From positions 1-64,000 of the IMG/VR virus record IMGVR_UViG_3300017763_000002: a stretch of 64,000 nucleotides of DNA. One strand, given 5' to 3'. Below the pieces are notes generated by a model. It saw nothing but the letters and a program-made list of their open reading frames with translations, had not been told where the DNA came from and ran no database searches. The position numbers and the translations under genes were made by a program. Each line of letters starts with the position of its first letter. Positions within the stretch are counted from its first letter, which is position 1. Shown here piece by piece: positions 1 to 64,000 of this stretch.

Positions 1-174
1 GCAGATCCAATGTCCAAGGTTTGCCTTGACCAACACGAACTCCATCCCGACAAGTTTCCGCTCGGCAGTACTTTTGAGTCATTCGATGAAGTCTTAGATG
101 ACATCATTTCAGACTTGACAAGATTGCAAGATGAGCGTAGAATAGAGGCATCTTTTCAATCAGCACAACTATAA
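1..174 (+). CDS. partial hypothetical protein (5' end outside window)
   Basis: Frame 1 is open from base 1 to TAA at 172-174 (ADPMSKVCLDQHELHPDKFPLG...QSAQL) and is co-oriented with the next gene. Confidence 0.5.
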   Translation, partial: ADPMSKVCLDQHELHPDKFPLGSTFESFDEVLDDIISDLTRLQDERRIEASFQSAQL

Positions 175-185
175 CACAAAAAATT

Positions 186-389
186 ATGCAAGTATACGAC
201 ACACCCGAAGCAATTGATATGTTCAGATTAACCGCTCTTAAAGGAGCTTTAAAGATGGAGGTTCTTGGTATGACTCGAAGAGGTCAATCAGCTTATTCAA
301 TTGTAAAACAAGAGCTTGGACTTAAAGGCAACAAGAAATCTGTACTCACAAAACTAGAACAAATCATAGAGAACGCCAAAAATGGGTAA
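186..389 (+). CDS. small hypothetical phage protein, 67 aa
   Basis: ORF track; plausible amphipathic helical sequence within the early gene block. Confidence 0.7.
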   Translation: MQVYDTPEAIDMFRLTALKGALKMEVLGMTRRGQSAYSIVKQELGLKGNKKSVLTKLEQIIENAKNG

Positions 390-561
390 GAAAAACAGAG
401 AACGAGGAGTCCCAAGTCAAGAACAGCACTTGGATTTATATAAAAAAGCAAAGTTAAATTCTCACACAGGAGCTAAGCCCCTTGTGGCACACATTAACAA
501 CCCCAATGTCATGGTCACACAAAAGGTGAGAAAAGCACAAGAGGCACGAAAAAAGTCTTGA
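382..561 (+). CDS. basic hypothetical protein, 59 aa (not in ORF track)
   Basis: ATG 382 to TGA 559-561, MGKKNRERGVPSQEQHLDLYKK...QEARKKS; fills the gap between two genes; the stop lies inside the next -35 box. Confidence 0.55.
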   Translation: MGKKNRERGVPSQEQHLDLYKKAKLNSHTGAKPLVAHINNPNVMVTQKVRKAQEARKKS

Positions 562-586
562 CTTTACATACCACATTTGAGATAAT
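558..586 (+). promoter_or_regulatory. sigma70-type early promoter (leaderless)
   Basis: TTGACT-17nt-GATAAT with TG extension; ATG 593 is 6 nt downstream. Confidence 0.8.
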
Positions 587-592
587 TATATC

Positions 593-862
593 ATGTTAGA
601 TTATATTAGAGCAAACTGCGAGTTACCACCTCTTGAAGATCACCCCACTTACGACAAAGATTCTGATATGTGGGAGTTATACTTTGAAGAACTTTTACCT
701 TCTTGGTATGTAAAAAGTGAAGGAGAACATCCCGAACTAATTACCCTTCACTTTGAAACTGAGGGCGAAGCCGTAGAAATTTTACACCAACTACCAACAA
801 TCCAAAATGAAAGGATAGCTTATGAAACTACTGAGCAAAATCAAGAACCTGTTCTCTCCTAA
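593..862 (+). CDS. acidic hypothetical protein, 89 aa
   Basis: ORF track; own promoter; overlaps the next ORF. Confidence 0.7.
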   Translation: MLDYIRANCELPPLEDHPTYDKDSDMWELYFEELLPSWYVKSEGEHPELITLHFETEGEAVEILHQLPTIQNERIAYETTEQNQEPVLS

Positions 863-1052
863 GTACCAAGTGGTATATACCACTGAAGACGGAAGGACAG
901 AGCGTTATACCATCAATCGCCCGCAACACGATTACGAGTTTGGCAACAATACGGAAGGTCGTAATGTTGTTGGGTTTCGTGCTTTTTGTCATAACCGAGG
1001 AGGAATTCGTTCTTTTAGGTATGACCGAGTGAAAGCTTTAGCTAAGGTATAA
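822..1052 (+). CDS. stand-alone WYL-like domain protein, 76 aa
   Basis: C-terminal GFRAFCHNRGGIRSFRYDRV resembles the WYL signature (hxAhCxxRxxxRxFRhDRI). Confidence 0.55.
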   Translation: MKLLSKIKNLFSPKYQVVYTTEDGRTERYTINRPQHDYEFGNNTEGRNVVGFRAFCHNRGGIRSFRYDRVKALAKV

Positions 1053-1054
1053 CA

Positions 1055-1171
1055 ATGAAAACCACCGCACAAATCAAAGCTCGTATTCGTGAGCTAGGCT
1101 ATGAATTAATGCAAGCCGAAATTGCTGACAGCTATTGCGAAAATTTTGTATCGAAAAGACAGGAGCATAAC
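1055..1171 (+). CDS. 38-aa hypothetical protein (not in ORF track)
   Basis: ATG 2 nt after the upstream stop; MKTTAQIKARIRELGYELMQAEIADSYCEKFCIEKTGA. Confidence 0.45.
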
Positions 1172-1250
1172 TTGCTTCTCGAAAAGCTTTACAAGCTCGA
1201 AAAACGAGTGTTTTAAATACTTTCATAACTTGTTCGAACAAATGCAGCTC

Positions 1251-1289
1251 GCCCCCATCCTTATTGCTAGGGTGGGGGCTTTGTTGTTG
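1251..1289 (+). terminator. intrinsic terminator
   Basis: GCCCCCATCCT-7nt loop-AGGGTGGGGGC stem (one G-U pair) followed by TTTGTTGTT. Confidence 0.7.
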
Positions 1290-1356
1290 GTAGTCAAGGC
1301 TTTGTGAAATTTTCACCCTGCCGGATTTTTGCAAATCCTTGCCGGACAACGACTTA
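1280..1356. repeat. 77-bp double-dyad element, copy A
   Basis: Two YAA-N4-TTG-N5-CAA-N4-TTR dyads start at 1280 and 1332 (52 bp apart) around a 27-bp A-tract/GC core. Confidence 0.75.
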
Positions 1357-1393
1357 GGCACTGAAAAAAATGTATTTATTAGTCATTTTATGC

Positions 1394-1421
1394 TTGCACT
1401 TTGTTTGTCTTCTGTCATAAT
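1394..1421 (+). promoter_or_regulatory. sigma70-type early promoter (leaderless)
   Basis: TTGCAC-16nt-CATAAT with TG extension; ATG 1429 is 7 nt downstream. Confidence 0.7.
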
Positions 1422-1428
1422 TATATAC

Positions 1429-1662
1429 ATGAAGATTAATGATAACAATCCACCATTCGACCCAAACGCAGAAGATGCAGTGCATGCTATCTTGGATGTT
1501 CTTAACGAAATGTTTATTCAACCTGCCTACAACGCAGGCGAGATTGACTCAGAAGATGAAGAAGTTCTCTTCAACATTCTTGGTGCAATGAAGATCATCG
1601 GGCAAAAAGCAAGAGCTTACGAAATTATAGAAGATCAAGATTCTTCCCTTTATCGTAATTAA
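1429..1662 (+). CDS. acidic hypothetical protein, 77 aa (start refined from 1339)
   Basis: MKINDNNPPFDPNAEDAVHAIL...; the start fits the promoter position. Confidence 0.7.
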   Translation: MKINDNNPPFDPNAEDAVHAILDVLNEMFIQPAYNAGEIDSEDEEVLFNILGAMKIIGQKARAYEIIEDQDSSLYRN

Positions 1663-1666
1663 TTGC

Positions 1667-1695
1667 TTGACTTTTACTATATATTCACTTATACT
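1667..1695 (+). promoter_or_regulatory. sigma70-type promoter
   Basis: TTGACT-17nt-TATACT; A-rich leader without an SD to ATG 1735. Confidence 0.75.
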
Positions 1696-1734
1696 TATAT
1701 TATAACAATCGAAAATCCTAAACTTAAAAAAAAT

Positions 1735-2532
1735 ATGTTAGATACAACTCAAGAAACCCCTCGTCTTAACCTCCGCATTTGCGGTAATCGCTCATCCATT
1801 GTTGATATGGACGCTGTTCGCAGAGTACCAACTCCGCAACCAACCAACAGATGGAAACCAATCCCGCACTCAAAAGTTGTAGATGTTACTCGCAACAATC
1901 TTGAAGATAAAGGTTTTGAGATTCTCAATGAATGTCACAATGTCACCAAAGGCGGTGAGCATTACTTTGGAATGTTTCAAGTTAATCATGCAGACCTTTC
2001 CGACAATGGCGGTGAGCGTGGTTGTGTAGTTGGCATGAGAAATTCACATGACAAACTTTTCGCAGCAGGTTTGTGTGCAGGTGACGCTCCATTTATTTGC
2101 GACAATCTCATCTTTCACAATGAAGTTGTTTTCACTCGCAAGCATGTCGGAGATGTAAACAAAGAACTCGTAGATCGAGTGCAAAAGATCACCGAGTATC
2201 TCATCCCAATGTGGACTCGCCAAAACGATAGAGTTGCATCTTACAAAGAGGTGGCACTCAATGATCGTGAAGCCCAACATCTTATTTTCGATGTTTACGA
2301 GGCAGGAATCAAGACCAATCTTATTGGCAAATCCCTTCCTACCCAAGCGTGGGAGCAATGGAAAAGTTCCGATCACAAAGTCTTTCAAGATCGTAACCTC
2401 AATTCGCTTTACAACGCTTTTACCGAAGTGAGCAAAGGACGCAATGTCATGCACTTGCCCAAAAGATCAGAAATCTTTCACAATGCTTTTGATCCTGTAG
2501 CAGGAGTAGAGTCTTTCGAGCTTGTAGCTTAA
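1735..2532 (+). CDS. DUF932 family protein (start refined from 1663)
   Basis: PTPQPTNRWKPIPH and MRNSHDKLFAAGLCAGDAPFICDNL match the DUF932 NSHD...AG...VC.N pattern. Confidence 0.7.
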   Translation: MLDTTQETPRLNLRICGNRSSIVDMDAVRRVPTPQPTNRWKPIPHSKVVDVTRNNLEDKGFEILNECHNVTKGGEHYFGMFQVNHADLSDNGGERGCVVGMRNSHDKLFAAGLCAGDAPFICDNLIFHNEVVFTRKHVGDVNKELVDRVQKITEYLIPMWTRQNDRVASYKEVALNDREAQHLIFDVYEAGIKTNLIGKSLPTQAWEQWKSSDHKVFQDRNLNSLYNAFTEVSKGRNVMHLPKRSEIFHNAFDPVAGVESFELVA

Positions 2533-2562
2533 TTTTAACACTAAAAAAAGGAAATCATAATT

Positions 2563-2790
2563 ATGAAATGCCGTAATCTCAACGAAGTATTAGACTCACG
2601 CAAGGGACGATTTGTATCTGTCCTCCTTAAAAACGGACTAAAGCGAGAGCTTTATTCCGCTAAGGTTCACGATTACAACTCCAAGGTTGTCCGCTTCAAG
2701 GACACCAATGGAGGTGAGCGTAGGGTCAGCAGATCTAAGATTGTAAGGGTAAAGGTCGCAGAGCGTGCCTTTAAGCGTACAAGAGCTTAG
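2563..2790 (+). CDS. basic hypothetical protein, 75 aa (small beta-barrel-like)
   Basis: ORF track; followed by a terminator. Confidence 0.7.
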   Translation: MKCRNLNEVLDSRKGRFVSVLLKNGLKRELYSAKVHDYNSKVVRFKDTNGGERRVSRSKIVRVKVAERAFKRTRA

Positions 2791-2806
2791 GTCAAATACC
2801 TAACCT

Positions 2807-2839
2807 AAAAAGCCCCTTGTGAAAGCAAGGGGTTTTTTT
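2807..2839 (+). terminator. intrinsic terminator
   Basis: CCCCTTGT-GAAA-GCAAGGGG hairpin followed by T7, preceded by an A-run. Confidence 0.9.
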
Positions 2840-2840
2840 G

Positions 2841-2917
2841 TATCTTGTTGTCTTGGAGTGACTTGCGAAATTTCCGGCCCGTAAATTTTTCGCAAGTTAT
2901 TGATAGTGATAGGTTTA
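2841..2917. repeat. 77-bp double-dyad element, copy B
   Basis: Dyads start at 2841 and 2893 (52 bp apart); core CGAAATTTCCGGCCCGTAAATTTTTCG. Confidence 0.7.
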
Positions 2918-2934
2918 TGTGTGAAAAAAAAGTG

Positions 2935-2962
2935 TTGACACGCTCGGTCTATATGTTATTAT
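2935..2962 (+). promoter_or_regulatory. sigma70-type early promoter (leaderless)
   Basis: A-tract, then TTGACA-16nt-TATTAT with TG extension; ATG 2969 is 6 nt downstream. Confidence 0.8.
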
Positions 2963-2968
2963 ATAGAT

Positions 2969-3385
2969 ATGATTAGAACAAAACCAGACTCTCGCTACGA
3001 CATCGACTATGACCGAAAGGTGTTCGTATACAAAAACCTTCATAAGAATTGCTGGAGCGTTCGCCAGGACGGATTAGTCAAGGCTCATTCGGATGGATCT
3101 CCAATTTCTATATATTCAGCAACAATGAAGGTGAACCAAAAAGGTCGTGAGCGTGTGATTCGTGAAAAGAGCAAGAATGTTCATGCCGGTGTCTCAGGCT
3201 ATCTTCGCTTTTACCTAGACACTGTGTGGCACGGATGGGTTGACATGGTCGAGATAACATACAATCCTTACAAGTATGAGTCTTTTGTACATGTCCAAAA
3301 CAAAAAGCCAAGATGGTTTGCCAGTATTTGCAAACTTTATCAAGATAAAGTTCTAGTTGAGGCTATTCGGGGCTTGACAGATTAA
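2969..3385 (+). CDS. conserved phage hypothetical protein, 138 aa
   Basis: VYKNLHKNCWSVR...GRERVIREKSKNVHA, a motif I recall from a widespread uncharacterised phage family. Confidence 0.75.
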   Translation: MIRTKPDSRYDIDYDRKVFVYKNLHKNCWSVRQDGLVKAHSDGSPISIYSATMKVNQKGRERVIREKSKNVHAGVSGYLRFYLDTVWHGWVDMVEITYNPYKYESFVHVQNKKPRWFASICKLYQDKVLVEAIRGLTD

Positions 3386-3402
3386 TTTATTTTCATTAGT
3401 AT
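3374..3402 (+). promoter_or_regulatory. sigma70-type early promoter (leaderless)
   Basis: TTGACA-17nt-TAGTAT; ATG 3409 is 6 nt downstream; the -35 lies in the last codons of the upstream gene. Confidence 0.8.
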
Positions 3403-3408
3403 AGTATC

Positions 3409-4146
3409 ATGATTAAAACAACACTTCTCACATCAGGCAATCAAAAAATTCTCAAAGGAGAAAAAATGGGTTACATTACGAAAGGCATTCATCTTGCCCC
3501 AGCAAATCTTGCGGGCTACGAAGTTTGTCGTTGGCGTTCCAAAGGATGCACAATGTCTTGTCTTAACACAGCAGGTCGTGGTCAAATGAATAGCGTTCAG
3601 CAATCACGCATTGCAAAGACAAAGTTATTCTTTGAGCGTAAAGCTGAGTTTATGACTAAGCTATGCAAAGAGATTACAAGCACTTACCGCTCGGCTCTCA
3701 AGAAAGAAATGCAAGCTGTTTTCCGTCTCAATCTTACAAGTGACATTTCATGGGAAGATGTTCAGCTATTTAAAGGCTCAAACATTTTTAAGCACTTTGA
3801 GGGCATTCAGTTCTACGATTATACTAAGTCATTCAAAAGAATGTGTTCTTTCCTCGATAAGCCGTTCATCAAGGGCGAAGCAAAGTTTCCTTCCAATTAT
3901 CATTTAACCTTCTCTCGTAGTGAAAACAACGACAAGAAGTGTGAGATGGTTCTTGCTATGGGTGGCAATGTTGCGGTTGTATTTCGCAATCAGTTGCCTA
4001 AGACTTGGAAAGGTTACGAGGTTGTCAATGGTGATGATACTGACTTGCGTTTTCTTGACAGCCGTGGTGTTGTTGTTGGTCTTATTGAAAAGGGCATGGC
4101 AAAGAAAGATTCCACAGGCTTTGTGCAAGAAGGTATTGACTCCTAA
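3409..4146 (+). CDS. GP88 family phage protein (radical-SAM-like Cys triad)
   Basis: VCRWRSKGCTMSCLNTAGRG, FRLNLTSDI, FYDYTK, YHLTFS, GDDTDLRFLD and KGMAKKD motifs typical of GP88. Confidence 0.8.
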   Translation: MIKTTLLTSGNQKILKGEKMGYITKGIHLAPANLAGYEVCRWRSKGCTMSCLNTAGRGQMNSVQQSRIAKTKLFFERKAEFMTKLCKEITSTYRSALKKEMQAVFRLNLTSDISWEDVQLFKGSNIFKHFEGIQFYDYTKSFKRMCSFLDKPFIKGEAKFPSNYHLTFSRSENNDKKCEMVLAMGGNVAVVFRNQLPKTWKGYEVVNGDDTDLRFLDSRGVVVGLIEKGMAKKDSTGFVQEGIDS

Positions 4147-4163
4147 TCTCAATTTGATATAAT
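4136..4163 (+). promoter_or_regulatory. sigma70-type early promoter (leaderless)
   Basis: TTGACT-16nt-TATAAT; ATG 4170 is 6 nt downstream. Confidence 0.85.
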
Positions 4164-4169
4164 TAAGTT

Positions 4170-4379
4170 ATGAAAAAGACAAAATTTATCTTAACATTAT
4201 CTAACGATAGCATTCCCATCATAGCGGAGGTTTGTGCCTTGAGGGTATTAGAAAGTGATGAAAAAGTATTGGGAAGAGCTTGTGTTATGGAAAATGTAAA
4301 AAAGAAAAACTTTATCGACATAACAAGAAAAGCCAATTATAAAGAAGGAAAGTTATATGCCCAGGCAGACTATGTATAA
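4170..4379 (+). CDS. hypothetical protein, 69 aa
   Basis: ORF track; own promoter; last gene of the rightward early block. Confidence 0.7.
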   Translation: MKKTKFILTLSNDSIPIIAEVCALRVLESDEKVLGRACVMENVKKKNFIDITRKANYKEGKLYAQADYV

Positions 4380-4411
4380 ATAGCCAAATAGAGCAAATAA
4401 ATAGCCAAATA
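4378..4411. repeat. 13-bp direct repeat AAATAGCCAAATA x2
   Basis: Exact copies at 4378-4390 and 4399-4411, 21 bp apart. Confidence 0.7.
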
Positions 4412-4438
4412 CATTATTTTTTTAATCATATCAATCTG

Positions 4439-4515
4439 TAAGTCGTTGAAGTTCAATGGCTTGCAGATTTTTTGCCCCGTCAGTTTTTTGCAAACTGTTG
4501 GCTATCAGCGTTTTA
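4439..4515. repeat. 77-bp double-dyad element, copy C
   Basis: TAAGTCGTTG-AAGTT-CAATGGCTTG, 27-bp core, CAAACTGTTG-GCTAT-CAGCGTTTTA; sits at the convergence of the two early blocks. Confidence 0.8.
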
Positions 4516-4517
4516 GG

Positions 4518-4598
4518 TTAACGCTTTAGAGTAGGATAGAATAATTCTTTGATGCCACCGATCACGCACGAAACGAGAAAAATTGTAATCAATTCCAT
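4518..4598 (-). CDS. 26-aa hydrophobic micropeptide (not in ORF track)
   Basis: MELITIFLVSCVIGGIKELFYPTLKR; the start overlaps the upstream stop (TAATG). Confidence 0.55.
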   Translation of the reverse strand: MELITIFLVSCVIGGIKELFYPTLKR

Positions 4599-4813
4599 TA
4601 CTTAGATAGTTCTAGCTTGCGGTTGTCAAGGATGAATCCGATTACTTTATTGACTCTTTCGATTGACTTGTCAATGGTTCTTTGGGCGTGTTCGCTCGCT
4701 TCCATCTCCTGAAGTAGATTACGCAAGAACTTGAGTTCTCCGTTTGTCGTTGCTAATTCCATCGCTGTTTTGTCAACAAGCTTTGGATCTTCTAGTTTTT
4801 CGATTAATTCCAT
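4598..4813 (-). CDS. helical hypothetical protein, 71 aa
   Basis: ORF track; leaderless promoter upstream. Confidence 0.75.
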   Translation of the reverse strand: MELIEKLEDPKLVDKTAMELATTNGELKFLRNLLQEMEASEHAQRTIDKSIERVNKVIGFILDNRKLELSK

Positions 4814-4819
4814 GATATT

Positions 4820-4847
4820 ATTATGAATGAATGAGTTTAAAAGTCAA
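4820..4847 (-). promoter_or_regulatory. sigma70-type early promoter (leaderless)
   Basis: TTGACT-16nt-CATAAT; ATG 4813 is 6 nt downstream. Confidence 0.8.
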
Positions 4848-4850
4848 GAC

Positions 4851-5312
4851 TTATTTAAGCTCCCAAAGTTCGGGATGAGAATCCCAATGGAAGACAAACC
4901 TGCCTTGATTTTGTTGTGCAAAGTCAATCTCGAATTGAGAAGGCTCAACACCAAAACGCAAACGAAAGTTTGCTTCCGAAGCTGAAATGCCAAGCTCTTT
5001 TTTAAGCTTAACAACTTCGCCCATGCGTGGACGAGCAAGCTTATTTTTGAAAGTCTTTTCAAGCTTTGGAGCTTTTGGGGCAAAGGTTGTGGAGTCAACT
5101 TGGAAACGCTCAGGAGCAGATTCATTCCAAAGAGTAGCAACTTCGGCAGGGTCTTTGCCGTTTGCAACAAGCTTGTGAGCCATTGACTCAAGACGCTTTT
5201 GGGAGTCAACCCCACGAGTCCAAACTGAGTGGTCGTCAGCGTAGTTGTAGAACCAGTCATGTCCTTGCAAGGCGTTTATAAAGTTGGAGAGAGTATTATC
5301 AATTTTAATCAT
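4851..5312 (-). CDS. hypothetical protein, 153 aa
   Basis: ORF track; LQGHDWFYNYADDHSVWTRG resembles a recurrent phage motif (HDW.Y.YSDD..VW..G). Confidence 0.75.
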   Translation of the reverse strand: MIKIDNTLSNFINALQGHDWFYNYADDHSVWTRGVDSQKRLESMAHKLVANGKDPAEVATLWNESAPERFQVDSTTFAPKAPKLEKTFKNKLARPRMGEVVKLKKELGISASEANFRLRFGVEPSQFEIDFAQQNQGRFVFHWDSHPELWELK

Positions 5313-5318
5313 ATCTAT

Positions 5319-5346
5319 ATATTAACAAGTTAAGGGTGAAAGTCAA
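5319..5346 (-). promoter_or_regulatory. sigma70-type early promoter (leaderless)
   Basis: TTGACT-16nt-TAATAT; ATG 5312 is 6 nt downstream. Confidence 0.8.
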
Positions 5347-5420
5347 GCTTTATTTTTTAAAACAAAGGCTAAAAGTATTTTTTCTCTTTCTGTGAGTTGT
5401 GTTTTATTAATCTTAATCAT
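5343..5420 (-). CDS. 25-aa micropeptide, LTEREKIL family copy 1 (not in ORF track)
   Basis: MIKINKTQLTEREKILLAFVLKNKA; own leaderless promoter; paralog at 7442-7507. Confidence 0.65.
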   Translation of the reverse strand: MIKINKTQLTEREKILLAFVLKNKA

Positions 5421-5426
5421 ACATAC

Positions 5427-5455
5427 AATGTAGCACATAAAACCTCAAAAGTCAA
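5427..5455 (-). promoter_or_regulatory. sigma70-type early promoter (leaderless)
   Basis: TTGACT-17nt-TACATT; ATG 5420 is 6 nt downstream. Confidence 0.75.
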
Positions 5456-5468
5456 GAAAAACTTTAAA

Positions 5469-5537
5469 CTATTTTATTGCACAATCCTTTTTTTGACGGG
5501 GTATTTTTTTTGCAAACCCTTGCCAGTCAATGATTTA
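5469..5537. repeat. half element (one dyad) plus 29-bp repeat
   Basis: CTATTTTATTGCACAATCCTTTTTTTGAC at 5469-5497 is identical to 6641-6669; dyad CAAACCCTTG-CCAGT-CAATGATTTA at 5513-5537. Confidence 0.75.
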
Positions 5538-5621
5538 CCAAGGTTTTTCTTCGGTCATTATATCTTTCCACATGATGTAGAATACGATAATCCAAGGAGA
5601 GAATAGGATAAGTTCGATCAT
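5535..5621 (-). CDS. 28-aa single-TM micropeptide (not in ORF track)
   Basis: MIELILFSPWIIVFYIMWKDIMTEEKPW; starts 4 nt after the upstream stop; its TAA is the outer half-site of the dyad. Confidence 0.6.
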   Translation of the reverse strand: MIELILFSPWIIVFYIMWKDIMTEEKPW

Positions 5622-5625
5622 GATG

Positions 5626-5841
5626 TTATTTTTTGCGTTGTTCGTGCAGTATCACTTGAAACTTCTTGCGAGCTTCTTGCACTGCATTGAGAGCGTCAAG
5701 AATAGCCATTCCTTGCGTCATTGTGCCTTGCCATTCGGGCGAGTTTGATACTTCAGCTAAGAAGTTGAGGTTGCCCTCGGCTTTAGATAGAGCTAGACCC
5801 ATGTCTAGTTCTGGGAAGTCCATTGCTTTCGATTCGTTCAT
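5626..5841 (-). CDS. helical hypothetical protein, 71 aa
   Basis: ORF track; leaderless promoter upstream. Confidence 0.75.
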   Translation of the reverse strand: MNESKAMDFPELDMGLALSKAEGNLNFLAEVSNSPEWQGTMTQGMAILDALNAVQEARKKFQVILHEQRKK

Positions 5842-5847
5842 ATTATG

Positions 5848-5876
5848 AATATAGTTTAAAAGGTTTTAAAAGTCAA
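5848..5876 (-). promoter_or_regulatory. sigma70-type early promoter (leaderless)
   Basis: TTGACT-17nt-TATATT; ATG 5841 is 6 nt downstream. Confidence 0.75.
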
Positions 5877-6154
5877 GCTTTTATTTCTGTTATTCTGTTG
5901 ATGTACCATTCGGCATTATCGCCTTCTTTACCTATAACGCCACGCTTGAATTGGACTTTGGTTTGTAGCTTGTTTACGAGAGCCTTTACCTTTCTTCTTA
6001 CTTCGTGCTTGTCTTCAGCTTGAATTTCGAAGATGTTGTTTGTCATGTGCGTATCAATGAATGAATTTGTATTAGTGTTCCACAAAGGAAGTTTTTCCTC
6101 TCGTTCTATAGAGGAGACATGAACATTTGCGATGAATTTTTTATTCTTTAACAT
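5873..6154 (-). CDS. hypothetical protein, 93 aa (start refined from 6268)
   Basis: MLKNKKFIANVHV...EIKA; starts 4 nt after the stop of 6159-6359. Confidence 0.7.
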   Translation of the reverse strand: MLKNKKFIANVHVSSIEREEKLPLWNTNTNSFIDTHMTNNIFEIQAEDKHEVRRKVKALVNKLQTKVQFKRGVIGKEGDNAEWYINRITEIKA

Positions 6155-6158
6155 TTTA

Positions 6159-6359
6159 TTATTGAAAGATGACATTGAAACGAAACTGATTGAGACCTTC
6201 GTCTCGCATGATTCTATTGAGATGAGATTCGCTTGAAGCGGTGCGAACTCGTGGGCGATCGTTGCCATCTGAGTCGATGCCTTGATCGAAGATTTTGACA
6301 GCCCAATGGGTTGACCACTTTTTTATTCTTACTTGTGTAACTTTGTTATTCTTAATCAT
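6159..6359 (-). CDS. hypothetical protein, 66 aa
   Basis: ORF track; leaderless promoter upstream. Confidence 0.7.
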   Translation of the reverse strand: MIKNNKVTQVRIKKWSTHWAVKIFDQGIDSDGNDRPRVRTASSESHLNRIMRDEGLNQFRFNVIFQ

Positions 6360-6365
6360 ATTTAC

Positions 6366-6394
6366 AATCTAATCTATTTTTTACTAAAAGTCAA
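6366..6394 (-). promoter_or_regulatory. sigma70-type early promoter (leaderless)
   Basis: TTGACT-17nt-TAGATT; ATG 6359 is 6 nt downstream. Confidence 0.8.
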
Positions 6395-6582
6395 GCTTTT
6401 TTTACATTATTTTTCATTGCAATTTTGTTTTGCAAATCCCATTCGGAAAGCCATGCCTTATTTTGTTGCAACAAGCTTTCGGCTTGCTCGCGAACTACGG
6501 CATTTTTCTCGCTGAGAATGATATCAACTAGGTCGTTGATGTCGGCTTTAACTTTTTTGATGAGTTGAATTCCTTTATCCAT
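6391..6582 (-). CDS. hypothetical protein, 63 aa
   Basis: ORF track; own promoter; ends KKA-TGA inside the next -35 box. Confidence 0.65.
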   Translation of the reverse strand: MDKGIQLIKKVKADINDLVDIILSEKNAVVREQAESLLQQNKAWLSEWDLQNKIAMKNNVKKA

Positions 6583-6588
6583 ATATAT

Positions 6589-6617
6589 AATCTAAGGGAA
6601 AAACCGGAGTAAGTCAA
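6589..6617 (-). promoter_or_regulatory. sigma70-type early promoter (leaderless)
   Basis: TTGACT-17nt-TAGATT; ATG 6582 is 6 nt downstream. Confidence 0.8.
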
Positions 6618-6640
6618 CTTTTATTTCACTTACCTTTTAG

Positions 6641-6709
6641 CTATTTTATTGCACAATCCTTTTTTTGACCCTGTGGATTTTTTGCAAATCCTTGATTATG
6701 TGTTACTTA
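6641..6709. repeat. half element (one dyad) plus 29-bp repeat
   Basis: 29-bp exact repeat of 5469-5497; dyad CAAATCCTTG-ATTAT-GTGTTACTTA at 6685-6709, whose TTA is the stop of 6707-7015. Confidence 0.75.
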
Positions 6710-7015
6710 GAACACAAGTGATTCTATGTTTTGATTAGGCACGGCAAACCAGTCGGATGGTTGAATTTTATGACCATTTAAGACAGGCTCAAAGTTGACC
6801 TGATGAACTCCGGCATTGACTATTCCGTTTACTCGCTCGCGAGTGGTTGGTGTGTTCCAGCCAGCAAGTGACCATATGACGAAACCGCTTGCGTCTCGTT
6901 TCACAATGGCGTTGCCATGTAGCCAAACGGTGTTTCCGTCTGTGCGTGTGTTGCCAACGGTCAAAGGTTGGCGGGATTCAAAGGCTGATTTGATTTGTTG
7001 TGTTACTTTTCTCAT
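6707..7015 (-). CDS. conserved phage hypothetical protein, 102 aa
   Basis: VWLHGNAIV...SLAGWNTPTTRERVNGI resembles a recurrent phage early-protein motif (LHGN.IA...GW.T.TT..RLN). Confidence 0.75.
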   Translation of the reverse strand: MRKVTQQIKSAFESRQPLTVGNTRTDGNTVWLHGNAIVKRDASGFVIWSLAGWNTPTTRERVNGIVNAGVHQVNFEPVLNGHKIQPSDWFAVPNQNIESLVF

Positions 7016-7033
7016 TTTATATTTATTGAAGGT

Positions 7034-7219
7034 TTACATGTCGAATTGACTATGGTAGCCATAGTCGATATCCTCTTGATCGGGGAATTCATTTAAGGCA
7101 AGCAAATCGTCAAGTTCGATTTGGGCGTTTATTACTTCCTGCTGAGCTTGAACATGTCCAAGTTCGGCAATCGGCGTTTGAGTCTTGATGATCTCTTTTA
7201 GTTCTGTTATTCTATCCAT
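7034..7219 (-). CDS. hypothetical protein, 61 aa (start refined from 7279)
   Basis: MDRITELKEIIKTQTPIAELGHVQAQQEV...; the start overlaps the upstream stop. Confidence 0.65.
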   Translation of the reverse strand: MDRITELKEIIKTQTPIAELGHVQAQQEVINAQIELDDLLALNEFPDQEDIDYGYHSQFDM

Positions 7220-7409
7220 GATTTGAGATGATTGGCAATTCTGCTTGGCGAAGGTCGCTGGTCTTGTAATCCCAAACAACTTCGTTTTGTTGTATGTTGC
7301 GAGCGATCTCCATTGCTTGAGCGTGGGTCTTTGCGTTGTCTACGATTTTACCAAAGAGTCTTACATCGAACCAATTGGTAAAGTTTGGGTTTTTATCTAC
7401 ATTAATCAT
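7212..7409 (-). CDS. hypothetical protein, 65 aa
   Basis: ORF track; NPNFTNWFDVRLFGKIVDNAKT; promoter upstream. Confidence 0.7.
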   Translation of the reverse strand: MINVDKNPNFTNWFDVRLFGKIVDNAKTHAQAMEIARNIQQNEVVWDYKTSDLRQAELPIISNHG

Positions 7410-7417
7410 ATTAGTAT

Positions 7418-7445
7418 ATTCTATATATTAGAGGGTGAAAGTCAA
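7418..7445 (-). promoter_or_regulatory. sigma70-type early promoter (near-leaderless)
   Basis: TTGACT-16nt-TAGAAT; ATG 7409 is 8 nt downstream; shares TTGACTTTCACCCT with the promoter at 5346. Confidence 0.8.
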
Positions 7446-7507
7446 GCCTTTTTATTAAGGATTTTAGTGATGATGAGGATTTTTTCGCGTTCTGTGAGAT
7501 TTGTCAT
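7442..7507 (-). CDS. 21-aa micropeptide, LTEREKIL family copy 2 (not in ORF track)
   Basis: MTNLTEREKILIITKILNKKA; paralog of 5343-5420. Confidence 0.6.
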   Translation of the reverse strand: MTNLTEREKILIITKILNKKA

Positions 7508-7545
7508 TTTTATCTTTGTTATATTGTTTATCTTATTATGTATAC

Positions 7546-7574
7546 AACATACCACACCAATCGACAAAAGTCAA
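7546..7574 (-). promoter_or_regulatory. sigma70-type early promoter
   Basis: A-tracts, then TTGACT-17nt-TATGTT; A-rich leader to ATG 7507. Confidence 0.7.
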
Positions 7575-7613
7575 GTATTATTTTACTTTTTTTTACTTTT
7601 TTTTATTATTACC

Positions 7614-7690
7614 TAAGTCTTTGTGTATCCGGCACTTGTGGAAATTCGACAGGGCAAAAATCTTGCAAACTCTTGCCTATTAACGACTTA
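7614..7690. repeat. 77-bp double-dyad element, copy D
   Basis: TAAGTCTTTG-TGTAT-CCGGCACTTG, 27-bp core, CAAACTCTTG-CCTAT-TAACGACTTA; the terminal TTA is the stop of 7688-7912. Confidence 0.75.
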
Positions 7691-7912
7691 GAAGTCGTCC
7701 ATTAGTAGCTCGTCTAGTGCATAGGTGTCAAGCTCAGGGTCTTGGTAGTCTGCACCGTCGGGCGTGCTAGTAGTGCCGCATTCTACTAGATAGTTAGCTA
7801 GATCTTTATAGTGCACGAAACGCCTAGCAAGCTTGTATAAGCCTTCGTCGTTGCCTAGCCATAGGGCTACATTCCAAGTAACCCAGTTAGACCAACCATT
7901 ATACCCTTCCAT
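7688..7912 (-). CDS. conserved phage protein, 74 aa (YNGW.N..TWNVALW family)
   Basis: GYNGWSNWVTWNVALWLGNDEGLY is a recurrent phage motif. Confidence 0.8.
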   Translation of the reverse strand: MEGYNGWSNWVTWNVALWLGNDEGLYKLARRFVHYKDLANYLVECGTTSTPDGADYQDPELDTYALDELLMDDF

Positions 7913-8073
7913 TACTTCGAGGCGTTAACGGGGAAAAGACCATAACGACGAGAGCCGTCATTGTGTGCTATGCGAGAGCGTAGAAGTCGCTCGGCATCAC
8001 GCTGACGCATTGCTATGGATTCGACAACCCAAACGGCACCCGCTTGGTTGAGTATAGATTTAAGTATGTACAT
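7912..8073 (-). CDS. 53-aa hypothetical protein (not in ORF track)
   Basis: MYILKSILNQAGAVWVVESIAMRQRDAERLLRSRIAHNDGSRRYGLFPVNASK; TAATG coupling to the downstream gene. Confidence 0.55.
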   Translation of the reverse strand: MYILKSILNQAGAVWVVESIAMRQRDAERLLRSRIAHNDGSRRYGLFPVNASK

Positions 8074-8087
8074 TATTAGCCTTTCGT

Positions 8088-8384
8088 TTAGGATTCAAAG
8101 ATGTCACGCATTGCACCGCTTACGCAATTCATATCTGTTAGATTTTCGTCACTATCAAAGTCATCGTCTTCTTCTGCTTCGACTGCATCGAGAGATTCAA
8201 ACTCTCCTTCGATATCACGCTCGGATGCGTGTTGTATGCCATGCTCAAGAGTAAACTCCTCGTTTGCGATTTCTTCCTCAAGGTCATTGAGTAAGTCAGC
8301 AAACTTGCCTGTGAGTTTGTTGTTGTTCTCATTGGCGAGTTCAACGGCTTTAGCGATTAGAGAGATATTATTATCATTGTTCAT
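8088..8384 (-). CDS. very acidic hypothetical protein, 98 aa (start refined from 8420)
   Basis: D/E-rich (EAEEDDDFDSDE); the start fits the promoter at 8393-8420. Confidence 0.7.
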   Translation of the reverse strand: MNNDNNISLIAKAVELANENNNKLTGKFADLLNDLEEEIANEEFTLEHGIQHASERDIEGEFESLDAVEAEEDDDFDSDENLTDMNCVSGAMRDIFES

Positions 8385-8392
8385 AGTTATGT

Positions 8393-8420
8393 ATATTATA
8401 TTATATTGAAGTAATTGCAA
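8393..8420 (-). promoter_or_regulatory. sigma70-type early promoter (near-leaderless)
   Basis: TTGCAA-16nt-TAATAT; ATG 8384 is 8 nt downstream. Confidence 0.65.
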
Positions 8421-8433
8421 GAAAAAAGTGCGA

Positions 8434-8547
8434 TTATGCGAAAGTTTTTTTATGCTTTGCCTTGCGTGGAAGCATCTTATTCTTTAGCTTGTGAGGTCTT
8501 GCCTTAGTGAAGACCATCGGTATTCTAACTTTAATTTTCTTATTCAT
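8434..8547 (-). CDS. 37-aa very basic peptide (not in ORF track)
   Basis: MNKKIKVRIPMVFTKARPHKLKNKMLPRKAKHKKTFA; own leaderless promoter. Confidence 0.6.
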   Translation of the reverse strand: MNKKIKVRIPMVFTKARPHKLKNKMLPRKAKHKKTFA

Positions 8548-8553
8548 AGATAC

Positions 8554-8582
8554 AATCTATCAAACAAATGCCTAAAAGTCAA
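8554..8582 (-). promoter_or_regulatory. sigma70-type early promoter (leaderless)
   Basis: TTGACT-17nt-TAGATT; ATG 8547 is 6 nt downstream. Confidence 0.8.
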
Positions 8583-8613
8583 CAAAAACATTCAACTGTT
8601 TTACTGCACTATA

Positions 8614-8638
8614 CCCCCACCCCCGGTGACCCTACCCC
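8614..8638 (-). other. putative G-quadruplex motif at the early/late boundary
   Basis: The minus strand reads GGGG-TA-GGG-TCACC-GGGGG-T-GGGGG, four G-runs with short loops in an AT-rich genome. Confidence 0.6.
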
Positions 8639-8754
8639 TTTTGTGAATTAGAATCTCTAAACAGATCAGAAAATCCGGCGGGGGGTGGTATTTTTCAATA
8701 TCGAAAACAAAATTAAAATTATACAAATTAGCTTGGCCCAAAAAAATCCACGGG

Positions 8755-8759
8755 GTGTA
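8755..8759 (+). promoter_or_regulatory. GTGTA late-type promoter motif
   Basis: GTGTA-9nt-ATG 8769. Confidence 0.6.
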
Positions 8760-8768
8760 TTTACATAC

Positions 8769-9023
8769 ATGCCCGACGAACAAGACATGATATGGCTAAA
8801 AGGAATGCAATTAAAATTAAAAGGATGCGAGGCTAAAAACAGCGATATGAAATTTTTAATTAAATTAATGCAAGACGAATTAAACAAAACAAAACAATAC
8901 ATTCATTCAGAATGCCGCCGACCTGACTTTGAGTATTCAAAGCACGTTGACATGGCATTGTCGTGGACACCTAGAAAAAGAAAAAGAATAGTTACTCAAA
9001 TAAAAAATGAAATTAAAACGTAA
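8769..9023 (+). CDS. hypothetical protein, 84 aa (start refined from 8685)
   Basis: MPDEQDMIWLKG...; start placed by the GTGTA motif; overlaps the next gene. Confidence 0.55.
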   Translation: MPDEQDMIWLKGMQLKLKGCEAKNSDMKFLIKLMQDELNKTKQYIHSECRRPDFEYSKHVDMALSWTPRKRKRIVTQIKNEIKT

Positions 9024-9816
9024 AATATTGATTATGGGGTTGCCCGGTGCAGGTAAGACCTCTCTCGCTGAACTTTTAGTGCCTGCCTTAGGCGCTGTAT
9101 GGTTTAACGCTGACGCAATTCGTCAGGAAATACATAAAGATCTTGGATTTTCTGAGGAAGATAGAATAGAACACGCTCGTAGATTGGGAAAATTAAGTGA
9201 CTGGGCTGCCATGGGGGGTAACTTTGTGGTTTCAGATTTTTGCTGCCCAACAAAAGAAACTCGAGAAGTTTTTGAAGCTGATTTTACCATATGGGTGGAC
9301 AGGATTATGGAGGGCCGTTACGAAGATACAAACAAAATGTTTGAACGCCCTATGAATTACGACATTAGACTAACAGACGGCAGTCCAGAAGAATGGCTCG
9401 GAAAGGTTCTTAAAAAAATATACGAAACTGAAAAATGGGACAATCAAGCTCCGACAGCGCTTTTAATTGGAAGATACCAACCGTTTCACATTGGGCATAA
9501 AACGCTGGTTAATGAGGCTATTAAAAGAGTCGGTCAATGCTGTATTGCACTAAGAGATGTTGCAGGTACAGACGAAAGCAATCCTTATGATTTTGAAAAA
9601 GTTAAACTTGAAATCGAGAAAGCTTGCCTTGAGTTCGGAGATAAAATAAAAGTCGTTGAGCTTCCAAATATCACAGACGTATTTTATGGAAGGGGCGTAG
9701 GATATAATATCGAACAACTTGAACTTAGTAAAGAAATGCAGGATGTTTCAGCAACAAAGATTAGATCGGGACAAATTGGCCAAGACGGCAAACCTACTGG
9801 CAAGAGACCTGAGTAG
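9007..9816 (+). CDS. cysC: adenylylsulfate (APS) kinase fused to a HIGH-motif nucleotidyltransferase domain
   Basis: P-loop GLPGAGKT and DAIR...DLGFSEEDRIEHARR as in CysC; C-terminal IGRYQPFHIGH and VSATKIRS of the cytidylyltransferase/NMNAT-like fold. Confidence 0.85.
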   Translation: MKLKRKILIMGLPGAGKTSLAELLVPALGAVWFNADAIRQEIHKDLGFSEEDRIEHARRLGKLSDWAAMGGNFVVSDFCCPTKETREVFEADFTIWVDRIMEGRYEDTNKMFERPMNYDIRLTDGSPEEWLGKVLKKIYETEKWDNQAPTALLIGRYQPFHIGHKTLVNEAIKRVGQCCIALRDVAGTDESNPYDFEKVKLEIEKACLEFGDKIKVVELPNITDVFYGRGVGYNIEQLELSKEMQDVSATKIRSGQIGQDGKPTGKRPE

Positions 9817-9893
9817 TTTTGTCCCATTTTGGGCTGTAAGCCCTTTATTATTCATGTGTTTAATTGGCATAAAGATTGCAATACTATGTTTAT

Positions 9894-10265
9894 ATGAAAA
9901 ATTCACTAATAACTAACTTCTTGGGCGAGCCCAGCTTGCTCAGCGCGATGGATTCAATTATTGATTACAGTGTTGACTCCTATAAATATAGAACAACTCT
10001 AGAAAAAAAAGACAATGGGTATATCGTAACCGCTCAAGTTCCTGGAATGTCAAAAGAAGACATCTCTATTAAATTAGAAGATTCCGTGCTCAAAATAACT
10101 GGAGAAAAACAAGTTAATGAAAGCATGACTACATCTATTAATAAAGACTTCACTATAAGTAGTAGTATTAATACAAGCAAAATCGAAGCTAAGGTTGAAA
10201 ATGGTATACTTAACGTTTTTATTCCTCAAAAAGAAAATAAATCAAAAAAAATTCCAATTAATTGA
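9894..10265 (+). CDS. small heat shock protein (Hsp20/alpha-crystallin), start refined from 9876
   Basis: AQVPGMSKEDISIKLEDSVLKITGEK and IEAKVENGILNVFIP. Confidence 0.9.
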   Translation: MKNSLITNFLGEPSLLSAMDSIIDYSVDSYKYRTTLEKKDNGYIVTAQVPGMSKEDISIKLEDSVLKITGEKQVNESMTTSINKDFTISSSINTSKIEAKVENGILNVFIPQKENKSKKIPIN

Positions 10266-10398
10266 TCCAAGTATAGTTCTAGATCGTTATCTATCTCACT
10301 ATGCTATCTAATAAACAATGTTTGAATCTGGCCAAATTTATGGTTTCTGTAATTTTTACTGCAATCAGCTCAATGGTAACCTATTTGAATTCAATGGT

Positions 10399-11007
10399 TT
10401 AATCGTTTTTGTACATTAACGATTGATATTCAACCATAATTTCTCGATAACCATGCTTTTTTAGATAAGGAATACTGTAAGTACTCTTAGAATCTCCCTC
10501 TGGAGTGTGAACGTCGTCGTGAAGAATAAGCGATTCTTTAGAAAGTAAATCATTTTCTAAAGCGTACTTAACATCTTTCAAGTGTTCAAGGCAAGCTTCT
10601 TCTCCACTTTCTAGATGATCCATATATAACAAGTCAATCTGATTTGGTTTTGGAAGAGATTCAAGAAAAACTTCTGCTGTAGATTCATACAGAATAACAT
10701 TAGGATTATTTTCGCACATTTTTCTAGCAACAAATATTGCTTCAGGCAAAGGATCCACAGAATATATTGTGGCTTGAGGTAAATTGTCCGCAAAAACCTT
10801 AGTAAAGCATCCCGCGCCCCAGTCCCAAACTGAGGGATCTTCATCGTAATGCTCGATGTCGGTGGTAAATATTTGCTGTCTAAATGATCTCGTAGTCCCA
10901 AGTTCAACAATATTTAATTCCCCACGCGTATCCAATATTTCTTTGCATAATTCGAATGTCTTCTTAAATGTATTTCGTCTTCTTCCCAGAAACTCTTCGT
11001 ATTTCAT
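10399..11007 (-). CDS. class I SAM-dependent methyltransferase (Methyltransf_24-like)
   Basis: IVELGTTR, YSVDP, IDLLYMDH and LILHDD motifs. Confidence 0.7.
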   Translation of the reverse strand: MKYEEFLGRRRNTFKKTFELCKEILDTRGELNIVELGTTRSFRQQIFTTDIEHYDEDPSVWDWGAGCFTKVFADNLPQATIYSVDPLPEAIFVARKMCENNPNVILYESTAEVFLESLPKPNQIDLLYMDHLESGEEACLEHLKDVKYALENDLLSKESLILHDDVHTPEGDSKSTYSIPYLKKHGYREIMVEYQSLMYKND

Positions 11008-11009
11008 AA

Positions 11010-11591
11010 TTATTTTTTGTAGATTTGACCTATTCCTGTGTTTCTTGGGGTTTCCCAGGTTTCGCCATAAGGGTCACAAGCTTTTTTAACACCTGGGCAC
11101 TTATGAAAACCATAATCATGAGTCAATATCTTGCCTCCAGGAACTACTTTATCATAAAAATGATTTAAGCAAGCTTTAGTGGGTATATAATGATCTAAGT
11201 CTAACCATAAAACAGCAATATTATTTACGTTAACTGATTGTATTGTATTTTCATCTATAAACATTGGGTATGTTCGCGGCACTTTAATATTGTTTTTTGT
11301 AAAATTATCTATCCATTTATCCAGCCCTCCAGCGTTGAACTCTCCTGCAAAGCATGGGTTTTCACACATATCTTCTTCTGCTGGTGGCGCTAAACCTTCA
11401 AACGAATCAATAGCGTGGTATTCTCGTTCTGGAGAAGTTAAAGTCATTGACATTACATCTCCTCCTAAATATGTGCCAGCAATAACAACATTACCTTGAG
11501 GAGCGAAAGCAACAGTATTAATTAGATGATTGATTTCATATACAGTAAGAGCAGTATATTCTTTAATTTGATTATATATATTGTTTGTCAT
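11010..11591 (-). CDS. TylF/MycF-like sugar O-methyltransferase (start refined from 11624)
   Basis: GNVVIAGTYLGG, IDSFEGL, LWLDLDHYIPTK and PGGKILTHDYG motifs; ATGA overlap with the upstream gene. Confidence 0.8.
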   Translation of the reverse strand: MTNNIYNQIKEYTALTVYEINHLINTVAFAPQGNVVIAGTYLGGDVMSMTLTSPEREYHAIDSFEGLAPPAEEDMCENPCFAGEFNAGGLDKWIDNFTKNNIKVPRTYPMFIDENTIQSVNVNNIAVLWLDLDHYIPTKACLNHFYDKVVPGGKILTHDYGFHKCPGVKKACDPYGETWETPRNTGIGQIYKK

Positions 11592-12397
11592 AATTTTTCT
11601 ATAAAAATTCCTATTGAAGTGCATGTAAACCCTTCGAATGATAACTTTAGGTGTGGGTCTTGAGTATAAGGGGGTACATCTATGTATCCATCATAAACTA
11701 AATCGCCTGAAGAAAAATCCATTTCACAAGCTTTATATCCCATTTGATTTGCAGTGTTTATTAATCTTTCAATATCCTGGCGGCGGTATATACAGGTTGA
11801 TGGATGTTCTAAAGTTTCTTGATTTGATGAAACGTTGTACTCTGTTGTATGTACAGCTATACCTCCTTTTTTTAAAGTTTTCATGCTATTAAGTATAAAA
11901 TCTATACCTTTCTGTAATGATCCTAAATGCTCTAGACTACATGCACTCCAATTAAAGTCAAAACTATCATTAAATTCATCTTGTATATTATTCATATCTA
12001 TACATCTATATTGTACATAATTATAAAAAGTGTCTCTATCGCAGAACTTTGGCAGCCATTTCTCAAAGGAGCTCAATGAATCAGAGTGTTGATCTGTGGC
12101 TATCCACCCACTTTTCTCGGCGGCTTCTTTATCCTGATCACTAGCAACTATATCCACTCCCTCAGTAGCTAATGCAGGAACTAAATATTCTTCTCCACAT
12201 CCAAACCCCAACCCTTTCTTACCAGGCTTCAGCATTCCCTTTTGTTCTAATACATTATATATCCATATCATCTCCCATACTTTACGATGATAATATACTT
12301 CTTGATCAAACTTATTTCTATTTATTCTTACAGAAGATACTGAATCTAAATGTGACTGCTTACATAAACTACCAATTAAATCAATATTTTTATTCAT
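11588..12397 (-). CDS. class I SAM-dependent methyltransferase
   Basis: KGLGFGCGEE, VASD, SFDFNWSACSLEHLG and LKKGGIAVHTTEY motifs. Confidence 0.8.
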   Translation of the reverse strand: MNKNIDLIGSLCKQSHLDSVSSVRINRNKFDQEVYYHRKVWEMIWIYNVLEQKGMLKPGKKGLGFGCGEEYLVPALATEGVDIVASDQDKEAAEKSGWIATDQHSDSLSSFEKWLPKFCDRDTFYNYVQYRCIDMNNIQDEFNDSFDFNWSACSLEHLGSLQKGIDFILNSMKTLKKGGIAVHTTEYNVSSNQETLEHPSTCIYRRQDIERLINTANQMGYKACEMDFSSGDLVYDGYIDVPPYTQDPHLKLSFEGFTCTSIGIFIEKL

Positions 12398-12570
12398 TGC
12401 TTATTATAATAACTTTCGGGGCTCTGTCGTAGACTGTAAAAACGTTGTTTTACATACTTCAAACCCCCACAACTTACTTATTTTATTCTGCCTTTTATGC
12501 ATATAGTATAATAACATTTTTTTAACAAAACAGCTAATATAATTTTTTTTATTTTGCTATAATGCCCTTC

Positions 12571-12644
12571 AGGCGATTCCGGCGTCAGCCGATACTATTA
12601 TAATTATTTATAAATTAATATTATTTATTGAATTGATATCGCCT
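12571..12644 (+). ncRNA. candidate small structured RNA
   Basis: TG-extended TATAAT at 12555-12563; 7-bp terminal stem AGGCGAT/ATCGCCT; internal CGGC-GTCA-GCCG hairpin; no ORF. Confidence 0.3.
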
Positions 12645-12665
12645 CAAACTGATAGGCATATAATT

Positions 12666-13394
12666 TTATAACATTCGCTTTATGACGTCCTCATTATCTA
12701 TTAAAATATAGTCTTGGGCTTTATTTCTTTCTGCAGTATTTGGTAGAAATTGTCCAAGAACTTCCAAAAACCTTCCGTTCCATTCTGCTCCCATGTTTTT
12801 CTTAGCCAAAAATTCCATATGATTTTTTACATCATGAATACTGTAACCCATGAAATGAATCAAGAAGTCCCCAGCTTTAAATTCAGATGGGTATTGATTG
12901 AACATTTTCCTAGGCCACGCCTCAAAGGGGTCTTCTTCTTTTTGAAGCAAGTTGATTAAAGGCGTTTGATCTCCGCCGTTCACCCTCCATTCTGGATCTA
13001 AGGTTTTAGGTAAAGAATCCCACCACTTCCAGAGAAGGTCGATTCCTCGGTATGAATTCTTCCAAATTAAAACTCCAGCATTTAGAGGCCAACTTCCTAC
13101 ATCATCAGCATAGTATACGTCTTTTGATAAGTCTTTTCTAATTATATCTTCAAGCAAAATATCATCATTTACAAAACAAGCATCTAAATCCATAAACACC
13201 ACGTAATCATATTTGTAAATATGTTTTAAAACAATGTATGGCTTTTGATTTGTTGGATTTACATCTGGAAAAGCAGATTCTTCTGCGATGTGATCGTATC
13301 CATGCTTCTCGCAATATAAAGAATTCATGTGCATGCACCCTATCATATTATTAGCGAAAGCTTTATCTCCTAATTGAACTACAGCAATTTTCAT
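12666..13394 (-). CDS. GT34/MNN10-like glycosyltransferase (start refined from 13487)
   Basis: YDYVVFMDLDA (DxD), LNAGVLIW, GDQT and FLIHFMG motifs. Confidence 0.8.
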   Translation of the reverse strand: MKIAVVQLGDKAFANNMIGCMHMNSLYCEKHGYDHIAEESAFPDVNPTNQKPYIVLKHIYKYDYVVFMDLDACFVNDDILLEDIIRKDLSKDVYYADDVGSWPLNAGVLIWKNSYRGIDLLWKWWDSLPKTLDPEWRVNGGDQTPLINLLQKEEDPFEAWPRKMFNQYPSEFKAGDFLIHFMGYSIHDVKNHMEFLAKKNMGAEWNGRFLEVLGQFLPNTAERNKAQDYILIDNEDVIKRML

Positions 13395-13404
13395 TACTAT
13401 AATA

Positions 13405-13428
13405 TACACATGCAAAATTAATAGTGTA
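13405..13428. promoter_or_regulatory. divergent pair of GTGTA motifs
   Basis: Minus strand GTGTA(13409-13405)-10nt-ATG 13394; plus strand GTGTA(13424-13428)-11nt-ATG 13440. Confidence 0.65.
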
Positions 13429-13439
13429 AAATATATTAT

Positions 13440-14495
13440 ATGCAAGTACCGTCTATTGATATACTTACTGTGGTTTGCGGTAAGCAAGCAGTCTTAAGTA
13501 TGTGGGCAAAATTTTTATTTACCGCAGGAAATTCTGTGCTTAATGTAAATCTTAAAATCGTAGACAATAGTAACAGCGAAATATTTAGAAAAACTTTAAT
13601 TTCCACCCTTAAGCTCAATAATGTATATAGCGCATTTAATGACGTGCAAATTATAGAATGTCACGCAGGGGTGCCTTCATTATTCGAAACGGCTAGAGAG
13701 AGCGCTAACGCTCAAAAGAAGCATCAATCTACTGCAGACGCATTTACTGCAGGGTTCAGACAATGCAATGCAGATTATATATTTACTGTAGACGATGATG
13801 TAGTCTGCCCATCTCACATTGTTAGCTCTTTTGCGGAAAAGATGTCAGCAGACCAATCAATAGGTTGCGTTACAGGGTATTATTTTACAAATCCGAATTG
13901 GGCGCATAATCCAGAAAAAGCCAACCAAAGAGAAACCTCTGTAGCTAAAGATATGGATAACCGCGCGCTCTCGGGAGTATATGAAATATGGGGAGAACCA
14001 AACTGTAAAATTAGGCATTGTGGTACTGGCTGCGCCCTCTGGAGGGCCAGCGATGTCAAGCAATGTCTACCTCTTAGAGTAGAGTCTCCTAGCGATTCAG
14101 ATTTATTTTTTTTAGGCCCAGATGTTTGTCTTTGTGATGATATAAATAAATTAGGTAAATCAATTATTTTAGATACAAAAATGATATGTCAACATTTAGA
14201 TCATAACGGCAATGAGGTTGGATTAGGTGTAAAAAACTTTTTTGAAGAATATCAAAAGCAAACACAACGTATGAGTCAAGCAGAAATAGCATATTATCTA
14301 CAAGTTAAATTAAATAATTTAAATTCTTTAATGCTAGAATCTATAACGGAATTAATTGAGGGCAAACCGACATCAATAGCACTACAGCATAAAATTAAGA
14401 CCGACCTAGAAAATCTTTTTGAGAAAAGTCAGGATCCAAATAGGCAAAAAATAATCAAAAATATTATCAAATACATATTAATCACCGATAATTAA
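13440..14495 (+). CDS. GT-A fold (GT2-like) glycosyltransferase
   Basis: IVDNS, YIFTVDDDVV, GTGCALWR and DVCLC..INKLGKSIILDTKMICQHL motifs. Confidence 0.75.
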   Translation: MQVPSIDILTVVCGKQAVLSMWAKFLFTAGNSVLNVNLKIVDNSNSEIFRKTLISTLKLNNVYSAFNDVQIIECHAGVPSLFETARESANAQKKHQSTADAFTAGFRQCNADYIFTVDDDVVCPSHIVSSFAEKMSADQSIGCVTGYYFTNPNWAHNPEKANQRETSVAKDMDNRALSGVYEIWGEPNCKIRHCGTGCALWRASDVKQCLPLRVESPSDSDLFFLGPDVCLCDDINKLGKSIILDTKMICQHLDHNGNEVGLGVKNFFEEYQKQTQRMSQAEIAYYLQVKLNNLNSLMLESITELIEGKPTSIALQHKIKTDLENLFEKSQDPNRQKIIKNIIKYILITDN

Positions 14496-14496
14496 A

Positions 14497-15309
14497 ATGA
14501 GACTTCCAGACTTTATTATTCCAGGGTTTCAAAAATGTGGAACTACAGCTCTAAGGCAAAATTTAAATCAACATCCCGAAATATATATGCCTAAGTGCGA
14601 TGACATACTCTGCAATACCGACCAAGAAATGAATTTTTTTGTAAAACACGCAAACTTTCACAAAATGCCGGCGGACGAAGCCTTGCTTTGGTATAAATCT
14701 CGATTCAAAACCGACGCTAAGTTTTGCGGAGAAAAATCTCCTAATTATACTCTAATTCCTGAATTTTCTGCGGCAAGAATGCACGAAATAGTACCTAATA
14801 TAAAGTTAATATTTAGTTTCAGAAACCCAATAGATAGATGTTATTCTGCATACAATCACTACTCCCAAGCTTTTAACGATAAACAAGACTGGGTTGATAA
14901 CGTGGATTGGAGTCCAGATAAAAGTTTTTTATGGAATTTAGAAAATAAAAAAGGCATAAAAGAAAATACAAATTACGCTGAAACTCTAAAAACCTATGCA
15001 AAGTTTTTTAGTTCGGATAAAACGCTGCTTATTATCCAAGAAAGATTGCAAAAACCAGCGTATGAAATAAAGTCGGACTATAAAAACAATGAGATAATAA
15101 ATGAAGGTCAAGAAGAGTACGATAGGATATTTAATTTTCTTGGAGCGTCAAGTTTTAAAATTAAAAATAGAATCGTCCACGCCCGCTCAAAAAAGCAACT
15201 ATCTTCAATAGAGCGTGAGGCCGCTTACCGAATTTTATCGAAAGAGTTTGAGGCATTTTTTGAGATATACGGCCAGACTGTTCCGGAATGGAAGCAAGAC
15301 TTAAATTAA
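14497..15309 (+). CDS. PAPS-dependent sulfotransferase (heparan sulfate 3-O-sulfotransferase-like)
   Basis: LPDFIIPGFQKCGTTAL (5'-PSB loop), GEKSPNY and FRNPIDRCYSAYNH (3'-PB motif). Confidence 0.9.
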   Translation: MRLPDFIIPGFQKCGTTALRQNLNQHPEIYMPKCDDILCNTDQEMNFFVKHANFHKMPADEALLWYKSRFKTDAKFCGEKSPNYTLIPEFSAARMHEIVPNIKLIFSFRNPIDRCYSAYNHYSQAFNDKQDWVDNVDWSPDKSFLWNLENKKGIKENTNYAETLKTYAKFFSSDKTLLIIQERLQKPAYEIKSDYKNNEIINEGQEEYDRIFNFLGASSFKIKNRIVHARSKKQLSSIEREAAYRILSKEFEAFFEIYGQTVPEWKQDLN

Positions 15310-16254
15310 TTTATAGATCTCTGAATTTTTAATTTGTTTAAATAAATTACCCCTGTGTACGGCGAGCCTCCTTCTTTCGATCAAGTATCTGTGCGCTCTA
15401 GCAATTATATAATCTCTCTTGATGAGTTTATTGGCCTCTTGCATGCTTGAATAATATAATGGATAGTTATGCCCTAAATATTCGCACGCCGACTCGCTTT
15501 TATTAATTAATATAGGAGTACAGCAATCTATACAATCTAGTATAGTATTATTAGCAACACAATCAAATAAACATAAAAAGAATATATTATTCTCGTATAA
15601 TTTATAATAATTTTCATTACTTAATTTATTTATTTTATTTATATTATCTAGCGTGCCTTTATTAAATTGATTATACATTGATTCTGTTACCTCGTTCCAT
15701 GGTATAATATTTTTTGTATAGTTTGTTGGAGTCTCTAGCTCTAGTAGGCCGGCGGGATTTCGGAGGTGCATGCCTGGAGAGTATATATTTCTATTTTTAG
15801 ATTTATTAAAAGATTTTAAATCAAAAACTAATGGTAAATATTTTATTGGATGGTATATAGTTTCACAGGGCACATTAATACCTTTCGATTCAAAAAACGT
15901 TTTAAATTTATTAGCTTCATATTGAGACATAAAATATAAACCCAAACATTGGTTTTGTATAATTTCTAGAACGCAATCAGGATAAGGTTGTATTTTATTT
16001 ATGTATAAATGAGCATCAAATGGATCGTGAATAATTGCAATAAATGGTTCTACAGGAATGCTTTTGAGGGCTTCGTCGATGTGTTTAAGATTATTCTGAG
16101 TAAACCAACCAAAATGCGACTCAAAGAAAGTTAAAAGATTGACGTTGCCCCTGTAAAGCTTACTCTGCGCCTCAAGATATTTACAGGCCAAGTCCCAGCC
16201 TTCGTGAATCATTTCATGGTTTGGGGATATAATGTGTTTAAATTTCACACCCAA
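15301..16254 (-). CDS. putative GT-B-like glycosyltransferase
   Basis: C-terminal FLCLFDCVANNTILDCIDCCTPILIN...EYLGHNYPLYY resembles GT-B C-lobes seen in large-virus glyco clusters; cluster context. Confidence 0.5.
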   Translation of the reverse strand: MGVKFKHIISPNHEMIHEGWDLACKYLEAQSKLYRGNVNLLTFFESHFGWFTQNNLKHIDEALKSIPVEPFIAIIHDPFDAHLYINKIQPYPDCVLEIIQNQCLGLYFMSQYEANKFKTFFESKGINVPCETIYHPIKYLPLVFDLKSFNKSKNRNIYSPGMHLRNPAGLLELETPTNYTKNIIPWNEVTESMYNQFNKGTLDNINKINKLSNENYYKLYENNIFFLCLFDCVANNTILDCIDCCTPILINKSESACEYLGHNYPLYYSSMQEANKLIKRDYIIARAHRYLIERRRLAVHRGNLFKQIKNSEIYKLI

Positions 16255-17063
16255 GTCCTTGATGATTCATGAGTAAAATAAGAGTCTGGCAGTAAAGATT
16301 CTACGAGATATTGCTTAGGAATGTGTTGCCATGGCCCGTCAGTTGTATTGCTTTTTTCGAACAAACTTGATACGTTAAATTTATTAAACAAAACCAACTC
16401 CCCCTCGTTTTTTCCTGGCAATGATGTTGGGTTAGTATAAAAATAAGGTAACACGCACAATGAATGATTACTGCTCGCCTGAATTTGACTAGCAACTGCA
16501 GCGCTAATTAGTTGAGGTCCAGTGCTCCAAAATACTTTAGACTGTTTTTGCATATCGCGCTTACATTTTAATTCAAGAGCTCTTTGCTGCATCATGTATG
16601 CCGCAAGAATCCAAAATCTTGAGTTAGGCTCTGAGGCCATAATGGCATTGTATATGGAGTTTTGTAGATTATAAGCATTTGGGTACTCTTCGAATAAGAG
16701 CACCTGTCGATTATGCGAGCAATTTAACAGAAACTGACAATCATTATGCTCAATTTGGTCTATCATTTCGTCCATAGGCTTCAGCGACAACATGTCTAGA
16801 TCTAAGTAAACTCCGCCGTATTTGTGCATATAAAACACTCTGGACGCGTCTGCACGCTGTATTGGCCACTCGTACGACTCGTAAGTATCTAAAAACCAAG
16901 GGTAATAGTCTGCGATTAAATTAAAGTTATCTTCGTCGGTCCAGTACTTATATTCCCATTCTGGATGGTTTTTTAATAGCACATTTCTGATGCTACTCTC
17001 TTTGGCTGGCAAGTCTTTTGCCTTGCTTTTCCAGCTTTGATGGATTATTTTAGGGATTTTCAT
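16245..17063 (-). CDS. GT32 (Och1/Sur1-like) DxD glycosyltransferase
   Basis: IPKIIHQSWKS, HPEWEYKYWTDED and RADASRVFYMHKYGGVYLDLD motifs. Confidence 0.9.
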   Translation of the reverse strand: MKIPKIIHQSWKSKAKDLPAKESSIRNVLLKNHPEWEYKYWTDEDNFNLIADYYPWFLDTYESYEWPIQRADASRVFYMHKYGGVYLDLDMLSLKPMDEMIDQIEHNDCQFLLNCSHNRQVLLFEEYPNAYNLQNSIYNAIMASEPNSRFWILAAYMMQQRALELKCKRDMQKQSKVFWSTGPQLISAAVASQIQASSNHSLCVLPYFYTNPTSLPGKNEGELVLFNKFNVSSLFEKSNTTDGPWQHIPKQYLVESLLPDSYFTHESSRTWV

Positions 17064-17069
17064 AGCTCC

Positions 17070-17090
17070 TGTGTAAATCTATATTACACA
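17070..17090. promoter_or_regulatory. overlapping face-to-face GTGTA motifs (palindrome TGTGTAA-N7-TTACACA)
   Basis: Sits in the 31-bp gap between divergent starts 17063(-) and 17095(+). Confidence 0.6.
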
Positions 17091-17094
17091 AGAC

Positions 17095-18150
17095 ATGAGA
17101 ATTTTTATTACTTCCGATTTATCAAAATCACCCTGGAAAGATTCTTCAGTTCAAGCCTCGATTTTTCTATATGAATCTATACAATCTACTGGAGCTGAGG
17201 TGTTTATGCTAAACGTTGCTAGTTCAGAGGCTTTTACTGAAAGAAAAAATAAATTTTATAATATGAGTCAGATTGGTGACCCAAATTTTCCCTCGATAGA
17301 CGTTTTAATTATATGCGGCGCAAAAGTTTCTTTAACCCAACAAGAGTCTATCAAAAGCAGGTTTGGCGCTAAAATTATACTTTATCAACATTACTTTGTT
17401 TCTGCAATACATCAGGAAAATTTTGCCCACAACAAGCCGCTCCCTTGCTCGGAGCCTTTGGTTGACGAAATTTGGGTCCCCGAGCATCATAGCAAAAGCA
17501 TGCAGTATGTTAGTTTATTCTATAACCCGAAAGCATCAATTAAGTCGGTTCCTTATTTGTGGGATTCAAGTTTTATAAATTCTGAAAACAAAAGGGGTAG
17601 AATAAATTTTGAAAAAGAAGAAAAAAAGTCTATTGTGATATTTGAGGATAATAAATATTCTTTCAAAACTTGCTTGATGCCGATTATGATCTGCGAAAAA
17701 GCTAATCAATTAAATCCAAAAGCCATTGACGCAGTGAGCGCAATGAATACGTCTAATGCAAAAAAGAATCTATCTTTCATGAACTTTTCTAGCGATTTAA
17801 CTTTAAATAAACAAAACAAATTACATCTGAGCGGCGCATGGAACTTTAGTAGTGCTATATCTAAAATTGGTAAATATATATTATCATATCAAGAGAATAA
17901 TCATTTAAATTATTTATTTTTGGAAGCTTTGTATTTAGGGCTACCTCTTATACATAATTCCGAATACATTAAGGAGTATGGTTATTACTTTAATAGTATG
18001 GATTTAAATTGGGCTGCGAATCAAGTTTTAAATGCTCTCTCTAATCACGAAGAAAATTTAGAAGTTTATAGAGAACAGAATAAATTTCTAATCAAAAGCT
18101 ATCACCCTAAAAATCATAAAAATAAAGCCTTTTTTAATTCTTGCTTTTAA
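17095..18150 (+). CDS. DUF2827 family protein (putative glycosyltransferase-like)
   Basis: VPYLWDSSFI, KTCLMPIMICE and QENNHLNYLFLEALYLGLPLIHNSEYIKEYGYYF motifs. Confidence 0.75.
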   Translation: MRIFITSDLSKSPWKDSSVQASIFLYESIQSTGAEVFMLNVASSEAFTERKNKFYNMSQIGDPNFPSIDVLIICGAKVSLTQQESIKSRFGAKIILYQHYFVSAIHQENFAHNKPLPCSEPLVDEIWVPEHHSKSMQYVSLFYNPKASIKSVPYLWDSSFINSENKRGRINFEKEEKKSIVIFEDNKYSFKTCLMPIMICEKANQLNPKAIDAVSAMNTSNAKKNLSFMNFSSDLTLNKQNKLHLSGAWNFSSAISKIGKYILSYQENNHLNYLFLEALYLGLPLIHNSEYIKEYGYYFNSMDLNWAANQVLNALSNHEENLEVYREQNKFLIKSYHPKNHKNKAFFNSCF

Positions 18151-18189
18151 CTACTAGTGTTTGGTGTATATAATATGTAAGGTTAAAGG

Positions 18190-18726
18190 ATGAAAATTTT
18201 AGGCAAAAACGGTTATGTTAGAGATGTTACGGACGCTGATGTTTTAGAGCTTTCGGCTCATCCACGAGACGTAGACCAAAGGCATTCTCAGTATTTAGGC
18301 TGGGAAAATTACCACGAGCACATAATTAATACTTTTCATTCTTCTAAGCGGAGTTTAGCCTTTTGTTTCAGCGATGGAACTTTAGTCGGATGTACAGGAG
18401 TGCACGACTCCCCACACGCCCGAGTCGGAGGCGTCTGGGCATTAGGAACTAAAAACTCTTTAGATATTCTAGACTTCAAAGGCAGCTTAAAAAAAAGTTA
18501 TGGCAATTTAAAGTCTATTTTAGGTGTTTATGAATTTATGAAAATATCCAGGGAGCATTTCGATTGGCTTTTCGGAGAAGATTTTGATGTTTTGTTAAAC
18601 ATTGTTGAAAAAAATAACAAATTAGGACAGAGATGGTTGCGTTTTTTGGGAGCAGAAATCACGCCTAAAGACGACCGCTTTTGTCAAGTAACATTTTATA
18701 AAAATGGGCGGCGGAGTACATATTGA
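18190..18726 (+). CDS. GNAT-fold protein similar to T7 gp13/DUF2833
   Basis: LLNIVEKNNKLGQRWLRFLGAEI matches the N.V...N....RWL..LG.F pattern; GTGTA at 18164. Confidence 0.55.
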   Translation: MKILGKNGYVRDVTDADVLELSAHPRDVDQRHSQYLGWENYHEHIINTFHSSKRSLAFCFSDGTLVGCTGVHDSPHARVGGVWALGTKNSLDILDFKGSLKKSYGNLKSILGVYEFMKISREHFDWLFGEDFDVLLNIVEKNNKLGQRWLRFLGAEITPKDDRFCQVTFYKNGRRSTY

Positions 18727-21700
18727 TTTTAATCTAGATTTCTTATCTGCAGATCCTACATCCAACTCTGCCAAAAGAACATTATTCGGACACTCCAGGG
18801 CTGCCATGCCAGGAGCAATGCCGACATGGTACGGCCGTTTCAGGCAGTATGCGGTTTACGAAGTTGGGCATTTAGTTTTGCACGCGGATGACGCTGATGA
18901 TTTCTTGGCAAGAAATGAGAGGTCAGCGCCTTCTTTATCTAATTTATATGTATGCGTAAATACTAATAGAGCCGGAGATTTTCCGCCTCCTTCCTCAACC
19001 TCATGGAGATCATTGGCGGATTTGTCTAATGATTATGATACCGGAGCAAGATCAGTTCCTAGGGCTACTTTTTTAACTTCAGGAAGAATGTCTGATAATG
19101 AAATATGTTTAAATTTATTTGAATTTATTGATTTAAATTTTGTAATTTGTAATTCTACTTTCACCCCACTAAATAGCGGTTTAGACCCTATTGCTATTAA
19201 GCCTAGGGTTGGAGCCTCATTTGGAGGAGGGGTTACAAGGACTAGAAGAGAAGTGGATTTAAATTCATCGCAAGGCGGAAACTTAGAAAGGTTTACCGTG
19301 GATTATCCAGAGTATGCTATTTCGGGCACAGGGCAGATTCCCTTGCCTAGTAGAAAATTTGGTTTTGCGGCAACTTCTTTAAATGCACAAATGGGTTCAG
19401 AAATTGAAGCTCTTAATCCAACGAATGACCCGCTAGATCCAGATTTGACTGCAAATTCTTTTGACTCTTCTGTGGTTTATGAAGTTGGAAGCGTAGTGAA
19501 TTATTTTCCAATAGCTGATAATCAAAGCTTAGAGTCTGAAGTTTTTGATACGACTAACCACCCAAAGCTATCTGTGTGTATTAAAAATCTAGAATCTCCA
19601 GCAAGAGATCAAAACGGAACTTATGATACAAGCAAGCTCCCCTGGAATCAAAATTCGACTTACTGGAGGTCATATACATCTGCGGCGAACCGACCAAATT
19701 CATCATTAAGTTCTGTTTATGAATATTTAGTTAATAAAAAAAATAGATTTCCTGCATTTACAGTTAATCCTGACCCGGTAAAAAATCTATCTAACCAAAC
19801 AGTTATCAGGAATAAATCTAGAATTCGTATGAATGATTTTGGTGGCACCTCAAATATTTATGGGCACTTTTTTGTGCATTGGGCTACCGCATTACAACCT
19901 TATAGCAGGAGTAAATGCAGAACCTGGTACTCTGGGGCGTCATCGCAATCTGGCCCACATCAAGATGGGCAATATGATATTTTTATATATACTAAAAATT
20001 TGAAAAAAGACCACGGCGGCCAACCCAGGTTAGCTGTAACTTTCGGAAAAACTACTGCTATTAAATTTTTATCTGTTAGCGGAGTCTCTACATTTTCTAC
20101 AGGCACTATAAGTTCAAATACAATAAATAAATATTTAAAAGATGATAATTTTAACTCGTCAATGATTCAAGAGGTTAGTTCTGAGGCAGATATAATGCAT
20201 TATCAATATAGTAATCTCGTTCCCTCTTACTACATGGGAAGAGGTTACGTTCATGCAAGAAGAAGGGGCGGAGTTCATCCTGGCTCTAGCAAGGGCGATC
20301 GAAATTTAGGTAAATTTATATTGTTTATCGAAGATTTATTGTCTCGCCAAAGAATTGAAATGGTAACTCCTCAAATATTTTCTAATGGGAATCCCAGGCT
20401 TGGTCTTCATGGCCACTCAATTCCAACTCAAGACTGGGGAGAAACTGGGGCCACAAGAAATTATCAATATACAAAAGAAATTGTAGATGGCGGGGGTTTA
20501 ACAGATTTATTATCCACAAAAACAACTGCCACGACAGCGGCACAACCAATGCATTACTTAATAGTAGGCAACGCTTTAAGCGCAACAGACCAAGTAGCGA
20601 ATCAAGGAATAAGCTTTCAAAATCGTTTCGTAGATAGGGCTTTCAGGCCAATTATGCTGAGGACTGATGCGTTAAGCGAAGAAAGATTTTTTCATATACT
20701 TGGCTTGATGCAAACTGGATTCGTCGGGGTTGACGCCGAACTTTTTAAAAATATTACGGACCAAAATATCGACAACTTATCTGGTATAGAGAACAAAATA
20801 TGGATGGATCTTGGGGAGACGTTCCATGGCTCCCAAGGGAACCCTTTATTTAAATCAATCGCCTCTAAAATAGGCTCTTTTAAAGAAAACACACTTACGA
20901 ATCTAAACGATTTAGCTAGCTGGAGTTCATCTTCACAGTACTCTCCGCAGCAAATCACTAAAATTACCCATTCAGATTATTGGACTGCAGGAGGTGACCA
21001 GGGGAGTGCTAATTTTGTCGGACCTTGGTATTATGATGTGCAATATAATTCTGGGAGCGTTGTTTATTTGTGGCAAGACGGACAAAAAACTTATTATACC
21101 GCAGCAGCGAGTTCTAAGTCTGTTTCTCCAAAAGAATTTTTTACTTTTTACAGGGCGTCAGTGGCAAACTCAAATAAAACTCCTATCTACAATTCCAGTA
21201 TCTGGAAAAGAGTGTCAATACCTAAGGGTAATATCGGTTTCCTTAAAGGTTTTGTTTCGACTATAAACCCTTATACTTCATTGCAAGTTTTAGCTAATTC
21301 TAACCTATGGCCTCCAAGCGGAAGGCGCGCATCTAAAATTGGATTTGGCTGGAAGAGGACTTTATCTGAAGAGGGAATATTAAATCAAATCACAGAAAGC
21401 AATCAAGAGTCATATTTATCAAGCTGGACTGAAGGCGCAGAATACCAAGCGGGAGATATTATTACCGTGCAATCTGGTCCAATCGTCGCCCTTGCTCCAG
21501 ACGGAGAATACTATACTTACGAACAGTGGGTGTCTCGTTTTAATTTAAGCTCCCAAGAAGAAGAGGAAGTTTCTTTGCTGTTTTCAGAAGCAGAGGCAGT
21601 TAACCCGCTTTATGCTTTTAAGTGCTTAAAAAATACGTCTGAGGCGGATGTCAACGACCCTAAATCTTATGTAGGATTAATTCCTGGTTTTATTCCAAAT

Positions 21701-24700
21701 GAGACTTCGTCTGAAGTTTATTACTTACTGTCAAACCTAGACTCCGAGCAAGATTCAAACGATGTTATTTCAGAAAACATTGTATCTCAAACAATGTGGA
21801 AAGATATTTCAGCAGCTGAATGGAATAACGGTTCAATAACAACCAGTAAACTGGCGCACTATGGCCTGCTCCCTACGGGTCAATTTAATAAAAGAGACGT
21901 TTTCGGCGCAGGAACATATGCTTATGACCTTTCTTTTGAACCTTATTACAAAGTTGGTGATGCAGTTGTAATGAGGCAATCTGGCGTTGATGTATATAGG
22001 CTTAAAATCAAAGCATTTCACTTGATTGATTTTTCTTTAATTCCTGCCAGCTATACTGATGGAGGTAGTCTAGAATCTGCTAGCAGGATAAAACCAGATT
22101 ATTATTATTCTTCAAACATAAATTTAACAGGATCTTCGGTGCAAAACTATAGTTCTACCACCAGCTTCCACGGGCTAATTAGATCTCAGTGGTGGCAGCC
22201 TGTCGCGAAAAGAACAGGGGCTTTAGAAAGGGGATACCCCGATATATACGGAAACACAGGCTCTTACTTCGTGGTTCCAAAAAGCTTTGATTTCCTTCAT
22301 CTAGAAGATGGAATTGCCGAAGTGGCTCAACAAGCCACAGTCGACTCTACTATTAAAGTATACTTTGATGAGGTTAAAACTTTCGACTTGAGGGGTACGC
22401 AATACTACTGGACAAATGAAGTTAAAAATATTAGCTCAAATATGATTAATGCTTTGCCAAGTTATGGAAACGAAACGGAATTAGAGCCAAATTTAGTCGC
22501 AGAGCTTGAGCACCCTTATATTGATTTTGATGTTTTTGGGGCAAGTTGGGATGACGGCGGAACGACATCTCCGAATTTACTACAAACATCCACAACTGGG
22601 CATGAAGCTGTAGAGTATTTTAAAAGCTGGCTATATTCAAGTTTTGACGTTCAGCTAGCCAGAGACTTTGGAGAGCCTAAAGGTAGCAGCGTGAACCTTG
22701 ACGCTATATTGTCAAGTAAGTTTGAATTTGTAAAATACTACAGTTTTTATAATCCCACAGTTACTTTAAAGTATCAAATATGCGACGCATCTAATAATCC
22801 TATTGGTAGCGAAATTGATTATGTTGAAGGGAGTGAAATAGAAATCGAAAAGGGGCAGAGGATAAAATTAATCCCAAAATTAATTAAAGATGATAATAGT
22901 GAAATTAGTACTTTTTCATTGATGTGCAATTCTTTTGCAAAAAATAATACTATTGGACTTTTTCTAAGAACCCCTTTGGATAGCAATTATAAAGAAGTAG
23001 ATTTTTCTTATACTCATGTATCATCTTCTGTATCCGAGCCGCCTATTGATTCTGATGGAATAAGGGTTCCATATTATACGAACAAAGAAATTACTAGTGG
23101 GCAATTGGCTTTTCCCGCGCAAACCGGAGGCGCATATAGCGTTACTGCAGACCAAGCTAAAACCTATGCGAATGGAAATATTGTATCTTATGGGGCAAAA
23201 ACTTATGAATTTTATGTAGATGATGCTGATTGGCAATTTGACGCAGACATTGAAAATAATCCTGAAATAGCTCCAGGCAGATGGCACAGAAGATCCTGGA
23301 AAAATCCAGTGACATTGACCTACGGGGGAATTGCTCCTGAAAATACTCACTATAGAAGTTCTGGAGAATTTTTCCGCACGACAGAACAAGGCGGGGTGCG
23401 GGCTTCGGCGGAAACAATAACCCCCACATTTTCCAGTTCAGCTTTCACCCTAACTACCAACTTGCAAAATCTACTATTCGATTCTGCTATTGCATTTGGA
23501 CCTTATGGTCAAAATCTTTTACTATCTACCATAGATCAAGCTTATGAGGAAGTGGCCATAAAAGAAACTCTATTGAGTAGGTTTTATAAGTCTCAAACAT
23601 TGCACGATCAATACGGAGAAACTGGATCTGCAGAAGAAAAACTATTATCATCCGCACCAAAATGGAGGAACGTTTCAGGGCCAGAAGGCTCAATCACTGA
23701 GAACGAGATTCTTGGAATTGAGTGGTCTGCAAATAATGTTTACGCTCAGGGAGAAATTGTTGAATTTGGAAATAAATTATATATTTCTACCAAAATTAAT
23801 TCGTCTGTAGACCCTGCTTCTGAGCCGTCAGAGTGGAAAATTGTTCAACCTTGGCACCAAGACAACCATTACATTCCCGGGGATTTTGTTTATATATTTG
23901 AAGATGAGCTTGTTTTATCTTCTGATTCTAACGGAAACCCTCTTCCAACCTTAAGAGAAAACATTCAATTAAAAGGCCCTAGCTCAGGAGGAAATAATTC
24001 CTTTATTTATCCTTCTTGGTCAAAACACAAATACTATCATATAGGAGAAAAAGTTATTAAAAATTCAGCAATATACATATGTATCGCTGCAGGTATTGCG
24101 TCAACAGAATTAGAATTTAATCAAACTTTTCAATTAACTGCGGAAGCGGTTCCTGCACATCCTAATTATGGAGGTAAATATGCTTTCTTCGTTTGTGAAA
24201 AAAATATTTCTCCTGGGAGCGGAGGGCATGACCCGAGAAGATTGAACGTTCTAACTTCCATGCACGGAGATGATGACATTTTAATTAGGGCTAGCGATAA
24301 TTTATCTAAAGCTTTTAATCAAAATGACGATATATATTTAGATTTTACATATCAGAACGGGGATGCATTTAAGGTTAGCACAAAAAATATTAGCCTGTCT
24401 TTGTTCGGTTATAATTCTGCATCAAATATAGACGAAAGAGATTTTTTAACTCAAATTAATGCAAAACCAGAAATTGCAGAAGCGCATGCATCAACCTTAT
24501 CTGCGTGGTCTACTGGGTCTGAGGGGGAGGGTTTTATTTCAACTGGAACATTGAATATAAAAATAAAAGTTACTAATCCAAATCCATCAAGCGTAATTGA
24601 TAGAACTTTTACTCCCGCTACGCCACCTTCAGATTCTACCTGTCAAACATTTACTTCATATTCTAACTTGTTATGTAGTAATAAATTTTTCATTAATAAT

Positions 24701-27700
24701 GGAAAATTATATGCTTCTGGTTTAGATAGTGGTGAGTTAGGTTTTATTGGATTAATGGATAATTCAGAATTTCAAAATACGGTGTTAGGTAATAGTACCG
24801 AAGGTTCTCAGCACAGATCGTATAATAAATTTTGGGCGCTGGAAGGAATAGGAACTGATACTGAAAATCATAGGGTAAAGATTTTTGAAAATGGTAGTGG
24901 CGGCATTAGTAGTTCAGACCAAAATGAAACCATATCTAATGATCAATCAACTTTTGTAAATTCTGAAGGAGGAAACACAGTATTTATTTGCGGAGGAAAA
25001 CTTTATGGAATGGGTCACAATCAGGGTTATTCTTTAGGGTTGTGCGCTACTTCATCAAGCACATTTGGATTAGGTAACCGATCTCAAGGCTACAGAAAAG
25101 ACGGTAATGATGATCTTGATAAACAGAGAAAGAGCGAAGCTGTGCAAGACTTTTTTGAAGCATCCTTGCATTTCGATTCAGATTATTATATTAATCTACA
25201 AGTCAATCCTGGCAGCACAATCTATAGCCTTGGAGACAGTCAGCAACAATTTAGTACAGATATGAGCACAGATCTTGTTGCGTGGAACCATTTCACTAAA
25301 AAAGGTTTTTATCAATCAATTAATGACGAATGGTCTTTAATAGGATATACTAAAAAAGATGCGAACTTCTGGGGTAGTACGTCAAATCAAATATCCCAAC
25401 TTACAAGCGATTGGTATTTTGTTGAACCTTATAATTCTAGCTCTTGGATATCTCATCCAGGATCAATGGAAGCGACAGCTTTATTTACTCCTAATTATAT
25501 GCCTTCTGATTTTTGGCAGACAGGAGGAATACACGCATACAATTTAGACCAAAAGACACCTGCAGGTAGTTGGGGCGTAATGAATCTAGCAAACCTTGAC
25601 GCTTACTTTGAGTCGAGTATTTTTGAAAGGATGGATAAGCTTATTGAAGACGAAGATTATTTTAATGCCTGGAAGAACAATATGGCTCAATATAAATATG
25701 TTGAAAATTCAAGCGTTTATCATGGAACAGTTGATACATCTTCTGGATCTCAACCTAGGCTGGGCTGGAACGGTATACTCATAAATGAAAATTCTTTAAA
25801 ACGTTTTTATGACATGGGCGACTTCGTGACTTCATCAACATGGATGAGCCAAATGAGGATCGGAAGAACAGTTGCTATTTCTGGTGAAATTGATGGATCT
25901 GATTCGGGCTTTAAGCTGGCTACGTCTCATGAAAATGGAGTTGCTAGCCTAAATCCAGTATCAAGCCCAGATTATAGTTACTATAATAATTCCCAAACTT
26001 ATGGTTATGACGGGAGCATGGGAAAATGGGCTAAGGTATTCACTCATAATAAATCACTTTATATTAACGGCAAACCCTTTTGGGATCCAGTGCTGGGAGA
26101 ATCAGAGCACATCGTGATTGATACTATAACTGGAGAATATAATGCAGGAAATTCTGGTTCCGATAACCGAGCGACTCCCCTAGGTATTTATAAATTAAAT
26201 TCTGAAAAAAATATTTCGTTCGGGAATTACCCTAGAAATACCAGGCTAGAATCAGATTTACAAATAATTATTCCAAACAATTTAGGAATTAGTAATTTAC
26301 CTGGAGGAAAAAGAAATATTGATGGTCTTGGTAACGCAAGCAAGGAAATTATTCCTGCGAGAACATATGTTCCGTACGCGACTAAATTAACGGACGAAGA
26401 TGTAACTTGGGCTGCGACAAACAAGTATTCTACATTTTACATTAACCCCCAAGGGCAAGTAAAAGCTTTAGGTTCAGTCTGCGCTTGTCCTTTTTATAAA
26501 ATACAAGGATTAAGCGTTCCGCAATCTTTTGAGTTAACTCCTGGCGGAGACTTCGGCGGTTTGATGGGCGTAGAGGGTAACTATTCGTCTCCAGCTGTAT
26601 CTATAAATTCATTTGATGCTTTTGGCTCACTTACAATTACTGCAGATGACGCAAGCCCTGTGTTTAAAAATGATAATTGGGCTTTAATTCTTTCTGCGGC
26701 GGGAACTACCTCTAGTAGTAATTTACAAACTCATGCAGCTGATGTATTTAGTGGAGATGACATTTATTTCGGATCAGATTCTAGCGAATATATATTTAGA
26801 GATCAAATATCCCAGGAAATTATTATTGAATCTCAAATTACTGCGTCTTTATATGGTCAAAATTTGCTAAAAGTTATGTATGATGATAGCAGCTATAAAG
26901 TTGCAGCCAATAGTTGGATGATAAGATTTACAGAGAAAGGGGCGGGATTAAATGGCAGTGATATAGTTTCAGACTTGAGATGGTACGCAACTAGTTACAA
27001 TCATTCTATTTTAGTTAGAGCTGTTTATTTATTAGTATTAAGGAGAGAGGCTGATTCTCTTGGACTCAGTCATTTTTCTGGACAAAACCACTATGGAGTT
27101 AATATGACTCTTTATCAGCTGATTGGAGCATTAATGTTAAGCGAAGAATTTATAAGTAATGATGCTGCTAGTTTAACTAAACGATATGTAATAGATGCTA
27201 ACCCAGAATCTCCGCAGATTTCAAACGATCCCAGGGATTGTTTTCCGGCAATGAAAAAAATGATGAAGATATGGAATCATTATGGAAATACTTCGTTTCA
27301 ATATTGGGATGGAGATTCAAACATGAGCACTTCTCACATGCTGCGGATTTCTAGTGAATACATAGGAGCTATCGTAATTAATAACTGCGAACGAGAAGAA
27401 GTCAACGGTATATATCGCCCGTCAAAAGGATGGGATGATAATGATTTTAATAGTACTGCAGATAGATCTTGGTACGAGCACGCTCATAATCAAGGAGGTA
27501 GGGATGATGATAAAGGTATATACGTAAGCGATAAAAACACTCAATACGGAAAAATCTTAATTTATTGGGATGCTAATCTTGATATTTGGAGAATGCAGTA
27601 CTCTGATTTTTGGCTGCAGGATACTACAGGAGATGGACTCAGGGCTCAAAGATTAATTGGAATGCAAAAACATTATTACAACGCCAATGGAGATTTGGTT

Positions 27701-30700
27701 AGATCCATTAAGAGTAATATCGGAACCCCGCAAGATGTTGATGAATGGTACATCGGCACAGGAGAATGGCTTACATCTACAGAGCCTGAAACTGTTGATG
27801 TATTTAGTCAACCTAATGATTTCATTGATTCAACCAGGGTAATCTATGCGCCACCAGAAAACTCATTTATTAATAATCTCCATGGGCCTACCAGAATGTC
27901 TATTGTGCCTAAGCTACTAAATAAAACTCCAGGATCTGCGGATCCAGATGCAATTTTCGACAACATGAATTACGCTCAACAATTCAATAATTTTGGATCT
28001 CAAATTCCTGATCGAAACGGCGGGCCTAGCGCTTTCGTTAACGATGATTTATACCAACTGGACCAACAGATTTATCGCTTAGTAAAAAGGTTTACTGATG
28101 ATGGCCGAGCATTTTCTCCAGTTCATTTTGCAGATAGATTTGCATCAAGGACTAGGCCTGGGGGGTTAGAAGCTCTAAGGCCTGATAATAACGAAGTTTA
28201 TCCACGCATCGGTGCGGGGCTTGATTGGAATTTGTGGCCAGAAGATGTAGATTTTGTAAACGAATTTTCTCTTAATGAACAAGCTATAGGTGATCTACTG
28301 CACTTTCAAGGCGGAGCGCTAAAAGAAACTTTAATATATACTTCTTTAGATACAAAAGCCGACGCAAATATTACTAACGATGGATTAGATCTATGGCGAT
28401 TAAATTTAACACAAAATTCCAATATAACTTTTAAATCTAAAATATTAAAAAATTCTGGAAATTTTAGTGATCCTTCAAAAGTAAAATTTGGAATGTATAT
28501 ATTTAAGGACATGGGTTATGGTTACGTTAATGTTGCTGATTTTCAGATGCAGTGGCCCAATAATGGGCTGCCTAGTGGAGGTTATGGCGAATGGGCTCCT
28601 GTGAACACATATATAACACCTGATAGGTATTCTACTTTTATTGGCGGTGGAGAAACCGCAGCGCTAGCTGACTATTCAGATTTATTTACCGATCAATACT
28701 CTCTAGTAAAAGCTTTTTTTGCAAGATATTATAGGCCTGATAATTATGTATATTCCGACGCAGATCCTAATTACAATGCAACTGGGACCAGTGGGTCACT
28801 ATGGACGATTAATGGAGATATAATAACAAATCGCGGCTTGAATTGGACTCAGATGATCGACGTCCGAACTACTCTGAGAAACGCAGATGATCATTTTTTC
28901 GATAGGGTTATGAGTAGAAGTTTTGAAAACAGACCTATATTTCCAGGAGTGTCAGCTAACAGTTTTAACATGGGAACGCAAAATCCTTCTGGTGGATCGT
29001 ACGTAAGTCTTGATGCAAATAGTTTTGTAGATAACGAGCTAGTTTTAGATGTTAGCATTAACAACGCAGCCGCTGGAGGATATTATGTTTTACTTGTAGC
29101 TGAACATGCTTTTGATGCACCTGTACAAGATTTGCAATTAATTCAATCACAATACAATATTAATACAACTGCTGTGGCTACTTCAGGAACTTCAGAGCCA
29201 ATGTTTGTTAGCGAAGCAACAACCGAACATATCAACGGACAAGATGCTGAAACTAATGAACCTATAACTAATGGAGATACCCAGGCATTCACTAAAGATC
29301 CTTTGAAATATATAGCGAGAAATTCTTGGAGTTATAACGATTATAGTGCCTTTGTTAGTATGCTGGACGTTTACGATTGGCACGCAGACTTAACAGATTG
29401 GCAGTACTATTTTGATACTCAAGAAGCAGGCCTAGAGCAAGCTTTGAGAGATCGTCCCAGCAGGTTAAATATGAACCAAGCTAATCTTGGCCTGGCGCAT
29501 TGGAATAGTACTCTTAGTCTCGAGGACCGAAAAAAAAGATCAGAGCACATAAGGGGCTTGTTTGAGAAAAGGTTTAGCGCTAAAGCTACTTACTTTAGAG
29601 GTTTTGAGTCGATGAATCATAATGCAGATTGGGTTTACGATGAAATATTTGGATGGTCTACAAAAGCAATAGGAACTCATTCTCCTGCTAATAATGGCGT
29701 TTCTAACATTTATACAAGCTCTGCTGGATATTATTTTAGTAGTAGATATAATAATTGGTTTGAATTATCTAGTGCAGATAAAACAAAAAGAGATAATGGA
29801 GAGGCATTTGCTGTTAAATTTCTTAATCATGATTTTAATTTTAATTTATTTATTGAAGGGCAATCTGAATTTAATTTAGTATGGCCAGAGTCAAATTCTG
29901 CGACCTTTACTTATTTTGGTGCAAACGGACAAATGAACACTACTACAGGATTACGAAAGCCAGTAAGTAATACATATTCTCAATTAGATCAATATTCATA
30001 CAATACAGGTGATGTTGCAAAAATTGAATTAGCAGAAGGTAATGATCTCTTTAGGACTTTATATTTTGTGTCATTAAAAGATAATAACACTTCTTCATTA
30101 GGTTTCCTGGACAGTTTAGTTCAAGACGAAATCAAGGAGATGAATATTCCCGCGAGAAAAGGATTGTGCCAGAGATATGCTGTAGAGACTCATACGCTGT
30201 CTAGCGACTCCAGCTTGTCTGGGCCAATAACTATTTACAATCCAGCAGATTACAGCAACGACAAAGCTGTAAGGGTGGATATGGGTGAGTCTCACGCAAT
30301 AATTCTCACAGAGTCAGGAAAAGCGTACGGGGTTGGAGATAATTCCCAAAAACAAATAGACAAAATTTTTGAAAGATCAGATCAATTTAGCGGCGTCAAC
30401 CAAGACTCAGCTTTTGGTCCCAGTGATTATGATAATTGCTTATATCTCGTAGCAAATAAATCTAATCCAATTAGCCCTTATTTATCAAGAAGTGATTGGG
30501 ATGCAATCGAAAAGCCTGCGTTTCCTCTGGAGCGTTGGAAATACGGTCAGTCTTATAGTAGTGGAGAGAAAGTTTTCATTAAAAACGAAACATATAGTGC
30601 TATTTCAGCAGATGATTATGAAGTTTCAGAATCAAAGAAATCAAATGTTTTATTAAATGGCTTTTCTGGGTCTCCTTATTTAATCGACCATGAAAGATTT

Positions 30701-33700
30701 TTTGATTCTGGTGAATCTAGAATAAGAAATGAAACTATCTTTGCAAATACAATAGGAGAGCTATTTAAAAGAAATTGGAAAAATGGAAGAAATGCAGTGG
30801 GCGGCGGGGGCAACAGGGTGGCGGTTTATTGCGGGAAAATTGACGGAATAACTCACGACACATCTTTAAAAAATCATTACAGAGAATCGAGGGGAGACGG
30901 TTTCTTTTTAACTCAAGACTGTTACCTAAAGCCTCATGAAATTAAAAGCTTTTTTAAACAAGGCTCTGTGGTAAATAATTTATTTATAAAAAATATTAAA
31001 TGCTCTGGATATGGTTCGTTATTCCTTGACGCCTCAAATAATATGTATGGAATTGGAAACAATGAAATATCAAAATCAAATCAATCTCAATATACTGGAG
31101 GAGAAAGTATTGGGACTGTTTTTGGTTTAAATTCAGACTTTGATTACGGCCCTGAGTTTATTAAAGAGTCAGTATCTTTTATGCATAAGGCTGGAGATTT
31201 AGTTTCGTATATTTCACATGGATATTCTTACAAAGCTGGAGGTCAAAATTTATATCCCTACTTCGAAAATTATCAAAACGCGGGAGCAGAAGCGATCATG
31301 CTAGATTCTAGTGGGAATCCTATTTCGGCAAAAATGGTTTTCCTAGAAGGCCCTAGGTTTTGGGATAATAGGGACTGGTTTTTAAAAAGAAGTTTGTCTC
31401 AAAAAATAAATAATAATTTTTATTTAAAGGATGAACACTATCGGCCCGTGGACCTAGAAAGATGCACCCCGCACACAAGAAAAGGGCAGTTTACATCTAA
31501 TGTATTTGGATTACCTGTAATTAATGATTTTATACCTGAATGGAAAGACGAAGGGCAGTACCACGAGCTTATAAAAGGGGGTCAAATTATGGGCTCAGAT
31601 AAAAATTATTTACAAAATGACCGAGAAGATGATCCAACTTGGTTTAAATCTGTAGAAACTTACGGAGCTTTGTCTAGCGCTTTTGAATCCAAGCAACCAA
31701 GCCTTGTGACTTATCAAGGCAAAATATATCAATGTATACAAAGACACGGTCACGTATTTGGAGACGAAGCAAGCGACAAAATTCCATACGATAAAAACTT
31801 AAGCAAAAAATTTACTGTTGATTCTGAAGGAGTTTATACCGCAAGAGGCAGAGTCGGGGCGGGAATAATCCCTGGAGAATCGGGATCTGAACTTTATTGG
31901 CAGGAGGTATCTGATTTATCAAATAAAAATATGATTCAATTTTTAACTCAAAGATTAAAAATATTTAACTTAAGTTCAATGATTGTTGTTTCAGAAGATA
32001 ACAGTTTATACATCAAGGGGTTTAATTTTGGTTTATCTAAAGAGGCTGACGGAACTTGTTCTGGTATAAAAGATAACTCTGAATTAATTGCTTTTGAAAG
32101 AGGCGCGGATGTAGGCTCTAATTCTCCGGAGCAAAGACTGATTATAGAAAAATATTTTAAGGATAAGTATTTATATACAGATTTAACTCCGTTCAATACG
32201 TCTATAGATACTAGGCCCACCGTGCCAAAATGGAAAAGTTTTATAAATTTGATGTCTGAAAAAATTGAAGGATGGACGCATCCGAATCCAGTAAATGAAA
32301 CAGGACAATCTACTTTGTCAGGGGGAAGATCTTTGTCCCCTTTTGACTTTTTAGGCAATAATAGAAAAAGAGGTCAGTATTTTGTGGGGATTGATCCCAG
32401 CGAATATATCGATGTAGAAAATTTATCTTTAGAATTAAATCCCACATCTCCAATGCTATCCTGGGGAGAAACAAATTCAGCGCTGAATAATTTATTGTCA
32501 AATAATGTATTCGGGTTTCTCGAAAGTTGGACAGAGATTTTTAGAGCGATGGAAGATTGGAAACAAGGCGTTTCCGCCCACTATAGACAACCAAGACCGT
32601 TTATGTTTGACGGCTCTTTCTCTGAGTGTTTGAATCTTTCCTGGACAACTGTTGACCCATTTGCAAACTCTTTATTTTTAGCATACAGAGGGGCTTATCA
32701 GCCACCTGTAGAAATATCAGGAACCGAGACTGATTGGCTTTATCATCATTCTATAGTATTACCAAGTTCAATTGATTTGTCGACCTTATCAATTAATGTT
32801 AATACCAGGAATAGTATAACAAGTTTGGAACCAAATCAAAGAAACGGCGGATCTATAATGGAAATAAACACAGATTTATCTGACGCGCGTTACAACAGTT
32901 TTTATCCAGAACTTTTAAGATCTCCAAACCCAACATTATTTAATTGGTGGGACTTAATCAGAGACGCTGGGTCAAAAATAAAATACACAGCTTCATTTAA
33001 TACGGACGAAGCAGTAGAAAATCCATCTGCAGAATTTTCATTCATGGAGTTATTTTTCTCTCAACATAGCCCTAGCTCATTTCCCGTAAGTGATTCGGCC
33101 GAATTCTCCGCAAAACCACATATATCTGAGTCGGACAACCCTTGGAACGATAGAAACTCTAGTTCGTTTTACAATCCCTGGGGAAGCTGTAATTTTGTGA
33201 ACAATATATCAAATCAAACCCAGTGGCACATACAAGACGACGCGCCTACTCTTCAATCTTTTTCTGTATGGAATGCCAGGACAAATAGCATTCATACTCC
33301 GACTCTTAGGGCAGATGCAGATTCTCTTCAGAGCATTCTTAATTACAACTACAATCAAAGTTTATACGTTGATTTCTACAGTACTTACCTTAATGCGGCA
33401 AATAATAATAGCACTGATCCTGAGCTACCTAAATTCGTAGAGCTTACCGAAGCTTTCAAGCAGTTACAGTTTTTTGATACCGCGTCGCATTACGCTTTCT
33501 TTGTTAATTCTTATTTGCTAGATCCAGCGTCTTTACCTTTTGGAGGCACAATACCTAAATTTGGATATCAGAATAACAGCGGGTCAATAACATCCGCAGC
33601 ATCGTATAATACTGGAGAAAGAGTGTTCCATAAGGGATTCGCTTTTACGTCTTTAATAGATTCAAATAACTCAACGCCATCTTTTGGTGACGTATATTGC

Positions 33701-36391
33701 GCAAATCCTATTAGTGACAATAATTGGAAATACGAAGAGCCCATGGATTTACACAGATTTAGATCGCAAATTGGCATTGCACACGGAATTTCTATATCTA
33801 GATTAATCATGAACAAAAGAAACGATGAAGACCCTTACTTTCGGGCCGGATTTATATCGCAGCAAACAATAGGTCATTCTCAGATTGATTTTAGCTTTGT
33901 ATCTAAAAACCCTTCAATGACAAATTTTCATAATTTTAAAAATTTAAATTTATTAAGAAGGGCAGATTGGGAGCAAACAGATGAAAACAATAAACTTCCG
34001 TACGAGCATTTAGAAAACAAAACTCATCCGCTTGCAGAAGGAGAAGACGTAAATGCAGATCCTTTATTATCTCAATCTGCAAATAAAAAAGGTTTTAATT
34101 TACCCGACTGGTTTAGGGTAAGGTCCGAGCATATTAGTGATCAAGTAGCGGTTTTACAGGCGGCAATCGACGCAGCCGAAGCCAGCCAAGGAGGAAGTTG
34201 GGCAGGCAACTTTTACTTGAAACTATGGGTTAATACTGTAATAGAAAAGTTCATGAAGGCCTACGGATATAAAGACCAACGCTTAATTAGTAGACCCGAT
34301 CTTTCATTATCTGGAGTCGGAGAAAGCATTAATTGGGATTCAAGCCAAGCAACATCTGATGATCATTTTGATTTTGTAACAGACGAGGTTGGGCCATATC
34401 CTGTTTTTGATTTTACTCCAGATTTAGCCAACGGGGAGCTCGGGGGCTTTGCTATACCCGATGGGTTTGGAGACATTCCTTTCATTATTGACGGCAATCT
34501 TCGTCGAGGAATTGCGTCCACAGAAGACAACTTAGCTAATAGCGTTAGCTCTGTGGTTCCAACCTCAAATGGCGTAGATTATGGAACCTTGGGTCAAGCT
34601 TATAACGCTGCCTTTAAGGGTTATGACGAGGCTAACAATTTTTATGAAACCTCGGTGCCAAATACAGTTATAAAAAATGTATACTATAAGTTTGCTAAGC
34701 CTGCGTTTCCAGCTTTATATGGAAACGTAACAGACTACATGGAAGCAATATCTGAAATGCATAAATACGGATTTTCAAACTTTACAAGCGGATCAGAATT
34801 AACAAATACAATATGGGGAAGGGAAATTAATCATGATTTTTATTGTTCGTCAAAAATAAATTCTCAATTTTATGCTTCAAATATACCAAACTATTTAGAA
34901 GACAAAACTCCTTCAGGAGGCGCCTCGAGATTTGACTGTGATGACAATTATATTACTGAGAGCGAAGATGATTATGATGCTGCTTTTGAGGCTGGAAAGT
35001 GTTATTTTAGTATTAACGCTAATTATAGTGGATTTTCTTTAGTAAGTGATGCTGGTGGCAATGATAATTCAATATATATTAGAAATAGAAAAGAGTTTTT
35101 TGAGAGCACATCTTCGGCTTCTTCATACAATTCGAACGGAGAACCCGAAAGAAGTACTCACTTAGAAGTTCCTTACAAATACTTTAATTGGTTAGGAATA
35201 ATTTATGAAATCGGCGGCGTAAAACAGCAAAAAATAGTATTCCACATTGATGACATGAATTCTTATTCATTTGAAGCTGGATACCCATATTTAATCTTTA
35301 ATCAAATTTATTTTTGCAAAAAGGATTTTGACGCAGGATCGAGCACGACGCCAATAAACGAAAGGGTGCCCCGCCCTGGAGAGAGTAATGATGCATTTGA
35401 ATTTGTCGTCTCACTTCAACCCACTTCGCCGACGGTTCCTTCTCAGAAATTGTATGATAAGAATTTAAATGAAATTAACGACAAATGGTATTACTTTGAA
35501 GACTTCCCTCATGCAGTAAAAAACTTAAGGCATTTAAGATTTGAGGTTAGGAAAATTTACCCAACTTCTACAAATATTCATGGTGAAGATCAATTATTCC
35601 CTGATGTTAATACTCCAGATGCCAACGGCAATCCTATATCTATTCTTCACCAAGGTTTTTTAAATCATGGATCAAACGAAACTTTGGGTAATCACGCATA
35701 TGTTTTAAGCGGTGGGTTAGCGGGGCTTGTATTTAGCGACTATTTTGACGCTTTTAAAGAAGGTTCTTCTTTTTATGGAAACAGAGCTTATCGTAGTAAA
35801 TTTAAATTAGGAGATGAAAATACTTCTGTTCATACATCTGCTATACCTTTTTCAATACCGCTACAAGACGAAGATGCTTACTTTGTTTCAGAGCAACAAG
35901 CGAAAGATGCCGCAGAAAAATATGTAATTTATTTAGCAAAAGAAAGAGAAGGTTTAGATTATGTTTGGTTTGACCTGCGAAGTGAGCGCTGGGTAGTCGG
36001 AAGAAATTGGATTCATGAAAAAATAGAAACAAATTTTGACTCTGAATCTGAGGCAAGATCCCGAGCACAGGTCCTAGGTTATTCAGATCAAAGTTTAATA
36101 TGCTGGGAAAAAGAATATTTTCCGTGCGTATACAAGGAGGCTGGTGGGGCAATAAATAAAGATCTAGATAAATTTATAGAACATGATGTAATATACATTG
36201 GCGGAAAGGAGCACCATCAGTGCTTAGCGAGAATTCATGGCGTTACTGAAAAATGGAAACAAGAGATTGAATCCAACAATCCAGGTTTTATAGAAATTAA
36301 TAATGGACAATTATTTTTCGCTTTGTTAGGAACTCTTACTCCTGTGAGTGATTGGACTATATTGACAAATATTACTTTCGATATAAGTTAG
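18704..36391 (+). CDS. giant 5,895-aa putative virion fibre/adhesin with CBM5/12-like, RCC1-like and DUF4214-like segments
   Basis: Uninterrupted 17.7-kb ORF; about ten W-x4-Y-xx-G-x2-V repeats; RCC1-like VDMGESHAIILTESGKAYGVGDNSQKQ; DUF4214-like VRAVYLLVLRREADSLGLSHF. Confidence 0.8.
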   Translation: MGGGVHIDFNLDFLSADPTSNSAKRTLFGHSRAAMPGAMPTWYGRFRQYAVYEVGHLVLHADDADDFLARNERSAPSLSNLYVCVNTNRAGDFPPPSSTSWRSLADLSNDYDTGARSVPRATFLTSGRMSDNEICLNLFEFIDLNFVICNSTFTPLNSGLDPIAIKPRVGASFGGGVTRTRREVDLNSSQGGNLERFTVDYPEYAISGTGQIPLPSRKFGFAATSLNAQMGSEIEALNPTNDPLDPDLTANSFDSSVVYEVGSVVNYFPIADNQSLESEVFDTTNHPKLSVCIKNLESPARDQNGTYDTSKLPWNQNSTYWRSYTSAANRPNSSLSSVYEYLVNKKNRFPAFTVNPDPVKNLSNQTVIRNKSRIRMNDFGGTSNIYGHFFVHWATALQPYSRSKCRTWYSGASSQSGPHQDGQYDIFIYTKNLKKDHGGQPRLAVTFGKTTAIKFLSVSGVSTFSTGTISSNTINKYLKDDNFNSSMIQEVSSEADIMHYQYSNLVPSYYMGRGYVHARRRGGVHPGSSKGDRNLGKFILFIEDLLSRQRIEMVTPQIFSNGNPRLGLHGHSIPTQDWGETGATRNYQYTKEIVDGGGLTDLLSTKTTATTAAQPMHYLIVGNALSATDQVANQGISFQNRFVDRAFRPIMLRTDALSEERFFHILGLMQTGFVGVDAELFKNITDQNIDNLSGIENKIWMDLGETFHGSQGNPLFKSIASKIGSFKENTLTNLNDLASWSSSSQYSPQQITKITHSDYWTAGGDQGSANFVGPWYYDVQYNSGSVVYLWQDGQKTYYTAAASSKSVSPKEFFTFYRASVANSNKTPIYNSSIWKRVSIPKGNIGFLKGFVSTINPYTSLQVLANSNLWPPSGRRASKIGFGWKRTLSEEGILNQITESNQESYLSSWTEGAEYQAGDIITVQSGPIVALAPDGEYYTYEQWVSRFNLSSQEEEEVSLLFSEAEAVNPLYAFKCLKNTSEADVNDPKSYVGLIPGFIPNETSSEVYYLLSNLDSEQDSNDVISENIVSQTMWKDISAAEWNNGSITTSKLAHYGLLPTGQFNKRDVFGAGTYAYDLSFEPYYKVGDAVVMRQSGVDVYRLKIKAFHLIDFSLIPASYTDGGSLESASRIKPDYYYSSNINLTGSSVQNYSSTTSFHGLIRSQWWQPVAKRTGALERGYPDIYGNTGSYFVVPKSFDFLHLEDGIAEVAQQATVDSTIKVYFDEVKTFDLRGTQYYWTNEVKNISSNMINALPSYGNETELEPNLVAELEHPYIDFDVFGASWDDGGTTSPNLLQTSTTGHEAVEYFKSWLYSSFDVQLARDFGEPKGSSVNLDAILSSKFEFVKYYSFYNPTVTLKYQICDASNNPIGSEIDYVEGSEIEIEKGQRIKLIPKLIKDDNSEISTFSLMCNSFAKNNTIGLFLRTPLDSNYKEVDFSYTHVSSSVSEPPIDSDGIRVPYYTNKEITSGQLAFPAQTGGAYSVTADQAKTYANGNIVSYGAKTYEFYVDDADWQFDADIENNPEIAPGRWHRRSWKNPVTLTYGGIAPENTHYRSSGEFFRTTEQGGVRASAETITPTFSSSAFTLTTNLQNLLFDSAIAFGPYGQNLLLSTIDQAYEEVAIKETLLSRFYKSQTLHDQYGETGSAEEKLLSSAPKWRNVSGPEGSITENEILGIEWSANNVYAQGEIVEFGNKLYISTKINSSVDPASEPSEWKIVQPWHQDNHYIPGDFVYIFEDELVLSSDSNGNPLPTLRENIQLKGPSSGGNNSFIYPSWSKHKYYHIGEKVIKNSAIYICIAAGIASTELEFNQTFQLTAEAVPAHPNYGGKYAFFVCEKNISPGSGGHDPRRLNVLTSMHGDDDILIRASDNLSKAFNQNDDIYLDFTYQNGDAFKVSTKNISLSLFGYNSASNIDERDFLTQINAKPEIAEAHASTLSAWSTGSEGEGFISTGTLNIKIKVTNPNPSSVIDRTFTPATPPSDSTCQTFTSYSNLLCSNKFFINNGKLYASGLDSGELGFIGLMDNSEFQNTVLGNSTEGSQHRSYNKFWALEGIGTDTENHRVKIFENGSGGISSSDQNETISNDQSTFVNSEGGNTVFICGGKLYGMGHNQGYSLGLCATSSSTFGLGNRSQGYRKDGNDDLDKQRKSEAVQDFFEASLHFDSDYYINLQVNPGSTIYSLGDSQQQFSTDMSTDLVAWNHFTKKGFYQSINDEWSLIGYTKKDANFWGSTSNQISQLTSDWYFVEPYNSSSWISHPGSMEATALFTPNYMPSDFWQTGGIHAYNLDQKTPAGSWGVMNLANLDAYFESSIFERMDKLIEDEDYFNAWKNNMAQYKYVENSSVYHGTVDTSSGSQPRLGWNGILINENSLKRFYDMGDFVTSSTWMSQMRIGRTVAISGEIDGSDSGFKLATSHENGVASLNPVSSPDYSYYNNSQTYGYDGSMGKWAKVFTHNKSLYINGKPFWDPVLGESEHIVIDTITGEYNAGNSGSDNRATPLGIYKLNSEKNISFGNYPRNTRLESDLQIIIPNNLGISNLPGGKRNIDGLGNASKEIIPARTYVPYATKLTDEDVTWAATNKYSTFYINPQGQVKALGSVCACPFYKIQGLSVPQSFELTPGGDFGGLMGVEGNYSSPAVSINSFDAFGSLTITADDASPVFKNDNWALILSAAGTTSSSNLQTHAADVFSGDDIYFGSDSSEYIFRDQISQEIIIESQITASLYGQNLLKVMYDDSSYKVAANSWMIRFTEKGAGLNGSDIVSDLRWYATSYNHSILVRAVYLLVLRREADSLGLSHFSGQNHYGVNMTLYQLIGALMLSEEFISNDAASLTKRYVIDANPESPQISNDPRDCFPAMKKMMKIWNHYGNTSFQYWDGDSNMSTSHMLRISSEYIGAIVINNCEREEVNGIYRPSKGWDDNDFNSTADRSWYEHAHNQGGRDDDKGIYVSDKNTQYGKILIYWDANLDIWRMQYSDFWLQDTTGDGLRAQRLIGMQKHYYNANGDLVRSIKSNIGTPQDVDEWYIGTGEWLTSTEPETVDVFSQPNDFIDSTRVIYAPPENSFINNLHGPTRMSIVPKLLNKTPGSADPDAIFDNMNYAQQFNNFGSQIPDRNGGPSAFVNDDLYQLDQQIYRLVKRFTDDGRAFSPVHFADRFASRTRPGGLEALRPDNNEVYPRIGAGLDWNLWPEDVDFVNEFSLNEQAIGDLLHFQGGALKETLIYTSLDTKADANITNDGLDLWRLNLTQNSNITFKSKILKNSGNFSDPSKVKFGMYIFKDMGYGYVNVADFQMQWPNNGLPSGGYGEWAPVNTYITPDRYSTFIGGGETAALADYSDLFTDQYSLVKAFFARYYRPDNYVYSDADPNYNATGTSGSLWTINGDIITNRGLNWTQMIDVRTTLRNADDHFFDRVMSRSFENRPIFPGVSANSFNMGTQNPSGGSYVSLDANSFVDNELVLDVSINNAAAGGYYVLLVAEHAFDAPVQDLQLIQSQYNINTTAVATSGTSEPMFVSEATTEHINGQDAETNEPITNGDTQAFTKDPLKYIARNSWSYNDYSAFVSMLDVYDWHADLTDWQYYFDTQEAGLEQALRDRPSRLNMNQANLGLAHWNSTLSLEDRKKRSEHIRGLFEKRFSAKATYFRGFESMNHNADWVYDEIFGWSTKAIGTHSPANNGVSNIYTSSAGYYFSSRYNNWFELSSADKTKRDNGEAFAVKFLNHDFNFNLFIEGQSEFNLVWPESNSATFTYFGANGQMNTTTGLRKPVSNTYSQLDQYSYNTGDVAKIELAEGNDLFRTLYFVSLKDNNTSSLGFLDSLVQDEIKEMNIPARKGLCQRYAVETHTLSSDSSLSGPITIYNPADYSNDKAVRVDMGESHAIILTESGKAYGVGDNSQKQIDKIFERSDQFSGVNQDSAFGPSDYDNCLYLVANKSNPISPYLSRSDWDAIEKPAFPLERWKYGQSYSSGEKVFIKNETYSAISADDYEVSESKKSNVLLNGFSGSPYLIDHERFFDSGESRIRNETIFANTIGELFKRNWKNGRNAVGGGGNRVAVYCGKIDGITHDTSLKNHYRESRGDGFFLTQDCYLKPHEIKSFFKQGSVVNNLFIKNIKCSGYGSLFLDASNNMYGIGNNEISKSNQSQYTGGESIGTVFGLNSDFDYGPEFIKESVSFMHKAGDLVSYISHGYSYKAGGQNLYPYFENYQNAGAEAIMLDSSGNPISAKMVFLEGPRFWDNRDWFLKRSLSQKINNNFYLKDEHYRPVDLERCTPHTRKGQFTSNVFGLPVINDFIPEWKDEGQYHELIKGGQIMGSDKNYLQNDREDDPTWFKSVETYGALSSAFESKQPSLVTYQGKIYQCIQRHGHVFGDEASDKIPYDKNLSKKFTVDSEGVYTARGRVGAGIIPGESGSELYWQEVSDLSNKNMIQFLTQRLKIFNLSSMIVVSEDNSLYIKGFNFGLSKEADGTCSGIKDNSELIAFERGADVGSNSPEQRLIIEKYFKDKYLYTDLTPFNTSIDTRPTVPKWKSFINLMSEKIEGWTHPNPVNETGQSTLSGGRSLSPFDFLGNNRKRGQYFVGIDPSEYIDVENLSLELNPTSPMLSWGETNSALNNLLSNNVFGFLESWTEIFRAMEDWKQGVSAHYRQPRPFMFDGSFSECLNLSWTTVDPFANSLFLAYRGAYQPPVEISGTETDWLYHHSIVLPSSIDLSTLSINVNTRNSITSLEPNQRNGGSIMEINTDLSDARYNSFYPELLRSPNPTLFNWWDLIRDAGSKIKYTASFNTDEAVENPSAEFSFMELFFSQHSPSSFPVSDSAEFSAKPHISESDNPWNDRNSSSFYNPWGSCNFVNNISNQTQWHIQDDAPTLQSFSVWNARTNSIHTPTLRADADSLQSILNYNYNQSLYVDFYSTYLNAANNNSTDPELPKFVELTEAFKQLQFFDTASHYAFFVNSYLLDPASLPFGGTIPKFGYQNNSGSITSAASYNTGERVFHKGFAFTSLIDSNNSTPSFGDVYCANPISDNNWKYEEPMDLHRFRSQIGIAHGISISRLIMNKRNDEDPYFRAGFISQQTIGHSQIDFSFVSKNPSMTNFHNFKNLNLLRRADWEQTDENNKLPYEHLENKTHPLAEGEDVNADPLLSQSANKKGFNLPDWFRVRSEHISDQVAVLQAAIDAAEASQGGSWAGNFYLKLWVNTVIEKFMKAYGYKDQRLISRPDLSLSGVGESINWDSSQATSDDHFDFVTDEVGPYPVFDFTPDLANGELGGFAIPDGFGDIPFIIDGNLRRGIASTEDNLANSVSSVVPTSNGVDYGTLGQAYNAAFKGYDEANNFYETSVPNTVIKNVYYKFAKPAFPALYGNVTDYMEAISEMHKYGFSNFTSGSELTNTIWGREINHDFYCSSKINSQFYASNIPNYLEDKTPSGGASRFDCDDNYITESEDDYDAAFEAGKCYFSINANYSGFSLVSDAGGNDNSIYIRNRKEFFESTSSASSYNSNGEPERSTHLEVPYKYFNWLGIIYEIGGVKQQKIVFHIDDMNSYSFEAGYPYLIFNQIYFCKKDFDAGSSTTPINERVPRPGESNDAFEFVVSLQPTSPTVPSQKLYDKNLNEINDKWYYFEDFPHAVKNLRHLRFEVRKIYPTSTNIHGEDQLFPDVNTPDANGNPISILHQGFLNHGSNETLGNHAYVLSGGLAGLVFSDYFDAFKEGSSFYGNRAYRSKFKLGDENTSVHTSAIPFSIPLQDEDAYFVSEQQAKDAAEKYVIYLAKEREGLDYVWFDLRSERWVVGRNWIHEKIETNFDSESEARSRAQVLGYSDQSLICWEKEYFPCVYKEAGGAINKDLDKFIEHDVIYIGGKEHHQCLARIHGVTEKWKQEIESNNPGFIEINNGQLFFALLGTLTPVSDWTILTNITFDIS

Positions 36392-36410
36392 TTTTTAATA
36401 TAATTAAGTT

Positions 36411-37151
36411 ATGGATGATGTATTATATGGCGCAGTATGTAATAATGTTGTAGTTATAAAGTATTTGTCTGACGCAGGATTTATTACAAGAGGATTGTTT
36501 TCTAATAATAGAGCCTATATACCAGATAAATTTTTAATTTATAAACCTAACTTTTATTTTGAATGTTATGAATTTTTTAGAAATAAAAAAGTCAGAATTA
36601 AAGATCAGTCTAAGGTACTCTCAGCCTCTTTTGATTCTCCGCAAAATGTTCGCGCTGGGCAAATAATATATGGAGAATGCCAGCCAACAAAAAACTTTAT
36701 AGAAGAAAAAATTAAACAATTTCCAGAACTAAGACTTCCTTTTGAACGTGGAAACATTAAAAATATATCACCTCAGGCTAAAGCTAACGCCCTAGGGTTC
36801 TTTACGGGTTGCGAATTTAAAGAAAAAGATAGGAACTTGAATAAATTTATAGATGATTTAATATGTAGTGAAATTTTTACAAGAGTTCCAATGGAAGAAA
36901 TGTTTGTTGAATTTATATCTAAAGGAGATTCTCCTCAGTCTCAATGGAAAAAAATAATAGATTTATATATAGAGCTCTCTATACAGGAGATTAAGTCTGA
37001 TAAAAAAATGCGTCAATCAGAGAAAGAAAGTTTAGTCTCATCGGTTCGGAGCGCTCGAGACGTAAGAATAGAAAATATGTCTTCTTTGAGTTCTGCTACC
37101 TGGCCAAAGCAATTGATGCCCCGCCCTAATTGGTTTTCTTACGAGATTTAA
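36411..37151 (+). CDS. hypothetical protein, possible fibre assembly chaperone
   Basis: Directly follows the giant gene; C-terminal LSSATWPKQLMPRPNW recalls the WP..P ends of tail-fibre assembly proteins; TATAAT-6nt-ATG. Confidence 0.5.
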   Translation: MDDVLYGAVCNNVVVIKYLSDAGFITRGLFSNNRAYIPDKFLIYKPNFYFECYEFFRNKKVRIKDQSKVLSASFDSPQNVRAGQIIYGECQPTKNFIEEKIKQFPELRLPFERGNIKNISPQAKANALGFFTGCEFKEKDRNLNKFIDDLICSEIFTRVPMEEMFVEFISKGDSPQSQWKKIIDLYIELSIQEIKSDKKMRQSEKESLVSSVRSARDVRIENMSSLSSATWPKQLMPRPNWFSYEI

Positions 37152-37326
37152 TTCTTTTAATTTCTTCAGGCAAAATCCTTTGAACGTCAGAAGCTTTACC
37201 TTCTAACATGCATTCTGCAGGAGTCTGACCGTTTAACAATTTATTCTCTGACTTCAACCAACAGGTTGATTCGTATCCGTTGAGGCTTTTACTTAATGTT
37301 CTAAGTATATTATGGCTATTTTTCAT
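37126..37326 (-). CDS. MbcA/ParS/Xre antitoxin C-terminal domain-like protein (start refined from 37398)
   Basis: CWLKSENKLLNGQTPAECMLEGKASDVQRIL matches W-L-xx-(P)N-xx-L-x-G-x-TP...G...V; GTGTA 15 nt upstream. Confidence 0.7.
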   Translation of the reverse strand: MKNSHNILRTLSKSLNGYESTCWLKSENKLLNGQTPAECMLEGKASDVQRILPEEIKRIKSRKKTN

Positions 37327-37341
37327 ATTATATATTATATA

Positions 37342-37360
37342 TACACTTAATTGACGTGTA
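37342..37360. promoter_or_regulatory. divergent pair of GTGTA motifs
   Basis: Each GTGTA lies 15 nt before its start codon (37326 minus, 37376 plus). Confidence 0.6.
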
Positions 37361-37375
37361 TAATACATTATAGAC

Positions 37376-38098
37376 ATGACCTTAAAAAAGTCCAACAAAG
37401 AGCGGGGTGATTTTGTAATCCCTCAGTTAAAACAAAAAATTGCAGTAAATTCGTTGAAATTAACAGACAAGCAAAAGAAATTTTTGTCTTTAGCGTTTGA
37501 CAGTAAAACAAAAATTATGTTTATCGCTGGCCCCGCTGGTTCAACTAAAACCTATATGGCAGTTTATTCTGCTCTTAGACTACTGAGCGCGTACGACGAA
37601 CTAGACTTGCTTTATGTTCGAACTGTCATTGAAAGTGCAGAAAAAGGATTGGGGGCACTGCCAGGAGATATAGATGAAAAGTTTAATCCTTATATGGCTC
37701 CCTTAGAAGATAAGCTTTATGAAATGTTGCCAAAAACAAATACGGCAAAAAAAGAGATGTTGGATAGCGGAAGAATTTCTGCCATGCCAATAAATTACTT
37801 ACGGGGATCAAGCTGGAAGGATAAAATTGTAGTGGCGGACGAAGCTCAAAATTTTACATATAAAGAGTTAACGACACTAATAACTCGGATCGGAGAAAAC
37901 TGTAAGCTTTTTATCTGTGGAGACTTTATGCAAAGCGATATAAACGGCAAAAGCGGATTCGCTCCAATGTTTGATCTATTTAAAGATCAAGCAAGCAGGG
38001 ACAATGGAATACATTCATTTAAATTCAACAAGGACGATATCCTTCGCAGTGAAATTTTGAAATTTATTATATCTAAACTCGACACAAAAAACGTGTAA
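37376..38098 (+). CDS. phoH: PhoH family ATPase
   Basis: GPAGSTKTYMAV, LGALPGDIDEK, PINYLRG, DEAQN and GDFMQSDI motifs. Confidence 0.95.
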   Translation: MTLKKSNKERGDFVIPQLKQKIAVNSLKLTDKQKKFLSLAFDSKTKIMFIAGPAGSTKTYMAVYSALRLLSAYDELDLLYVRTVIESAEKGLGALPGDIDEKFNPYMAPLEDKLYEMLPKTNTAKKEMLDSGRISAMPINYLRGSSWKDKIVVADEAQNFTYKELTTLITRIGENCKLFICGDFMQSDINGKSGFAPMFDLFKDQASRDNGIHSFKFNKDDILRSEILKFIISKLDTKNV

Positions 38099-38106
38099 TA
38101 TATTTT

Positions 38107-39246
38107 ATGGACGGAAAAATTTATTTACCTAAAATAGAAATTAATGAAACTTTAAACTCGTTAAGTCAAGTTGTAGACTGGGGCCTTAGACAGTCTAACG
38201 TTCCTGAAACATGGAAGGTTACCAGGGGAGAGGGCATTAGCGTTTTAGTGATCGATACAGGCTATCCTGAGCATAAAGACATTGGAGATAACGCTACCCG
38301 TGGCAAAAATTTTATTTCAGGAGAGCCTATAGAAGATGAAAATGGGCATCAAACACACTGCGTGGGAATAATATGCGCAAAAGATAATGGGATTGGAATG
38401 GTTGGCGTTGCTCCAAAAGCTAAGGCCATATGCGTAAAAGCTTTGTCAAAATCTGGATCTGGCAGTTATATTGGTTTGGCTAAAGCTTTGGATTATGCTA
38501 TTGAGGTTAAGCCAGATATTGTGTCGATGAGCTTGGGAGGTTCTGTTGCCAGTCCAATACTTGAATCTAAGATTAAAAAATTATATGAAATGAATATTCC
38601 AGTAATATGCGCTGCAGGAAACACAGGAGAAGGAGGGGTTAATTGGCCAGCCGCTTACGATCAAACTATAGCTGTTGCAGCTCACGATAAGTATGGTAAA
38701 ATAGCAAAATTCTCTTCTCGCGGAAACAAAGTAGAATGGGCTGCGCCAGGAGTAAACATATATAGCTCCTTCTTAGGCAACACCTACGCCAGTTTAAACG
38801 GAACTTCTATGGCATGTCCTTTTATCGCTGGAGTGGTAGCTCTCATGCTGGCTAAACACAAAAAACAAGAAAGAGAAACGGGGAAAAATGACTGTAAGAC
38901 AGTAGCTCAAATTAGAGAACACTTACTTAAGTATACTAAAGATCGAGGCTCTTTAGGAAAGGATAACGACTGGGGTTACGGGGTGATCGACGTAGAAAAA
39001 TTGATCGGGACAGAGCCAGAGCCTACGCCAGAGCCTAAGCCTGAGCCTAAGCCTGAGCCTACGCCAGAGCCTAAGCCTGAGCCTGATACTCCCGAAGAAG
39101 ATGCAGAGCAGTGGAGAAAAGTTTTAATTGGAGTAGGGGTTATATTAATGGCTGTGCTAAGCTTTTTCTCTCTGGGTGAGTGCTCAGAAGAAGAGGTTGA
39201 CTGGGATGATAAATATCAAAAAGAAATAAATGGAGAAAATATGTGA
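38107..39246 (+). CDS. subtilisin-family (S8) serine protease with Pro-rich linker and C-terminal TM helix
   Basis: Catalytic triad motifs VIDTG, NGHQTHCVGII and GTSMACP; PEPK repeats; VLIGVGVILMAVLSFFSL; GTGTA-9nt-ATG. Confidence 0.92.
   Translation: MDGKIYLPKIEINETLNSLSQVVDWGLRQSNVPETWKVTRGEGISVLVIDTGYPEHKDIGDNATRGKNFISGEPIEDENGHQTHCVGIICAKDNGIGMVGVAPKAKAICVKALSKSGSGSYIGLAKALDYAIEVKPDIVSMSLGGSVASPILESKIKKLYEMNIPVICAAGNTGEGGVNWPAAYDQTIAVAAHDKYGKIAKFSSRGNKVEWAAPGVNIYSSFLGNTYASLNGTSMACPFIAGVVALMLAKHKKQERETGKNDCKTVAQIREHLLKYTKDRGSLGKDNDWGYGVIDVEKLIGTEPEPTPEPKPEPKPEPTPEPKPEPDTPEEDAEQWRKVLIGVGVILMAVLSFFSLGECSEEEVDWDDKYQKEINGENM
39013..39085 (+). repeat. coding tandem repeat (EP[T/K]P)n
   Basis: 12-nt units GAGCCTAAGCCT/GAGCCTACGCCA; one 30-nt block repeated at 39019 and 39055. 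Confidence 0.9.
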
Positions 39247-39434
39247 TGGAAGAAAAACAATTTTGGAAAAGCAAAAAATTCTGGGCTGCGTGCATTGCAG
39301 TTATGGTTCCAATGATGAATCATTTTATGAATTGGAATATGGATCATGAAGCCGTAACAACCATGATGACTCCAATGTTGGCTTATGTAGTCGGGCAAGG
39401 CATGGCGGATCTTGGGAAAAACTCTAAAAAATGA
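39243..39434 (+). CDS. small two-TM holin-like protein
   Basis: FWKSKKFWAACIAV...MLAYVVGQGMADLGK matches the KSRKFW...AYI.G.G.AD holin-like pattern. Confidence 0.6.
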   Translation: MMEEKQFWKSKKFWAACIAVMVPMMNHFMNWNMDHEAVTTMMTPMLAYVVGQGMADLGKNSKK

Positions 39435-39868
39435 TGGGCCCAATATTAAATACAATACTTGGCGCGGGAATAAAGATAGGGGCTAACTTGGTAAATGCTT
39501 GGCTTGAGCAAAAAAGACAAGATCAGCTGGCATTAGCCGCAAGAGATCAGGAGACGTTAAGGGCCTTGATAGAGAATCAAAAAGCTCAAGCTTCGGACGG
39601 CTTTGTTCAGGCAACTAGAAGAGTTCTGTTTCTTTCTATTACTTTCACTTTATGCTACCTTATGATTTACTACGCACATAATCCGGAGGTCAGCTATGAT
39701 ATGATTGTGCCTAAGGGAGATAATTCTAGGTGGGGTATATTTTCTTGGTTTCTAGGGGGCACAGACTTTCATGTGGTTACTCTTACTGGAGGGCTTATGC
39801 TTTCTTCTTTTATGGATTTATGCTTTATGGTCGTAGGGTTCTATGCAATACCAAGTAAAAAACGATGA
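39431..39868 (+). CDS. membrane protein, 3TM-holin-like
   Basis: N-terminal amphipathic helix, coiled segment, then two hydrophobic helices ending VVGFY...KKR. Confidence 0.5.
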   Translation: MMGPILNTILGAGIKIGANLVNAWLEQKRQDQLALAARDQETLRALIENQKAQASDGFVQATRRVLFLSITFTLCYLMIYYAHNPEVSYDMIVPKGDNSRWGIFSWFLGGTDFHVVTLTGGLMLSSFMDLCFMVVGFYAIPSKKR

Positions 39869-40131
39869 GGGTTTTATTTATATTAATATTCTTTTTATCT
39901 GGGTGCGTTTCAACTAAAATAAGTACAAAAGATAAAACTGGTCAGACTAACATTTTACAAAATGATTTTAATAGTATTGATGTTGATTCTACAGGCACAA
40001 TAGACAGGGTGGAGTTTTATGAGTCTGTATCAGAAATAAATGCTCAAGAGCCTATTTTCGTATTAATGATAATTATTTTTGCTGTGTTCTTATGCTGCGC
40101 GGTAACTTTTAAATTTTCAAGAAAAAAATAA
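39865..40131 (+). CDS. lipoprotein with EF-hand-like loop and C-terminal TM helix
   Basis: Lipobox FLSG-C; DVDSTGTIDRVE fits the 12-residue EF-hand loop; hydrophobic C-terminus. Confidence 0.65.
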   Translation: MRVLFILIFFLSGCVSTKISTKDKTGQTNILQNDFNSIDVDSTGTIDRVEFYESVSEINAQEPIFVLMIIIFAVFLCCAVTFKFSRKK

Positions 40132-40146
40132 CGTGTACTATAAGTT

Positions 40147-40743
40147 ATGAATGATCCTTTTGCCGTATTAATTGCATCAGCAGTTTCCATTCTGGGAACT
40201 CTAGCCAGCGTTTGGTTAAAAAATAAATTGGAATACAAAAAAGAAAACTGCCTAGAATCTAGGTCGAAGGCGGGCTCAAATGTATACCAAGCTTTAAAAT
40301 TTGTACAATCACAAACAGACTGCGATAGAGCTTATGTTTTTGAATTTCATAACGGAGAACATTTTTTCTCAGGAAAAGGGCAGCAAAAGTTTAGTTGCAC
40401 TTATGAATTTGTTAAACCTGGCGTGAGTAGTGAAGCTTCAAATTCTCAAAACCATCGAGTCTCTAACTTTAGCGTCTTCATGGACAGCATAATTTGTCAA
40501 GAGGTGTTTGACTGCTTGGACACATCTTTGTTGGAAGATCCAGCCTTTCAAAGCATACTTCGCAGTAAAGGTGTGGAGTCTGTTGTGAACGTTCCTTTGA
40601 AAACTTTAAATGGAAATATTATCGGGATTTTAGGTATTGAGTATCTAGATAAAGTTGATGATATCCGAGTTGATAATAAAGAAACAAATTATATAGAATT
40701 TTTAAAACGACAATCAAGGCTAGTCGCTGGATATTTAGCTTAG
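40147..40743 (+). CDS. N-terminal TM plus GAF domain protein
   Basis: TM residues 5-24; DRAYVFEFHNG, TYEFVKPGVS and SVVNVPLKTLNGNIIGILGIEY are GAF-like; GTGTA-9nt-ATG. Confidence 0.7.
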   Translation: MNDPFAVLIASAVSILGTLASVWLKNKLEYKKENCLESRSKAGSNVYQALKFVQSQTDCDRAYVFEFHNGEHFFSGKGQQKFSCTYEFVKPGVSSEASNSQNHRVSNFSVFMDSIICQEVFDCLDTSLLEDPAFQSILRSKGVESVVNVPLKTLNGNIIGILGIEYLDKVDDIRVDNKETNYIEFLKRQSRLVAGYLA

Positions 40744-40772
40744 TTGATATTCTGTAAATATTTATATATAAT
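40744..40772 (+). promoter_or_regulatory. sigma70-type promoter for the Zn-ribbon/sigma-factor operon
   Basis: TTGATA-17nt-TATAAT; ATG 40781 is 8 nt downstream. Confidence 0.8.
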
Positions 40773-40780
40773 ACGTTTGT

Positions 40781-41161
40781 ATGCTATATAATTATTGTAA
40801 ATGCTGCGGCGCTAAAAATTATTACGCTTTATCACCGCCTCAGTTTTGCTCCAACTGCGGGAGCTCATTTGGGGCTAATTCGGTTGCAAGTGAAGCTCAA
40901 GTCAAAAAATCTGAAGTAGCTTCTAAAAAAACAACAAGAGTGCGTAGGAGAAGGTTGCATGATGAACCTGAAGAAGATGGTTTGGATATAGACTCTATTC
41001 CAAAGGTAAGCAAATTAAAATATAATACCTCTCAGGGAGGAATCGGGGGCAGAGTTATGTCCTTGGAATCTCTTTTGCCTGAGCCGGAGAAAGAAAATAT
41101 TGAAAAAACCAAAACAGCAAAACCCAAAAGAAAAAGAGGAAGACCAAGAAAAGAAAAGTAA
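40781..41161 (+). CDS. zinc-ribbon protein with basic tail
   Basis: CKCCG...PQFCSNCG; C-terminal KRKRGRPRK (AT-hook-like GRP). Confidence 0.75.
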   Translation: MLYNYCKCCGAKNYYALSPPQFCSNCGSSFGANSVASEAQVKKSEVASKKTTRVRRRRLHDEPEEDGLDIDSIPKVSKLKYNTSQGGIGGRVMSLESLLPEPEKENIEKTKTAKPKRKRGRPRKEK

Positions 41162-41909
41162 TTACTCTTTTGAGGAACAGTATGAAACAATAAATAAAGA
41201 AGTCAAAAAACGCAGAAATAAATGGTTTTTAGACTCTCTGGCGTGGTTTGATTTTGAAGATGTTGAGCAAATAATAAAAGCTCACATATATAAAAAATGG
41301 GATCAATGGGATCAATCCCGACCTTTGGGGCCGTGGATAAATAAAATTATTACTAACCAGATGAAGAATATCTTGCGTAATAATTATAGTAATTTTGTCA
41401 GACCCTGCTTGAACTGTCCTTTTAATCAATCTAAAACAAGTATGGATCCTGGAATTAGCTCCGGGTCTTTGTGTGGATTCACTAGAACGGGTTTGCAAGA
41501 TTCAGAATGCCCTTTATATGCGAAATGGGAAAAAACTAAAAAATCAGCTTATGATATTAAAATGGCCGTTACAATGGAAAACCATACAGGAGAAGTTTCA
41601 GTAATGGAGAATTCTCAATTAGACATTGATGAAGCGATCAAAAAATTATCAAAAGAAATGAAAAAACATCTTCCTGAAAAACAATACAAAGTATACAAAA
41701 TGCTTTATGTAGAACACAAAAGCGAAGAAGAGGTTGCTAAAATCATGGGGTATAAAACTAGTGAGACGGGGCGCAAGGCTGGATACAAGCAATTAAAAAA
41801 TTTAACGAAAATTTTTAAAGAAAAAGCAGTATCAATCTTAAAGAAAGGAGAAATAATCGCTTATGAAGAAGCTACTTCAGCTTACACAAGAGCAAAAAGA
41901 TCTTATTGA
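41100..41909 (+). CDS. phage sigma70/ECF-like sigma factor with Cys4 insertion
   Basis: Region 2-like EDVEQII..HIYKKWDQWDQSRPLGPWINKIITNQMKNILRN; CLNC...C...C insert; region 4 HTH LPEKQYKVYKMLYVEHKSEEEVAKIMG. Confidence 0.8.
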   Translation: MKKPKQQNPKEKEEDQEKKSNYSFEEQYETINKEVKKRRNKWFLDSLAWFDFEDVEQIIKAHIYKKWDQWDQSRPLGPWINKIITNQMKNILRNNYSNFVRPCLNCPFNQSKTSMDPGISSGSLCGFTRTGLQDSECPLYAKWEKTKKSAYDIKMAVTMENHTGEVSVMENSQLDIDEAIKKLSKEMKKHLPEKQYKVYKMLYVEHKSEEEVAKIMGYKTSETGRKAGYKQLKNLTKIFKEKAVSILKKGEIIAYEEATSAYTRAKRSY

Positions 41910-42921
41910 TTCTAAGGGAATTAACATTACCGATCTCTCAGCTTTAACTCGAGAGGTTTTTGGTGATGAAAAGTTAGACGGAAGAACAAAAGAAGGGCGA
42001 GCGGTAAGAGAATATCTTGCTGAAAAAGAAATCGCATACCAAACAAAACATATAGACAAAAAAGAAGATGTTGAGTTGACTGAAGAGCAAAAGGAATTTA
42101 TAGCTAATAACTGCTCACCCACAATTAGTAGTTTAGAGCTAGCTAAATTAGTTTTTTCTGACGGCTCAATCAAAAATATGAGCAAAGAGTTTTGGGCGGT
42201 ACATGATTATATTAAGAATAATAAGTTAAATATATTCTCCGAAGAAACAGCTTTAAACGTAAAATACACACCACCTAGAGCAGATAGTAAGGTTGTTAAG
42301 AAAATTAATGACTGTGTCGGCGAGGATATTGACTTAGAAAAATTAAATGTACAACAAAAACGATGCATAGAATCATTAAAAAAATTTATGTCGGCGCCTA
42401 GATTTTTACAGGTAATATCTACATACTGCAATCTCGAAGATAGGGATTTGTTTGAAGCTGAATTTGTGCGCGCAAGCTGGGATAAACCCGACTTAACTAC
42501 AGATGAAATTAATTTATATATTAATGTTTGCATGGATTATATTCACCTTAAGAGGATTCAGAGCGCTATGGATAAACTAAATAGAATGTTCGATGAGGCT
42601 CAAGACCAGCAAGACCTCACTGTTAGGCTGGCTGAGTTATTAAAAACAAAAAGCGAAGAATACAATCAATGCGAAAAAAGAATGGAATCTTTAATATCAA
42701 AACTACAAGGAGACCGCTCAAAAAGAATAGCCTCCCAGGTCGAAAAAAACGCCAGCATACTCAACCTGGTTCAATTATTCCAAGAAGAAGAGGAGCGAAA
42801 AATAATGGTAAAAATGGCGGAAATGCAAAAAAAATTAATCGCAGAAGAGGTGGATGTTTTAGAAAAAATGCCAGACTGGAAGTCTAGGGTTTTAGGCATA
42901 TCCAAAAGAGATGTTATTTAA
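41863..42921 (+). CDS. hypothetical helical/coiled-coil protein (possible packaging accessory)
   Basis: ORF track; C-terminal coiled coil; three genes upstream of TerL. Confidence 0.7.
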   Translation: MKKLLQLTQEQKDLIDSKGINITDLSALTREVFGDEKLDGRTKEGRAVREYLAEKEIAYQTKHIDKKEDVELTEEQKEFIANNCSPTISSLELAKLVFSDGSIKNMSKEFWAVHDYIKNNKLNIFSEETALNVKYTPPRADSKVVKKINDCVGEDIDLEKLNVQQKRCIESLKKFMSAPRFLQVISTYCNLEDRDLFEAEFVRASWDKPDLTTDEINLYINVCMDYIHLKRIQSAMDKLNRMFDEAQDQQDLTVRLAELLKTKSEEYNQCEKRMESLISKLQGDRSKRIASQVEKNASILNLVQLFQEEEERKIMVKMAEMQKKLIAEEVDVLEKMPDWKSRVLGISKRDVI

Positions 42922-43589
42922 TGCAAGAAATATTAATAGAAAATCAAAACTTTATTGCGAAAGAAAAGTATCAAGATAAATTCAAAGGCTCTTGTGCGCT
43001 AGGAATATCTTGGAGACCAGGGCAGGAAGAGAAGTCTTATGAAATTAAAAATTGCATTATAGACGGAGCAGGATCTTCAGAGGGCTTAAAGATGTCTTTT
43101 TGTTATAATGTACATGTCGAGTCTTGTAAAATTTATGGAGGCGTAGAGGACTGCGTTGATATTGTAAGAGGCGGAAATATAACTTTCGCGAACTGCTCTT
43201 TTATATCTAACAATACTAAGCAACATATTACCATAAAGGGTGGCGCAAAAAACATTAAAATCATTAACTGTAATTTTATTAAACCTTATAAGAGCAGGTT
43301 CAACGGAGCTTGCATAGACCTTGGAAATTGGACGGACTATGATGATGTAAATAGGCCTCGAGTAAGAAACGTTGAAATTAAAAACTGCAGGATTATAGAC
43401 TCTGAAAGGTCTATTCTTTGTAGGGTTCTTTATTCCGATGATCCTGCTTTAGATTTTTCATTCGGTAAAGTCTTTAAAGTCCCGCGTTTTTTACTAGCTA
43501 TCTTTTGGCTTGGACAAAGACTGGGGGTGCTTGGCAAGCGCAGGAGATTTACAAAAGATCTTTTAGAGATATATGATATAGAGTTATGA
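42921..43589 (+). CDS. right-handed beta-helix (pectin lyase-like) protein
   Basis: Repeated I-x-N/S-C-x-I/F units (IKNCII, VESCKI, FANCSF, IINCNF, IKNCRI) and EDCVDIVRG. Confidence 0.75.
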   Translation: MQEILIENQNFIAKEKYQDKFKGSCALGISWRPGQEEKSYEIKNCIIDGAGSSEGLKMSFCYNVHVESCKIYGGVEDCVDIVRGGNITFANCSFISNNTKQHITIKGGAKNIKIINCNFIKPYKSRFNGACIDLGNWTDYDDVNRPRVRNVEIKNCRIIDSERSILCRVLYSDDPALDFSFGKVFKVPRFLLAIFWLGQRLGVLGKRRRFTKDLLEIYDIEL

Positions 43590-44542
43590 ATTATAATAAA
43601 TGTAAAGTATGCGGAAAAGAATTCGAAAGCAAGCGGGGTTTACACTGCCACCTTAAAGAGCACGGAATTTACGTGGCGGAATATTACACGACATATTATC
43701 CAAAATTAAGCAAGCTTAATCAAACTCCAATACCTTTTAAAAAAGGAATGAATAGGGATGAATATTTTAATCAAGACTTTATAGATAAAAAGGAAATGAA
43801 CCAATGGCTCAGTCAGGGCCAAAAAGACGAGGTAAAAGAATATATTCTTAAGTCATTTAAAAAAAGAATAAAAGAAAAATCTCTCAAAGTTATGCCAAGC
43901 CATGTCGAGGGCTTAATACATAGGCTTCCATCAATAGATTACTGCATTGAACATTTTGGGTCATACTCCGCGTTAGCCGAAATCTTAAACGTTGAGCCTA
44001 TGTTTTCCAAACGATTGCCTAAAGCTTTCTGGGAAAAGGAGCCAGATATTAAAATTTTCATAGACACGAGAGAGCAACAGCCGCTATCCTTTAGTAAACA
44101 AGAAAGTATGAAGCTTGATTTTGGAGATTATACAGCCGCAGGAGAAAACTATTCTTATACTTATGTTGACAGAAAAAGCGCAAACGACTTTATCGGTACT
44201 CTAAGTTTAAAAAGTCTGGATAGATTCAAGAGAGAAATTGAAAGGGCTAGACAAGCAGACTCTTATATTTTTATTGTTATTGAGTCTGATCTAGTAGGAT
44301 TAGAGGCTTACATGCGATCTGCTAAAAGAAATAATTTTGGACCAAGTAAAACAAATCTTAATTTTATATATCACAACATGAGAGAAATATCTCATGAGTT
44401 TAGCGACGTTTGCCAGTTCGTGTTTACTGGTAGCAGGGAAAATTCAGAAAGAATAATAGAAAAAATATTGTACTTTGGCGAGTCTCTTTGGAATGTAGAT
44501 TTACAATATTACTTAGATAACTATGAGCTGGGAAAAAGGTAA
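43586..44542 (+). CDS. C2H2 zinc finger plus ERCC4/XPF-family nuclease
   Basis: CKVCGKEFESKRGLHCHLKEH; IFIDTREQQP, LDFGDY, VDRKSANDF and RFKREIERA motifs. Confidence 0.85.
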   Translation: MNYNKCKVCGKEFESKRGLHCHLKEHGIYVAEYYTTYYPKLSKLNQTPIPFKKGMNRDEYFNQDFIDKKEMNQWLSQGQKDEVKEYILKSFKKRIKEKSLKVMPSHVEGLIHRLPSIDYCIEHFGSYSALAEILNVEPMFSKRLPKAFWEKEPDIKIFIDTREQQPLSFSKQESMKLDFGDYTAAGENYSYTYVDRKSANDFIGTLSLKSLDRFKREIERARQADSYIFIVIESDLVGLEAYMRSAKRNNFGPSKTNLNFIYHNMREISHEFSDVCQFVFTGSRENSERIIEKILYFGESLWNVDLQYYLDNYELGKR

Positions 44543-46391
44543 TCAAAATAATAAAAATATAGAAGATATAAATTCATATATCATGAGTTTAGAAGGTTTT
44601 GTAGACGAACGAGAATCTAAGCTTTTATTGTATAAATTTTTAAGAGAGAATCCGACTTTTACAACAGAATTAATATCAGGTATAAAGTTATTTCCATTTC
44701 AACACATGGCTATTAAGTCGATGTTTAATACAGATTACTTTATGGGGGTGTGGAGTCGGGGTATGTCAAAATCATTCACTACTGGAATTTATGCTTTCCT
44801 GGACGCTATACTTCATCAAGGTGTTGAGATAGGTATATTGTCTAAGTCTTTTCGTCAAGCAAAAATGATATTTAAAAAAATTGAAGATATTGCCGCCAAA
44901 CCAGAAGCTGCATTCTTGGCTCAATGTATAACAAAAAAATCCAAGAGCAATGATGAATGGCTGATGGAGATCGGGCAATCAAGGATTCGAGCCCTACCTC
45001 TTGGTGACGGCGAAAAGCTTCGTGGTTTCAGATTTCATAGAATTATTATCGATGAGTTTTTATTGATGCCTGAAAGAATTTATAATGAGGTTATTGTACC
45101 CTTCTTGTCTGTTGTGGAAAATCCAACCCAACGAGAAGATTTATATAATCTAGAAACTAAGTTAATTGCAGAAGGCAAAATGACAGAAGAAGAAAGATAT
45201 AAATGGCCAAATAATAAATTGATAATGCTATCTTCTGCTAGTTATAAATTCGAATATATGTATAAGCTGTATAGTCAGTTCGAAGGTTTGATCGTTAATC
45301 CAAGCGAAAAACAAGATGATGCAAACAGGGTGATCATGCAATTTAGCTACGACTGCGCTCCTAGGCAACTTTATGATCAGAATCTTATAGATCAAGCTAA
45401 AGCCACTATGAGCCAAAGCCAGTTTGAGCGAGAGTTTGGGGCAATATTTACAGATGATAGTAGTGGGTATTTTAAGACTTCCAGAATGGCAGCATGCTCA
45501 ATTCAGCCTGGAGAAGGTCAGTCTGTGGAAGTAAAAGGAGAAGTGGGAGCCAAATATATATTGGCTTTTGATCCGAGTTGGGCAGAGTCAGAAAGCTCAG
45601 ATGATTTTGCCATGTCTGTTTTTAAAATCGCAGAAAAAACTGGACAAGGGATACTAGTTCACTCTTACGCTATGTCAGGAACTAACTTAAGACATCATAT
45701 GGATTATTTTTATTATTTATTAACTAATTTTAATATTGTATCTATAGTTGGCGATTATAATGGCGGTGTTCAATTCATTAACGCTGTAAATCAAAGCGCA
45801 TTATTCAAGAAAAATAATATAAAAATAGAGACTATAACCTCAGCGTTTGATAAGCCAGAAGACTATAAAAAAGATTTACTAACAGCTAGAAGAGAGTACG
45901 ACAGGAACACTTGGAAGATATGCATACTAAGGAAGCCTACTTCTTCTTGGATTAGAATTGCAAATGAATTACTACAAGCTAATTTCGATCATAAGAGAAT
46001 TTGGTTTGCCTCTAGGGCTACGAATGATGAATATAAGGAACAGACTAAAAAGAAAATACCGATTGAAAAATTAAAATTCTTAAGGACCGTGGAATCGTAC
46101 CATAAGGAATCTAAGACAGCCAAAATGATTGACTTTGTGGAAAATCAATATGATTTAATAGAGTCAACCAAAGGTCAATGTGCTTTAATACAAATTAAAA
46201 CATCTCCTCAAGGAACTCAAACTTTTGATCTCCCGGATAATTTAAAAAGACAAACCGGCCCAGACAAAGCAAGAAAAGATAGTTATTCTGCATTAGTACT
46301 TGGTAATTGGATGATTAAGATACATAATGATATGATGAACGTTAATTTAGATAATGTACAAACCACTTTTACTCCGATGTTTATAGGATAA
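44523..46391 (+). CDS. terL: terminase large subunit
   Basis: Walker A SRGMSKS, Walker B IIIDEF, QFEREFGAIF, and RNase H-like AFDPS...DDFA...DSYSAL motifs. Confidence 0.9.
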   Translation: MSWEKGNQNNKNIEDINSYIMSLEGFVDERESKLLLYKFLRENPTFTTELISGIKLFPFQHMAIKSMFNTDYFMGVWSRGMSKSFTTGIYAFLDAILHQGVEIGILSKSFRQAKMIFKKIEDIAAKPEAAFLAQCITKKSKSNDEWLMEIGQSRIRALPLGDGEKLRGFRFHRIIIDEFLLMPERIYNEVIVPFLSVVENPTQREDLYNLETKLIAEGKMTEEERYKWPNNKLIMLSSASYKFEYMYKLYSQFEGLIVNPSEKQDDANRVIMQFSYDCAPRQLYDQNLIDQAKATMSQSQFEREFGAIFTDDSSGYFKTSRMAACSIQPGEGQSVEVKGEVGAKYILAFDPSWAESESSDDFAMSVFKIAEKTGQGILVHSYAMSGTNLRHHMDYFYYLLTNFNIVSIVGDYNGGVQFINAVNQSALFKKNNIKIETITSAFDKPEDYKKDLLTARREYDRNTWKICILRKPTSSWIRIANELLQANFDHKRIWFASRATNDEYKEQTKKKIPIEKLKFLRTVESYHKESKTAKMIDFVENQYDLIESTKGQCALIQIKTSPQGTQTFDLPDNLKRQTGPDKARKDSYSALVLGNWMIKIHNDMMNVNLDNVQTTFTPMFIG

Positions 46392-46404
46392 ACAATTGTT
46401 TTGT

Positions 46405-46409
46405 GTGTA
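46405..46409 (+). promoter_or_regulatory. GTGTA motif for the head operon
   Basis: GTGTA-15nt-GTG 46425. Confidence 0.6.
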
Positions 46410-46424
46410 CTCTAAAATAGTATT

Positions 46425-47981
46425 GTGAAAAAATATAAATATACCGCAACATTTGCAAGCGAAGTTAAAGCCTCAGAAGAGGCCACAAATTCTATGTTTT
46501 CTGCAGCGTCCCTTGACTCTCTTAAGGATTTAGTTCCTGATGAAATAGATCTAGATAAAAACATTGACTTAATAGGCGTAGCTTTTAACGCTGCTGTTGC
46601 AAATACATTTAACAAAAATGGAGATGGAATAAATACAGAATCTGCTCTTGCTATTTCAGATTACTTTATTCATAAACCTTGCAATGTAGAGCACCAAAAG
46701 AGTAATATTGTAGGACACGTTGTTTCCGCTGGGTTTTCAGAGTACGGACACAACAATCAATTTAAAAAAATAAATGCTGACTATAAAGAACCTTTTAATA
46801 TATGTCTAGGTGCTGTAGTTTATAGAACAGTCGCTCAAGAGTTTTCAGAAATGCTTCTTGATTCATCTGACCCAGATTCTGAAAATTATAATTCAATATC
46901 TGCTAGCTGGGAAGTTGGGTTTAATGATTATAATGTTGCTGTTGGCTCTGGAGAAAACATGCGCATTGTAACCGACAAAGAAGAAATTAAATCCATGGCA
47001 AAAGATCTTAAAGCTTTTGGAGGTGAAGGGGTTAACGATGAAGGCGAACCTGTTAATAGATTAATCGTTGGAGATATTTTTCCTTTGGGAATAGGCTTCA
47101 CAAATAATCCCGCTGCAGATGTTCAGGGTATAACAATAAAAGAAAAAGCAGGTCACAACGAATCAAAAACAACTGAAGGTCAAGGCATTAAAACAAATAA
47201 AACTTCAAAAGAAAAAAGTTCTCATTTAGATAATGAGGCTGTAATACAAGAAGAAGAACAATTTTTCTCTCAAATTATGGAAAAAACAGAAATACTAAAA
47301 GATATCGAACAGCTCCTTTCTGAAAAGGCGGCTGCGAAAGACTTTTCGGATGAAGCCATCGCTAACATTACTAAGGTTTTTCATGACGCTATTCGTGAAA
47401 AGAGCGAAGAGTATGTCAATGAAATCGAAAAAGTGAAGGCAGAGAAATCCGAGGCGCAAAGCGCGAAAGAAGAGTTAACTCAAACACTCTCCGATTTACA
47501 AGAAAAACTAAACGACGCAGAATCAAAACTTGAAGGTCTTGAAGAAGAAAAATCCGAAAGACAAGCTCAAGCTAGATTTAATGCACGCATGAGTTTGCTT
47601 GAAGATTCTTATGAGTTTGATGAAGATGATCGTAAAATCATCGCTACAGAAATTTCTGAGCTAGACGAAACCGAAGAGGCTTTCGCCCAGTATCAAGAAA
47701 AAGTTTCTGTTGTTTTCAAAAACAAAAATAAAGAATTCTTACAAAAATTGGCAGATGAAATGGAAGCTAAAATTCAGGAAGAAGTAGAAAAACGTCTATC
47801 TGATACTGCTGAAGCAAGTGCAACCGAGACTACGGAAGAAGTAGAATCCACAGATCTTGGTGAAACTGTTGAAGAAGAAGCTACAATTTCTAACAACAAT
47901 GGAGAAACTATTGAAACCGAACAGAGTCTTAAGGAGCGTTTTGAACAAGCGTTTAAGGATTCTGTAAAAGTTAACTACTAA
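46425..47981 (+). CDS. prohead protease with C-terminal coiled-coil scaffold
   Basis: N-domain with KPCNVEH, IVGHV, SASWEVGF and GIGFTNNPAADV (HK97-type protease-like); acidic coiled-coil C-half; directly upstream of the capsid genes. Confidence 0.75.
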   Translation: MKKYKYTATFASEVKASEEATNSMFSAASLDSLKDLVPDEIDLDKNIDLIGVAFNAAVANTFNKNGDGINTESALAISDYFIHKPCNVEHQKSNIVGHVVSAGFSEYGHNNQFKKINADYKEPFNICLGAVVYRTVAQEFSEMLLDSSDPDSENYNSISASWEVGFNDYNVAVGSGENMRIVTDKEEIKSMAKDLKAFGGEGVNDEGEPVNRLIVGDIFPLGIGFTNNPAADVQGITIKEKAGHNESKTTEGQGIKTNKTSKEKSSHLDNEAVIQEEEQFFSQIMEKTEILKDIEQLLSEKAAAKDFSDEAIANITKVFHDAIREKSEEYVNEIEKVKAEKSEAQSAKEELTQTLSDLQEKLNDAESKLEGLEEEKSERQAQARFNARMSLLEDSYEFDEDDRKIIATEISELDETEEAFAQYQEKVSVVFKNKNKEFLQKLADEMEAKIQEEVEKRLSDTAEASATETTEEVESTDLGETVEEEATISNNNGETIETEQSLKERFEQAFKDSVKVNY

Positions 47982-47993
47982 GGAATTTATATT

Positions 47994-48635
47994 ATGGCTA
48001 CAAGATTAGAACCATATAGAGATTACAGTGAGCACGAAGTTATTAATTTGTACTCGCTGAAGGTTGAAGCTGCAGATGTTCTTACGAGCATGAAAGCTGG
48101 AACCTCCGGTAAATATGATGCAGGGTGCGTCGTTGCTCTAGGTGACACTACGTTACCGGGTGATCTCCCTGGATTTGCTGCCGCAGGATCAAACCTAAGG
48201 AAATACTTAGGAGCAGAAATTACATCCGGTCACGTCGGAGTAAATGCTATGCCCTTTGTAGAAACAACTGTCGTGCCAGCATTGGATGGAACATCTGGAG
48301 CTGCTATCGGCATTACATTGAAGCAAACACTTGCTTATGATGAAAACGATGAAAATCTTCTTCGTTACCCTCTTAAGAAAGACGAGCTTCAGTGCGTAAC
48401 ACCAGGTCAAGCAGTACCAATTTTGACACGAGGACTTGTACTTCTTAATACAAGCGCGTTTGAAACCGATCCTGCTGCAGGAGATGTTATTACAGTCGCT
48501 GGGACAGCAGGTTCCGAAGGACTTCTTGACAAAGACGATGCTTCGGGAAATCAAGTTGTTGGGCGATGCCTTGCAACTGGTAGTTCCGATGGAGGAACAA
48601 CAACAGATAAGTTTCTTTGCAAACTTTCATTCTAA
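47994..48635 (+). CDS. capsid decoration/cement-like protein
   Basis: Ala/Gly/Thr-rich, between scaffold and MCP; GQAVPILTRG and VVGRCLATG beta motifs. Confidence 0.6.
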   Translation: MATRLEPYRDYSEHEVINLYSLKVEAADVLTSMKAGTSGKYDAGCVVALGDTTLPGDLPGFAAAGSNLRKYLGAEITSGHVGVNAMPFVETTVVPALDGTSGAAIGITLKQTLAYDENDENLLRYPLKKDELQCVTPGQAVPILTRGLVLLNTSAFETDPAAGDVITVAGTAGSEGLLDKDDASGNQVVGRCLATGSSDGGTTTDKFLCKLSF

Positions 48636-48652
48636 TAGGAGAATAAACGAAA

Positions 48653-49792
48653 ATGGAAATTAAAATTGAAAGAACTCCAGAGCAGGTCGAGCTAGTAAAA
48701 GCTATGGCCTCAAAGAACCGTGAAGTTGCTTATGAAGCTCAAGCTGCGCTTGGGGATTTCATCGGACCAGTATTGGCCGAAGTTGTTAATCAAGCTCCTA
48801 CGGTAAGTAACTTGTTTACTAGCCTTCAGTTTAACTCTGAAGATAACGCAAGCATTCCTTTGGACCTTTATCACGATATTACTGATGAAGATTACGTTCA
48901 AATTTGGAGTCAGAACACCCCAGGTGGCCTGCCTACCAATCATGTTGCACCAGTACAACAAGAAATGAAATTTACCACCTATCGCCTTGATAGCGCTGTT
49001 TCCTTTGATAAAAGGTTCGCATCGCGCTCTCGCATGGACGTGGTAAGTAAAACTTTCACAAGAATTGCACAAGAGATTCTTTTGAAACAAGAAAAAACAT
49101 CCGCTACAATGATTATGACAGCATTAGCTAACGCCAGCACAAATGGCAAAGAGCATGTTGTTCGTTCTCATACAGCAGATCGTTTTCTTTTGGCTGACCT
49201 TAATGCTTTGTTTACTCTTGCAAAAAGAGTCAACAGCGCCTGGACAGGTGGAACACCTACCGAGCGTCGTGGACGAGGCATCACAGACCTTCTTGTTTCT
49301 CCGGAAATCGTAGAAGAACTTAGAGGTATGGCTTATAACCCAATCAATACTAAGGCTAGCCCTATCGCTGCTAACTCAACTGGAGAAGGAATTCCTGCTA
49401 CGGACGAACTTCGTAACTCAGTTTTTAATAGCGCTGGTATTCCTGAATTTTATGGAGTTTCTATTATGGAGCTCAATGAAATGGGTATTGGTCAAAAATT
49501 CAACAAGGTTTTTGACACTGTCGCTAGCGGAACAAGCTTTGCCAATCACGTTGGCGCTGCTGCCGGAACAGCTGGATTCACAGAAACTGATGAAGAAATT
49601 ATAGTGGGTGCAGATCTCTCTAGAGAGTCTCTGCTTCGCGCTGTTGCTACAGATTCAGAATCTGGTTCAGAATTCGACTTGGTTGTTGATGATCAGTGGG
49701 TTAGCCGTTCCGCAAAGATTGGCTACTATGGATCTCTTGAAGAAGGACGAATGATCGTTGACGATCGCGTTCTTACAGGAATTATTGTTTAA
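48653..49792 (+). CDS. major capsid protein (HK97 fold, inferred)
   Basis: 379 aa after protease and decoration genes; AGGAG SD; ITDLLVSPE...LR and PEFYGVSIMEL motifs; strong terminator follows. Confidence 0.8.
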   Translation: MEIKIERTPEQVELVKAMASKNREVAYEAQAALGDFIGPVLAEVVNQAPTVSNLFTSLQFNSEDNASIPLDLYHDITDEDYVQIWSQNTPGGLPTNHVAPVQQEMKFTTYRLDSAVSFDKRFASRSRMDVVSKTFTRIAQEILLKQEKTSATMIMTALANASTNGKEHVVRSHTADRFLLADLNALFTLAKRVNSAWTGGTPTERRGRGITDLLVSPEIVEELRGMAYNPINTKASPIAANSTGEGIPATDELRNSVFNSAGIPEFYGVSIMELNEMGIGQKFNKVFDTVASGTSFANHVGAAAGTAGFTETDEEIIVGADLSRESLLRAVATDSESGSEFDLVVDDQWVSRSAKIGYYGSLEEGRMIVDDRVLTGIIV

Positions 49793-49813
49793 GATTTAAT
49801 CTTAAGTAAATTT

Positions 49814-49846
49814 AAAAAAATCCACCATTTGGTGGATTTTTTTTTG
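49814..49846. terminator. bidirectional intrinsic terminator
   Basis: AAAAAATCCACC-ATTT-GGTGGATTTTTTTT. Confidence 0.9.
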
Positions 49847-49883
49847 TTCTAGTACATAATATATGTGTGTACCATATAAAGAT

Positions 49884-50306
49884 ATGAGTCAAAAAAAAGT
49901 AACTAAAAAGAGCGCTCGAACTCGTAAGCCTAAGACTTCAAAAGCTAAAAAATTAGATCAATTAAGTCAGACGAACGGAAAGGCATACGATAATGAAGAC
50001 ACCTCCCAAGTGAGGAAACTAGAAGAAATTTTAGAAGTTTCTGTAACAAATCCTTTTGGAACTTCTAGCGGTAAGGTTTTTGAAGAAAATCTTGCAGAAA
50101 TGAATTTATCTCAAATGCAAGAAGTTGCAGTAAGAGCTGGAATATTTCCCTCAGGAAATCAAACAATGCTTAAAAATAAATTAAAAAAAGCTTTTAAATC
50201 ATCATACCCAGATCAACTACAAGTGATTGTTGACAAAGGATCTCCAATTGAATTAGACCCTGCCAACCCAAAGCATAAAGAATTAATTGATTATTTAAAT
50301 AGTTAA
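49884..50306 (+). CDS. hypothetical protein, 140 aa (start refined from 49863)
   Basis: GTGTA(49867)-12nt-ATG; basic N-terminus. Confidence 0.7.
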   Translation: MSQKKVTKKSARTRKPKTSKAKKLDQLSQTNGKAYDNEDTSQVRKLEEILEVSVTNPFGTSSGKVFEENLAEMNLSQMQEVAVRAGIFPSGNQTMLKNKLKKAFKSSYPDQLQVIVDKGSPIELDPANPKHKELIDYLNS

Positions 50307-50307
50307 A

Positions 50308-50784
50308 ATGCACGCCAATTACAGTCTAACTAATTTAGCTTCTCAAATATATGACTCAGAGTTAGATATTGGCGGTACTGCTGCTGAGCGGGATGCTGAA
50401 ATAATTATCATAAGATCTTGGTTGGCCGCGCATGTTGGTGAAGTTAATACGCTCCTTAATACTTCGTTTGAGGTAAGCGGAGAAGATGTTGTTGGGTTTC
50501 ACGAAGAAGAGGCTGGAATATTAAGAGAGTTGTATGTAATACAATATTATAAAAAACAAACCAGAAGCGTTCTAAAGCAAGCTGATAATTCTGCTAATTC
50601 TCTAGACTTTTCTGAGTTACGAGAAGGAGACTCGGTTGTGAAAAGATCTTCTAAGCGAGATCATCTAAAAGATTACAAAAGTTTAATTATGCATTCTCAG
50701 CAGATTCTAGATAAATTAATAGCTAATTATAATACCTATCAATCTCCACCTTCTCAGGTTGTAGAAAAAGATTCTTATAACTAA
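50308..50784 (+). CDS. hypothetical protein, possible head-tail adaptor
   Basis: 158 aa helical protein after the MCP; SELREGDSVVKR recalls the C-terminal beta hairpin of adaptor proteins. Confidence 0.5.
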   Translation: MHANYSLTNLASQIYDSELDIGGTAAERDAEIIIIRSWLAAHVGEVNTLLNTSFEVSGEDVVGFHEEEAGILRELYVIQYYKKQTRSVLKQADNSANSLDFSELREGDSVVKRSSKRDHLKDYKSLIMHSQQILDKLIANYNTYQSPPSQVVEKDSYN

Positions 50785-50808
50785 AGTTTGAGTGTAAATA
50801 ATTTAATC

Positions 50809-51345
50809 ATGGATGAGTACAAAGATTTAAAATTTATTAACGACGCGCAAGACACAAGCGAAGCGTTAAGAATGTATAAGTCACAATTATATAAAATGGC
50901 GCAATGCGCTCAAAAAATATTCGAATCCTTGAATTCTGGAGATGAAATTGAAGAATGGATGAAATCGTCGATTCTACGCGCATACAATGGCCTAGAAGAG
51001 GTTTCTAGTTATATAGACTATAATTCATCATTTCCTAAGGTAGAAGACCCTCTAGAGCCCTTAGAGGACGATCCAAGGAAAAACAATAATTATTTAACCA
51101 ACGAAGACAAGCGTTTTCCTGTGCCCCAAGAAGCTGAAGGTGGCGATGATTTTGTTGGAAGGTGTATCTCAGACCCAGCAATGAAGGGAAGATACCCCCA
51201 ACAATCTGATAGATTTATGGCGTGCTTGTTAATATATAATAAAAATATTGAAAACGCAGCAGATAATCCTGGAGTTCCTTTTGAAGATCCAATGGAAAAG
51301 AAAGATGAAACTCAAATGGATCCAGAAAAGCCTATTTTACCTTAA
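50809..51345 (+). CDS. hypothetical protein (start refined from 50788)
   Basis: GTGTA(50792)-12nt-ATG; MYKSQL...EEWMKS and P.P...E..DDFVGRC motifs recurrent in phage head-region proteins. Confidence 0.65.
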   Translation: MDEYKDLKFINDAQDTSEALRMYKSQLYKMAQCAQKIFESLNSGDEIEEWMKSSILRAYNGLEEVSSYIDYNSSFPKVEDPLEPLEDDPRKNNNYLTNEDKRFPVPQEAEGGDDFVGRCISDPAMKGRYPQQSDRFMACLLIYNKNIENAADNPGVPFEDPMEKKDETQMDPEKPILP

Positions 51346-53791
51346 GTTTTAATTTTCCTTTTTCAAAAACTAGCGAAGTCTTTGTTCCGTCGCCAATTTC
51401 TTTTTTAATAATTAATTCAGATAGAGGGTCTTCAATTTCTTTTTCAATCATTCTTGCTACCGGCCTAGCTCCAAAATTTTGATTGGCAATATGCTCACTG
51501 ATATATTTCTTAGCAGAAGCTGATAATGAAAAGGATATGTTCATTTCTTTTAATTTATTTTTTAAAGGTCTAAGTTCAATATTAAATATTTTAATTATAT
51601 CTTCCTCATTCAAGTTTTGATATACTAATACTTCTGATATTCTGTTCACGAATTCTGGACGAAGCATTTCGCAAGCTTTTTGTATAATTTTTTCTTTCTT
51701 CTTATCTTCATTGTCTACCGAGTTAAATCCAATGCCACCTCCTTTGTGAGATATTTCAGATCCTATATTGCCTGTGATAATTATTACAGAGTTAGAAAAG
51801 TCTCCAACTCTTCCTAGTCCGTCGGTCAATCTACCTTCATCCATAATTTGCAGTAAACATTGAATTGCATCAGGGTGAGACTTTTCTATTTCATCAAATA
51901 ATATAACGCTATATGGATTTTTACTTATTTTATCTATTAAAAAAGAACCCTCTTCATACCCTACATAACCCGGCGAAGCTCCAGACAATTTATTGCTGGA
52001 AGTTTTATCTGAAAACTCTGACATATCAACTCTAATAATTTCTGAGTTTTTGCCAACCAAGAATTGAGAGAGTATTTTCGCTGTATGTGTTTTGCCAAGT
52101 CCTGTTTGCCCTAGTATTAGGAAACTAGCAATTGGCTTTCGCCTTTCTCTTAAACCAGATTTTGATCTTAATATGGCTTTCGAAATAGATTCTACAGCAT
52201 CGTCTTGTCCTACAATATGGTTTTTGAGTTTTTTCTCCAGAGATAAATATATTTCTGCATCACTTTTAGATAGCTCCGACATCGGTATTTTTGTGGATTG
52301 CGACACCGTTCTGTAAATGTCTTGAGGGGTTATTTTCTTTTTGTTGCTGAATTTTCTTTTTGCCCAAGAGTTTAAACTTTTTTTATACTTGTCTAATAGC
52401 TCGTCTTGAGCTCGTAATATTTCTTTTGTATCCTTAAAGTTACTAGTCAGTTCGTCTTCTTGGTTCATTAAAATTTCAAGCTGCTTTTCCATCTCTACAG
52501 TAGACTTCGGTCTTTTGAAAGATTTGATTTTTACTTTTGCGCCTGTCTGGTCTAATATATCTATAGCTTTATCCGGAAAGTTTTTAGAAGGTATATATCT
52601 TGCGGATAGCTCTACAATAATTTCAAGGCATTCATCTGGGAATTCTACATAATGAAACTCTTGGTACTTATCTTTTATACCTTTTAATATTTCTAATGTT
52701 TCTTCTTTTGAAGGGGCTCTGCAGCGCACAGCTTGAAATCTGCGATCAAGGGCTCCATCTTTGAGTATAGTCTTTTTATATTCTCCATCTGTAGTCGCCC
52801 CTATGCATCTGATATTGCCTCTTGCTAAGGCAGGCTTTAGCATGTTAGCTGCGTCCATGCTACCCTCCGCGCTACCCGCTCCAACCAAAGTGTGAATTTC
52901 ATCTATGAAAAGTATCTTATTATCATCTTGAGAAACTTCTTCAATAACCGATTTTAGACGCTCTTCAAATTGCCCCCTATACTTTGTTCCAGCAATCATA
53001 GACCCAAGATCTAAGCCGAAAATAATTTTATTTAAGAGCGGTTCTGGGCAATGCCCTGAATATATAGAGTTGGCCAAGCCTTCAATAATAGCCGTTTTTC
53101 CAACTCCTGGGTCACCAATAAGAACCGGGTTATTCTTGGTTCTTCTTGATAAAATCTCGCAAACCTCTAAAATCTCTTCGTCTTTGCCTATGATTTTATC
53201 TAGTTTTTCTTGTTGAGCTAAATCATTATAGTTAATGCAGAACTTTTCTATTGATGATGATTTTTTAGAAGGAGCTTGCTGCGCTTCTCTCGGAGTTTCT
53301 TGTGACGGAGAGATAAAAAATGGAGTGAAATTGGGAGAACTTACATTTTCTGAAGACAACTGAAAGTAGTTCTTGATTTCATCAATAATTAAATCTTCTG
53401 GAATTTGCATTGATTTAAAATATTTTGATACAGGAGATCCATCATACTTAAGTAGAGACAGTAGTATGTGTTCTATACCTACATAATCGTGCCCAAAGTT
53501 GGCGCTAATTACGGAAGAGATTTCAAGCACCTGCTTGAACTTAGAAGAAAACTCTAATTTGGGATCTTTACTATTGTTTTTTTTGCTAGGAGGTTTCATG
53601 GAGGAGGTTAATTTTAATGGGTCAATTCCCATAGAAGTTAAAACTTCATGAACGATTCCAGCTTTCAACTGCAATATGCCTAGGAATAACTCCTCTAAAC
53701 AAACTTTTGACTTTTTATTTTCCTTAGCTATTTTTCTTGAAATTTCTATTGCTCTTTGAGCTCTTGGTGTAAAATTTGGTTTTGGTTGCAT
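51332..53791 (-). CDS. clpC: ClpC/ClpA-type AAA+ unfoldase (start refined from 53806)
   Basis: Clp-N repeats (FTPRAQRAI, YVGIEHILLSLL); NBD1 GDPGVGKT/FIDEIH; NBD2 GQTGLGKT/FDEIEK; ClpP-docking IGF loop (GGIGFN); GTGTA-10nt-ATG. Confidence 0.9.
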   Translation of the reverse strand: MQPKPNFTPRAQRAIEISRKIAKENKKSKVCLEELFLGILQLKAGIVHEVLTSMGIDPLKLTSSMKPPSKKNNSKDPKLEFSSKFKQVLEISSVISANFGHDYVGIEHILLSLLKYDGSPVSKYFKSMQIPEDLIIDEIKNYFQLSSENVSSPNFTPFFISPSQETPREAQQAPSKKSSSIEKFCINYNDLAQQEKLDKIIGKDEEILEVCEILSRRTKNNPVLIGDPGVGKTAIIEGLANSIYSGHCPEPLLNKIIFGLDLGSMIAGTKYRGQFEERLKSVIEEVSQDDNKILFIDEIHTLVGAGSAEGSMDAANMLKPALARGNIRCIGATTDGEYKKTILKDGALDRRFQAVRCRAPSKEETLEILKGIKDKYQEFHYVEFPDECLEIIVELSARYIPSKNFPDKAIDILDQTGAKVKIKSFKRPKSTVEMEKQLEILMNQEDELTSNFKDTKEILRAQDELLDKYKKSLNSWAKRKFSNKKKITPQDIYRTVSQSTKIPMSELSKSDAEIYLSLEKKLKNHIVGQDDAVESISKAILRSKSGLRERRKPIASFLILGQTGLGKTHTAKILSQFLVGKNSEIIRVDMSEFSDKTSSNKLSGASPGYVGYEEGSFLIDKISKNPYSVILFDEIEKSHPDAIQCLLQIMDEGRLTDGLGRVGDFSNSVIIITGNIGSEISHKGGGIGFNSVDNEDKKKEKIIQKACEMLRPEFVNRISEVLVYQNLNEEDIIKIFNIELRPLKNKLKEMNISFSLSASAKKYISEHIANQNFGARPVARMIEKEIEDPLSELIIKKEIGDGTKTSLVFEKGKLKLKVK

Positions 53792-53805
53792 CATAGTAAT
53801 ATACA

Positions 53806-56385
53806 CTACTTTAGGTCAGCGAGTTTCATATATATATTCTCCTTTAAAACATTAATGTTGTTCACAAAGAATATATCGTCAGCTTTAGACCCATAGGTCA
53901 CAATTATTGAGTTTTTTTCTGGAGCTTCATTTATATTTAAAAATTCATCAAGTTTGTTTTCTTTTGAATTATTGCAAAGCATGCAGTTTAGAGATCCAAA
54001 TTCATCTGCTATTTCTAGTTTCATGTATTTATTTCCAGATCTACTAATTCTAGTAAAGCAATCTAATACAATTCCTATCACGCTAAGGTTTGAGTTTTTT
54101 CTTTTTTCTTTATATTCTTTTAGATTTGTTAGTTTTAGCCCAGGCTTGCCAAATATATTTCTTAAGTCTTCGCTATAAGAATAGCCTAGCAGTTGATTCT
54201 CGAAGTACCAATTAGCAAAGCTGCTGGATTTGCTATTTTGCATATATATATTTTTATAAGGTTCGTATTTTTTCTTAAAGGTTTGAAATCTAGATTCCTT
54301 GAATAAAGGCCTTCCATCATCTCCCACTAAATTATTATCTCTAGCACTAACAATCGCATCTAGCAACTTGTAATTAAACTTTTCGCCCAACTGAATAAAA
54401 TTTCTTTTCTCGCGATCCGTAAGAACATTAAACACTTGAGCCTCTAGAACTAACAAGGGTCTGCTGCCTTCAAAATTAGAAAGCGCTCCTGCTTGTATTA
54501 AAGCGCACAGTGTGCCGATGTGTAATCCAGCTTGCTTGGCAGATATAAACATTTCATATTTTGTGTCTCCTGATTGAGATCTGAATTCTATTAATGATTT
54601 TAAAGCTTTTTCAGAAATACCTTTGATGGAGTTTAATCCGTACCTGATGTCGTTGCCTTCAATGGAGAAATCCATCTCTGATTTAGATAAATTGGGGGGC
54701 AAAAGTTTTATTCCGAAATAAGATAATTCTTTACTTATTTTACCCACTTCTTCTTGAGGAGAAGGTTCAAACTTTGTCATATTAAGCAAGGATAAGAAAA
54801 AATGTATTGGATACTTAAATTTTAGATAAGTTGTCCACGCGGCTAATGTAGAATACGCAATAGAATGGCTTTTATTGAAAGAGTAGTTAGCGCTATCCTC
54901 CGCCACCCTCCAAAGCACTTCTCCGGCATCCGCTCCTTCTCTGTTCAAGTCTTTGTTGGTTAGCTTGTTGTCTTCAATTTTTTGGAATATTCTCTGCTTC
55001 CATTCTGCCATTTTTTCTACTTTCTTCTTGCCAACAATTCTTCTGAGCTGTTCAGACTCATCTAAGGTGAAACCTACTTTAACGGCCATCTTCATCAGCT
55101 GTTCTTGGTACAAAGGAATACCTCCAGTATAGTCTAATATGTCATCAAAGATGGGATGAACACTCTGGAAATTTCCTGTTTCAACATAAGTCTCATAGTT
55201 AGATAAAAAATCTAAAGCTCCAGGTCTGGCGATAGCTAGCACGGCGCTTAGCTCTTCTATATTTTTAGGCTTGATTTTTCTGCATACTTTAAAATCTGTT
55301 TCCGCTTCAATTTGGAACAATCCTCTAGGACAAATAAGGTTTTGTAGGTTTGAGTATATATCACCAGAATGAACATCTATCTCTTCTAAATCAATGCCTA
55401 CTAAATTTGCGGTATTATGTAGCACGCTTAAAGTTCTTAAACCTAAAATGTCGAACTTCACCATTAGCTCCGCAACCCAATTCATATCATACCCTGTGAT
55501 TTTTTGCCCGTCTGAATTTATAGAAACAGGACAAACTTCAGATATAGGTCTATGTGAAATAGCTATACCAGAAGGATGCACACCAGTGTTTTTGTTAAGG
55601 TTTTGAATTTTTTTGGCGATTAGTACGATTTCTTCGTTATCTTTACTCCACTCTCTGAAGTCTTCGCTTTCTTCTAGAGAGACCTCTATAGACGCAACCT
55701 TTCCAAATTTCTTTGGAATCATGTCGCTAACCCTGTTTGCATCTTGCTCGCTTTGGTCTCCTACTATTTTAATGCATTCTTTTAGGCATAGCTTACTGCT
55801 TAAGGTGTTCAGTGTTAGTATTTTAGCTGTTCTTCCGGGGTGTTTTTTCTCAATATAATCTACAACTAAGTGGCGATATTCATAAGCTATATCGTTATCA
55901 ACGTCAGCAAGTAAACTTCCGTCTAGGTATGTTTCTCCTTCGCTTTCTATTTTTCTCGCTCTACTTTTAGACACAAACCTTTCAAAGAACAATTCATTTT
56001 CAATAGGGTCTATCTTAGTTACATTGATTAAGAATAAAACTAAAGAGCCTGCAGCACTGCCTCTTCCTGGCCCTGTTGGTATTCCGTTTTCATGACAGAA
56101 ATTAATAATATCCCAATTTAATAAAATATAATCTGTAAATCCTAATTCTTCTAATATGTTTAATTCATCATTTAGTCTTTTGATATATTGTTTATGATTA
56201 TCTTTTTTATTTAATTCTTTAGACAGTAAGCCTTTGTTACATATTTTAGTTAGAAATTCAAAATTAGATACATCGTTTTCTATTCCTAGCTCTCTGTAAA
56301 ATCTAGAATCTATTTTAAGCTGAGGCAGTTTTACGCCAGGCTCCATAGCTTTATTATAAGTGGAGAAAGAATCTAAAAAACTCAT
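53806..56385 (-). CDS. dnaE: DNA polymerase III alpha catalytic core, lacking the PHP domain
   Basis: GPGRGSAAGSLV, LLADVDNDI, HPSGI, KFDILGL, YQEQLM, YSFNKSHS, IRYGLNSIKGI and a C-terminal OB fold. Confidence 0.95.
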   Translation of the reverse strand: MSFLDSFSTYNKAMEPGVKLPQLKIDSRFYRELGIENDVSNFEFLTKICNKGLLSKELNKKDNHKQYIKRLNDELNILEELGFTDYILLNWDIINFCHENGIPTGPGRGSAAGSLVLFLINVTKIDPIENELFFERFVSKSRARKIESEGETYLDGSLLADVDNDIAYEYRHLVVDYIEKKHPGRTAKILTLNTLSSKLCLKECIKIVGDQSEQDANRVSDMIPKKFGKVASIEVSLEESEDFREWSKDNEEIVLIAKKIQNLNKNTGVHPSGIAISHRPISEVCPVSINSDGQKITGYDMNWVAELMVKFDILGLRTLSVLHNTANLVGIDLEEIDVHSGDIYSNLQNLICPRGLFQIEAETDFKVCRKIKPKNIEELSAVLAIARPGALDFLSNYETYVETGNFQSVHPIFDDILDYTGGIPLYQEQLMKMAVKVGFTLDESEQLRRIVGKKKVEKMAEWKQRIFQKIEDNKLTNKDLNREGADAGEVLWRVAEDSANYSFNKSHSIAYSTLAAWTTYLKFKYPIHFFLSLLNMTKFEPSPQEEVGKISKELSYFGIKLLPPNLSKSEMDFSIEGNDIRYGLNSIKGISEKALKSLIEFRSQSGDTKYEMFISAKQAGLHIGTLCALIQAGALSNFEGSRPLLVLEAQVFNVLTDREKRNFIQLGEKFNYKLLDAIVSARDNNLVGDDGRPLFKESRFQTFKKKYEPYKNIYMQNSKSSSFANWYFENQLLGYSYSEDLRNIFGKPGLKLTNLKEYKEKRKNSNLSVIGIVLDCFTRISRSGNKYMKLEIADEFGSLNCMLCNNSKENKLDEFLNINEAPEKNSIIVTYGSKADDIFFVNNINVLKENIYMKLADLK

Positions 56386-57023
56386 ACTTCTACCTCCCAG
56401 AGCATTTTTTGAAAAACATCCATATTCTTTTGAATATCATACATTGCGTCATGCAGTTTACTGGGGTCAAAATCTATATCGTAATCCCTGCAGCATTGCT
56501 GCAGATTTACTTTTAAGCCTTTTTCCCTGAAATTTAAAAGCTTATACATCCACGCGATCCTTTCAGAGTTATTCTTCTTTTTAATATCTTTTTTAATTGA
56601 CCTTGCTAGGCAAACTGTGTCTATTGATCTATTAATGTAAGAGTAATCTGCGCTTTTATTTAAAAGCTTTCTGTGGATATTATGTATATAAACATCAAAC
56701 CCTAAAATGTTGTGGCCTAAAGGTATGATTTTTTCATCATACAGGTATTTTTCAAAATGTTCCAAAGCTTTTTCTGGGCAAGATTTTCTTTTATTATACA
56801 TGGATTTTGTGAAACCAGTAATCCTGGCAGCTTCTTTCGAGACTTGTAAATTCTTCCAGTCTAATATATAATCCCCTTGATCTAATATTTTATCTCCCTG
56901 AAAAAGCATGAAGGCTAATTGCCAAGGTTTATTTTTGGTTGATATTAAATTCAGATTACATGTTTCATAATCAAATATTATATACTTTTGGTTTTTATTA
57001 AACCTTAATAATTCTTCTTTCAT
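56382..57023 (-). CDS. DEDDh 3'-5' exonuclease (DnaQ/epsilon-like)
   Basis: IIFDYET, GHNILGFDV and LHDAMYDI motifs. Confidence 0.9.
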   Translation of the reverse strand: MKEELLRFNKNQKYIIFDYETCNLNLISTKNKPWQLAFMLFQGDKILDQGDYILDWKNLQVSKEAARITGFTKSMYNKRKSCPEKALEHFEKYLYDEKIIPLGHNILGFDVYIHNIHRKLLNKSADYSYINRSIDTVCLARSIKKDIKKKNNSERIAWMYKLLNFREKGLKVNLQQCCRDYDIDFDPSKLHDAMYDIQKNMDVFQKMLWEVEV

Positions 57024-57026
57024 ATT

Positions 57027-57755
57027 TTAAAATGGTTGTTGTTGATGTTCTAGAAATGATTCGAAGCAAAATTCATCGCTGCCAAAATGGTCTAGACCTG
57101 GATTGCCTAAGTTTCTTTGTCCAAATTTTCTACTACAGATGCATTGATATGTTTGAAAAGCTTCGATGTCTTTCCTGCTTTTATATTTTACAGACTTAAC
57201 CTCTTGTGTTATATAGTTATTAATGTCACAGTATTCTAATAATTTAGACCTAATAACAGAATCAAAGGGTAGCCCGTTGTGTTCCATGAAAAAAGTAGGA
57301 TTAAAATGTTTTAGATTAGGAGTGCAGTTTTCAAACTCCATGAGATTTTTATGCAAAAAAGAATCGTAAAAAGGTATCACCATGGTTAAATCGTTCGACC
57401 AATACTTCTTTATTACTTCTAAACTTATTGAATTAGTTTCTGGGTCTTTTTGGCTAAAGATGATGTTTAGCTTTTTGCACCCCTGACTATTATTTGCAAA
57501 TATAACCAGTTTATGTTTTTGAGAATCACATAAAAAAGATAACCCAAAGACTAAGTCTATTTCATTTTCAATAGAAGTTGACAATGCTTGAGGAAAACCT
57601 GTTAAGCTGTTTTCAACTAAAACAATTTTATCTAAATTGTTTTCTTTTGCAATATCAAAAATACTATCCGAAGTATTTTCTTTTTCACCCCCAGGTGCGG
57701 CGAGCGTTAATATGCTTTTTCCAATGCTATAGTGAGAAGTGAATATAGGAATCAT
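57027..57755 (-). CDS. stand-alone PHP domain of DnaE, metal ligands degenerate (start refined from 57794)
   Basis: IFTSHYSIGKSIL, IVLVENSLTGF, LVFGLSF and KLVIFANNSQGCKKLN parallel the DnaE N-terminal PHP motifs (H.YS..D, DH, AKN..GY.NL). Confidence 0.8.
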   Translation of the reverse strand: MIPIFTSHYSIGKSILTLAAPGGEKENTSDSIFDIAKENNLDKIVLVENSLTGFPQALSTSIENEIDLVFGLSFLCDSQKHKLVIFANNSQGCKKLNIIFSQKDPETNSISLEVIKKYWSNDLTMVIPFYDSFLHKNLMEFENCTPNLKHFNPTFFMEHNGLPFDSVIRSKLLEYCDINNYITQEVKSVKYKSRKDIEAFQTYQCICSRKFGQRNLGNPGLDHFGSDEFCFESFLEHQQQPF

Positions 57756-57764
57756 TATGGTAGA

Positions 57765-57794
57765 AGTATACCATAATAATACGCATATTGTCAA
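57765..57794 (-). promoter_or_regulatory. sigma70-type promoter for the polymerase operon
   Basis: TTGACA-18nt-TATACT with TG extension; ATG 57755 is 9 nt downstream. Confidence 0.75.
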
Positions 57795-57802
57795 GAATTA
57801 AC

Positions 57803-58621
57803 TCAGTACTTTTTACTGGCTGCAGAAGGTTTTTTGTGGGTGTATCCCATTTTTTTATACTTCAAGTGATCGGAGTAAGTTTTAGCTTGGAAAGCCTTAC
57901 CCGACTTGTCGTACATAGTATGCGGTTTAAAATCTTTTTCGCCTTCTTCAGCTTTAGATTTTTTCTTTTTGTTTAAAATTGCTTTTTTGACAGCATCTGG
58001 TAATTTTTTTTGTTGATCAGTCAGCTTGGAATTATCTTCTTTCTTATCTTCTGCCTTTGATTTTTTCTTAGGCTTTTGAGCTTTTTTCCAAGATTTAGAA
58101 TCAGGTCGATCTTTATCTCCGGGTTTTGCTGGTCGGTAATTTTTACCTTCACGTTTTTTCTTGTCTCGTATGTTGTCCCAAAGTCCACGTTTGCTTTCTG
58201 AAACCTCCGACTCATCTAACATTTCAAGAATTTCCTCTTCAAAGTCAACGCTACTGGTAACTTTGCTAACTGGTTTCTTACTCCACATTTTACAAGACCA
58301 ATATTTAGCTTTGGTTTTTGGTCCTGGGCTGTCACAATTATGTCTAGCTCTAAAAGACTTTCTTCTTGAGGGGCTATCTCGTTTAATTTCCATGTTCGGG
58401 TCTCCGAAATTAACTTTAACAACGTTACCCTTTTCGTTTTTAACATAAACTGAAAACTTCTTCGGTCCCCCTGAAGTTCTAAATGGTTTATTTAACTTTT
58501 TGCCTTTATTTTTCTCCTCGGCAAAAACTTCTTCAGAAACAGCTTCCTCAAATCCCTGTTCGTCTAAGAGCGCAGCTCTAATTTCTTCTGTTAAATCAAT
58601 GTTTTTAATATATTTTTTCAT
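57803..58621 (-). CDS. Lys-rich mosaic hypothetical protein (possible virion core protein)
   Basis: LNKPFRTSGGPKKFSVYVK...VNFGDPNMEIKRD...RKSFRARHNC...YWSC, a module I recall from large-phage DUF6321-like proteins; GLWDNIRDKK module. Confidence 0.7.
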   Translation of the reverse strand: MKKYIKNIDLTEEIRAALLDEQGFEEAVSEEVFAEEKNKGKKLNKPFRTSGGPKKFSVYVKNEKGNVVKVNFGDPNMEIKRDSPSRRKSFRARHNCDSPGPKTKAKYWSCKMWSKKPVSKVTSSVDFEEEILEMLDESEVSESKRGLWDNIRDKKKREGKNYRPAKPGDKDRPDSKSWKKAQKPKKKSKAEDKKEDNSKLTDQQKKLPDAVKKAILNKKKKSKAEEGEKDFKPHTMYDKSGKAFQAKTYSDHLKYKKMGYTHKKPSAASKKY

Positions 58622-59889
58622 TATGATAAAAGTTCTCGTATAATTTTCCCATCGTGCGCAACCTTAAACGGTCTGCCGCTTGGAGAAAAAGTTATTTTTC
58701 TTGTGTCTAATCCCATCGCATATGCTATAGTTGCATTTAGATCTTCCATGCCAACCCCGCCTTCTTCTACGTAGTGGGCTCGTTCATCAGAGGCTCCATG
58801 TACAAACCCAGACTTAATCCCACCGCCTGCAAGTAGGGCGCTAAATGAAGAGGGGTGATGGTCTCTGCCAATTCTTCCAGGTTTTACTTCAGGAGTCCTG
58901 CCAAATTCACTTGCGACAACAACCATAGTTTCAGATAATAACCCTCTTACGTCTAGATCTTCTAGTAATGTAGAAAGCGCTTGGTCTAAAGTCGCTCCAC
59001 GAGTTTCCATAGCGCCAAAAACGTCATTATGCATATCCCAACCGCCGAGTATTACTTCAATAAATCTTACATTATTTTCAACTAATCTTCTAGCTAAAAG
59101 ACAACCCTGTCCAAAGTTGTTATCTCCATAAGATTCTCTAGTTTTTTCGTTTTCCTTTGTCAAGTCAAAAGCTTCTAAATCTTTGCTCTGCATTAACTTG
59201 ACTGCATCATCGTATAGATCTGTATAAGCTCTAACTCTTTTTTGTGGAAAGTCAGATAAAAAATCATCGTTAAATGCTTTAGCAACATCTAGTCTTTGGT
59301 TGTATAAGTTTTGATCTAAATAGTCAGATTTTTGTACATTTTGTATGCCTGCGCTAGGATTTCCTAGCGGAAGCGGCCCGTATCTTTTTTCGAAATATCC
59401 TGCGCCTAAAATATTGCTTCCACCATTAACTCTAACATTAGCTGGTAAATTGGCGTTTGCGTTCCCTCTCATTTTTGTAATCCAGCTTCCAAGAGTTGGG
59501 TGAATTATAGTTCCTCTTTTTTGGTAGCTTGTGTGAAGTAAATAATTAGCCTGTTCGTGAGCGCCCTGGTTTGTATTGAGAGATCGAAGCAAGGAAGCTC
59601 TATGCATTTGAGAAGCGGTTTTTGGCAGCCAATGCCCAAGCTGTATTCCATGAGCAGAAGAGTCGATTGCATTTGTTTCTCCCATAACATCTGAATTTTC
59701 GGGCTTAGGGTCAAAAGTGTCAATGTGCGTCATCCCTCCTCCCATATATAAGAATATTACGCTTTTCGCTTTGGGTATAACGTCAGGTGTATTTAGCGCT
59801 AATAGTTCTTTTGAGCCAATTATAGCATTAACACCTAACAAGCCTTTGGCGAGGCCAGCGACAAAACTTCTTCTACTTATATCGTTCAT
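58621..59889 (-). CDS. DUF1501 family protein with Tat-like signal
   Basis: ISRRSFVAGL, AKSVIFLYMGGGMTHIDTFDPKP, FGQGCLLARRLVENNVRFIEV, GWDMH, LLEDLDVRGLL, SEFGRTP, GRDHHP and GGIKSG motifs; GTGTA-11nt-ATG. Confidence 0.92.
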   Translation of the reverse strand: MNDISRRSFVAGLAKGLLGVNAIIGSKELLALNTPDVIPKAKSVIFLYMGGGMTHIDTFDPKPENSDVMGETNAIDSSAHGIQLGHWLPKTASQMHRASLLRSLNTNQGAHEQANYLLHTSYQKRGTIIHPTLGSWITKMRGNANANLPANVRVNGGSNILGAGYFEKRYGPLPLGNPSAGIQNVQKSDYLDQNLYNQRLDVAKAFNDDFLSDFPQKRVRAYTDLYDDAVKLMQSKDLEAFDLTKENEKTRESYGDNNFGQGCLLARRLVENNVRFIEVILGGWDMHNDVFGAMETRGATLDQALSTLLEDLDVRGLLSETMVVVASEFGRTPEVKPGRIGRDHHPSSFSALLAGGGIKSGFVHGASDERAHYVEEGGVGMEDLNATIAYAMGLDTRKITFSPSGRPFKVAHDGKIIRELLS

Positions 59890-59905
59890 AACATATTATA
59901 TACAC

Positions 59906-61948
59906 TTATTTAATAAAAATAAACTCATGAGAATTCAATAAAATCCAAGATACATGCTTGAATCCATCTGGTTTTTCAATGATATTTTTTAAAGCATTAA
60001 ATTCTCTAGTCGTTGGTTTTCTGGCTAATATCGAAAGAAAAACGCTTTCAATCTGTTTATTTTTTGATTTTTCTGATTGCATTTGCTCCATAAAATCTGC
60101 GTCTTTTTTACGTAAGATGTTTGTCTCCACGAAGCCATTCAGCAGACTTAAAACCTGCGGGGTATTTGGCTCTTTACTGCTATTATCTATCTGCTCTCTA
60201 TCTGAACCGCCAAACTGCCGTATAAGGTGCCCTCCTGGGGCTGGAGAGCTAAGGTAGCTACTTCTCACTAGCTGGCGGTCGGGGAATTTATTATTAGAAT
60301 ACTGATGTTCGTCTATTAGTTTTATAAAATTTCTTTCTCCGGGGTTTTCGTCAGCGAGTTTTTTGATATCTTGATAAATTTCTTGACCCGACATGTCTTT
60401 ATACCTATTGAATATTGGTGAATAGTCAGGTTGATTATGAAGGTAAAATCTTTTTTGACTGTCGATATCATTGTAAACTAGAGTAACTAAAGAGTCCCAT
60501 AACTGCTCTCCTGTCATGCGTCTGAGTATTGGCCCTTCAAAATTATATTCTTCTAGACTTTTGTAGTCAGCTTTTTTTGACTGTCTTTGGAAAAGTTTTG
60601 TATTAAGTAAAATTTTTTGGTATTCTCTGATGTCGTAGTTCACACTAACAAAAATGCGCTCTAAGTATTTCATGAGAGTTTCATTACTCGAAAGAGTTTT
60701 ATCTGACATTGTATCTATTGGTTCGATTAGTCCTGCGCCAAAAATTTGCTTCCATATTCTATTTGCAATCATGGTGGTGAACCTTGGGTTATCTTTGCTT
60801 GTTATCCATTCTGCTAAAATTTTTCTGCTTTTAGGGTCAGACGCTTTAGGGTCAAATATAGGTTTGGGGGTAAAAATCGCTTTAGCATAAACTGTATCAC
60901 CAGGTTTGCCATTTGATTCCGCAAAATCTCTGGGCAGTTTTATTTGGCCAGTGCCATTACTTTCTATCCCAAATATTAAAGAGTCTCTGATTTGGTTTCT
61001 CCAGTTATTGAATAAACCCGCCCTTGAATCTGCATCCTTATTGATCTCAGAACTTAACTTGCCGATTTCTCTACCAGCAGAATTAACTCTTACATTGCCA
61101 ATGCCAGAGGTGAATGCTGTCATTTCATAAAATTCTTTTTGTGTCCAGCGGTCAAAAGGATGGTCATGGCACATAGCACACTGCAGTCTTGTCCCTAAAA
61201 ATATTCTTATGGTGTGGGAAAGATTGTCGGCTTGCATGCCTCTATCTCTTAAGAAGTAACTAACTGCTGCGCTTTCTTTTGTTTCGAATATTCTACCTGT
61301 ACTTGACACTAATTCTGTAACAATTTGATCGTAGGTTTTGCCTTCTCTTAAAGATTCTCTTAACCATTTTCTATAAACCGCTCCAACGTTAATATTAGTT
61401 CCGTTTACTCTATCTTTTATCCTGAGCATGTCGCTCCACCAATTCATTTGATGGCTCACATAACCTTCAGAGTTAAGTAATTTTAAAACGAGGCTTTGTC
61501 GAGGATTAGGCGTTCTGTCGCTTTCAAATTCTTCTATCTCTTTTTGTGTGGGGATTCTACCTATTAAAGTAAGATAAGTACGTCTAATATATACCGAGTC
61601 TTCTATGTCTTTAGTTTTTTGAATTCTTTTTTCTCGTAAGTTTTGCTCGATTAAAGAGTCAATGTATGATGAATAAATTTTTAAAGTCTTATTATCTAAT
61701 GGGGTTTTAACTTGAGGTATTTGGCTGTACCTATTTTCTGAATGATAAAGCTCAATTTGTTTTTGAGTGTCTTGTGTTAACATTGACGTTTTGAATCTAA
61801 ATTGTTGAAGATCTTCAGCTCTCTGTATGATTACATGAGTTTCATTAGCTTCTAATATTTTTGCGTCAAGACTTTTGCCATTATTGAAATATAATTTATC
61901 AGCAAAACAAAAAGATGTAGATAGTAATAATAGTATTGATATTTTCAT
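59906..61948 (-). CDS. secreted SHD1-like + DUF1549 + DUF1553 (PSD1-type) protein
   Basis: Signal peptide; YIRRTYLTLIGRIPT, LQCAMCHDHPFDRWTQKEFY, LAEWITSKDNPRFTTMIANRIWKQIFGAGLIEPID, RRMTGEQLWDSL and SWILLNSHEFIF motifs. Confidence 0.9.
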   Translation of the reverse strand: MKISILLLLSTSFCFADKLYFNNGKSLDAKILEANETHVIIQRAEDLQQFRFKTSMLTQDTQKQIELYHSENRYSQIPQVKTPLDNKTLKIYSSYIDSLIEQNLREKRIQKTKDIEDSVYIRRTYLTLIGRIPTQKEIEEFESDRTPNPRQSLVLKLLNSEGYVSHQMNWWSDMLRIKDRVNGTNINVGAVYRKWLRESLREGKTYDQIVTELVSSTGRIFETKESAAVSYFLRDRGMQADNLSHTIRIFLGTRLQCAMCHDHPFDRWTQKEFYEMTAFTSGIGNVRVNSAGREIGKLSSEINKDADSRAGLFNNWRNQIRDSLIFGIESNGTGQIKLPRDFAESNGKPGDTVYAKAIFTPKPIFDPKASDPKSRKILAEWITSKDNPRFTTMIANRIWKQIFGAGLIEPIDTMSDKTLSSNETLMKYLERIFVSVNYDIREYQKILLNTKLFQRQSKKADYKSLEEYNFEGPILRRMTGEQLWDSLVTLVYNDIDSQKRFYLHNQPDYSPIFNRYKDMSGQEIYQDIKKLADENPGERNFIKLIDEHQYSNNKFPDRQLVRSSYLSSPAPGGHLIRQFGGSDREQIDNSSKEPNTPQVLSLLNGFVETNILRKKDADFMEQMQSEKSKNKQIESVFLSILARKPTTREFNALKNIIEKPDGFKHVSWILLNSHEFIFIK

Positions 61949-62397
61949 AGTTTTTTTATAATGTTTACGATCTCTTCATCCATTGGTGTTGGTAGGGTAT
62001 CTATGTATTGGCTTTTAAAATACCCGCATTCAGTGTGCTCGTAATCTAAATTGATAGTTTCCATTCTTTCTAGTGGATATTCAAATAGCGACAAGTCTCT
62101 AATTCTTGACAAAATTTTTAATTTATTTTCATCTATAATTAAACCTGTCTCTTCTAAAACTTCCCTGCATGCCGCTTTCTCGAGAGATTCTCCAGCTTCT
62201 ACTGCTCCACAAAATGGAGACCAGTAACCTCCGAATGGAACTTTAAAATTATTATGTGGGCATACTTCAATTCTCTTAGCTAAAACCACTAACTGACCAA
62301 GCCTTAGAATAACCCCTACATTAGTTGATGATCTAAAGTTCGAAGTCGTTATGTCTGCACTGGAATGATGGGCATCCGCTATATTGTCTTTTTTCAA
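61945..62397 (-). CDS. NUDIX hydrolase (start uncertain)
   Basis: Nudix box GAVEAGESLEKAACREVLEETGL. Confidence 0.9.
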   Translation of the reverse strand: MKKDNIADAHHSSADITTSNFRSSTNVGVILRLGQLVVLAKRIEVCPHNNFKVPFGGYWSPFCGAVEAGESLEKAACREVLEETGLIIDENKLKILSRIRDLSLFEYPLERMETINLDYEHTECGYFKSQYIDTLPTPMDEEIVNIIKKL

Positions 62398-63406
62398 TTG
62401 TAAATCCTTTCTCTAATTTTTGATCTAATGAATCTTTGTCTTCTGGGTATACACTTTTTTTGATGCTTCCCTCTTCATCCAAAAGCACATAGTACTCAAA
62501 AGGTTTACGGAACTGACATATGTAGGCTTTGATTGGGCTTCCATCTTTATCTAAAACTTCCTTACCCTTAGACATCTTGTAGCCATCTTTACCGCAAGAC
62601 AAAGGCCCTCCAAATGTGCCGTCTTTAGGGTAAGACTGATCTGAAGCAAAATTGGATTTTGCATTATTTTCTGAAAAATTTTCTAAATAATTCTGTACGC
62701 CAGACAGCTCATACTCAAACCCCTCAAGAACATCATCTGATAATTCTTTCATTTTTATTACTCCTGGGCCAGATTCACCCAGCATATCTTTTTCTAGAAC
62801 AAATTTTAAAAACAAAAACTCACTAATACTTTTATACTTTGGGTATAATTTTTTAATCGCTAGACAATACATTAAGTCTTGCATGTTGTCGCTGATTTCC
62901 TTGCCTTTAAATTTTTGCTTGCTTGATTTGAAGTCTCTTATTATTGCGGATCCGTCTGCGTAAAGAAATAATTTATCGATAAACCCTCTTATGTTATATC
63001 TTTTTTCTCCTTCTTCAATCTGTAAATTAAACTCTTTTTCGGAGAAAGACTTGTCGAGTTTTCCTGGGTCTTTTCCGAAAAAATCGTAGTTTAAACCGTT
63101 GACTACCATTTTGTTTATGTCATCTAGGCTTTCTTGGTTAAAAACGCTTAAGCGCTTTGCATGTTTGTGTACCATTTTTTCGATAGAAGGAACGCACCAA
63201 ATAGTTTGCTCTTTGATTATTAAATCAAAATATTTTTTCCTTCTTACGTTTCCAAGCACTTCAAAAATAAGGTGACATATCCATCCTTTTGATGCGCCAT
63301 CATTGCTTTTGTCTGGAAGTTTTAATACGTACTTGGCCCAATATAACCAAGAACATTGTTGCGCAGTTTTAATTCTGCTGGCGGATAGGAAAATGGGTTT
63401 TTTCAT
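62333..63406 (-). CDS. PD-(D/E)xK nuclease (RecB/Cas4-like exonuclease)
   Basis: LSASRIKT...C, GWICH, RGFIDKL and IIRDFKSSK motifs; C-terminal cysteines. Confidence 0.85.
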   Translation of the reverse strand: MKKPIFLSASRIKTAQQCSWLYWAKYVLKLPDKSNDGASKGWICHLIFEVLGNVRRKKYFDLIIKEQTIWCVPSIEKMVHKHAKRLSVFNQESLDDINKMVVNGLNYDFFGKDPGKLDKSFSEKEFNLQIEEGEKRYNIRGFIDKLFLYADGSAIIRDFKSSKQKFKGKEISDNMQDLMYCLAIKKLYPKYKSISEFLFLKFVLEKDMLGESGPGVIKMKELSDDVLEGFEYELSGVQNYLENFSENNAKSNFASDQSYPKDGTFGGPLSCGKDGYKMSKGKEVLDKDGSPIKAYICQFRKPFEYYVLLDEEGSIKKSVYPEDKDSLDQKLEKGFTIEKRQYSGCPSFQCRHNDFEL

Positions 63407-63999
63407 AAAATTGATTTAATGTTTTTTGATAGATTAGCGCTAAGCTTTCCGCTTCGCGACATTTGTTTACAAGCAGATTTTATTTCAGACAAAGAATCGT
63501 ATTGAATACAAGATTGCAAGTTGTCTTTCCAGCTGATAAATTCATTAGAATTCATATCTCCAAAATCATTTTGTAATGGTTGGTGAATTTTAATTTTACT
63601 TGGCATAAATAAATGAGATATCATTTTTAAAAAATTCTTATAGGAGGCTTCTAGGCCTCGATTATCTTTAGATAAAGCGTCATTATTAAGCGATAATACT
63701 ATGTGGCTAGGGTTAATAAATGTTAGATAATTTAATAGTTTCTTAGAAAGATCTAGCCCGAAAGAAACTAAAACGTTATGTATTCCGTGCGTTTTTAAAT
63801 TTAATAAATCCCCAATACTTTCTACGATAATTACATGCCCGCAATCGCTGATTGATTGTTCTGTTAAAGGGTCTGCGAAAGCAGGATAAACCCAATTGCT
63901 TTTTCTACCTATGTGCTTCCATTTGGGTCTGCTGTCATTGTTATAAATATCTCTGCCAGAAAAACCATGTATTTGTTTATTTTCATTAAAAATTGGAAA
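63403..63999 (-). CDS. dnaG: DnaG-like primase, C-terminal part (5' end outside window)
   Basis: The frame is open to the window edge: PIFNENKQIHGFSGR, KWKHIG, TOPRIM IIVESIGD, LSLNND and NDFGDM; the ORF track shows only the last 73 aa. Confidence 0.85.
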   Translation of the reverse strand, partial: FPIFNENKQIHGFSGRDIYNNDSRPKWKHIGRKSNWVYPAFADPLTEQSISDCGHVIIVESIGDLLNLKTHGIHNVLVSFGLDLSKKLLNYLTFINPSHIVLSLNNDALSKDNRGLEASYKNFLKMISHLFMPSKIKIHQPLQNDFGDMNSNEFISWKDNLQSCIQYDSLSEIKSACKQMSRSGKLSANLSKNIKSIL

Positions 64000-64000
64000 C

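What the first reader, a model, noticed from the sequence alone, without database searches (positions are those of the whole stretch)
40744..41909. Phage sigma factor with an internal Cys4 module, paired with a Zn-ribbon/AT-hook protein
Seen in sequence: ECF-like regions 2 and 4 separated by CLNC-x21-C-x11-C. It lies in a sigma70-promoted operon behind a CxxC/CxxC protein ending KRGRPRK. This gives a visible cascade: host-sigma promoter, phage sigma, GTGTA genes. Inference: a zinc- or redox-gated late sigma factor with a co-activator or anti-sigma partner (functionally like T4 gp55/gp33). A metal module inside the sigma linker is unusual.
Basis: partly seen in the sequence, partly recalled or inferred. 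Interest (0 to 1): 0.6.

Follow-up and report, generated by a model that had tools for sequence, protein, structure and literature searches.

The report
Phage sigma factor with built-in Cys4 module
An uncultured 205-kb marine phage encodes a sigma factor with four invariant cysteines inserted between its two DNA-reading domains. It is always paired with a small zinc-ribbon protein and most likely switches host RNA polymerase to the phage's late GTGTA promoters. This is a large, uncharacterised variant of a known kind of regulator.

Summary
Window 41100-41909 encodes a 269-aa sigma-70/ECF-like protein. Upstream, overlapping by 62 nt, lies a 126-aa protein with an N-terminal CxxC-x13-CxxC ribbon and a C-terminal RGRPRK AT-hook. 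Both sit behind TTGATA-N17-TATAAT.

The four cysteines are invariant in 161 diverse relatives. The family is large: 938 protein clusters, over 574 viral contigs and 498 clusters at 50% identity. No cultured phage, Pfam family or solved fold matches the module. The ribbon-protein/sigma pair is kept even in distant branches, but the AT-hook occurs in only 27 of 61.

GTGTA lies 12-40 nt before 26 start codons (27 sites; 1.7 expected), mostly tail and virion genes, with no -35 element. Sigma-70-type promoters sit before small early genes. The genome has one sigma gene and no detectable RNA polymerase.

Best reading: an early-expressed phage sigma, with a structural metal module in place of sigma-3, redirects host polymerase to -10-only late promoters. 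Nothing here supports zinc or redox gating, and the complex prediction gave no verdict. The closest analogue is phiEco32 gp36/gp79. I rate it a new variant of a known kind.

The parts
40744..40772 (+). Sigma-70-type promoter TTGATA-N17-TATAAT. The -10 hexamer ends 8 nt before the ATG of the zinc-ribbon gene, so the leader is absent or very short.
   Evidence: Best hit (11 of 12) of the consensus scan over 37000-47000. TTGAYA/TTGATT-N16-18-TATAAT is kept at this place in most related loci, including the distant L099.
40781..41161 (+). ZnR126, a 126-aa partner protein with an N-terminal zinc ribbon, an acidic middle motif (DGxDIxxVPxIxKLxY) and a basic tail.
   Evidence: ORF list. 25-sequence alignment A2: C6, C9, C23 and C26 invariant. 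Ribbon in 61 of 61 and middle motif in 59 of 61 unique homologues. No PHROG or NCBIfam hit; Pfam FYDLN_acid only at E 0.0019, below cut-off.
40796..40858 (+). Codons of the zinc ribbon C6-x2-C9-x13-C23-x2-C26 of ZnR126.
   Evidence: Read directly from the sequence; invariant in A2 and in distant loci L097-L101.
41126..41158 (+). AT-hook tail KRKRGRPRKEK of ZnR126. The same DNA also encodes the N-terminus of sigma in the +1 frame.
   Evidence: Sequence. A GRP-type hook occurs in only 27 of 61 unique homologues; the others carry a different C-terminal ExxxxxxC(K/R)S tail.
41100..41909 (+). Sigma factor gene, 269 aa. The TTG start is the only canonical start in frame, with GGAG at 41085-41088. 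It overlaps ZnR126 by 62 nt.
   Evidence: Family scans. Foldseek top hits are all sigma factors, led by SigH 6koo_F at E 2.4e-3. 938 homologous clusters.
41247..41384 (+). Sigma region 2 (residues 50-95), with the core-binding and -10-reading helices DFEDVEQ...PWINKIITNQMKNILRN.
   Evidence: Pfam Sigma70_r2 over 50-95. Profile alignment to SigR sigma-2, PDB 1h3l. AF2 pLDDT 85-91.
41406..41510 (+). Cys4 module C103-x2-C106-x18-C125-x11-C137, followed by the invariant W143 helix.
   Evidence: Codons checked. 100% conserved in 161 sequences. Domain model pLDDT 83-90 at the core. No Pfam, PDB-sequence or PDB-fold match.
41625..41849 (+). Sigma region 4 (residues about 176-250), a helix-turn-helix containing GRKAGYKQLKNL.
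   Evidence: Pfam Sigma70_r4_2 over 188-217. PHROG 3512 over 171-238. AF2 helices 176-249 with pLDDT 80-90.
41863..42921 (+). orf352, a conserved downstream gene that overlaps the sigma 3' end by 47 nt and has its own AAGGAG. Helix-rich, function unknown; possibly a small terminase or other DNA-binding protein (inference).
   Evidence: Present in 78 of 80 related loci. No family hit.
40133..40137 (+). GTGTA element 14 nt before the ATG of the GAF-domain gene (40147-40743) that precedes the operon.
   Evidence: GTGTA is kept at -14 to -17 in about half of 51 distinct orthologous upstream regions while the flanking sequence diverges.
17071..17089 (.). Example of back-to-back GTGTA elements, one on each strand, in the 31-nt gap between divergent genes. 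They lie 24 and 26 nt from the respective start codons.
   Evidence: Similar pairs occur at 13405/13424 and 37342/37356.
46405..46409 (+). GTGTA 20 nt before the start of the 518-aa gene that follows the large terminase. It has the position of a portal gene, but no family hit.
   Evidence: The same arrangement is seen in the distant locus L099.

Best explanation
The 269-aa protein is a phage-encoded sigma-70-family factor of ECF-like build: sigma-2 plus sigma-4, with no sigma-1.1 or sigma-3.

**The Cys4 module.** The sigma-2/sigma-4 connector is enlarged to about 80 residues. It holds an invariant four-cysteine module, most likely a structural Zn(II) site. From the predicted order of elements (CxxC knuckle, short beta-bridge, helix), the fold may be treble-clef-like. 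After it come an invariant Trp helix and an acidic ENHxxE stretch. The module sits where sigma-3 and the region 3.0 helix sit in larger sigmas.

**Expression.** The gene is expressed early from a host-type promoter (TTGATA-N17-TATAAT). It shares an operon with, and is translationally coupled to, a small zinc-ribbon protein.

**Action.** The phage has no detectable RNA polymerase of its own and only this one sigma. The sigma therefore most likely loads onto host core polymerase and directs it to the GTGTA elements. These lie 14-16 nt before start codons (leaderless or nearly so) or 20-27 nt before them (with an AAGG ribosome site). They precede tail, tape-measure, fibre, virion and other late genes, and have no -35 element.

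**The partner.** The zinc-ribbon protein is an obligatory cofactor of unknown sign. The most economical model is a phiEco32 gp79-like helper that stabilises the phage holoenzyme and/or displaces host sigma.

**Shown:** domain architecture, conservation, synteny, and motif statistics and positions.
**Inferred:** metal binding, polymerase binding, assignment of GTGTA to this sigma, and the partner's role.
For: - **Sigma identity.** Family scans, the profile alignment to SigR sigma-2, and Foldseek top hits that are all sigma factors.
- **Cys4 invariance.** Seen in alignments of 26, 129 and 161 sequences, with loop lengths varying from x8 to x19. With a deep alignment, the module core is predicted at pLDDT 83-90.
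- **A separate family.** 498 representatives at E<=1e-3 among 1.84 billion proteins, so cellular ECF sigmas are not reached.
- **Synteny.** GAF-ZnR-sigma-orf352-ERCC4-TerL is kept in about 76 of 80 loci. The ZnR stop overlaps the sigma start in nearly all of them. The pair is also kept in distant loci L097-L101.
- **Promoter before ZnR.** It is conserved.
- **GTGTA enrichment.** It is the top enriched 5-mer upstream of genes, 29 against 5.9 expected. 27 sites fall 12-40 nt upstream against 1.68 expected, Poisson P 2e-23.
- **GTGTA avoided elsewhere.** It is under-represented in the window, 36 against 64.8 in shuffles.
- **Orientation.** Divergent gene pairs carry back-to-back copies.
- **No -35.** No -35 signal is present.
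- **Downstream genes.** They include the tape measure, central fibre, tail fibres and an internal virion protein.
- **Early class.** 47 sigma-70-type promoters lie mostly before small ORFs at the genome ends. The -10 ends exactly 6 nt before the ATG in 15 of them.
- **Polymerase and sigma count.** One sigma gene, and no beta or beta' Pfam hit in the 204.9-kb genome. The T7-RNAP Pfam search also found nothing, but its controls did not ring, so that result is uninformative.
- **Precedent.** phiEco32 gp36 reads AATGTA centred at -11.5 with helper gp79 (PMC12276001).
- **RNA libraries.** Marine RNA libraries hold exact short contigs over the ZnR-sigma junction. This shows presence only.
Against: - No experiment or structure links this sigma to GTGTA, to polymerase or to a metal.
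- All curated family cut-offs are narrowly missed.
- The complex prediction for sigma and ZnR scored 0.00, which counts as no verdict.
- The module has no recognisable fold match, so 'zinc site' rests on the cysteine pattern alone. A 4-Cys site could also hold an Fe-S cluster.
- ECF sigmas normally need a -35 element, and this sigma keeps sigma-4, yet no -35 motif is seen.
- Very divergent phage polymerases would escape the Pfam searches.
- The host is unknown.
Confidence: 0.6

Rival explanations
1. The Cys4 module is a regulatory switch. Zinc occupancy or thiol oxidation would gate sigma activity, as in CorE/CorE2 (metal-gated ECF238) or SigK (disulfide).
For: Metal- or redox-controlled cysteines are known in ECF sigmas (PMC7826278). 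The four cysteines are invariant.
Against: Invariance, a compact confident fold and free variation of loop length are typical of structural sites. Known gated sigmas carry their cysteines in a C-terminal extension, not inside the connector. No sensor logic is evident for a lytic late switch. Nothing here tests gating.
Confidence: 0.12
2. The four cysteines bind an Fe-S cluster, making a WhiB-like redox or NO sensor built into the sigma, rather than zinc.
For: Four-Cys motifs that include a CxxC can ligate [4Fe-4S]. WhiB-type Fe-S proteins work on sigma factors (established knowledge).
Against: The spacing does not match the WhiB pattern. There is no family hit. The only weak sequence echo is the C4 zinc finger of RecR, at E 0.23 and not significant. 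Iron is scarce in the open ocean (general knowledge).
Confidence: 0.08
3. ZnR126 is an anti-sigma factor, like the small Zn-binding CsfB/Gin of Bacillus. It would hold the phage sigma inactive until late times, rather than acting as a helper.
For: ECF sigmas are typically co-transcribed with their anti-sigma. The protein is small, has two CxxC pairs and is translationally coupled to sigma.
Against: It lies upstream of sigma, not downstream. It lacks the ZAS HxxxCxxC motif. There is no family hit. A basic or AT-hook tail in many members suggests DNA contact. The complex prediction gave no verdict.
Confidence: 0.2
4. GTGTA is not read by this sigma. It could be a site for another phage factor working with host sigma-70 holoenzyme, an RNA-processing site or a translation signal, and the sigma could have a different, unseen promoter set.
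For: The link is purely correlative. No -35 element accompanies GTGTA, although the sigma has a sigma-4 domain.
Against: GTGTA sits at two distance classes: 14-16 nt from the ATG, or 20-27 nt with an AAGG between. This argues against a ribosome signal. It occupies the same place as the -10 of the sigma-70-type promoters. It recurs before structural genes in a distant sigma-bearing phage. TGTA-type -10-like elements are read by phage sigma gp36. No other enriched motif was found.
Confidence: 0.15

Closest known systems
phiEco32 gp36 (phage sigma) with gp79 (helper that displaces sigma-70), PMC12276001
   Same: A phage sigma with sigma-2-like and sigma-4-like domains, made early from host promoters. 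Middle and late promoters are defined mainly by a short -10-like element containing TGTA (AATGTA centred at -11.5, against GTGTA here). A second small phage protein works with it.
   Different: No detectable sequence similarity: the profile search of PDB sequences returned only SigR sigma-2. gp36 has no cysteine module and does contact a -35 region. gp79 is not a zinc-ribbon protein and is not described as adjacent to gp36. The host and phage type also differ.
T4 gp55 / gp33 late transcription system
   Same: A -10-only late promoter with no -35, and phage proteins that retarget host polymerase to late genes.
   Different: gp55 is a minimal sigma-2-only protein and gp33 replaces sigma-4 on the flap. 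Here sigma-4 is present in the same chain. There is no Pfam or PHROG match to gp55 or gp33. A clamp dependence was not examined.
ECF238 sigmas (CorE, CorE2, SigZ) and other cysteine-bearing ECFs (PMC7826278)
   Same: ECF-type sigmas in which conserved cysteines bind metal, so the idea of a metal site within a sigma has precedent.
   Different: Their cysteines lie in a C-terminal extension of about 20 aa (occasionally with one in the linker) and act as a metal-sensing switch. [quoted passage not shown] The ECF classification explicitly did not capture phage sigmas.
Cellular ECF (group 4) sigma factors such as SigH, SigE and SigW
   Same: The sigma-2 and sigma-4 folds; a region 2 motif of the D-x-E-D-x-x-Q ... 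W-x-x-x-I-x-x-N-x-x-x-N-x-x-R type; no sigma-1.1 or sigma-3.
   Different: The connector is about 80 aa instead of about 20-40 and holds the Cys4 domain. Curated cut-offs are narrowly missed. No -35 motif is seen at the candidate promoters. No downstream anti-sigma is present.

Membership tests
Sigma-70 family, ECF-like (group 4) | Sigma-2 domain (regions 2.1-2.4) recognisable by sequence and fold | tested here: met
   Pfam Sigma70_r2 over residues 50-95, E 7e-5, 23.0 bits against a 24 cut-off. Aligned to SigR sigma-2, 1h3l. AF2 pLDDT 85-91 and Foldseek top hits SigH, SigE and SigL.
Sigma-70 family, ECF-like (group 4) | Sigma-4 helix-turn-helix domain | tested here: met
   Pfam Sigma70_r4_2 over 188-217, E 1.4e-4. 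PHROG 3512 over 171-238. TIGR02937 spans residues 24-221. Confident helices at 176-249.
Sigma-70 family, ECF-like (group 4) | Score above the curated family cut-offs | tested here: not met
   TIGR02937 41.2 against 42.9 bits; r2 23.0 against 24; r4_2 21.9 against 25.7. All are near misses, plausibly caused by the insertion.
Sigma-70 family, ECF-like (group 4) | [quoted passage not shown] | tested here: not met
   About 80 residues lie between R93 and the first sigma-4 helix, and they include a confidently folded Cys4 module. No Sigma70_r3 hit.
Sigma-70 family, ECF-like (group 4) | Binds core RNA polymerase and confers promoter-specific initiation | not testable with these tools
   Only indirect evidence: a single sigma gene, no beta or beta' subunit gene found, and an enriched GTGTA motif. 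The T7-type polymerase search was uninformative because its controls did not ring.
ECF238 / CorE-type metal-gated sigma | Cysteine-rich C-terminal extension after sigma-4 | tested here: not met
   The C-terminus (residues 250-269) has no cysteine. All four conserved cysteines are internal, at 103-137.
ZAS-type anti-sigma factor (for ZnR126) | HxxxCxxC zinc-binding anti-sigma domain | tested here: not met
   The N-terminus reads MLYNYCKCCG...FCSNCG with no His three residues before a CxxC. No anti-sigma family hit.
AT-hook DNA-binding motif (for ZnR126) | R-G-R-P core flanked by Lys/Arg, conserved among orthologues | tested here: inconclusive
   A canonical KRKRGRPRK is present in the window protein, but a GRP-type hook is kept in only 27 of 61 unique homologues.
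T4 gp55 / gp33 late system | Homology to gp55 or gp33 | tested here: not met
   No PHROG or Pfam match to these families for either protein. The only resemblance is the -10-only promoter.
phiEco32 gp36 family | Sequence similarity to gp36 | tested here: not met
   tblastn of two family members against 50,697 phage records found nothing. The PDB profile search gave only SigR.

The most novel reading that the evidence does not exclude
This would be a new architectural class of bacterial-type sigma factor. An intrinsic zinc domain takes the place of sigma-3 and region 3.0 and reads the GTG of an extended -10-like GTGTA element. That would give -35-independent and largely leaderless late transcription. 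A dedicated zinc-ribbon cofactor, sometimes with an AT-hook, would help evict host sigma-70 or anchor the complex on AT-rich upstream DNA. The system would be used by a very abundant, uncultured group of marine phages.
Probability: 0.25. Interest if true: 0.8.

Novelty: new variant of a known kind. Interest (0 to 1): 0.62.

Why it matters
Phage sigma factors are a classic route for taking over host transcription, but very few have been characterised: T4 gp55, SPO1 gp28/gp33-34 and phiEco32 gp36.

This family is large, marine and entirely uncultured. It adds a folded, presumably metal-binding domain inside the sigma-2/sigma-4 connector. That segment threads through the polymerase active-site cleft and RNA exit channel in ECF holoenzymes. 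The ECF classification consulted here (PMC7826278) describes no such internal domain, and it did not cover phage sigmas.

The family comes with a fixed partner protein and a very short, position-locked promoter element. Together these form a compact system that can be tested directly for how a sigma initiates without a -35 contact. The element could also become a small orthogonal promoter/sigma pair for synthetic biology.

The GTGTA motif also gives a practical way to annotate late genes and leaderless starts in these abundant ocean phages.

Tried and rejected
- **Sigma-ZnR126 binding.** The complex prediction scored 0.00 in both runs, so the tool gives no verdict for or against binding.
- **ZnR-sigma fusion.** I considered a fusion made by frameshift or a sequencing error in the A-rich overlap. 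I rejected it because homologues have their own ATG or TTG starts and are 225-280 aa long. Overlaps of 1-23 nt with the same relative frame look like ordinary start/stop coupling. None of the longer family members carries an N-terminal ribbon.
- **Cultured relatives.** Protein and DNA searches of 50,697 phage records found nothing for the sigma (two members) or the 7.9-kb region. The terminase matches only at 24-27% identity.
- **Fold of the Cys module.** Foldseek against PDB gave no hit. The exhaustive VIA-align search gave a best Z of 2.1, which is noise. Pfam and PDB-sequence profile searches gave nothing significant.
- **-35 element upstream of GTGTA.** No position exceeds about 0.5 bit.
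- **Host.** Only six MAG contigs from unrelated phyla carry the gene, probably mis-binned phage DNA.
- **Phage RNA polymerase.** There is no Pfam beta or beta' match in the genome. The T7-type search returned nothing, but its controls did not ring, so it is uninformative. The 5,895-aa ORF shows only CBM_5_12 and RCC1 repeats.
- **Word search with the module alone.** It found only the same family.
- **Atlas look-up for ZnR126.** It returned only viral hypothetical clusters with generic zinc-ribbon labels.
- **Whether this is a 'moraphage' (PMC12619734).** I could not decide.
Full report
**Context**

The window is the first 64 kb of a 204,906-bp IMG/VR virus record that CheckV rates complete. 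Its relatives come from Tara, JGI and other marine metagenomes. There is no close cultured relative. The sigma, a second family member and a 7.9-kb stretch find nothing among 50,697 phage records, and the large terminase matches only at 24-27% identity.

The local gene order, all on the + strand, is:
- PhoH-like
- subtilase
- three small membrane-like ORFs
- GAF-domain protein (40147-40743)
- ZnR126 (40781-41161)
- sigma (41100-41909)
- orf352 (41863-42921)
- beta-helix protein
- ERCC4 nuclease
- large terminase (44523-46391)

**Checking the observation**

The sequence shows TTGATA-N17-TATAAT at 40744-40772, with the -10 ending 8 nt before the ATG at 40781. It is the best sigma-70-type match (11 of 12) in a 10-kb scan.

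ZnR126 begins MLYNYCKCCG...FCSNCG, giving C6-x2-C9-x13-C23-x2-C26, and ends KRKRGRPRKEK.

The sigma frame has a single canonical start, TTG at 41100, with GGAG 11 nt upstream. It therefore overlaps ZnR126 by 62 nt in the +1 frame. The DNA that encodes the AT-hook also encodes the sigma N-terminus.

The cysteines are at 103, 106, 125 and 137; I checked the codons at 41406, 41415, 41472 and 41508. The spacing is x2, x18, x11.

**Is it a sigma factor?**

- Pfam gives Sigma70_r2 (residues 50-95, 23.0 bits, cut-off 24) and Sigma70_r4_2 (188-217, 21.9 bits, cut-off 25.7).
- PHROG 1740 'RNA polymerase sigma factor' scores 2.7e-7.
- TIGR02937 spans residues 24-221 at 41.2 bits against a 42.9 cut-off, E 1e-10.
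- A family profile aligns region 2 to SigR sigma-2, 1h3l.
- The AlphaFold model is confident for residues 20-100 and 175-250.
- Its Foldseek matches are almost all sigma factors, led by ECF SigH, SigE, SigL and SigW. The E-values are weak (from 2.4e-3) because the two domains float relative to each other.

No sigma-3 or sigma-1.1 match is seen. I accept 'sigma-70 family, ECF-like', noting that every curated cut-off is narrowly missed.

**The Cys4 module**

The word-indexed search found 938 clusters. IMG/VR holds more than 574 loci. The exhaustive profile search of 1.84 billion representatives found 498 at E<=1e-3 and 216 at E<=1e-30, nearly all 220-250 aa long. I ran that search because the novelty claim rests on the absence of other relatives. 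Millions of cellular ECF sigmas do not reach E 1e-3, so the family is well separated from them.

- In 129 close full-length members, all four cysteines are present.
- In 161 diverse members, C103, C106, C125, C137 and W143 are 100% conserved, P102 97% and K147 92%. The first loop varies from 8 to 19 residues and the second from 8 to 13.
- Some branches space the first pair wider or add a fifth cysteine, giving C-x2-C just before the helix.
- Only one full-length representative (P0192) lacks the module.

Folded alone with a 149-sequence alignment, the region is predicted with pLDDT 83-90 at its core. The order of elements is a CxxC turn, a small beta-bridge, then helices starting right after the last cysteine. 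That order resembles a treble-clef zinc finger, but this is my inference because no coordinates are returned.

No known family or fold matches the module:
- Foldseek against PDB gave nothing.
- The exhaustive VIA search gave a best Z of 2.1.
- Pfam gave nothing.
- The PDB-sequence profile search gave only the RecR C4 finger, at a non-significant E of 0.23.

The module starts about ten residues after the region 2.4 helix, which is where region 3.0 and sigma-3 begin in larger sigmas. It is followed by a conserved acidic ENHxxE stretch that could be the counterpart of the sigma finger (inference).

Invariant ligands with freely varying loops point to a structural metal site. Nothing in the data speaks for gating.

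**The partner**

The order GAF-ZnR-sigma-orf352-ERCC4-TerL is kept in most of 80 loci. ZnR is present in 76, orf352 in 78 and GAF in 67. The ZnR stop overlaps the sigma start by 1 to 62+ nt in nearly all of them.

The N-terminal ribbon is invariant (61 of 61 unique sequences). An acidic and hydrophobic motif, DGxDIxxVPxIxKLxY, is present in 59 of 61. The AT-hook occurs in only 27 of 61; the rest have another basic tail or a distinct ExxxxxxC(K/R)S tail.

In distant branches (loci L097-L101, with sigmas below about 40% identity), the ORF directly upstream of the sigma gene is again an N-terminal CxxC...CxxC protein. The pairing is therefore ancient and probably functional.

What ZnR126 does is open:
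- It has no family assignment.
- It lacks the ZAS motif.
- The complex prediction gave no verdict.

**Promoters and the proposed cascade**

I called 222 genes in the whole genome.

*GTGTA class*
- GTGTA is the most enriched 5-mer in the 100 nt upstream of genes, 29 against 5.9 expected.
- 27 sites lie 12-40 nt before a start codon against 1.68 expected from the genome-wide density, P 2e-23.
- The motif is avoided elsewhere: 36 in the window against 64.8 in shuffles, and every shuffle had at least 36.
- Distances fall in two classes. At 14-16 nt there is no ribosome site. At 20-27 nt there is an AAGG between motif and ATG. That pattern fits a promoter element and argues against a translation signal.
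- Divergent gene pairs carry one copy on each strand within intergenic gaps of 31-45 nt.
- No -35 signal accompanies it.
- The genes behind it include the tape measure, a central-fibre J-like protein, three tail-fibre proteins, and an internal virion protein followed by a 5,895-aa ORF. They also include the gene after the terminase, PhoH, the subtilase and the GAF gene.

*Sigma-70-type class*
- 47 promoters of the form TTGACA-N16-18-TAnnnT lie mainly before small ORFs at 0-7 kb and 163-204 kb.
- The -10 ends exactly 6 nt before the ATG in 15 cases, which implies leaderless early mRNAs.
- The ZnR-sigma operon belongs to this class, and its promoter is conserved across related and distant loci.

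*Conservation of GTGTA*
- Upstream of the GAF orthologues, GTGTA and its spacing are kept in about half of 51 distinct sequences while the flanks diverge.
- In the distant locus L099, GTGTA stands 27 nt before two structural genes downstream of the terminase.

*Polymerase and sigma count*
- The genome has one sigma gene and no beta or beta' Pfam match.
- The T7-type Pfam search also found nothing, but none of its control genomes rang, so that result says nothing either way.

*RNA libraries*
- Three marine RNA libraries contain exact short contigs over 40878-41200, 41208-41403 and 41828-41999.
- This shows presence in RNA libraries, not proven transcription.

Taken together, the order 'host promoter, then phage sigma, then GTGTA late genes' is the simplest reading. 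The sigma-GTGTA link remains correlative.

**Comparison with known systems**

- **phiEco32 gp36/gp79** is the closest functional analogue. The sigma is made from host promoters. Middle and late promoters are defined by AATGTA centred at -11.5. Helper gp79 displaces sigma-70 and stabilises gp36 (PMC12276001). There is no sequence similarity, gp36 has no cysteine module, and it does use a -35 contact.
- **T4 gp55/gp33** shares only the -10-only late promoter.
- **ECF238 (CorE/CorE2)** sigmas, which sense metal, carry their cysteines in a C-terminal extension, sometimes with one in the linker. The ECF re-classification states that phage sigmas were not captured (PMC7826278).
- **A survey of jumbo phages** describes two types of phage sigma, minimal and RpoD-like, and neither has an internal zinc module (PMC7824862).

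I therefore rate this a new variant of a known kind: a phage ECF-like sigma with an internal, invariant Cys4 domain and an obligatory zinc-ribbon partner.

**Verdict**

- Observation: confirmed, with one spacing correction.
- Interpretation: partly supported. The sigma, the partner and the cascade are supported. Zinc or redox gating and a universal AT-hook are not.
- Best explanation: confidence about 0.6.
- Interest: 0.62.

No genetic code other than table 11 was used.

Noticed in passing
window 18704-36391 (+): A single 5,895-aa ORF follows a small 'internal virion protein' gene (18190-18726) that has a GTGTA element. Pfam finds only CBM_5_12 and RCC1 repeats, so almost all of it is unassigned.
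   Followed up: partly
whole genome; e.g. window 2969, 3409, 4170 (+) and 4813, 5312, 5841 (-): In 15 sigma-70-type promoters the -10 hexamer ends exactly 6 nt before the ATG, so many early genes appear to be leaderless. The GTGTA class at 14 nt looks leaderless too.
   Followed up: partly
window 13405/13424, 17071/17085, 37342/37356: Divergent gene pairs share very short intergenic gaps that hold two GTGTA copies, one per strand and 9-14 nt apart.
   Followed up: yes
window 41100-41161: A 62-nt dual-coding stretch: the AT-hook tail of ZnR126 and the lysine-rich N-terminus of sigma are read from the same A-rich DNA in two frames.
   Followed up: yes
window 40147-40743 (+): A GAF-domain protein with a hydrophobic N-terminal helix lies directly upstream of the operon. 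It has its own GTGTA element, is kept in 67 of 80 loci, and no terminator-like site follows it. It may be part of the regulatory module, and its transcript may read through into ZnR-sigma.
   Followed up: partly
window 38107-39246 (+): A subtilase with a C-terminal PEPK/PEPT repeat and a hydrophobic tail, behind a GTGTA element.
   Followed up: no
window 43586-44542 (+): An ERCC4-type nuclease with an N-terminal C2H2-like zinc finger lies between the sigma module and the large terminase. It is kept in 72 of 80 loci.
   Followed up: no
protein P0192 (200 aa): This is the only full-length family representative with no cysteines; the module is neatly deleted. It could serve as a natural control for what the module does.
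   Followed up: no
L099:114-737: A distant relative's contig carries a second, ordinary sigma-like gene (207 aa, Sigma70_r4) about 9 kb upstream of the Cys4 sigma. The window's genome has only one sigma.
   Followed up: no
window, both strands: GTGTA is under-represented overall: 36 found against a mean of 64.8 in 100 dinucleotide shuffles, none of which had fewer. This suggests selection against stray copies.
   Followed up: yes

What the first reader, a model, noticed from the sequence alone, without database searches (positions are those of the whole stretch)
53806..57755. Family C replicase split into three genes: PHP, DEDDh exonuclease and catalytic core
Seen in sequence: a sigma70 operon ordered PHP (242 aa, metal ligands degenerate), exonuclease (213 aa), DnaE core (859 aa, starting at the post-PHP linker). 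PHP and exonuclease are in the same frame, separated only by TAA-AAT before the ATG, so readthrough or one substitution would give a PHP-Exo fusion. Exo and core overlap by ATGA. No intein motifs are present. Established: DnaE is normally one chain with PHP attached; PolC carries a DEDDh exonuclease inserted in its PHP domain; E. coli epsilon binds the PHP domain in trans. Inference: a heterotrimeric replicase that is an architectural intermediate between DnaE+epsilon and PolC.
Basis: partly seen in the sequence, partly recalled or inferred. Interest (0 to 1): 0.75.

Follow-up and report, generated by a model that had tools for sequence, protein, structure and literature searches.

The report
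Three-gene split DnaE replicase of marine phages
A 205-kb marine phage encodes its only DNA polymerase, a bacterial Pol III alpha (DnaE) type enzyme, as three separate genes (a dead PHP domain, a proofreading exonuclease and the polymerase core); about 80 related phage contigs share the split, which shows that the link between PHP and polymerase, present in all bacteria, is dispensable.

Summary
On the minus strand, 57755-53806, lie three tightly packed genes. The first is a 242-aa protein whose predicted fold is the complete PHP domain of Pol III alpha (Z 23.4 to E. coli alpha residues 6-250); at least 8 of its 9 metal ligands are replaced. The second is a 213-aa DEDDh exonuclease with all catalytic residues invariant. 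The third is an 859-aa DnaE core that starts exactly where the PHP domain ends in fused relatives.

The window belongs to a 204,906-bp viral record in which this is the only recognisable DNA polymerase. The TAA between PHP and Exo is real: it is identical in assemblies from four studies. The split is ancestral to a large clade: 78 IMG/VR relatives all have three separate genes, with PHP-Exo spacing from -20 to +1835 nt and differing frames. The in-frame TAA-AAT-ATG is therefore coincidental, and readthrough is not supported.

More distant relatives show PHP-core, PHP-Exo and PHP-Exo-core fusions that are collinear with the gene order. A three-chain model places PHP against both core and Exo (0.86 against 0.63 for the best control). 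The system works like E. coli alpha-epsilon. It does not have the PolC topology and is not an intermediate towards it. I rate it a new variant of a known kind, apparently undescribed.

The parts
57765..57794 (-). sigma-70-like promoter match (TTGACA, 18 nt, TG-TATACT), 9 nt upstream of the PHP start codon; implies a near-leaderless mRNA
   Evidence: 11 of 12, best in the 8-kb region. Consensus match only, function not shown.
57027..57755 (-). gene for a stand-alone PHP domain (242 aa), catalytically dead, proposed scaffold subunit
   Evidence: AF2 model pLDDT 87.7; Foldseek top 20 hits are all C-family polymerase PHP domains, E 3e-12; VIA-align Z 23.4, rmsd 2.5 A, model 1-242 on E. coli alpha 6-250; ligands replaced; fused to DnaE cores in relatives
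57021..57029 (-). junction TAA-AAT-ATG between PHP and Exo, same frame, no Shine-Dalgarno
   Evidence: unchanged in contigs of 4 runs from 4 studies; neither frame nor spacing is conserved in relatives
56382..57023 (-). gene for a DEDDh (DnaQ/epsilon-like) 3'-5' exonuclease, 213 aa
   Evidence: PF00929 5.6e-12; phrog_192 'DNA polymerase exonuclease subunit'; D18, E20, D110, H191, D196 invariant in 47 sequences; best PDB sequence match is the PolC exonuclease domain 2p1j; only RNase_T gene in the genome
56382..56385 (-). ATGA overlap of Exo stop and core start (translational coupling); GGGAGG lies 8 nt upstream
   Evidence: the same -4 overlap occurs in 39 of 78 relatives and -1 in 17
53806..56385 (-). 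gene for the DnaE-type polymerase core (859 aa): palm, thumb, fingers, HhH, OB; no PHP and no tau-binding tail
   Evidence: PF07733 2.3e-59, PF17657, PF14579; PRK05673 positions 287-1028 of 1146; catalytic D161, D163, D312 invariant; only PF07733 in the genome, and no PolA or PolB
51332..53806 (-). ClpA/B-like double AAA+ ATPase gene directly downstream; conserved neighbour, role in this system unknown
   Evidence: Pfam Clp_N, AAA, AAA_lid_9, AAA_2, ClpB_D2-small; phrog_4871 2.6e-227; follows the core in all relatives whose contig reaches that far

Best explanation
The three genes encode the subunits of the phage's own replicative polymerase, a Pol III core in three pieces. The 859-aa protein does the synthesis. 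The 213-aa DEDDh protein does the 3'-5' proofreading. The 242-aa protein is the PHP domain of DnaE. It has lost its metal site and acts as a non-catalytic scaffold that docks on the palm and N-terminal tail of the core and also holds the exonuclease, as the inactive PHP of E. coli alpha holds epsilon. The genes are probably co-transcribed, and Exo and core are translationally coupled (ATGA). The split is an old, selected state of a large clade of ~200-kb marine phages and not damage. Shown: gene structure, fold, residues, conservation and fused relatives. Inferred: assembly, scaffold role, operon and coupling.
For: The PHP-like protein has a DnaE-type PHP fold: Z 23.4 and rmsd 2.5 A on E. coli alpha 6-250, against Z 12 or less for non-polymerase PHPs. 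Its profile hits Taq alpha 50-249. At least 8 of 9 ligands are replaced. The DEDDh residues and the polymerase aspartates are invariant. All 78 IMG/VR relatives (54-88% core identity) keep three separate genes in the same order, and the core starts at the same residue. The proportion of nonsynonymous differences (pN 0.07-0.33) lies far below the saturated synonymous proportion (pS 0.69-0.83) in all three genes. Of 131 cluster representatives with a full PHP match, 109 are complete stand-alone proteins with a median of 254 aa. Fused relatives are collinear: in P0018 the PHP is 4-252 and the core starts at 259; in P0120 the order is PHP, Exo, core; P0075 is PHP-Exo. The complex model scores 0.86 against 0.63 for the best of 3 controls. 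That mark was reached by 58 of 80 solved complexes and 2 of 110 mismatched pairs. PHP touches core residues 3-14, 190-208 and 252-306 and Exo residues 25-30, 107-131 and 147-165. The 0.63 control had the core replaced, so the PHP-Exo contact stands on its own. This is the only DNA polymerase and the only RNase_T gene in the 205-kb genome.
Against: There is no biochemical evidence. The complex score may reflect the model's memory of intact DnaE structures. PHP evolves about three times faster than Exo and core (66% against 86-88% identity to L071), and in many relatives unrelated genes separate it from them, so stoichiometric co-expression of PHP is not guaranteed. No clamp or clamp loader was found, so how processivity is achieved is open. 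The promoter is only a consensus match.
Confidence: 0.8

Rival explanations
1. The functional product is a PHP-Exo fusion made by readthrough of the in-frame TAA (or the TAA is an error), so the enzyme has two chains.
For: TAA-AAT-ATG is in frame with no Shine-Dalgarno before the Exo ATG. Natural PHP-Exo fusion proteins exist in distant relatives (P0075, P0105).
Against: The TAA is identical in contigs from four studies. In relatives the PHP-Exo gap ranges from -20 to +1835 nt, most are in different frames, and the two nearest relatives have a 167-aa SET-domain gene there.
Confidence: 0.04
2. The three ORFs are fragments of a decaying single-chain polymerase gene (a pseudogene or an assembly artefact).
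For: Single-chain PHP-Exo-core relatives exist (P0054, P0120).
Against: 78 relatives have the same three intact genes. Catalytic residues are invariant, all three genes are under purifying selection, and starts and stops sit exactly at the domain borders. It is the only polymerase in a record that CheckV estimates as complete.
Confidence: 0.01
3. The PHP-like protein is not a polymerase subunit. The core works with the exonuclease alone (or alone), and the PHP protein has acquired another role.
For: PHP is the fastest evolving of the three and is often separated from Exo and core by inserted genes. In the contig of P0075 the PHP-Exo gene is not next to a core gene. New invariant motifs (PFYDSF, FGL) replace the metal site.
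Against: The PHP gene is always present upstream in the same order. It is fused to the core in several lineages with a linker of 5-10 aa. The conserved C-terminus of PHP and the N-terminus of the core lie in the predicted interface. Published work on E. coli (Barros et al. 2013, recalled from memory, not read here) reports that PHP is needed for the stability of alpha.
Confidence: 0.1
4. The enzyme is an accessory repair or translesion polymerase, and the phage replicates with the host replisome.
For: No clamp, clamp loader or tau-binding tail was found.
Against: The core scores as replicative DnaE and well below that as error-prone DnaE2 (433 against 261 bits). An active proofreader is attached. 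The genes lie in a module with DnaB-like helicase, PD-(D/E)XK nuclease and NUDIX. There is no other polymerase in 205 kb.
Confidence: 0.05

Closest known systems
E. coli Pol III core, alpha (DnaE1) plus epsilon (DnaQ)
   Same: DnaE-type core, catalytically inactive PHP, and a separate DEDDh exonuclease that the model places on PHP. It follows the rule that an inactive PHP is complemented by DnaQ (PMC12926913).
   Different: PHP is a separate polypeptide and not the N-terminus of alpha. The exonuclease has no long C-terminal tail like that of epsilon. No theta subunit and no tau-binding domain are present. The exonuclease gene lies between the PHP and core genes.
PolC of Firmicutes (PDB 3f2b)
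   Same: C-family polymerase with a DEDDh exonuclease associated with PHP. The Exo profile's best PDB sequence match is a PolC exonuclease domain (2p1j).
   Different: In PolC the exonuclease is inserted inside the PHP fold (the model aligns to residues 342-788) and all parts form one chain. Here PHP is complete and uninterrupted, and the core scores only 52 bits on PolC models.
Split-intein DnaE of cyanobacteria
   Same: A C-family replicase encoded in pieces. Relatives of this family also carry inteins and split-intein halves at the SFNKSH site (P0082, P0127).
   Different: The cyanobacterial pieces are rejoined by trans-splicing inside the polymerase. Here the breaks lie at domain borders and no intein sequence is present, so the pieces must stay separate.
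Phage DnaE genes interrupted by homing endonuclease genes (Bacillus phage vB_BauM_KLEB27-3, gp166 / HNH / gp164)
   Same: A phage-encoded DnaE annotated as two CDS with a mobile gene between them. The relatives here also hold variable inserted genes between the pieces.
   Different: That break lies inside the polymerase core and PHP stays attached. It is not a PHP | Exo | core partition.

Membership tests
C-family DNA polymerase, DnaE type (core) | Pol-beta-like palm (PF07733) with three catalytic aspartates, finger domain (PF17657) and HhH domain (PF14579) | tested here: met
   (2.3e-59, 1.2e-29, 1.9e-15); D161, D163, D312 invariant in 38 sequences
C-family DNA polymerase, DnaE type (core) | PHP domain at the N-terminus of the same chain ('universally present', PMC12926913) | tested here: not met
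   The core starts at DnaE model position ~287. PHP is a separate gene product here and in 78 relatives.
C-family DNA polymerase, DnaE type (core) | Closer to replicative DnaE1 than to DnaE2 or PolC | tested here: met
   NCBIfam PRK05673 433 bits, error-prone PRK05672 261 bits, PolC 52 bits, all below the equivalog cut-offs
PHP domain of Pol III alpha | Seven-stranded distorted barrel that superposes on alpha residues ~1-270 | tested here: met
   Z 23.4, rmsd 2.5 A, 223 residues, model 1-242 on 2hnh 6-250; other PHP enzymes Z 12 or less; Foldseek E 3e-12
PHP domain of Pol III alpha | Nine metal ligands HHDHEH[C/H]DH (active proofreader) | tested here: not met
   Alignment to phage DnaEs with the full motif gives H>I, H>T, D>gap/K, H>N, E>S, C>F, D>S, H>K. 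The sixth ligand is ambiguous: a His lies one position off and is not invariant.
DEDDh (DnaQ-like) exonuclease | ExoI D-x-E, ExoII D, ExoIII H-x4-D | tested here: met
   D18, E20, D110, H191, D196 invariant in 47 sequences; PF00929
PolC | Exonuclease inserted within PHP, all in one chain | tested here: not met
   PHP is complete and contiguous. Fused relatives have the order PHP 5-245, Exo 259-461, core 486 onwards.
Split-intein trans-spliced polymerase | Intein halves at the ends of the pieces | tested here: not met
   The pieces add up to PHP, Exo and core with no extra sequence. The ends align to linkers of 5-25 aa in fused relatives.
Heterotrimeric Pol III core-like complex | Physical association of the three proteins | tested here: inconclusive
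   The prediction supports it: 0.86 against 0.63 for the best control, a mark reached by 58/80 solved complexes and 2/110 mismatched pairs. A prediction is not a measurement.

The most novel reading that the evidence does not exclude
In this phage lineage the PHP domain, the proofreader and the polymerase are freely separable modules that have been split and re-fused several times. Solo, PHP-Exo, PHP-core and PHP-Exo-core forms are interleaved on the PHP tree. The single-chain PHP-Exo-Pol enzymes of relatives would then have arisen by fusion of split genes. That would be an independent, observable route to a PolC-like all-in-one replicase and a natural three-piece Pol III core for dissecting what PHP does.
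Probability: 0.3. Interest if true: 0.7.

Novelty: new variant of a known kind. Interest (0 to 1): 0.6.

Why it matters
Surveys of thousands of bacterial genomes state that every C-family polymerase carries its PHP domain in the same chain (PMC3919608, PMC12926913). Why an inactive PHP is always kept is an open question. This abundant group of ~200-kb marine phages shows that the covalent link is dispensable, while the domain itself is kept and conserved as a separate protein. Nature also supplies matched fused and split versions, so the structural role of PHP and its role as the docking site of the proofreader become directly testable by mixing purified pieces. It also matters for annotation. 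Pfam misses this PHP, so these polymerases look PHP-less, and their contigs are mis-binned into bacterial MAGs.

Tried and rejected
- **Pfam, NCBIfam and tblastn:** Pfam and NCBIfam gave nothing for the PHP protein (PF02811 on the genome). tblastn against cultured phages also found nothing. Only structure and profile searches identified it.
- **Cultured relatives:** no cultured phage is closer than 35% identity, so no annotated relative exists.
- **Sequencing error at the TAA:** rejected.
- **Readthrough or a conserved frame:** rejected.
- **Inteins at the junctions:** rejected.
- **Homing-endonuclease origin of the breaks:** the inserted genes are mostly SET, GMP reductase, cupin and small ORFs; HNH appears only once. 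A phrog_18407-like ORF recurs at the junctions, but its function is unknown and BLASTP between two members was not significant. This is left as a lead.
- **Direction of evolution:** the core tree puts PHP-core forms basal and PHP-Exo-core as sister to the split clade (supports 0.93-0.97). The PHP tree nests fused forms among solo ones. The core tree lacks the cores of the other solo lineages, so direction is unresolved.
- **dS:** saturated, so only pN/pS is usable.
- **Host:** GTDB hits are mis-binned MAG contigs of discordant phyla.
- **Literature:** five searches found no description of a stand-alone PHP subunit. The library lacks most papers of subscription journals.
Full report
**Observation.** The window is the first 64 kb of a 204,906-bp IMG/VR virus record that CheckV estimates as complete. 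Three ORFs lie on the minus strand exactly as described:
- 57027-57755, 242 aa from the ATG. Relatives confirm this start, not the upstream TTG.
- 56382-57023, 213 aa.
- 53806-56385, 859 aa.

The sequence reads CCA TTT TAA AAT ATG at the first junction, and the second junction is an ATGA overlap preceded by GGGAGG. The strongest sigma-70-like match of the surrounding 8 kb (TTGACA, 18 nt, TG-TATACT) ends 9 nt before the first ATG. That is a consensus match, not proof of a promoter.

**Identity of the three products.**
- *Core.* It carries PF07733, PF17657 and PF14579. It aligns to DnaE models from position ~287 to ~1028 of 1146, so it lacks both the PHP domain and the C-terminal tau-binding part. 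The catalytic aspartates D161, D163 and D312 are invariant in 38 relatives.
- *Exonuclease.* The middle protein is an RNase_T/DnaQ-type exonuclease. D18, E20, D110, H191 and D196 are invariant in 47 sequences. Its best solved sequence relative is a PolC exonuclease domain.
- *PHP.* The first protein has no Pfam or NCBIfam hit, and its only PHROG hit is a faint one to the N-terminus of phage DnaE.
  - An alignment of 49 homologues (A1) gave a confident model, with pLDDT 87.7 and pTM 0.86.
  - The 20 best Foldseek matches are all PHP domains of C-family polymerases, with E down to 3e-12.
  - VIA-align gives Z 23.4 and rmsd 2.5 A, with model 1-242 on E. coli alpha 6-250. Non-polymerase PHP enzymes reach Z 12 at most.
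  - The profile also finds Taq alpha 50-249.
  - Aligned to phage DnaEs that have the canonical HHDHEH[C/H]DH site, at least 8 of the 9 ligands are replaced (I, T, gap/K, N, S, F, S, K). The sixth is ambiguous.
  - It is therefore a complete but catalytically dead DnaE-type PHP domain.

**The split is real and old.** Contigs assembled from four runs of four studies are identical at 57021-57029. A scan of IMG/VR found 99 relatives of the core at 54-88% identity, every one matching from residue 1-3 to 859. In the 78 loci that could be analysed, PHP, Exo, core and a Clp-like ATPase are separate genes in the same order.
- The Exo-core junction is mostly ATGA (39 loci) or a 1-nt overlap (17 loci). 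In about a dozen loci a small gene is inserted there.
- The PHP-Exo spacing runs from -20 to +1835 nt, often in different frames. About half of the loci have inserted genes there: a SET-domain protein in the two nearest relatives, GMP reductase, a cupin/JmjC protein and an HNH nuclease.
- The in-frame TAA-AAT-ATG of this genome is therefore a coincidence of one lineage and not a recoding signal.

All three genes are under purifying selection, with pN 0.07-0.33 against a saturated pS of 0.69-0.83. PHP evolves about three times faster than the other two. The core family is very common in marine metagenomes, with contigs up to ~209 kb, and all 120 best hits are 786-866 aa without PF02811.

**Fused relatives.** A profile search with A1 over 1.84 billion representatives found 566 clusters. 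Of 131 representatives with a full PHP match, 109 are complete stand-alone proteins with a median of 254 aa. The rest are informative:
- PHP-core fusions: P0018, P0096 and P0109. In P0018 the PHP is 4-252 and the core begins at 259.
- The same fusion with a mini-intein (P0082, P0111, P0139) or ending in a split-intein half (P0127, P0132).
- PHP-Exo fusions: P0075 and P0105.
- Single-chain PHP-Exo-core proteins: P0054 and P0120.

Genomic contexts confirm that these are real genes. Domain order in the fusions equals gene order here, and the gene borders fall on linkers of 5-25 aa.

**Assembly.** A three-chain prediction was run with core 1-540, Exo and PHP, taking PHP as the partner in question. 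It scored 0.86 against 0.63 for the best of three controls. That mark was reached by 58 of 80 solved complexes and 2 of 110 mismatched pairs.
- PHP touches the core's N-terminal tail (residues 3-14) and its palm (190-208, 252-306).
- PHP also touches Exo residues 25-30, 107-131 and 147-165.
- The 0.63 control was the one in which the core was replaced. PHP-Exo contact is therefore predicted independently of the core.
- This may partly be memory of intact DnaE structures, so it supports binding but does not show it.

**Context.** No other polymerase (PolA, PolB), no second RNase_T gene, no beta clamp and no clamp loader were detected in the genome. A DnaB-like helicase lies just beyond the window. 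PD-(D/E)XK and NUDIX genes lie upstream, and the terminase is on the other strand. This is the phage's replicase.

**Evolution.** On a core tree rooted with Salmonella DnaE, PHP-core forms are basal and the PHP-Exo-core pair is sister to the split clade (supports 0.93-0.97). On the PHP tree, fused forms sit nested among solo ones. Several fission or fusion events must have occurred, but their direction is unresolved.

**Comparison with known systems.** Functionally this is closest to E. coli alpha-epsilon: an inactive PHP is complemented by a DnaQ-type proofreader, the rule noted in PMC12926913. It is not PolC-like in topology, because PolC has the exonuclease inside PHP, and the core is DnaE-like. 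Bacterial surveys describe PHP as universally present in the polymerase chain (PMC3919608, PMC12926913). Marine jumbo phages of group PGC_A were noted to carry PF07733 (PMC9123017), but I found no description of the split.

**Verdict.** The heterotrimer reading is well supported by sequence and prediction. The readthrough idea and the PolC-intermediate idea are not supported. It is a new variant of a known kind.

Noticed in passing
window 58621-61948 (-): A DUF1501 gene (PF07394, 8e-111) and a DUF1549/DUF1553 (PSCyt2/PSD1) gene sit inside the phage replication module. From memory, this pair is typical of Planctomycetes, Verrucomicrobia and Bacteroidota. It may be an auxiliary gene pair or a hint to the host.
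   Followed up: partly
window 51332-53806 (-): A ClpA/B-like double AAA+ ATPase (phrog_4871, 2.6e-227) directly follows the polymerase core here and in all relatives whose contig reaches that far. The conserved linkage to the replicase is unexplained.
   Followed up: partly
L002:3863-4363, L025:3392-4363, L057:3482-4351, L062:3427-3942: The gap between the PHP and Exo genes is a hot spot for inserted genes in relatives: SET-domain protein, GMP reductase/IMPDH-like protein, cupin/JmjC protein and HNH nuclease.
   Followed up: partly
L028:2083-2565, L070:2790-3272; P0023:255-434, P0045:235-431: A ~160-aa ORF family (phrog_18407, function unknown) occurs free-standing between Exo and core in some phages. 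In others it is fused to the C-terminus of the PHP protein. It may be a mobile nuclease that targets the junctions.
   Followed up: partly
P0082, P0111, P0139, P0054, P0120, P0127, P0132: Relatives of the core carry mini-inteins at the SFNKSH site, and two end in what looks like the N half of a split intein. The window's core has none.
   Followed up: partly
window 57803-58621 (-): A 272-aa lysine-rich protein (phrog_7595, unknown function) lies upstream of the PHP gene. It is conserved next to PHP in the nearest relatives and elsewhere in the locus in others.
   Followed up: no
L094-L103 (GTDB MAG contigs): The PHP family occurs in GTDB genomes only on 10 MAG contigs assigned to discordant phyla (Neomarinimicrobiota, Woesebacteria, Halobacteriovorax, Flavobacterium, Nitrospinales, Cellvibrionales). 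One contig is 210,818 bp long. They look like phage contigs binned by mistake.
   Followed up: partly
G000 whole record: No beta clamp, clamp loader, PolA or PolB was detected by Pfam in the 205-kb genome. A DnaB-like helicase lies at 64898-65374. How the polymerase becomes processive is open.
   Followed up: partly

What the first reader, a model, noticed from the sequence alone, without database searches (positions are those of the whole stretch)
58621..61948. Phage-borne DUF1549/DUF1553 + DUF1501 pair, a PVC hallmark module of unknown function
Seen in sequence: both genes are intact and adjacent in the usual bacterial order. One has a Sec-type signal, an SHD1-like N-domain and a CxxCH motif (CAMCH, 61166-61180); the other has a twin-arginine signal. 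They sit between phage replication genes, and the DUF1501 gene has its own GTGTA motif, suggesting integration into the phage programme. Established: this pair is greatly expanded in Planctomycetes and Verrucomicrobia and is uncharacterised; DUF1501 is related to the alkaline phosphatase/sulfatase fold. Inference: an auxiliary periplasmic, possibly heme- or metal-dependent, two-protein system that benefits infection. I know of no description of it in phages, and it gives both a host clue and a route to the function of the family.
Basis: partly seen in the sequence, partly recalled or inferred. Interest (0 to 1): 0.8.

Follow-up and report, generated by a model that had tools for sequence, protein, structure and literature searches.

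The report
Jumbo phages repeatedly captured a verrucomicrobial gene pair
A family of uncultured marine jumbo phages carries an intact, strongly conserved copy of an uncharacterised two-protein periplasmic module (PSCyt2-PSD1 plus DUF1501) that it took several separate times from marine Opitutia (Verrucomicrobiota), which points to the likely host and suggests the pair can be kept without the third gene of the cellular locus.

Summary
Two adjacent minus-strand genes encode a Sec-signalled PSCyt2(DUF1549)-PSD1(DUF1553) protein with one CAMCH motif, and a twin-arginine-signalled DUF1501 protein. They sit inside the replication module of a real tailed phage (204.9 kb contig). Independent metagenome contigs bridge every junction, so this is not a chimera.

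The pair is not a one-off:
- More than 120 protein clusters, many on 100-237 kb viral contigs, carry it.
- dN/dS is 0.014-0.055, and all family-invariant residues are kept.
- Codon GC matches the phage.

Both gene trees agree. The window's "type A" is one clade. A second set, "type B", interleaves with context-verified cellular orthologues from marine Opitutia. A single phage clade is rejected (AU p = 2.8e-5). A close relative (Pol III alpha 88% identical) carries type B at the same site, and others have an empty site. So this is a swappable cassette captured at least three times, always without the cellular third gene (a PSCyt1 cytochrome).

DUF1501 has a distant alkaline-phosphatase/sulfatase-type fold but no formylglycine motif. 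The partner's body has no solved structural relative. "SHD1-like" holds only as a generic small beta-barrel. The chemistry remains unknown. The best reading is a host-derived auxiliary periplasmic module.

The parts
59906..61948 (-). Gene for the 680-aa PSCyt2(DUF1549)-PSD1(DUF1553) protein, type A allele
   Evidence: ORF; Pfam PF07583 E 6e-43 and PF07587 E 3e-34; AF2 model pLDDT 87.8, pTM 0.87; no significant PDB fold match for the body
61901..61948 (-). Sec-type signal peptide (residues 1-16, MKISILLLLSTSFCFA)
   Evidence: Sequence; pLDDT below 50 for residues 1-15; a comparable hydrophobic leader is present in all 20 phage copies
61745..61900 (-). Small N-terminal beta-barrel domain plus helix (residues 17-68); 'SHD1-like' only at fold level
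   Evidence: Strands 17-53 and helix 59-68 in the model; Foldseek matches Hfq (TM ~0.6) and SHD1 2hbp (TM 0.59) about equally; no Pfam SHD1 hit; this segment is the recombination mosaic point in L191 and L193
61166..61180 (-). CAMCH motif (residues 257-261) within the conserved block C-A-x-C-H-D-H-P-F-D
   Evidence: Coordinates verified; C257, A258, C260, H261 and P264 invariant in 35 sequences; CAMCH in all 20 type A phage copies; CAQCH in all complete cellular partners and in type B
59890..59905 (-). 16-nt intergenic spacer carrying GTGTA (59901-59905) followed by TATAAT-like sequence, 16 nt before the DUF1501 ATG; candidate phage promoter or start-proximal element
   Evidence: Sequence; motif statistics; same element before DUF1501 in L002, L011, L012, L014, L015, L017 and before type B DUF1501 in L191
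58621..59889 (-). Gene for the 422-aa DUF1501 protein, type A allele; alkaline-phosphatase-superfamily fold
   Evidence: Pfam PF07394 E 8e-111; AF2 pLDDT 85.6; Foldseek to sulfatases, sulfamidase, LtaS and AP at E ~1e-7, TM 0.40-0.46; profile hit to GalNAc-6-sulfatase at E 0.001
59797..59889 (-). Twin-arginine (Tat) signal peptide, residues 1-31 (S-R-R-S-F-V at residues 5-10)
   Evidence: Sequence; R6 and R7 present in 90 of 92 phage and cellular sequences; model disordered at residues 19-35
61945..62397 (-). Upstream flank: NUDIX hydrolase gene whose stop overlaps the PSC start (ATGA); left border of the cassette site
   Evidence: Pfam PF00293; sequence; in L188 and L149 NUDIX is followed directly by the 255-aa gene, i.e. 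an empty site
57803..58621 (-). Downstream flank: phrog_7595 gene (unknown function) whose ATG overlaps the DUF1501 stop (TAATG); right border of the cassette site. In several relatives it lies between the two genes
   Evidence: PHROG hit E 1e-12; synteny

Best explanation
The two genes are a host-derived auxiliary module of a marine jumbo tailed phage.

Shown:
- They are intact members of the PSCyt2-PSD1 and DUF1501 families.
- They are embedded in the phage replication module.
- They are under strong purifying selection and ameliorated to phage codon composition.
- They are phylogenetically nested with a syntenic orthologous locus of marine Opitutia (Verrucomicrobiota).
- The two-gene unit entered this phage family at least three times (type A, the window's allele, plus at least two type B lineages). 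It is exchanged as a cassette at one site between NUDIX and phrog_7595.
- It always lacks the cellular third gene (PSCyt1 cytochrome c with LRR), the TonB receptor and the aminotransferase.

Inferred mechanism:
- During infection the phage transcribes the pair with its replication genes, with DUF1501 behind its own GTGTA/TATAAT-like element.
- The helical PSCyt2-PSD1 protein is exported unfolded through Sec. There its invariant C-A-x-C-H-D-H block binds haem c or a metal.
- DUF1501 folds with its metal in the cytoplasm and is exported through Tat.
- In the periplasm the two act together. DUF1501 is the catalytic alkaline-phosphatase-superfamily subunit. Candidate active-site residues are S/T54, H55, D57, H111, D285, H287, E328, D343 and H344.
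- The phage copies supplement or replace the host's own rate-limiting pair, and use the host's PSCyt1 cytochrome and outer-membrane receptor.
- The most likely chemistry is cleavage of a phospho- or sulfo-ester on a small imported organic substrate. This would keep nutrient or energy supply running while a ~205 kb genome is replicated.

I put about 0.6 on 'functional host-derived auxiliary periplasmic module'. I put only about 0.25 on the specific ester-hydrolysis or nutrient-scavenging chemistry.
For: Family membership. Phage context. Not a chimera: independent contigs at 58362-59442, 59764-60862, 61882-62099 and 59210-61569 with 0 mismatches. Spread. Synteny, with the pair better conserved (67-76%) than Pol III alpha (~60%), Lon (40-52%) and NUDIX (~30%). 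Purifying selection, dN/dS 0.014-0.055. Signals, CxxCH and invariant residues kept. GC3 of the pair 0.29-0.30 against phage polymerase 0.31 and the cellular locus 0.44. Closest cellular relatives are all PVC, and the nearest are marine Opitutia. Cellular loci verified by context, with conserved synteny PSC-DUF1501-PSCyt1-Aminotran_5-glyoxalase. Concordant trees for both genes. AU tests reject one phage clade (p 2.75e-5) and one type B clade (p 0.0047). Cassette swap and empty site. Mosaic allele. Third gene present in 20 of 80 cellular loci, including the sister loci, but in none of 100 phage loci. AP-superfamily fold. RNA-library contigs identical to the window lie inside both genes.
Against: No biochemical function is known for either family (PMC3542564, PMC5615132), so the chemistry is inference from fold and context only. 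The fold match to AP-superfamily enzymes is distant (TM 0.40-0.46, ~11% identity). The nucleophile position could not be aligned. No cytochrome fold was detected for the CxxCH protein. Physical interaction of the two proteins was not tested. Two phage loci keep DUF1501 without a nearby partner, and in several relatives the two genes are 0.6-7.4 kb apart, so an obligate complex is not assured. Transcription is not proven, because the RNA libraries may contain DNA. The direction of transfer rests on parsimony (conserved cellular synteny), not on a rooted proof. The groups used in the AU tests were defined after seeing a tree. The host has not been observed directly.
Confidence: 0.6

Rival explanations
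1. Envelope remodelling rather than metabolism. The exported pair would modify or strip a phospho- or sulfo-group from a host envelope or capsule component. The purpose would be to block superinfection, mask the receptor, or ease release of the large virion.
For: Fold neighbours of DUF1501 include envelope-modifying AP-superfamily enzymes (LtaS, LtaP) as well as carbohydrate sulfatases. Both proteins are exported. The phage carries a 5,895-aa protein with CBM_5_12 carbohydrate-binding modules, which suggests glycan-based adsorption. Allele swapping between close relatives is also what host-range or exclusion determinants do.
Against: The cellular orthologues sit in a conserved housekeeping-like locus with a TonB receptor, a PSCyt1 cytochrome and an aminotransferase, not in envelope-biosynthesis clusters. 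DUF1501 has no membrane anchor, unlike LtaS or EptA. Very low dN/dS is unlike typical arms-race genes. There is no PADLOC hit.
Confidence: 0.12
2. Redox or respiratory support. The PSCyt2-PSD1 protein would be a true c-type cytochrome. With DUF1501 and the host PSCyt1 cytochrome it would form a periplasmic electron-transfer enzyme, and the phage would boost it to sustain energy supply during a long infection.
For: CxxCH is invariant in every phage and cellular copy, and the protein is Sec-exported as cytochrome c maturation requires. The cellular third gene is a PSCyt1/cytochrome c protein with 1-2 CxxCH motifs. One verified cellular locus lies next to cytochrome oxidase genes. Kamneva et al. 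proposed an electron-transport role (PMC3542564).
Against: There is no structural similarity to any cytochrome. The extended C-x-x-C-H-x-H block would equally suit a Zn, Cu or Fe site. DUF1501 has a hydrolase/transferase-type fold. The phage never carries the bona fide cytochrome gene.
Confidence: 0.15
3. Assembly artefact, host contamination, or a decaying passenger gene with no role in infection.
For: The window is a metagenome-assembled contig. One homologue is deposited in a MAG labelled Paracoccaceae, showing that binning around these contigs is unreliable.
Against: Independent runs from different studies bridge all junctions with 0 mismatches. The same synteny is seen in dozens of contigs. 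Reading frames are intact, dN/dS is 0.014-0.055, GC3 matches the phage, and stop/start codons overlap with phage genes.
Confidence: 0.02

Closest known systems
Bacterial PSCyt2-PSD1 / DUF1501 gene module of Planctomycetes-Verrucomicrobia-Lentisphaerae (Kamneva et al. 2012, PMC3542564; He et al. 2017, PMC5615132)
   Same: Same two Pfam architectures, same gene order and spacing, same Sec and Tat signals, same single CxxCH, and the same invariant residues. The nearest orthologues are in marine Opitutia.
   Different: It is encoded by a jumbo phage inside its replication module. Codon composition is phage-like, and a phage start-proximal GTGTA element precedes DUF1501. The PSCyt1 cytochrome/LRR gene, TonB receptor and aminotransferase of the cellular locus are absent. 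It uses CAMCH instead of CAQCH.
Marine phage auxiliary metabolic genes for nutrient acquisition (from general knowledge: cyanophage pstS and phoA; phoH, which this window also carries at 37376-38098)
   Same: Host-derived, kept under purifying selection, thought to relieve a host bottleneck during infection. The fold is alkaline-phosphatase-like and the protein is exported.
   Different: The substrate and reaction are unknown. It is a two-protein exported unit, not a single enzyme. Neither family is in PHROGs v4 or in any of 50,697 deposited phage genomes.
Phage-encoded single subunits of host multi-subunit enzymes, for example pmoC in large freshwater phages (PMC7674155, listed)
   Same: A large phage carries only part of a host multi-component envelope system and presumably relies on the host for the rest.
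   Different: Here two of three components are carried. They were captured several independent times and swapped as alleles at one site.
Type I sulfatases and other alkaline-phosphatase-superfamily enzymes (PDB 4mhx/4miv sulfamidase, 1p49, 7stt, LtaS 2w5q, E. coli AP)
   Same: Core alpha/beta fold. The C-terminal metal-site strand aligns, DUF1501 'VVVASEFGR' with sulfatase 'VVIFSSDNG'.
   Different: TM is only 0.40-0.46 and identity ~11%. There is no C/S-x-P-x-R formylglycine motif. There is a different set of invariant residues and an obligate-looking partner gene.
A0A6J5M742, an auto-annotated DUF1501 protein of an uncultured Caudovirales phage (BFVD)
   Same: A DUF1501-fold protein filed under a phage.
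   Different: Only 13% identical, TM 0.49, 489 aa. It is a different subfamily, its partner and context were not examined, and I found no publication discussing it.

Membership tests
DUF1501 (PF07394) | Full-length match to the family profile above the curated cut-off | tested here: met
   371 bits against a cut-off of 27; profile positions 1-390 of 390
DUF1501 (PF07394) | Twin-arginine signal typical of the family's paired members | tested here: met
   S-R-R-S-F-V at residues 5-10; RR present in 90 of 92 phage and cellular sequences
DUF1501 (PF07394) | Alkaline-phosphatase-superfamily fold | tested here: met
   AF2 pLDDT 85.6; 231 PDB matches at E<=1e-3, all sulfatase/AP/LtaS type, though distant with TM 0.40-0.46
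PSCyt2 (PF07583) + PSD1 (PF07587) | Both domains above curated cut-offs, in the order PSCyt2 then PSD1 | tested here: met
   147.6 bits (cut-off 29.8) and 118.9 bits (cut-off 28.5)
PSCyt2 (PF07583) + PSD1 (PF07587) | Conserved CxxCH block and a DUF1501 gene immediately downstream | tested here: met
   CAMCH at residues 257-261, invariant Cys, Cys and His; DUF1501 16 nt downstream
c-type cytochrome | CxxCH motif on a Sec-exported protein | tested here: met
c-type cytochrome | Recognisable cytochrome fold or domain | tested here: not met
   No cytochrome among the Foldseek PDB hits (best E 0.3); no cytochrome Pfam hit even at E<=10
c-type cytochrome | Covalently bound haem | not testable with these tools
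   Needs haem staining or spectroscopy of expressed protein
SHD1 (Sla1 homology domain 1) | Sequence match to the SHD1 profile | tested here: not met
   No Pfam hit for residues 16-80 or for the whole protein at E<=10
SHD1 (Sla1 homology domain 1) | SHD1-type small beta-barrel fold | tested here: inconclusive
   2hbp TM 0.59, rmsd 1.7 A over 47 residues, but Hfq/Sm barrels match equally well and all E-values exceed 0.3
Type I (formylglycine) sulfatase | C/S-x-P-x-R formylglycine motif | tested here: not met
   Absent from the window protein and from 27 of 28 aligned family members
Type I (formylglycine) sulfatase | Match to the Sulfatase profile | tested here: not met
   No PF00884 hit; only a local C-terminal profile match to 7stt at E 0.001
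Phage auxiliary (host-derived) gene | Lies inside a bona fide phage genome with phage genes on both sides, confirmed independently of one assembly | tested here: met
Phage auxiliary (host-derived) gene | Nested within cellular homologues in phylogeny | tested here: met
   AU tests
Phage auxiliary (host-derived) gene | Maintained by selection in the phage | tested here: met
   dN/dS 0.014-0.055; invariant residues retained
Phage auxiliary (host-derived) gene | Expressed during infection | tested here: inconclusive
   RNA-library contigs identical to the window lie inside both genes, but DNA carry-over is not excluded

The most novel reading that the evidence does not exclude
The pair is a host-matched 'plug-in'. 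Each phage lineage would carry the allele of the Opitutia host it currently infects, because the two exported proteins must dock onto that host's PSCyt1 cytochrome and TonB-dependent receptor. Cassette replacement would then track host switching. The retained two-gene core would define a previously unrecognised class of periplasmic enzyme: an alkaline-phosphatase-fold catalytic subunit coupled to a haem- or metal-bearing helical partner. Its reaction would be limiting for growth of planktonic Verrucomicrobia and for phage yield.
Probability: 0.15. Interest if true: 0.85.

Novelty: new member of a known kind. Interest (0 to 1): 0.66.

Why it matters
1. Host link. The finding ties a widespread, uncultured family of marine jumbo phages (contigs up to ~237 kb, found in at least 10 independent marine studies) to marine Opitutia. 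Two genes and several independent transfer events support this link. Very few phages of Verrucomicrobia are known. The first lytic one, described in 2015, is small (capsid ~47 nm; PMC4642752).

2. New auxiliary gene class. It adds a class of phage auxiliary gene that is absent from PHROGs and from all deposited phage genomes.

3. A lead on the module's function. This PVC module has had no known function since it was defined (PMC3542564). The phages amount to a natural deletion experiment. Repeated capture keeps exactly PSCyt2-PSD1 plus DUF1501 and never the PSCyt1 cytochrome. DUF1501 is the more persistently retained half. The phage versions are compact and have low GC, and the many natural alleles make them convenient for expression, metal and haem analysis, and structure determination.

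4. Gene turnover in jumbo phages. The three states at one site (type A, type B, empty) and the mosaic alleles give a clear example of cassette turnover inside a jumbo-phage replication module.

Tried and rejected
- Megablast of 20 kb of the window against GenBank phages: no match.
- tRNA scan: none found.
- PDB sequence searches for both proteins: nothing.
- Foldseek of the partner protein: no significant fold relative, so no functional lead.
- ESM Atlas for the partner protein: only weak leads (scores below 0.8) to the parallel PSCyt3/PSD2/PSD4 families.
- NCBIfam and PADLOC: no informative hits.
- hhalign of the DUF1501 profile against a real sulfatase: aligned only the C-terminal metal-site strand. 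My idea that invariant H111 occupies the formylglycine position could not be tested, and I dropped it as a claim.
- Literature searches on DUF1501, DUF1549, DUF1553, DUF1800 and on marine jumbo phages: no functional study and no mention of the pair in phages. The one phage paper mentioning DUF1501 refers to a weak hit in a 61-aa protein.
- My first reading, 'one ancient acquisition sister to Opitutia NP117', was overturned. Relatives found through Pol III alpha revealed type B, and verified cellular orthologues were then added.
- A length heuristic to separate phage from cellular type B proteins was abandoned as unreliable.
- Model coordinates are not exposed by the tools, so active-site geometry and the environment of the CxxCH motif could not be inspected.

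Full report
**1. What is in the sequence**

The window holds two adjacent minus-strand ORFs. One runs 59906-61948 (680 aa) and the other 58621-59889 (422 aa).

Pfam assigns the first to PSCyt2/DUF1549 (residues 96-281, E 6e-43) plus PSD1/DUF1553 (375-656, E 3e-34). It assigns the second to DUF1501 over the whole profile (E 8e-111).

It is the only CxxCH in any window ORF of 100 aa or more.

The first protein starts with a Sec-type leader (MKISILLLLSTSFCFA). The second starts with a twin-arginine motif (S-R-R-S-F-V).

The genes are packed into an operon-like run with phage genes. The NUDIX stop overlaps the first gene's ATG (ATGA). The DUF1501 stop overlaps the next gene's ATG (TAATG). Only 16 nt separate the pair.

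**2. The context is a real phage and the assembly is sound**

The window is the first 64 kb of IMG/VR contig IMGVR_UViG_3300017763_000002, which is 204,906 bp long. It encodes these phage functions:
- a large terminase, a Lon-type protease, and a Pol III alpha with a separate DnaQ-like exonuclease
- a capsid-fold protein (Atlas scores 0.97-0.99 to Uroviricota capsid clusters)
- an internal virion protein, PhoH and a sigma factor

It has no close deposited relative. Terminase identity is at most 27% and Pol III alpha at most 35%.

The stretch 57500-63400 is present in marine metagenomes from about ten studies. Contigs from two independent DNA runs cross every junction with zero mismatches:
- X5: 58362-59442, 59764-60862 and 61882-62099
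- X3: 59210-61569

Two RNA libraries hold contigs identical to the window inside both genes. Examples are 59377-59675 and 59466-59741 in DUF1501, and 61271-61600 and 61677-61899 in the partner gene. This suggests transcription but does not prove it, because DNA carry-over cannot be excluded.

**3. The GTGTA element**

GTGTA is depleted in the window: 36 copies against 64.8 +/- 8.0 in dinucleotide shuffles. Yet 15 of the 36 lie 5-35 nt upstream of an ATG that opens an ORF of at least 60 aa. The rate for the 29 same-composition pentamers is 9% (binomial P = 2e-7).

The motif is typically followed by an A/T-rich, TATAAT-like stretch. It occurs as divergent pairs at 13405/13424, 17071/17085 and 37342/37356.

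The copy at 59901-59905 sits 16 nt before the DUF1501 start. The same arrangement precedes DUF1501 or the partner gene in many relatives. It also precedes the divergent type B DUF1501 of L191. I read it as a phage promoter or start-proximal signal, which is an inference. The phage sigma factor at 41100-41909 is a candidate reader.

**4. Spread and selection**

DUF1501 homologues at 69% identity or more form over 120 clusters at the 90% level, many on contigs of 100-237 kb. Twenty IMG/VR contigs carry the pair at 67-87% identity.

In these relatives the pair lies in the same replication neighbourhood. It is better conserved (67-76%) than Pol III alpha (~60%), Lon (40-52%) or NUDIX (~30%).

Wherever synonymous sites are not saturated, dN/dS is 0.014-0.055 for both genes.

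All phage copies keep the Sec-like leader, the RR motif and CAMCH. Fifteen polar positions of DUF1501 are invariant across 92 phage and cellular sequences: S/T54, H55, D57, H111, Y116, H130, D285, H287, D311, E328, R331, R342, H344, D368 and others.

GC3 of the pair (0.29-0.30) equals that of the phage polymerase (0.31) and differs from the nearest cellular locus (0.44).

**5. Origin**

The best 80 hits in one-genome-per-species reference genomes are all PVC bacteria. The closest are two marine Opitutia/Puniceicoccaceae MAGs, L041 and L042. Named relatives in the large protein collection are Verrucomicrobiota as well. In nearly every cellular locus a PSCyt2-PSD1 gene lies directly upstream of DUF1501.

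First trees put all the phage copies I had in one clade, sister to L041/L042, for both genes.

Searching for relatives through the phage's own Pol III alpha changed the picture. Of 65 loci with at least 9 kb upstream of the polymerase, 28 hold a DUF1501 and 25 hold both genes. These fall into two classes:
- **Type A**, the window's class, at 70-87% identity.
- **Type B**, with DUF1501 at 48-52% and the partner at 37-40% identity.

Type B is much closer to L041/L042 than type A is. For DUF1501 the figures are 63-72% against 54-57%. For the partner they are 52-56% against ~41%.

I then verified by gene context that L041, P0351 (L201/L202), P0342 (L203) and P0374 (L204) are cellular. Their neighbours include cytochrome oxidase, a tRNA synthetase and a TonB receptor. 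They share one syntenic locus: [TonB receptor]-PSC-DUF1501-PSCyt1(+LRR)-class V aminotransferase-glyoxalase.

A careful, outgroup-rooted DUF1501 tree of 92 rows shows two things:
- Type A is one clade (100/100, long stem).
- Type A is sister (100/96) to a clade in which these verified cellular orthologues interleave with at least three type B phage subclades.

I call the subclades B1 (L196), B2 (L144/L136/L161) and B3 (L191 and twelve others). B3 is sister, at 98/95, to the cellular group containing P0342 and P0374.

The partner-gene tree gives the same pattern. B3 is sister to cellular L203 (98/94), B2 is separate, and type A is a long-stemmed clade.

AU tests reject a single clade of all phage copies (delta lnL 92.7, p = 2.75e-5). 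They also reject a single type B clade (p = 0.0047). One caveat applies: these groups were defined after a tree had been seen.

The cellular copies occupy a conserved syntenic locus, so host-to-phage capture is the parsimonious direction. The count is at least three events. In each, the two genes moved together.

**6. A swappable cassette**

L191 is a close relative of the window phage. Identities are Pol III alpha 88%, exonuclease 86%, phrog_7595 86%, PD-(D/E)XK 82%, Lon 80% and NUDIX 69%. Yet it carries type B (partner 39%, DUF1501 51%) at exactly the same site, between NUDIX and phrog_7595.

L188 and L149 have an empty site there.

L191's partner protein is a mosaic. Its first ~45 residues are type-A-like (78% identical to the window) and the rest is type B with CAQCH. 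L144's type B copy keeps the Opitutia-like N-domain. So alleles recombine among co-circulating phages.

Other variations:
- In several type A relatives, phrog_7595 lies between the two genes, or the genes are up to 7.4 kb apart.
- L012 and L017 hold an extra distant DUF1501 paralogue.
- L161 and L196 have DUF1501 with no partner within 10 kb.

None of 100 phage loci holds the PSCyt1 gene, the TonB receptor or the aminotransferase of the cellular locus. In cellular genomes the PSCyt1 gene follows DUF1501 in 20 of 80 loci, including both loci closest to the phages.

**7. What the proteins look like**

*DUF1501.* The model is confident (pLDDT 85.6, pTM 0.83). It matches sulfatases, sulfamidase, LtaS and alkaline phosphatase, but only distantly: E ~1e-7, TM 0.40-0.46, ~11% identity.
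- A family profile reaches GalNAc-6-sulfatase at E 0.001. It aligns 'VVVASEFGR' to the sulfatase metal-site strand 'VVIFSSDNG'.
- There is no formylglycine motif, so it is not a canonical sulfatase.
- A weak Pfam hit to type I phosphodiesterase also appears.

*Partner protein.* The model is also confident (pLDDT 87.8, pTM 0.87).
- Its large helical body has no significant match in the PDB, and no cytochrome appears among the hits.
- Its N-terminal beta-barrel resembles Hfq/Sm barrels and the SHD1 domain about equally. It gets no Pfam SHD1 hit. 'SHD1-like' is therefore a fold-level resemblance only.
- The conserved block C-A-x-C-H-D-H-P-F-D could hold haem c or a metal. This cannot be decided here.

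**8. Interpretation**

Shown:
- an intact, selected, exported-looking two-gene unit
- repeatedly captured by one jumbo-phage family from marine Opitutia
- integrated into the phage's replication module and exchanged as alleles

Inferred: the pair works in the periplasm of the infected cell. DUF1501 would be a Tat-exported metal-dependent catalytic subunit. The helical protein would be a Sec-exported haem- or metal-bearing partner. Together they would supplement the host's own module and rely on the host for the PSCyt1 cytochrome and the outer-membrane receptor.

The most likely purpose is to sustain processing of an imported organic ester or related substrate for nutrient or energy supply during replication of a ~205 kb genome. 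I hold the general statement at about 0.6 and the specific chemistry at about 0.25.

The rivals are envelope remodelling or superinfection exclusion, redox support through a true cytochrome, and artefact. They are weighed in the Rival explanations section. The artefact reading is refuted.

**9. Comparison with what is known, and novelty**

The module is the known PVC 'DUF1501 + PSCyt/PSD' system, whose function is still unknown (PMC3542564, PMC5615132). Membership in both families is met.

What is new is the phage setting. Neither family is in PHROGs v4 or in 50,697 deposited phage genomes. The searchable literature holds no discussion of it.

The only precedent I found is one auto-annotated, very distant DUF1501 protein of an uncultured Caudovirales phage in BFVD (13% identity).

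Conceptually it is a new member of the class of host-derived auxiliary phage genes. It has two unusual features: repeated capture of the same partial module, and allele swapping at a fixed site.

This is an environmental phage of marine heterotrophic bacteria.

Noticed in passing
window 18704-36391 (+): A single 5,895-aa ORF directly after an internal-virion-protein gene (18190-18726). Pfam finds only CBM_5_12 carbohydrate-binding modules, RCC1-like repeats and a weak DUF4214 hit. It is probably a giant adhesin, fibre or virion-associated protein.
   Followed up: partly
window, both strands: + strand 13424, 17071, 18164, 37356, 38093, 40133, 46405, 49867, 50792; - strand 13405, 17085, 37342, 53802, 59901: GTGTA followed by a TATAAT-like A/T-rich stretch lies 12-26 nt before many start codons. 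Several copies form divergent pairs. The pentamer is otherwise depleted (36 against 64.8 expected). It looks like a phage-specific promoter giving very short leaders.
   Followed up: partly
window 41100-41909 (+): A phage-encoded sigma-factor-like protein (phrog_1740, E 3e-7). It is a candidate reader of the GTGTA element.
   Followed up: no
window 37376-38098 (+): A PhoH-like phosphate-starvation-inducible ATPase (phrog_170, E 3e-60), a classic marine-phage auxiliary gene, preceded by a GTGTA element.
   Followed up: no
window 53806-57794 (-): The replicative polymerase seems split. A 255-aa ORF with no family hit (57027-57794; its N-terminus looks PHP-like to my eye only) is followed by a DnaQ-like exonuclease (56382-57023) and a Pol III alpha core lacking a PHP domain hit (53806-56385). 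The trio is syntenic in all 80 relatives.
   Followed up: partly
window 51332-53806 (-): An 824-aa Lon-like ATP-dependent protease (phrog_4871, E 3e-227) lies immediately downstream of the polymerase. It is conserved in all relatives.
   Followed up: no
L012 and L017, 8703-9974; L123, 370-1644: Some relatives carry an additional, very divergent DUF1501 paralogue (33-35% identical) that groups with a different verrucomicrobial subfamily. This suggests still more captures from the same protein family.
   Followed up: partly
P0012: A 79%-identical DUF1501 on a 122.8 kb contig is deposited in NCBI as part of a 'Paracoccaceae bacterium' MAG. In the tree it sits inside phage type A, so the contig is probably a mis-binned phage genome.
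   Followed up: partly
L201/L202 10603-12289; L041 10026-11252; L203 11598-12815: In marine Opitutia the three-gene module is consistently followed by a class V aminotransferase (cysteine-desulfurase-like), sometimes NifU, then a glyoxalase. A TonB receptor, a sulfatase or a PL14 lyase lies nearby. This could be a functional link or plain synteny.
   Followed up: no
window 57803-58621 (-): The phrog_7595 protein has a lysine-rich C-terminal half. It moves around within the cassette region, lying between the two genes in several relatives.
   Followed up: no
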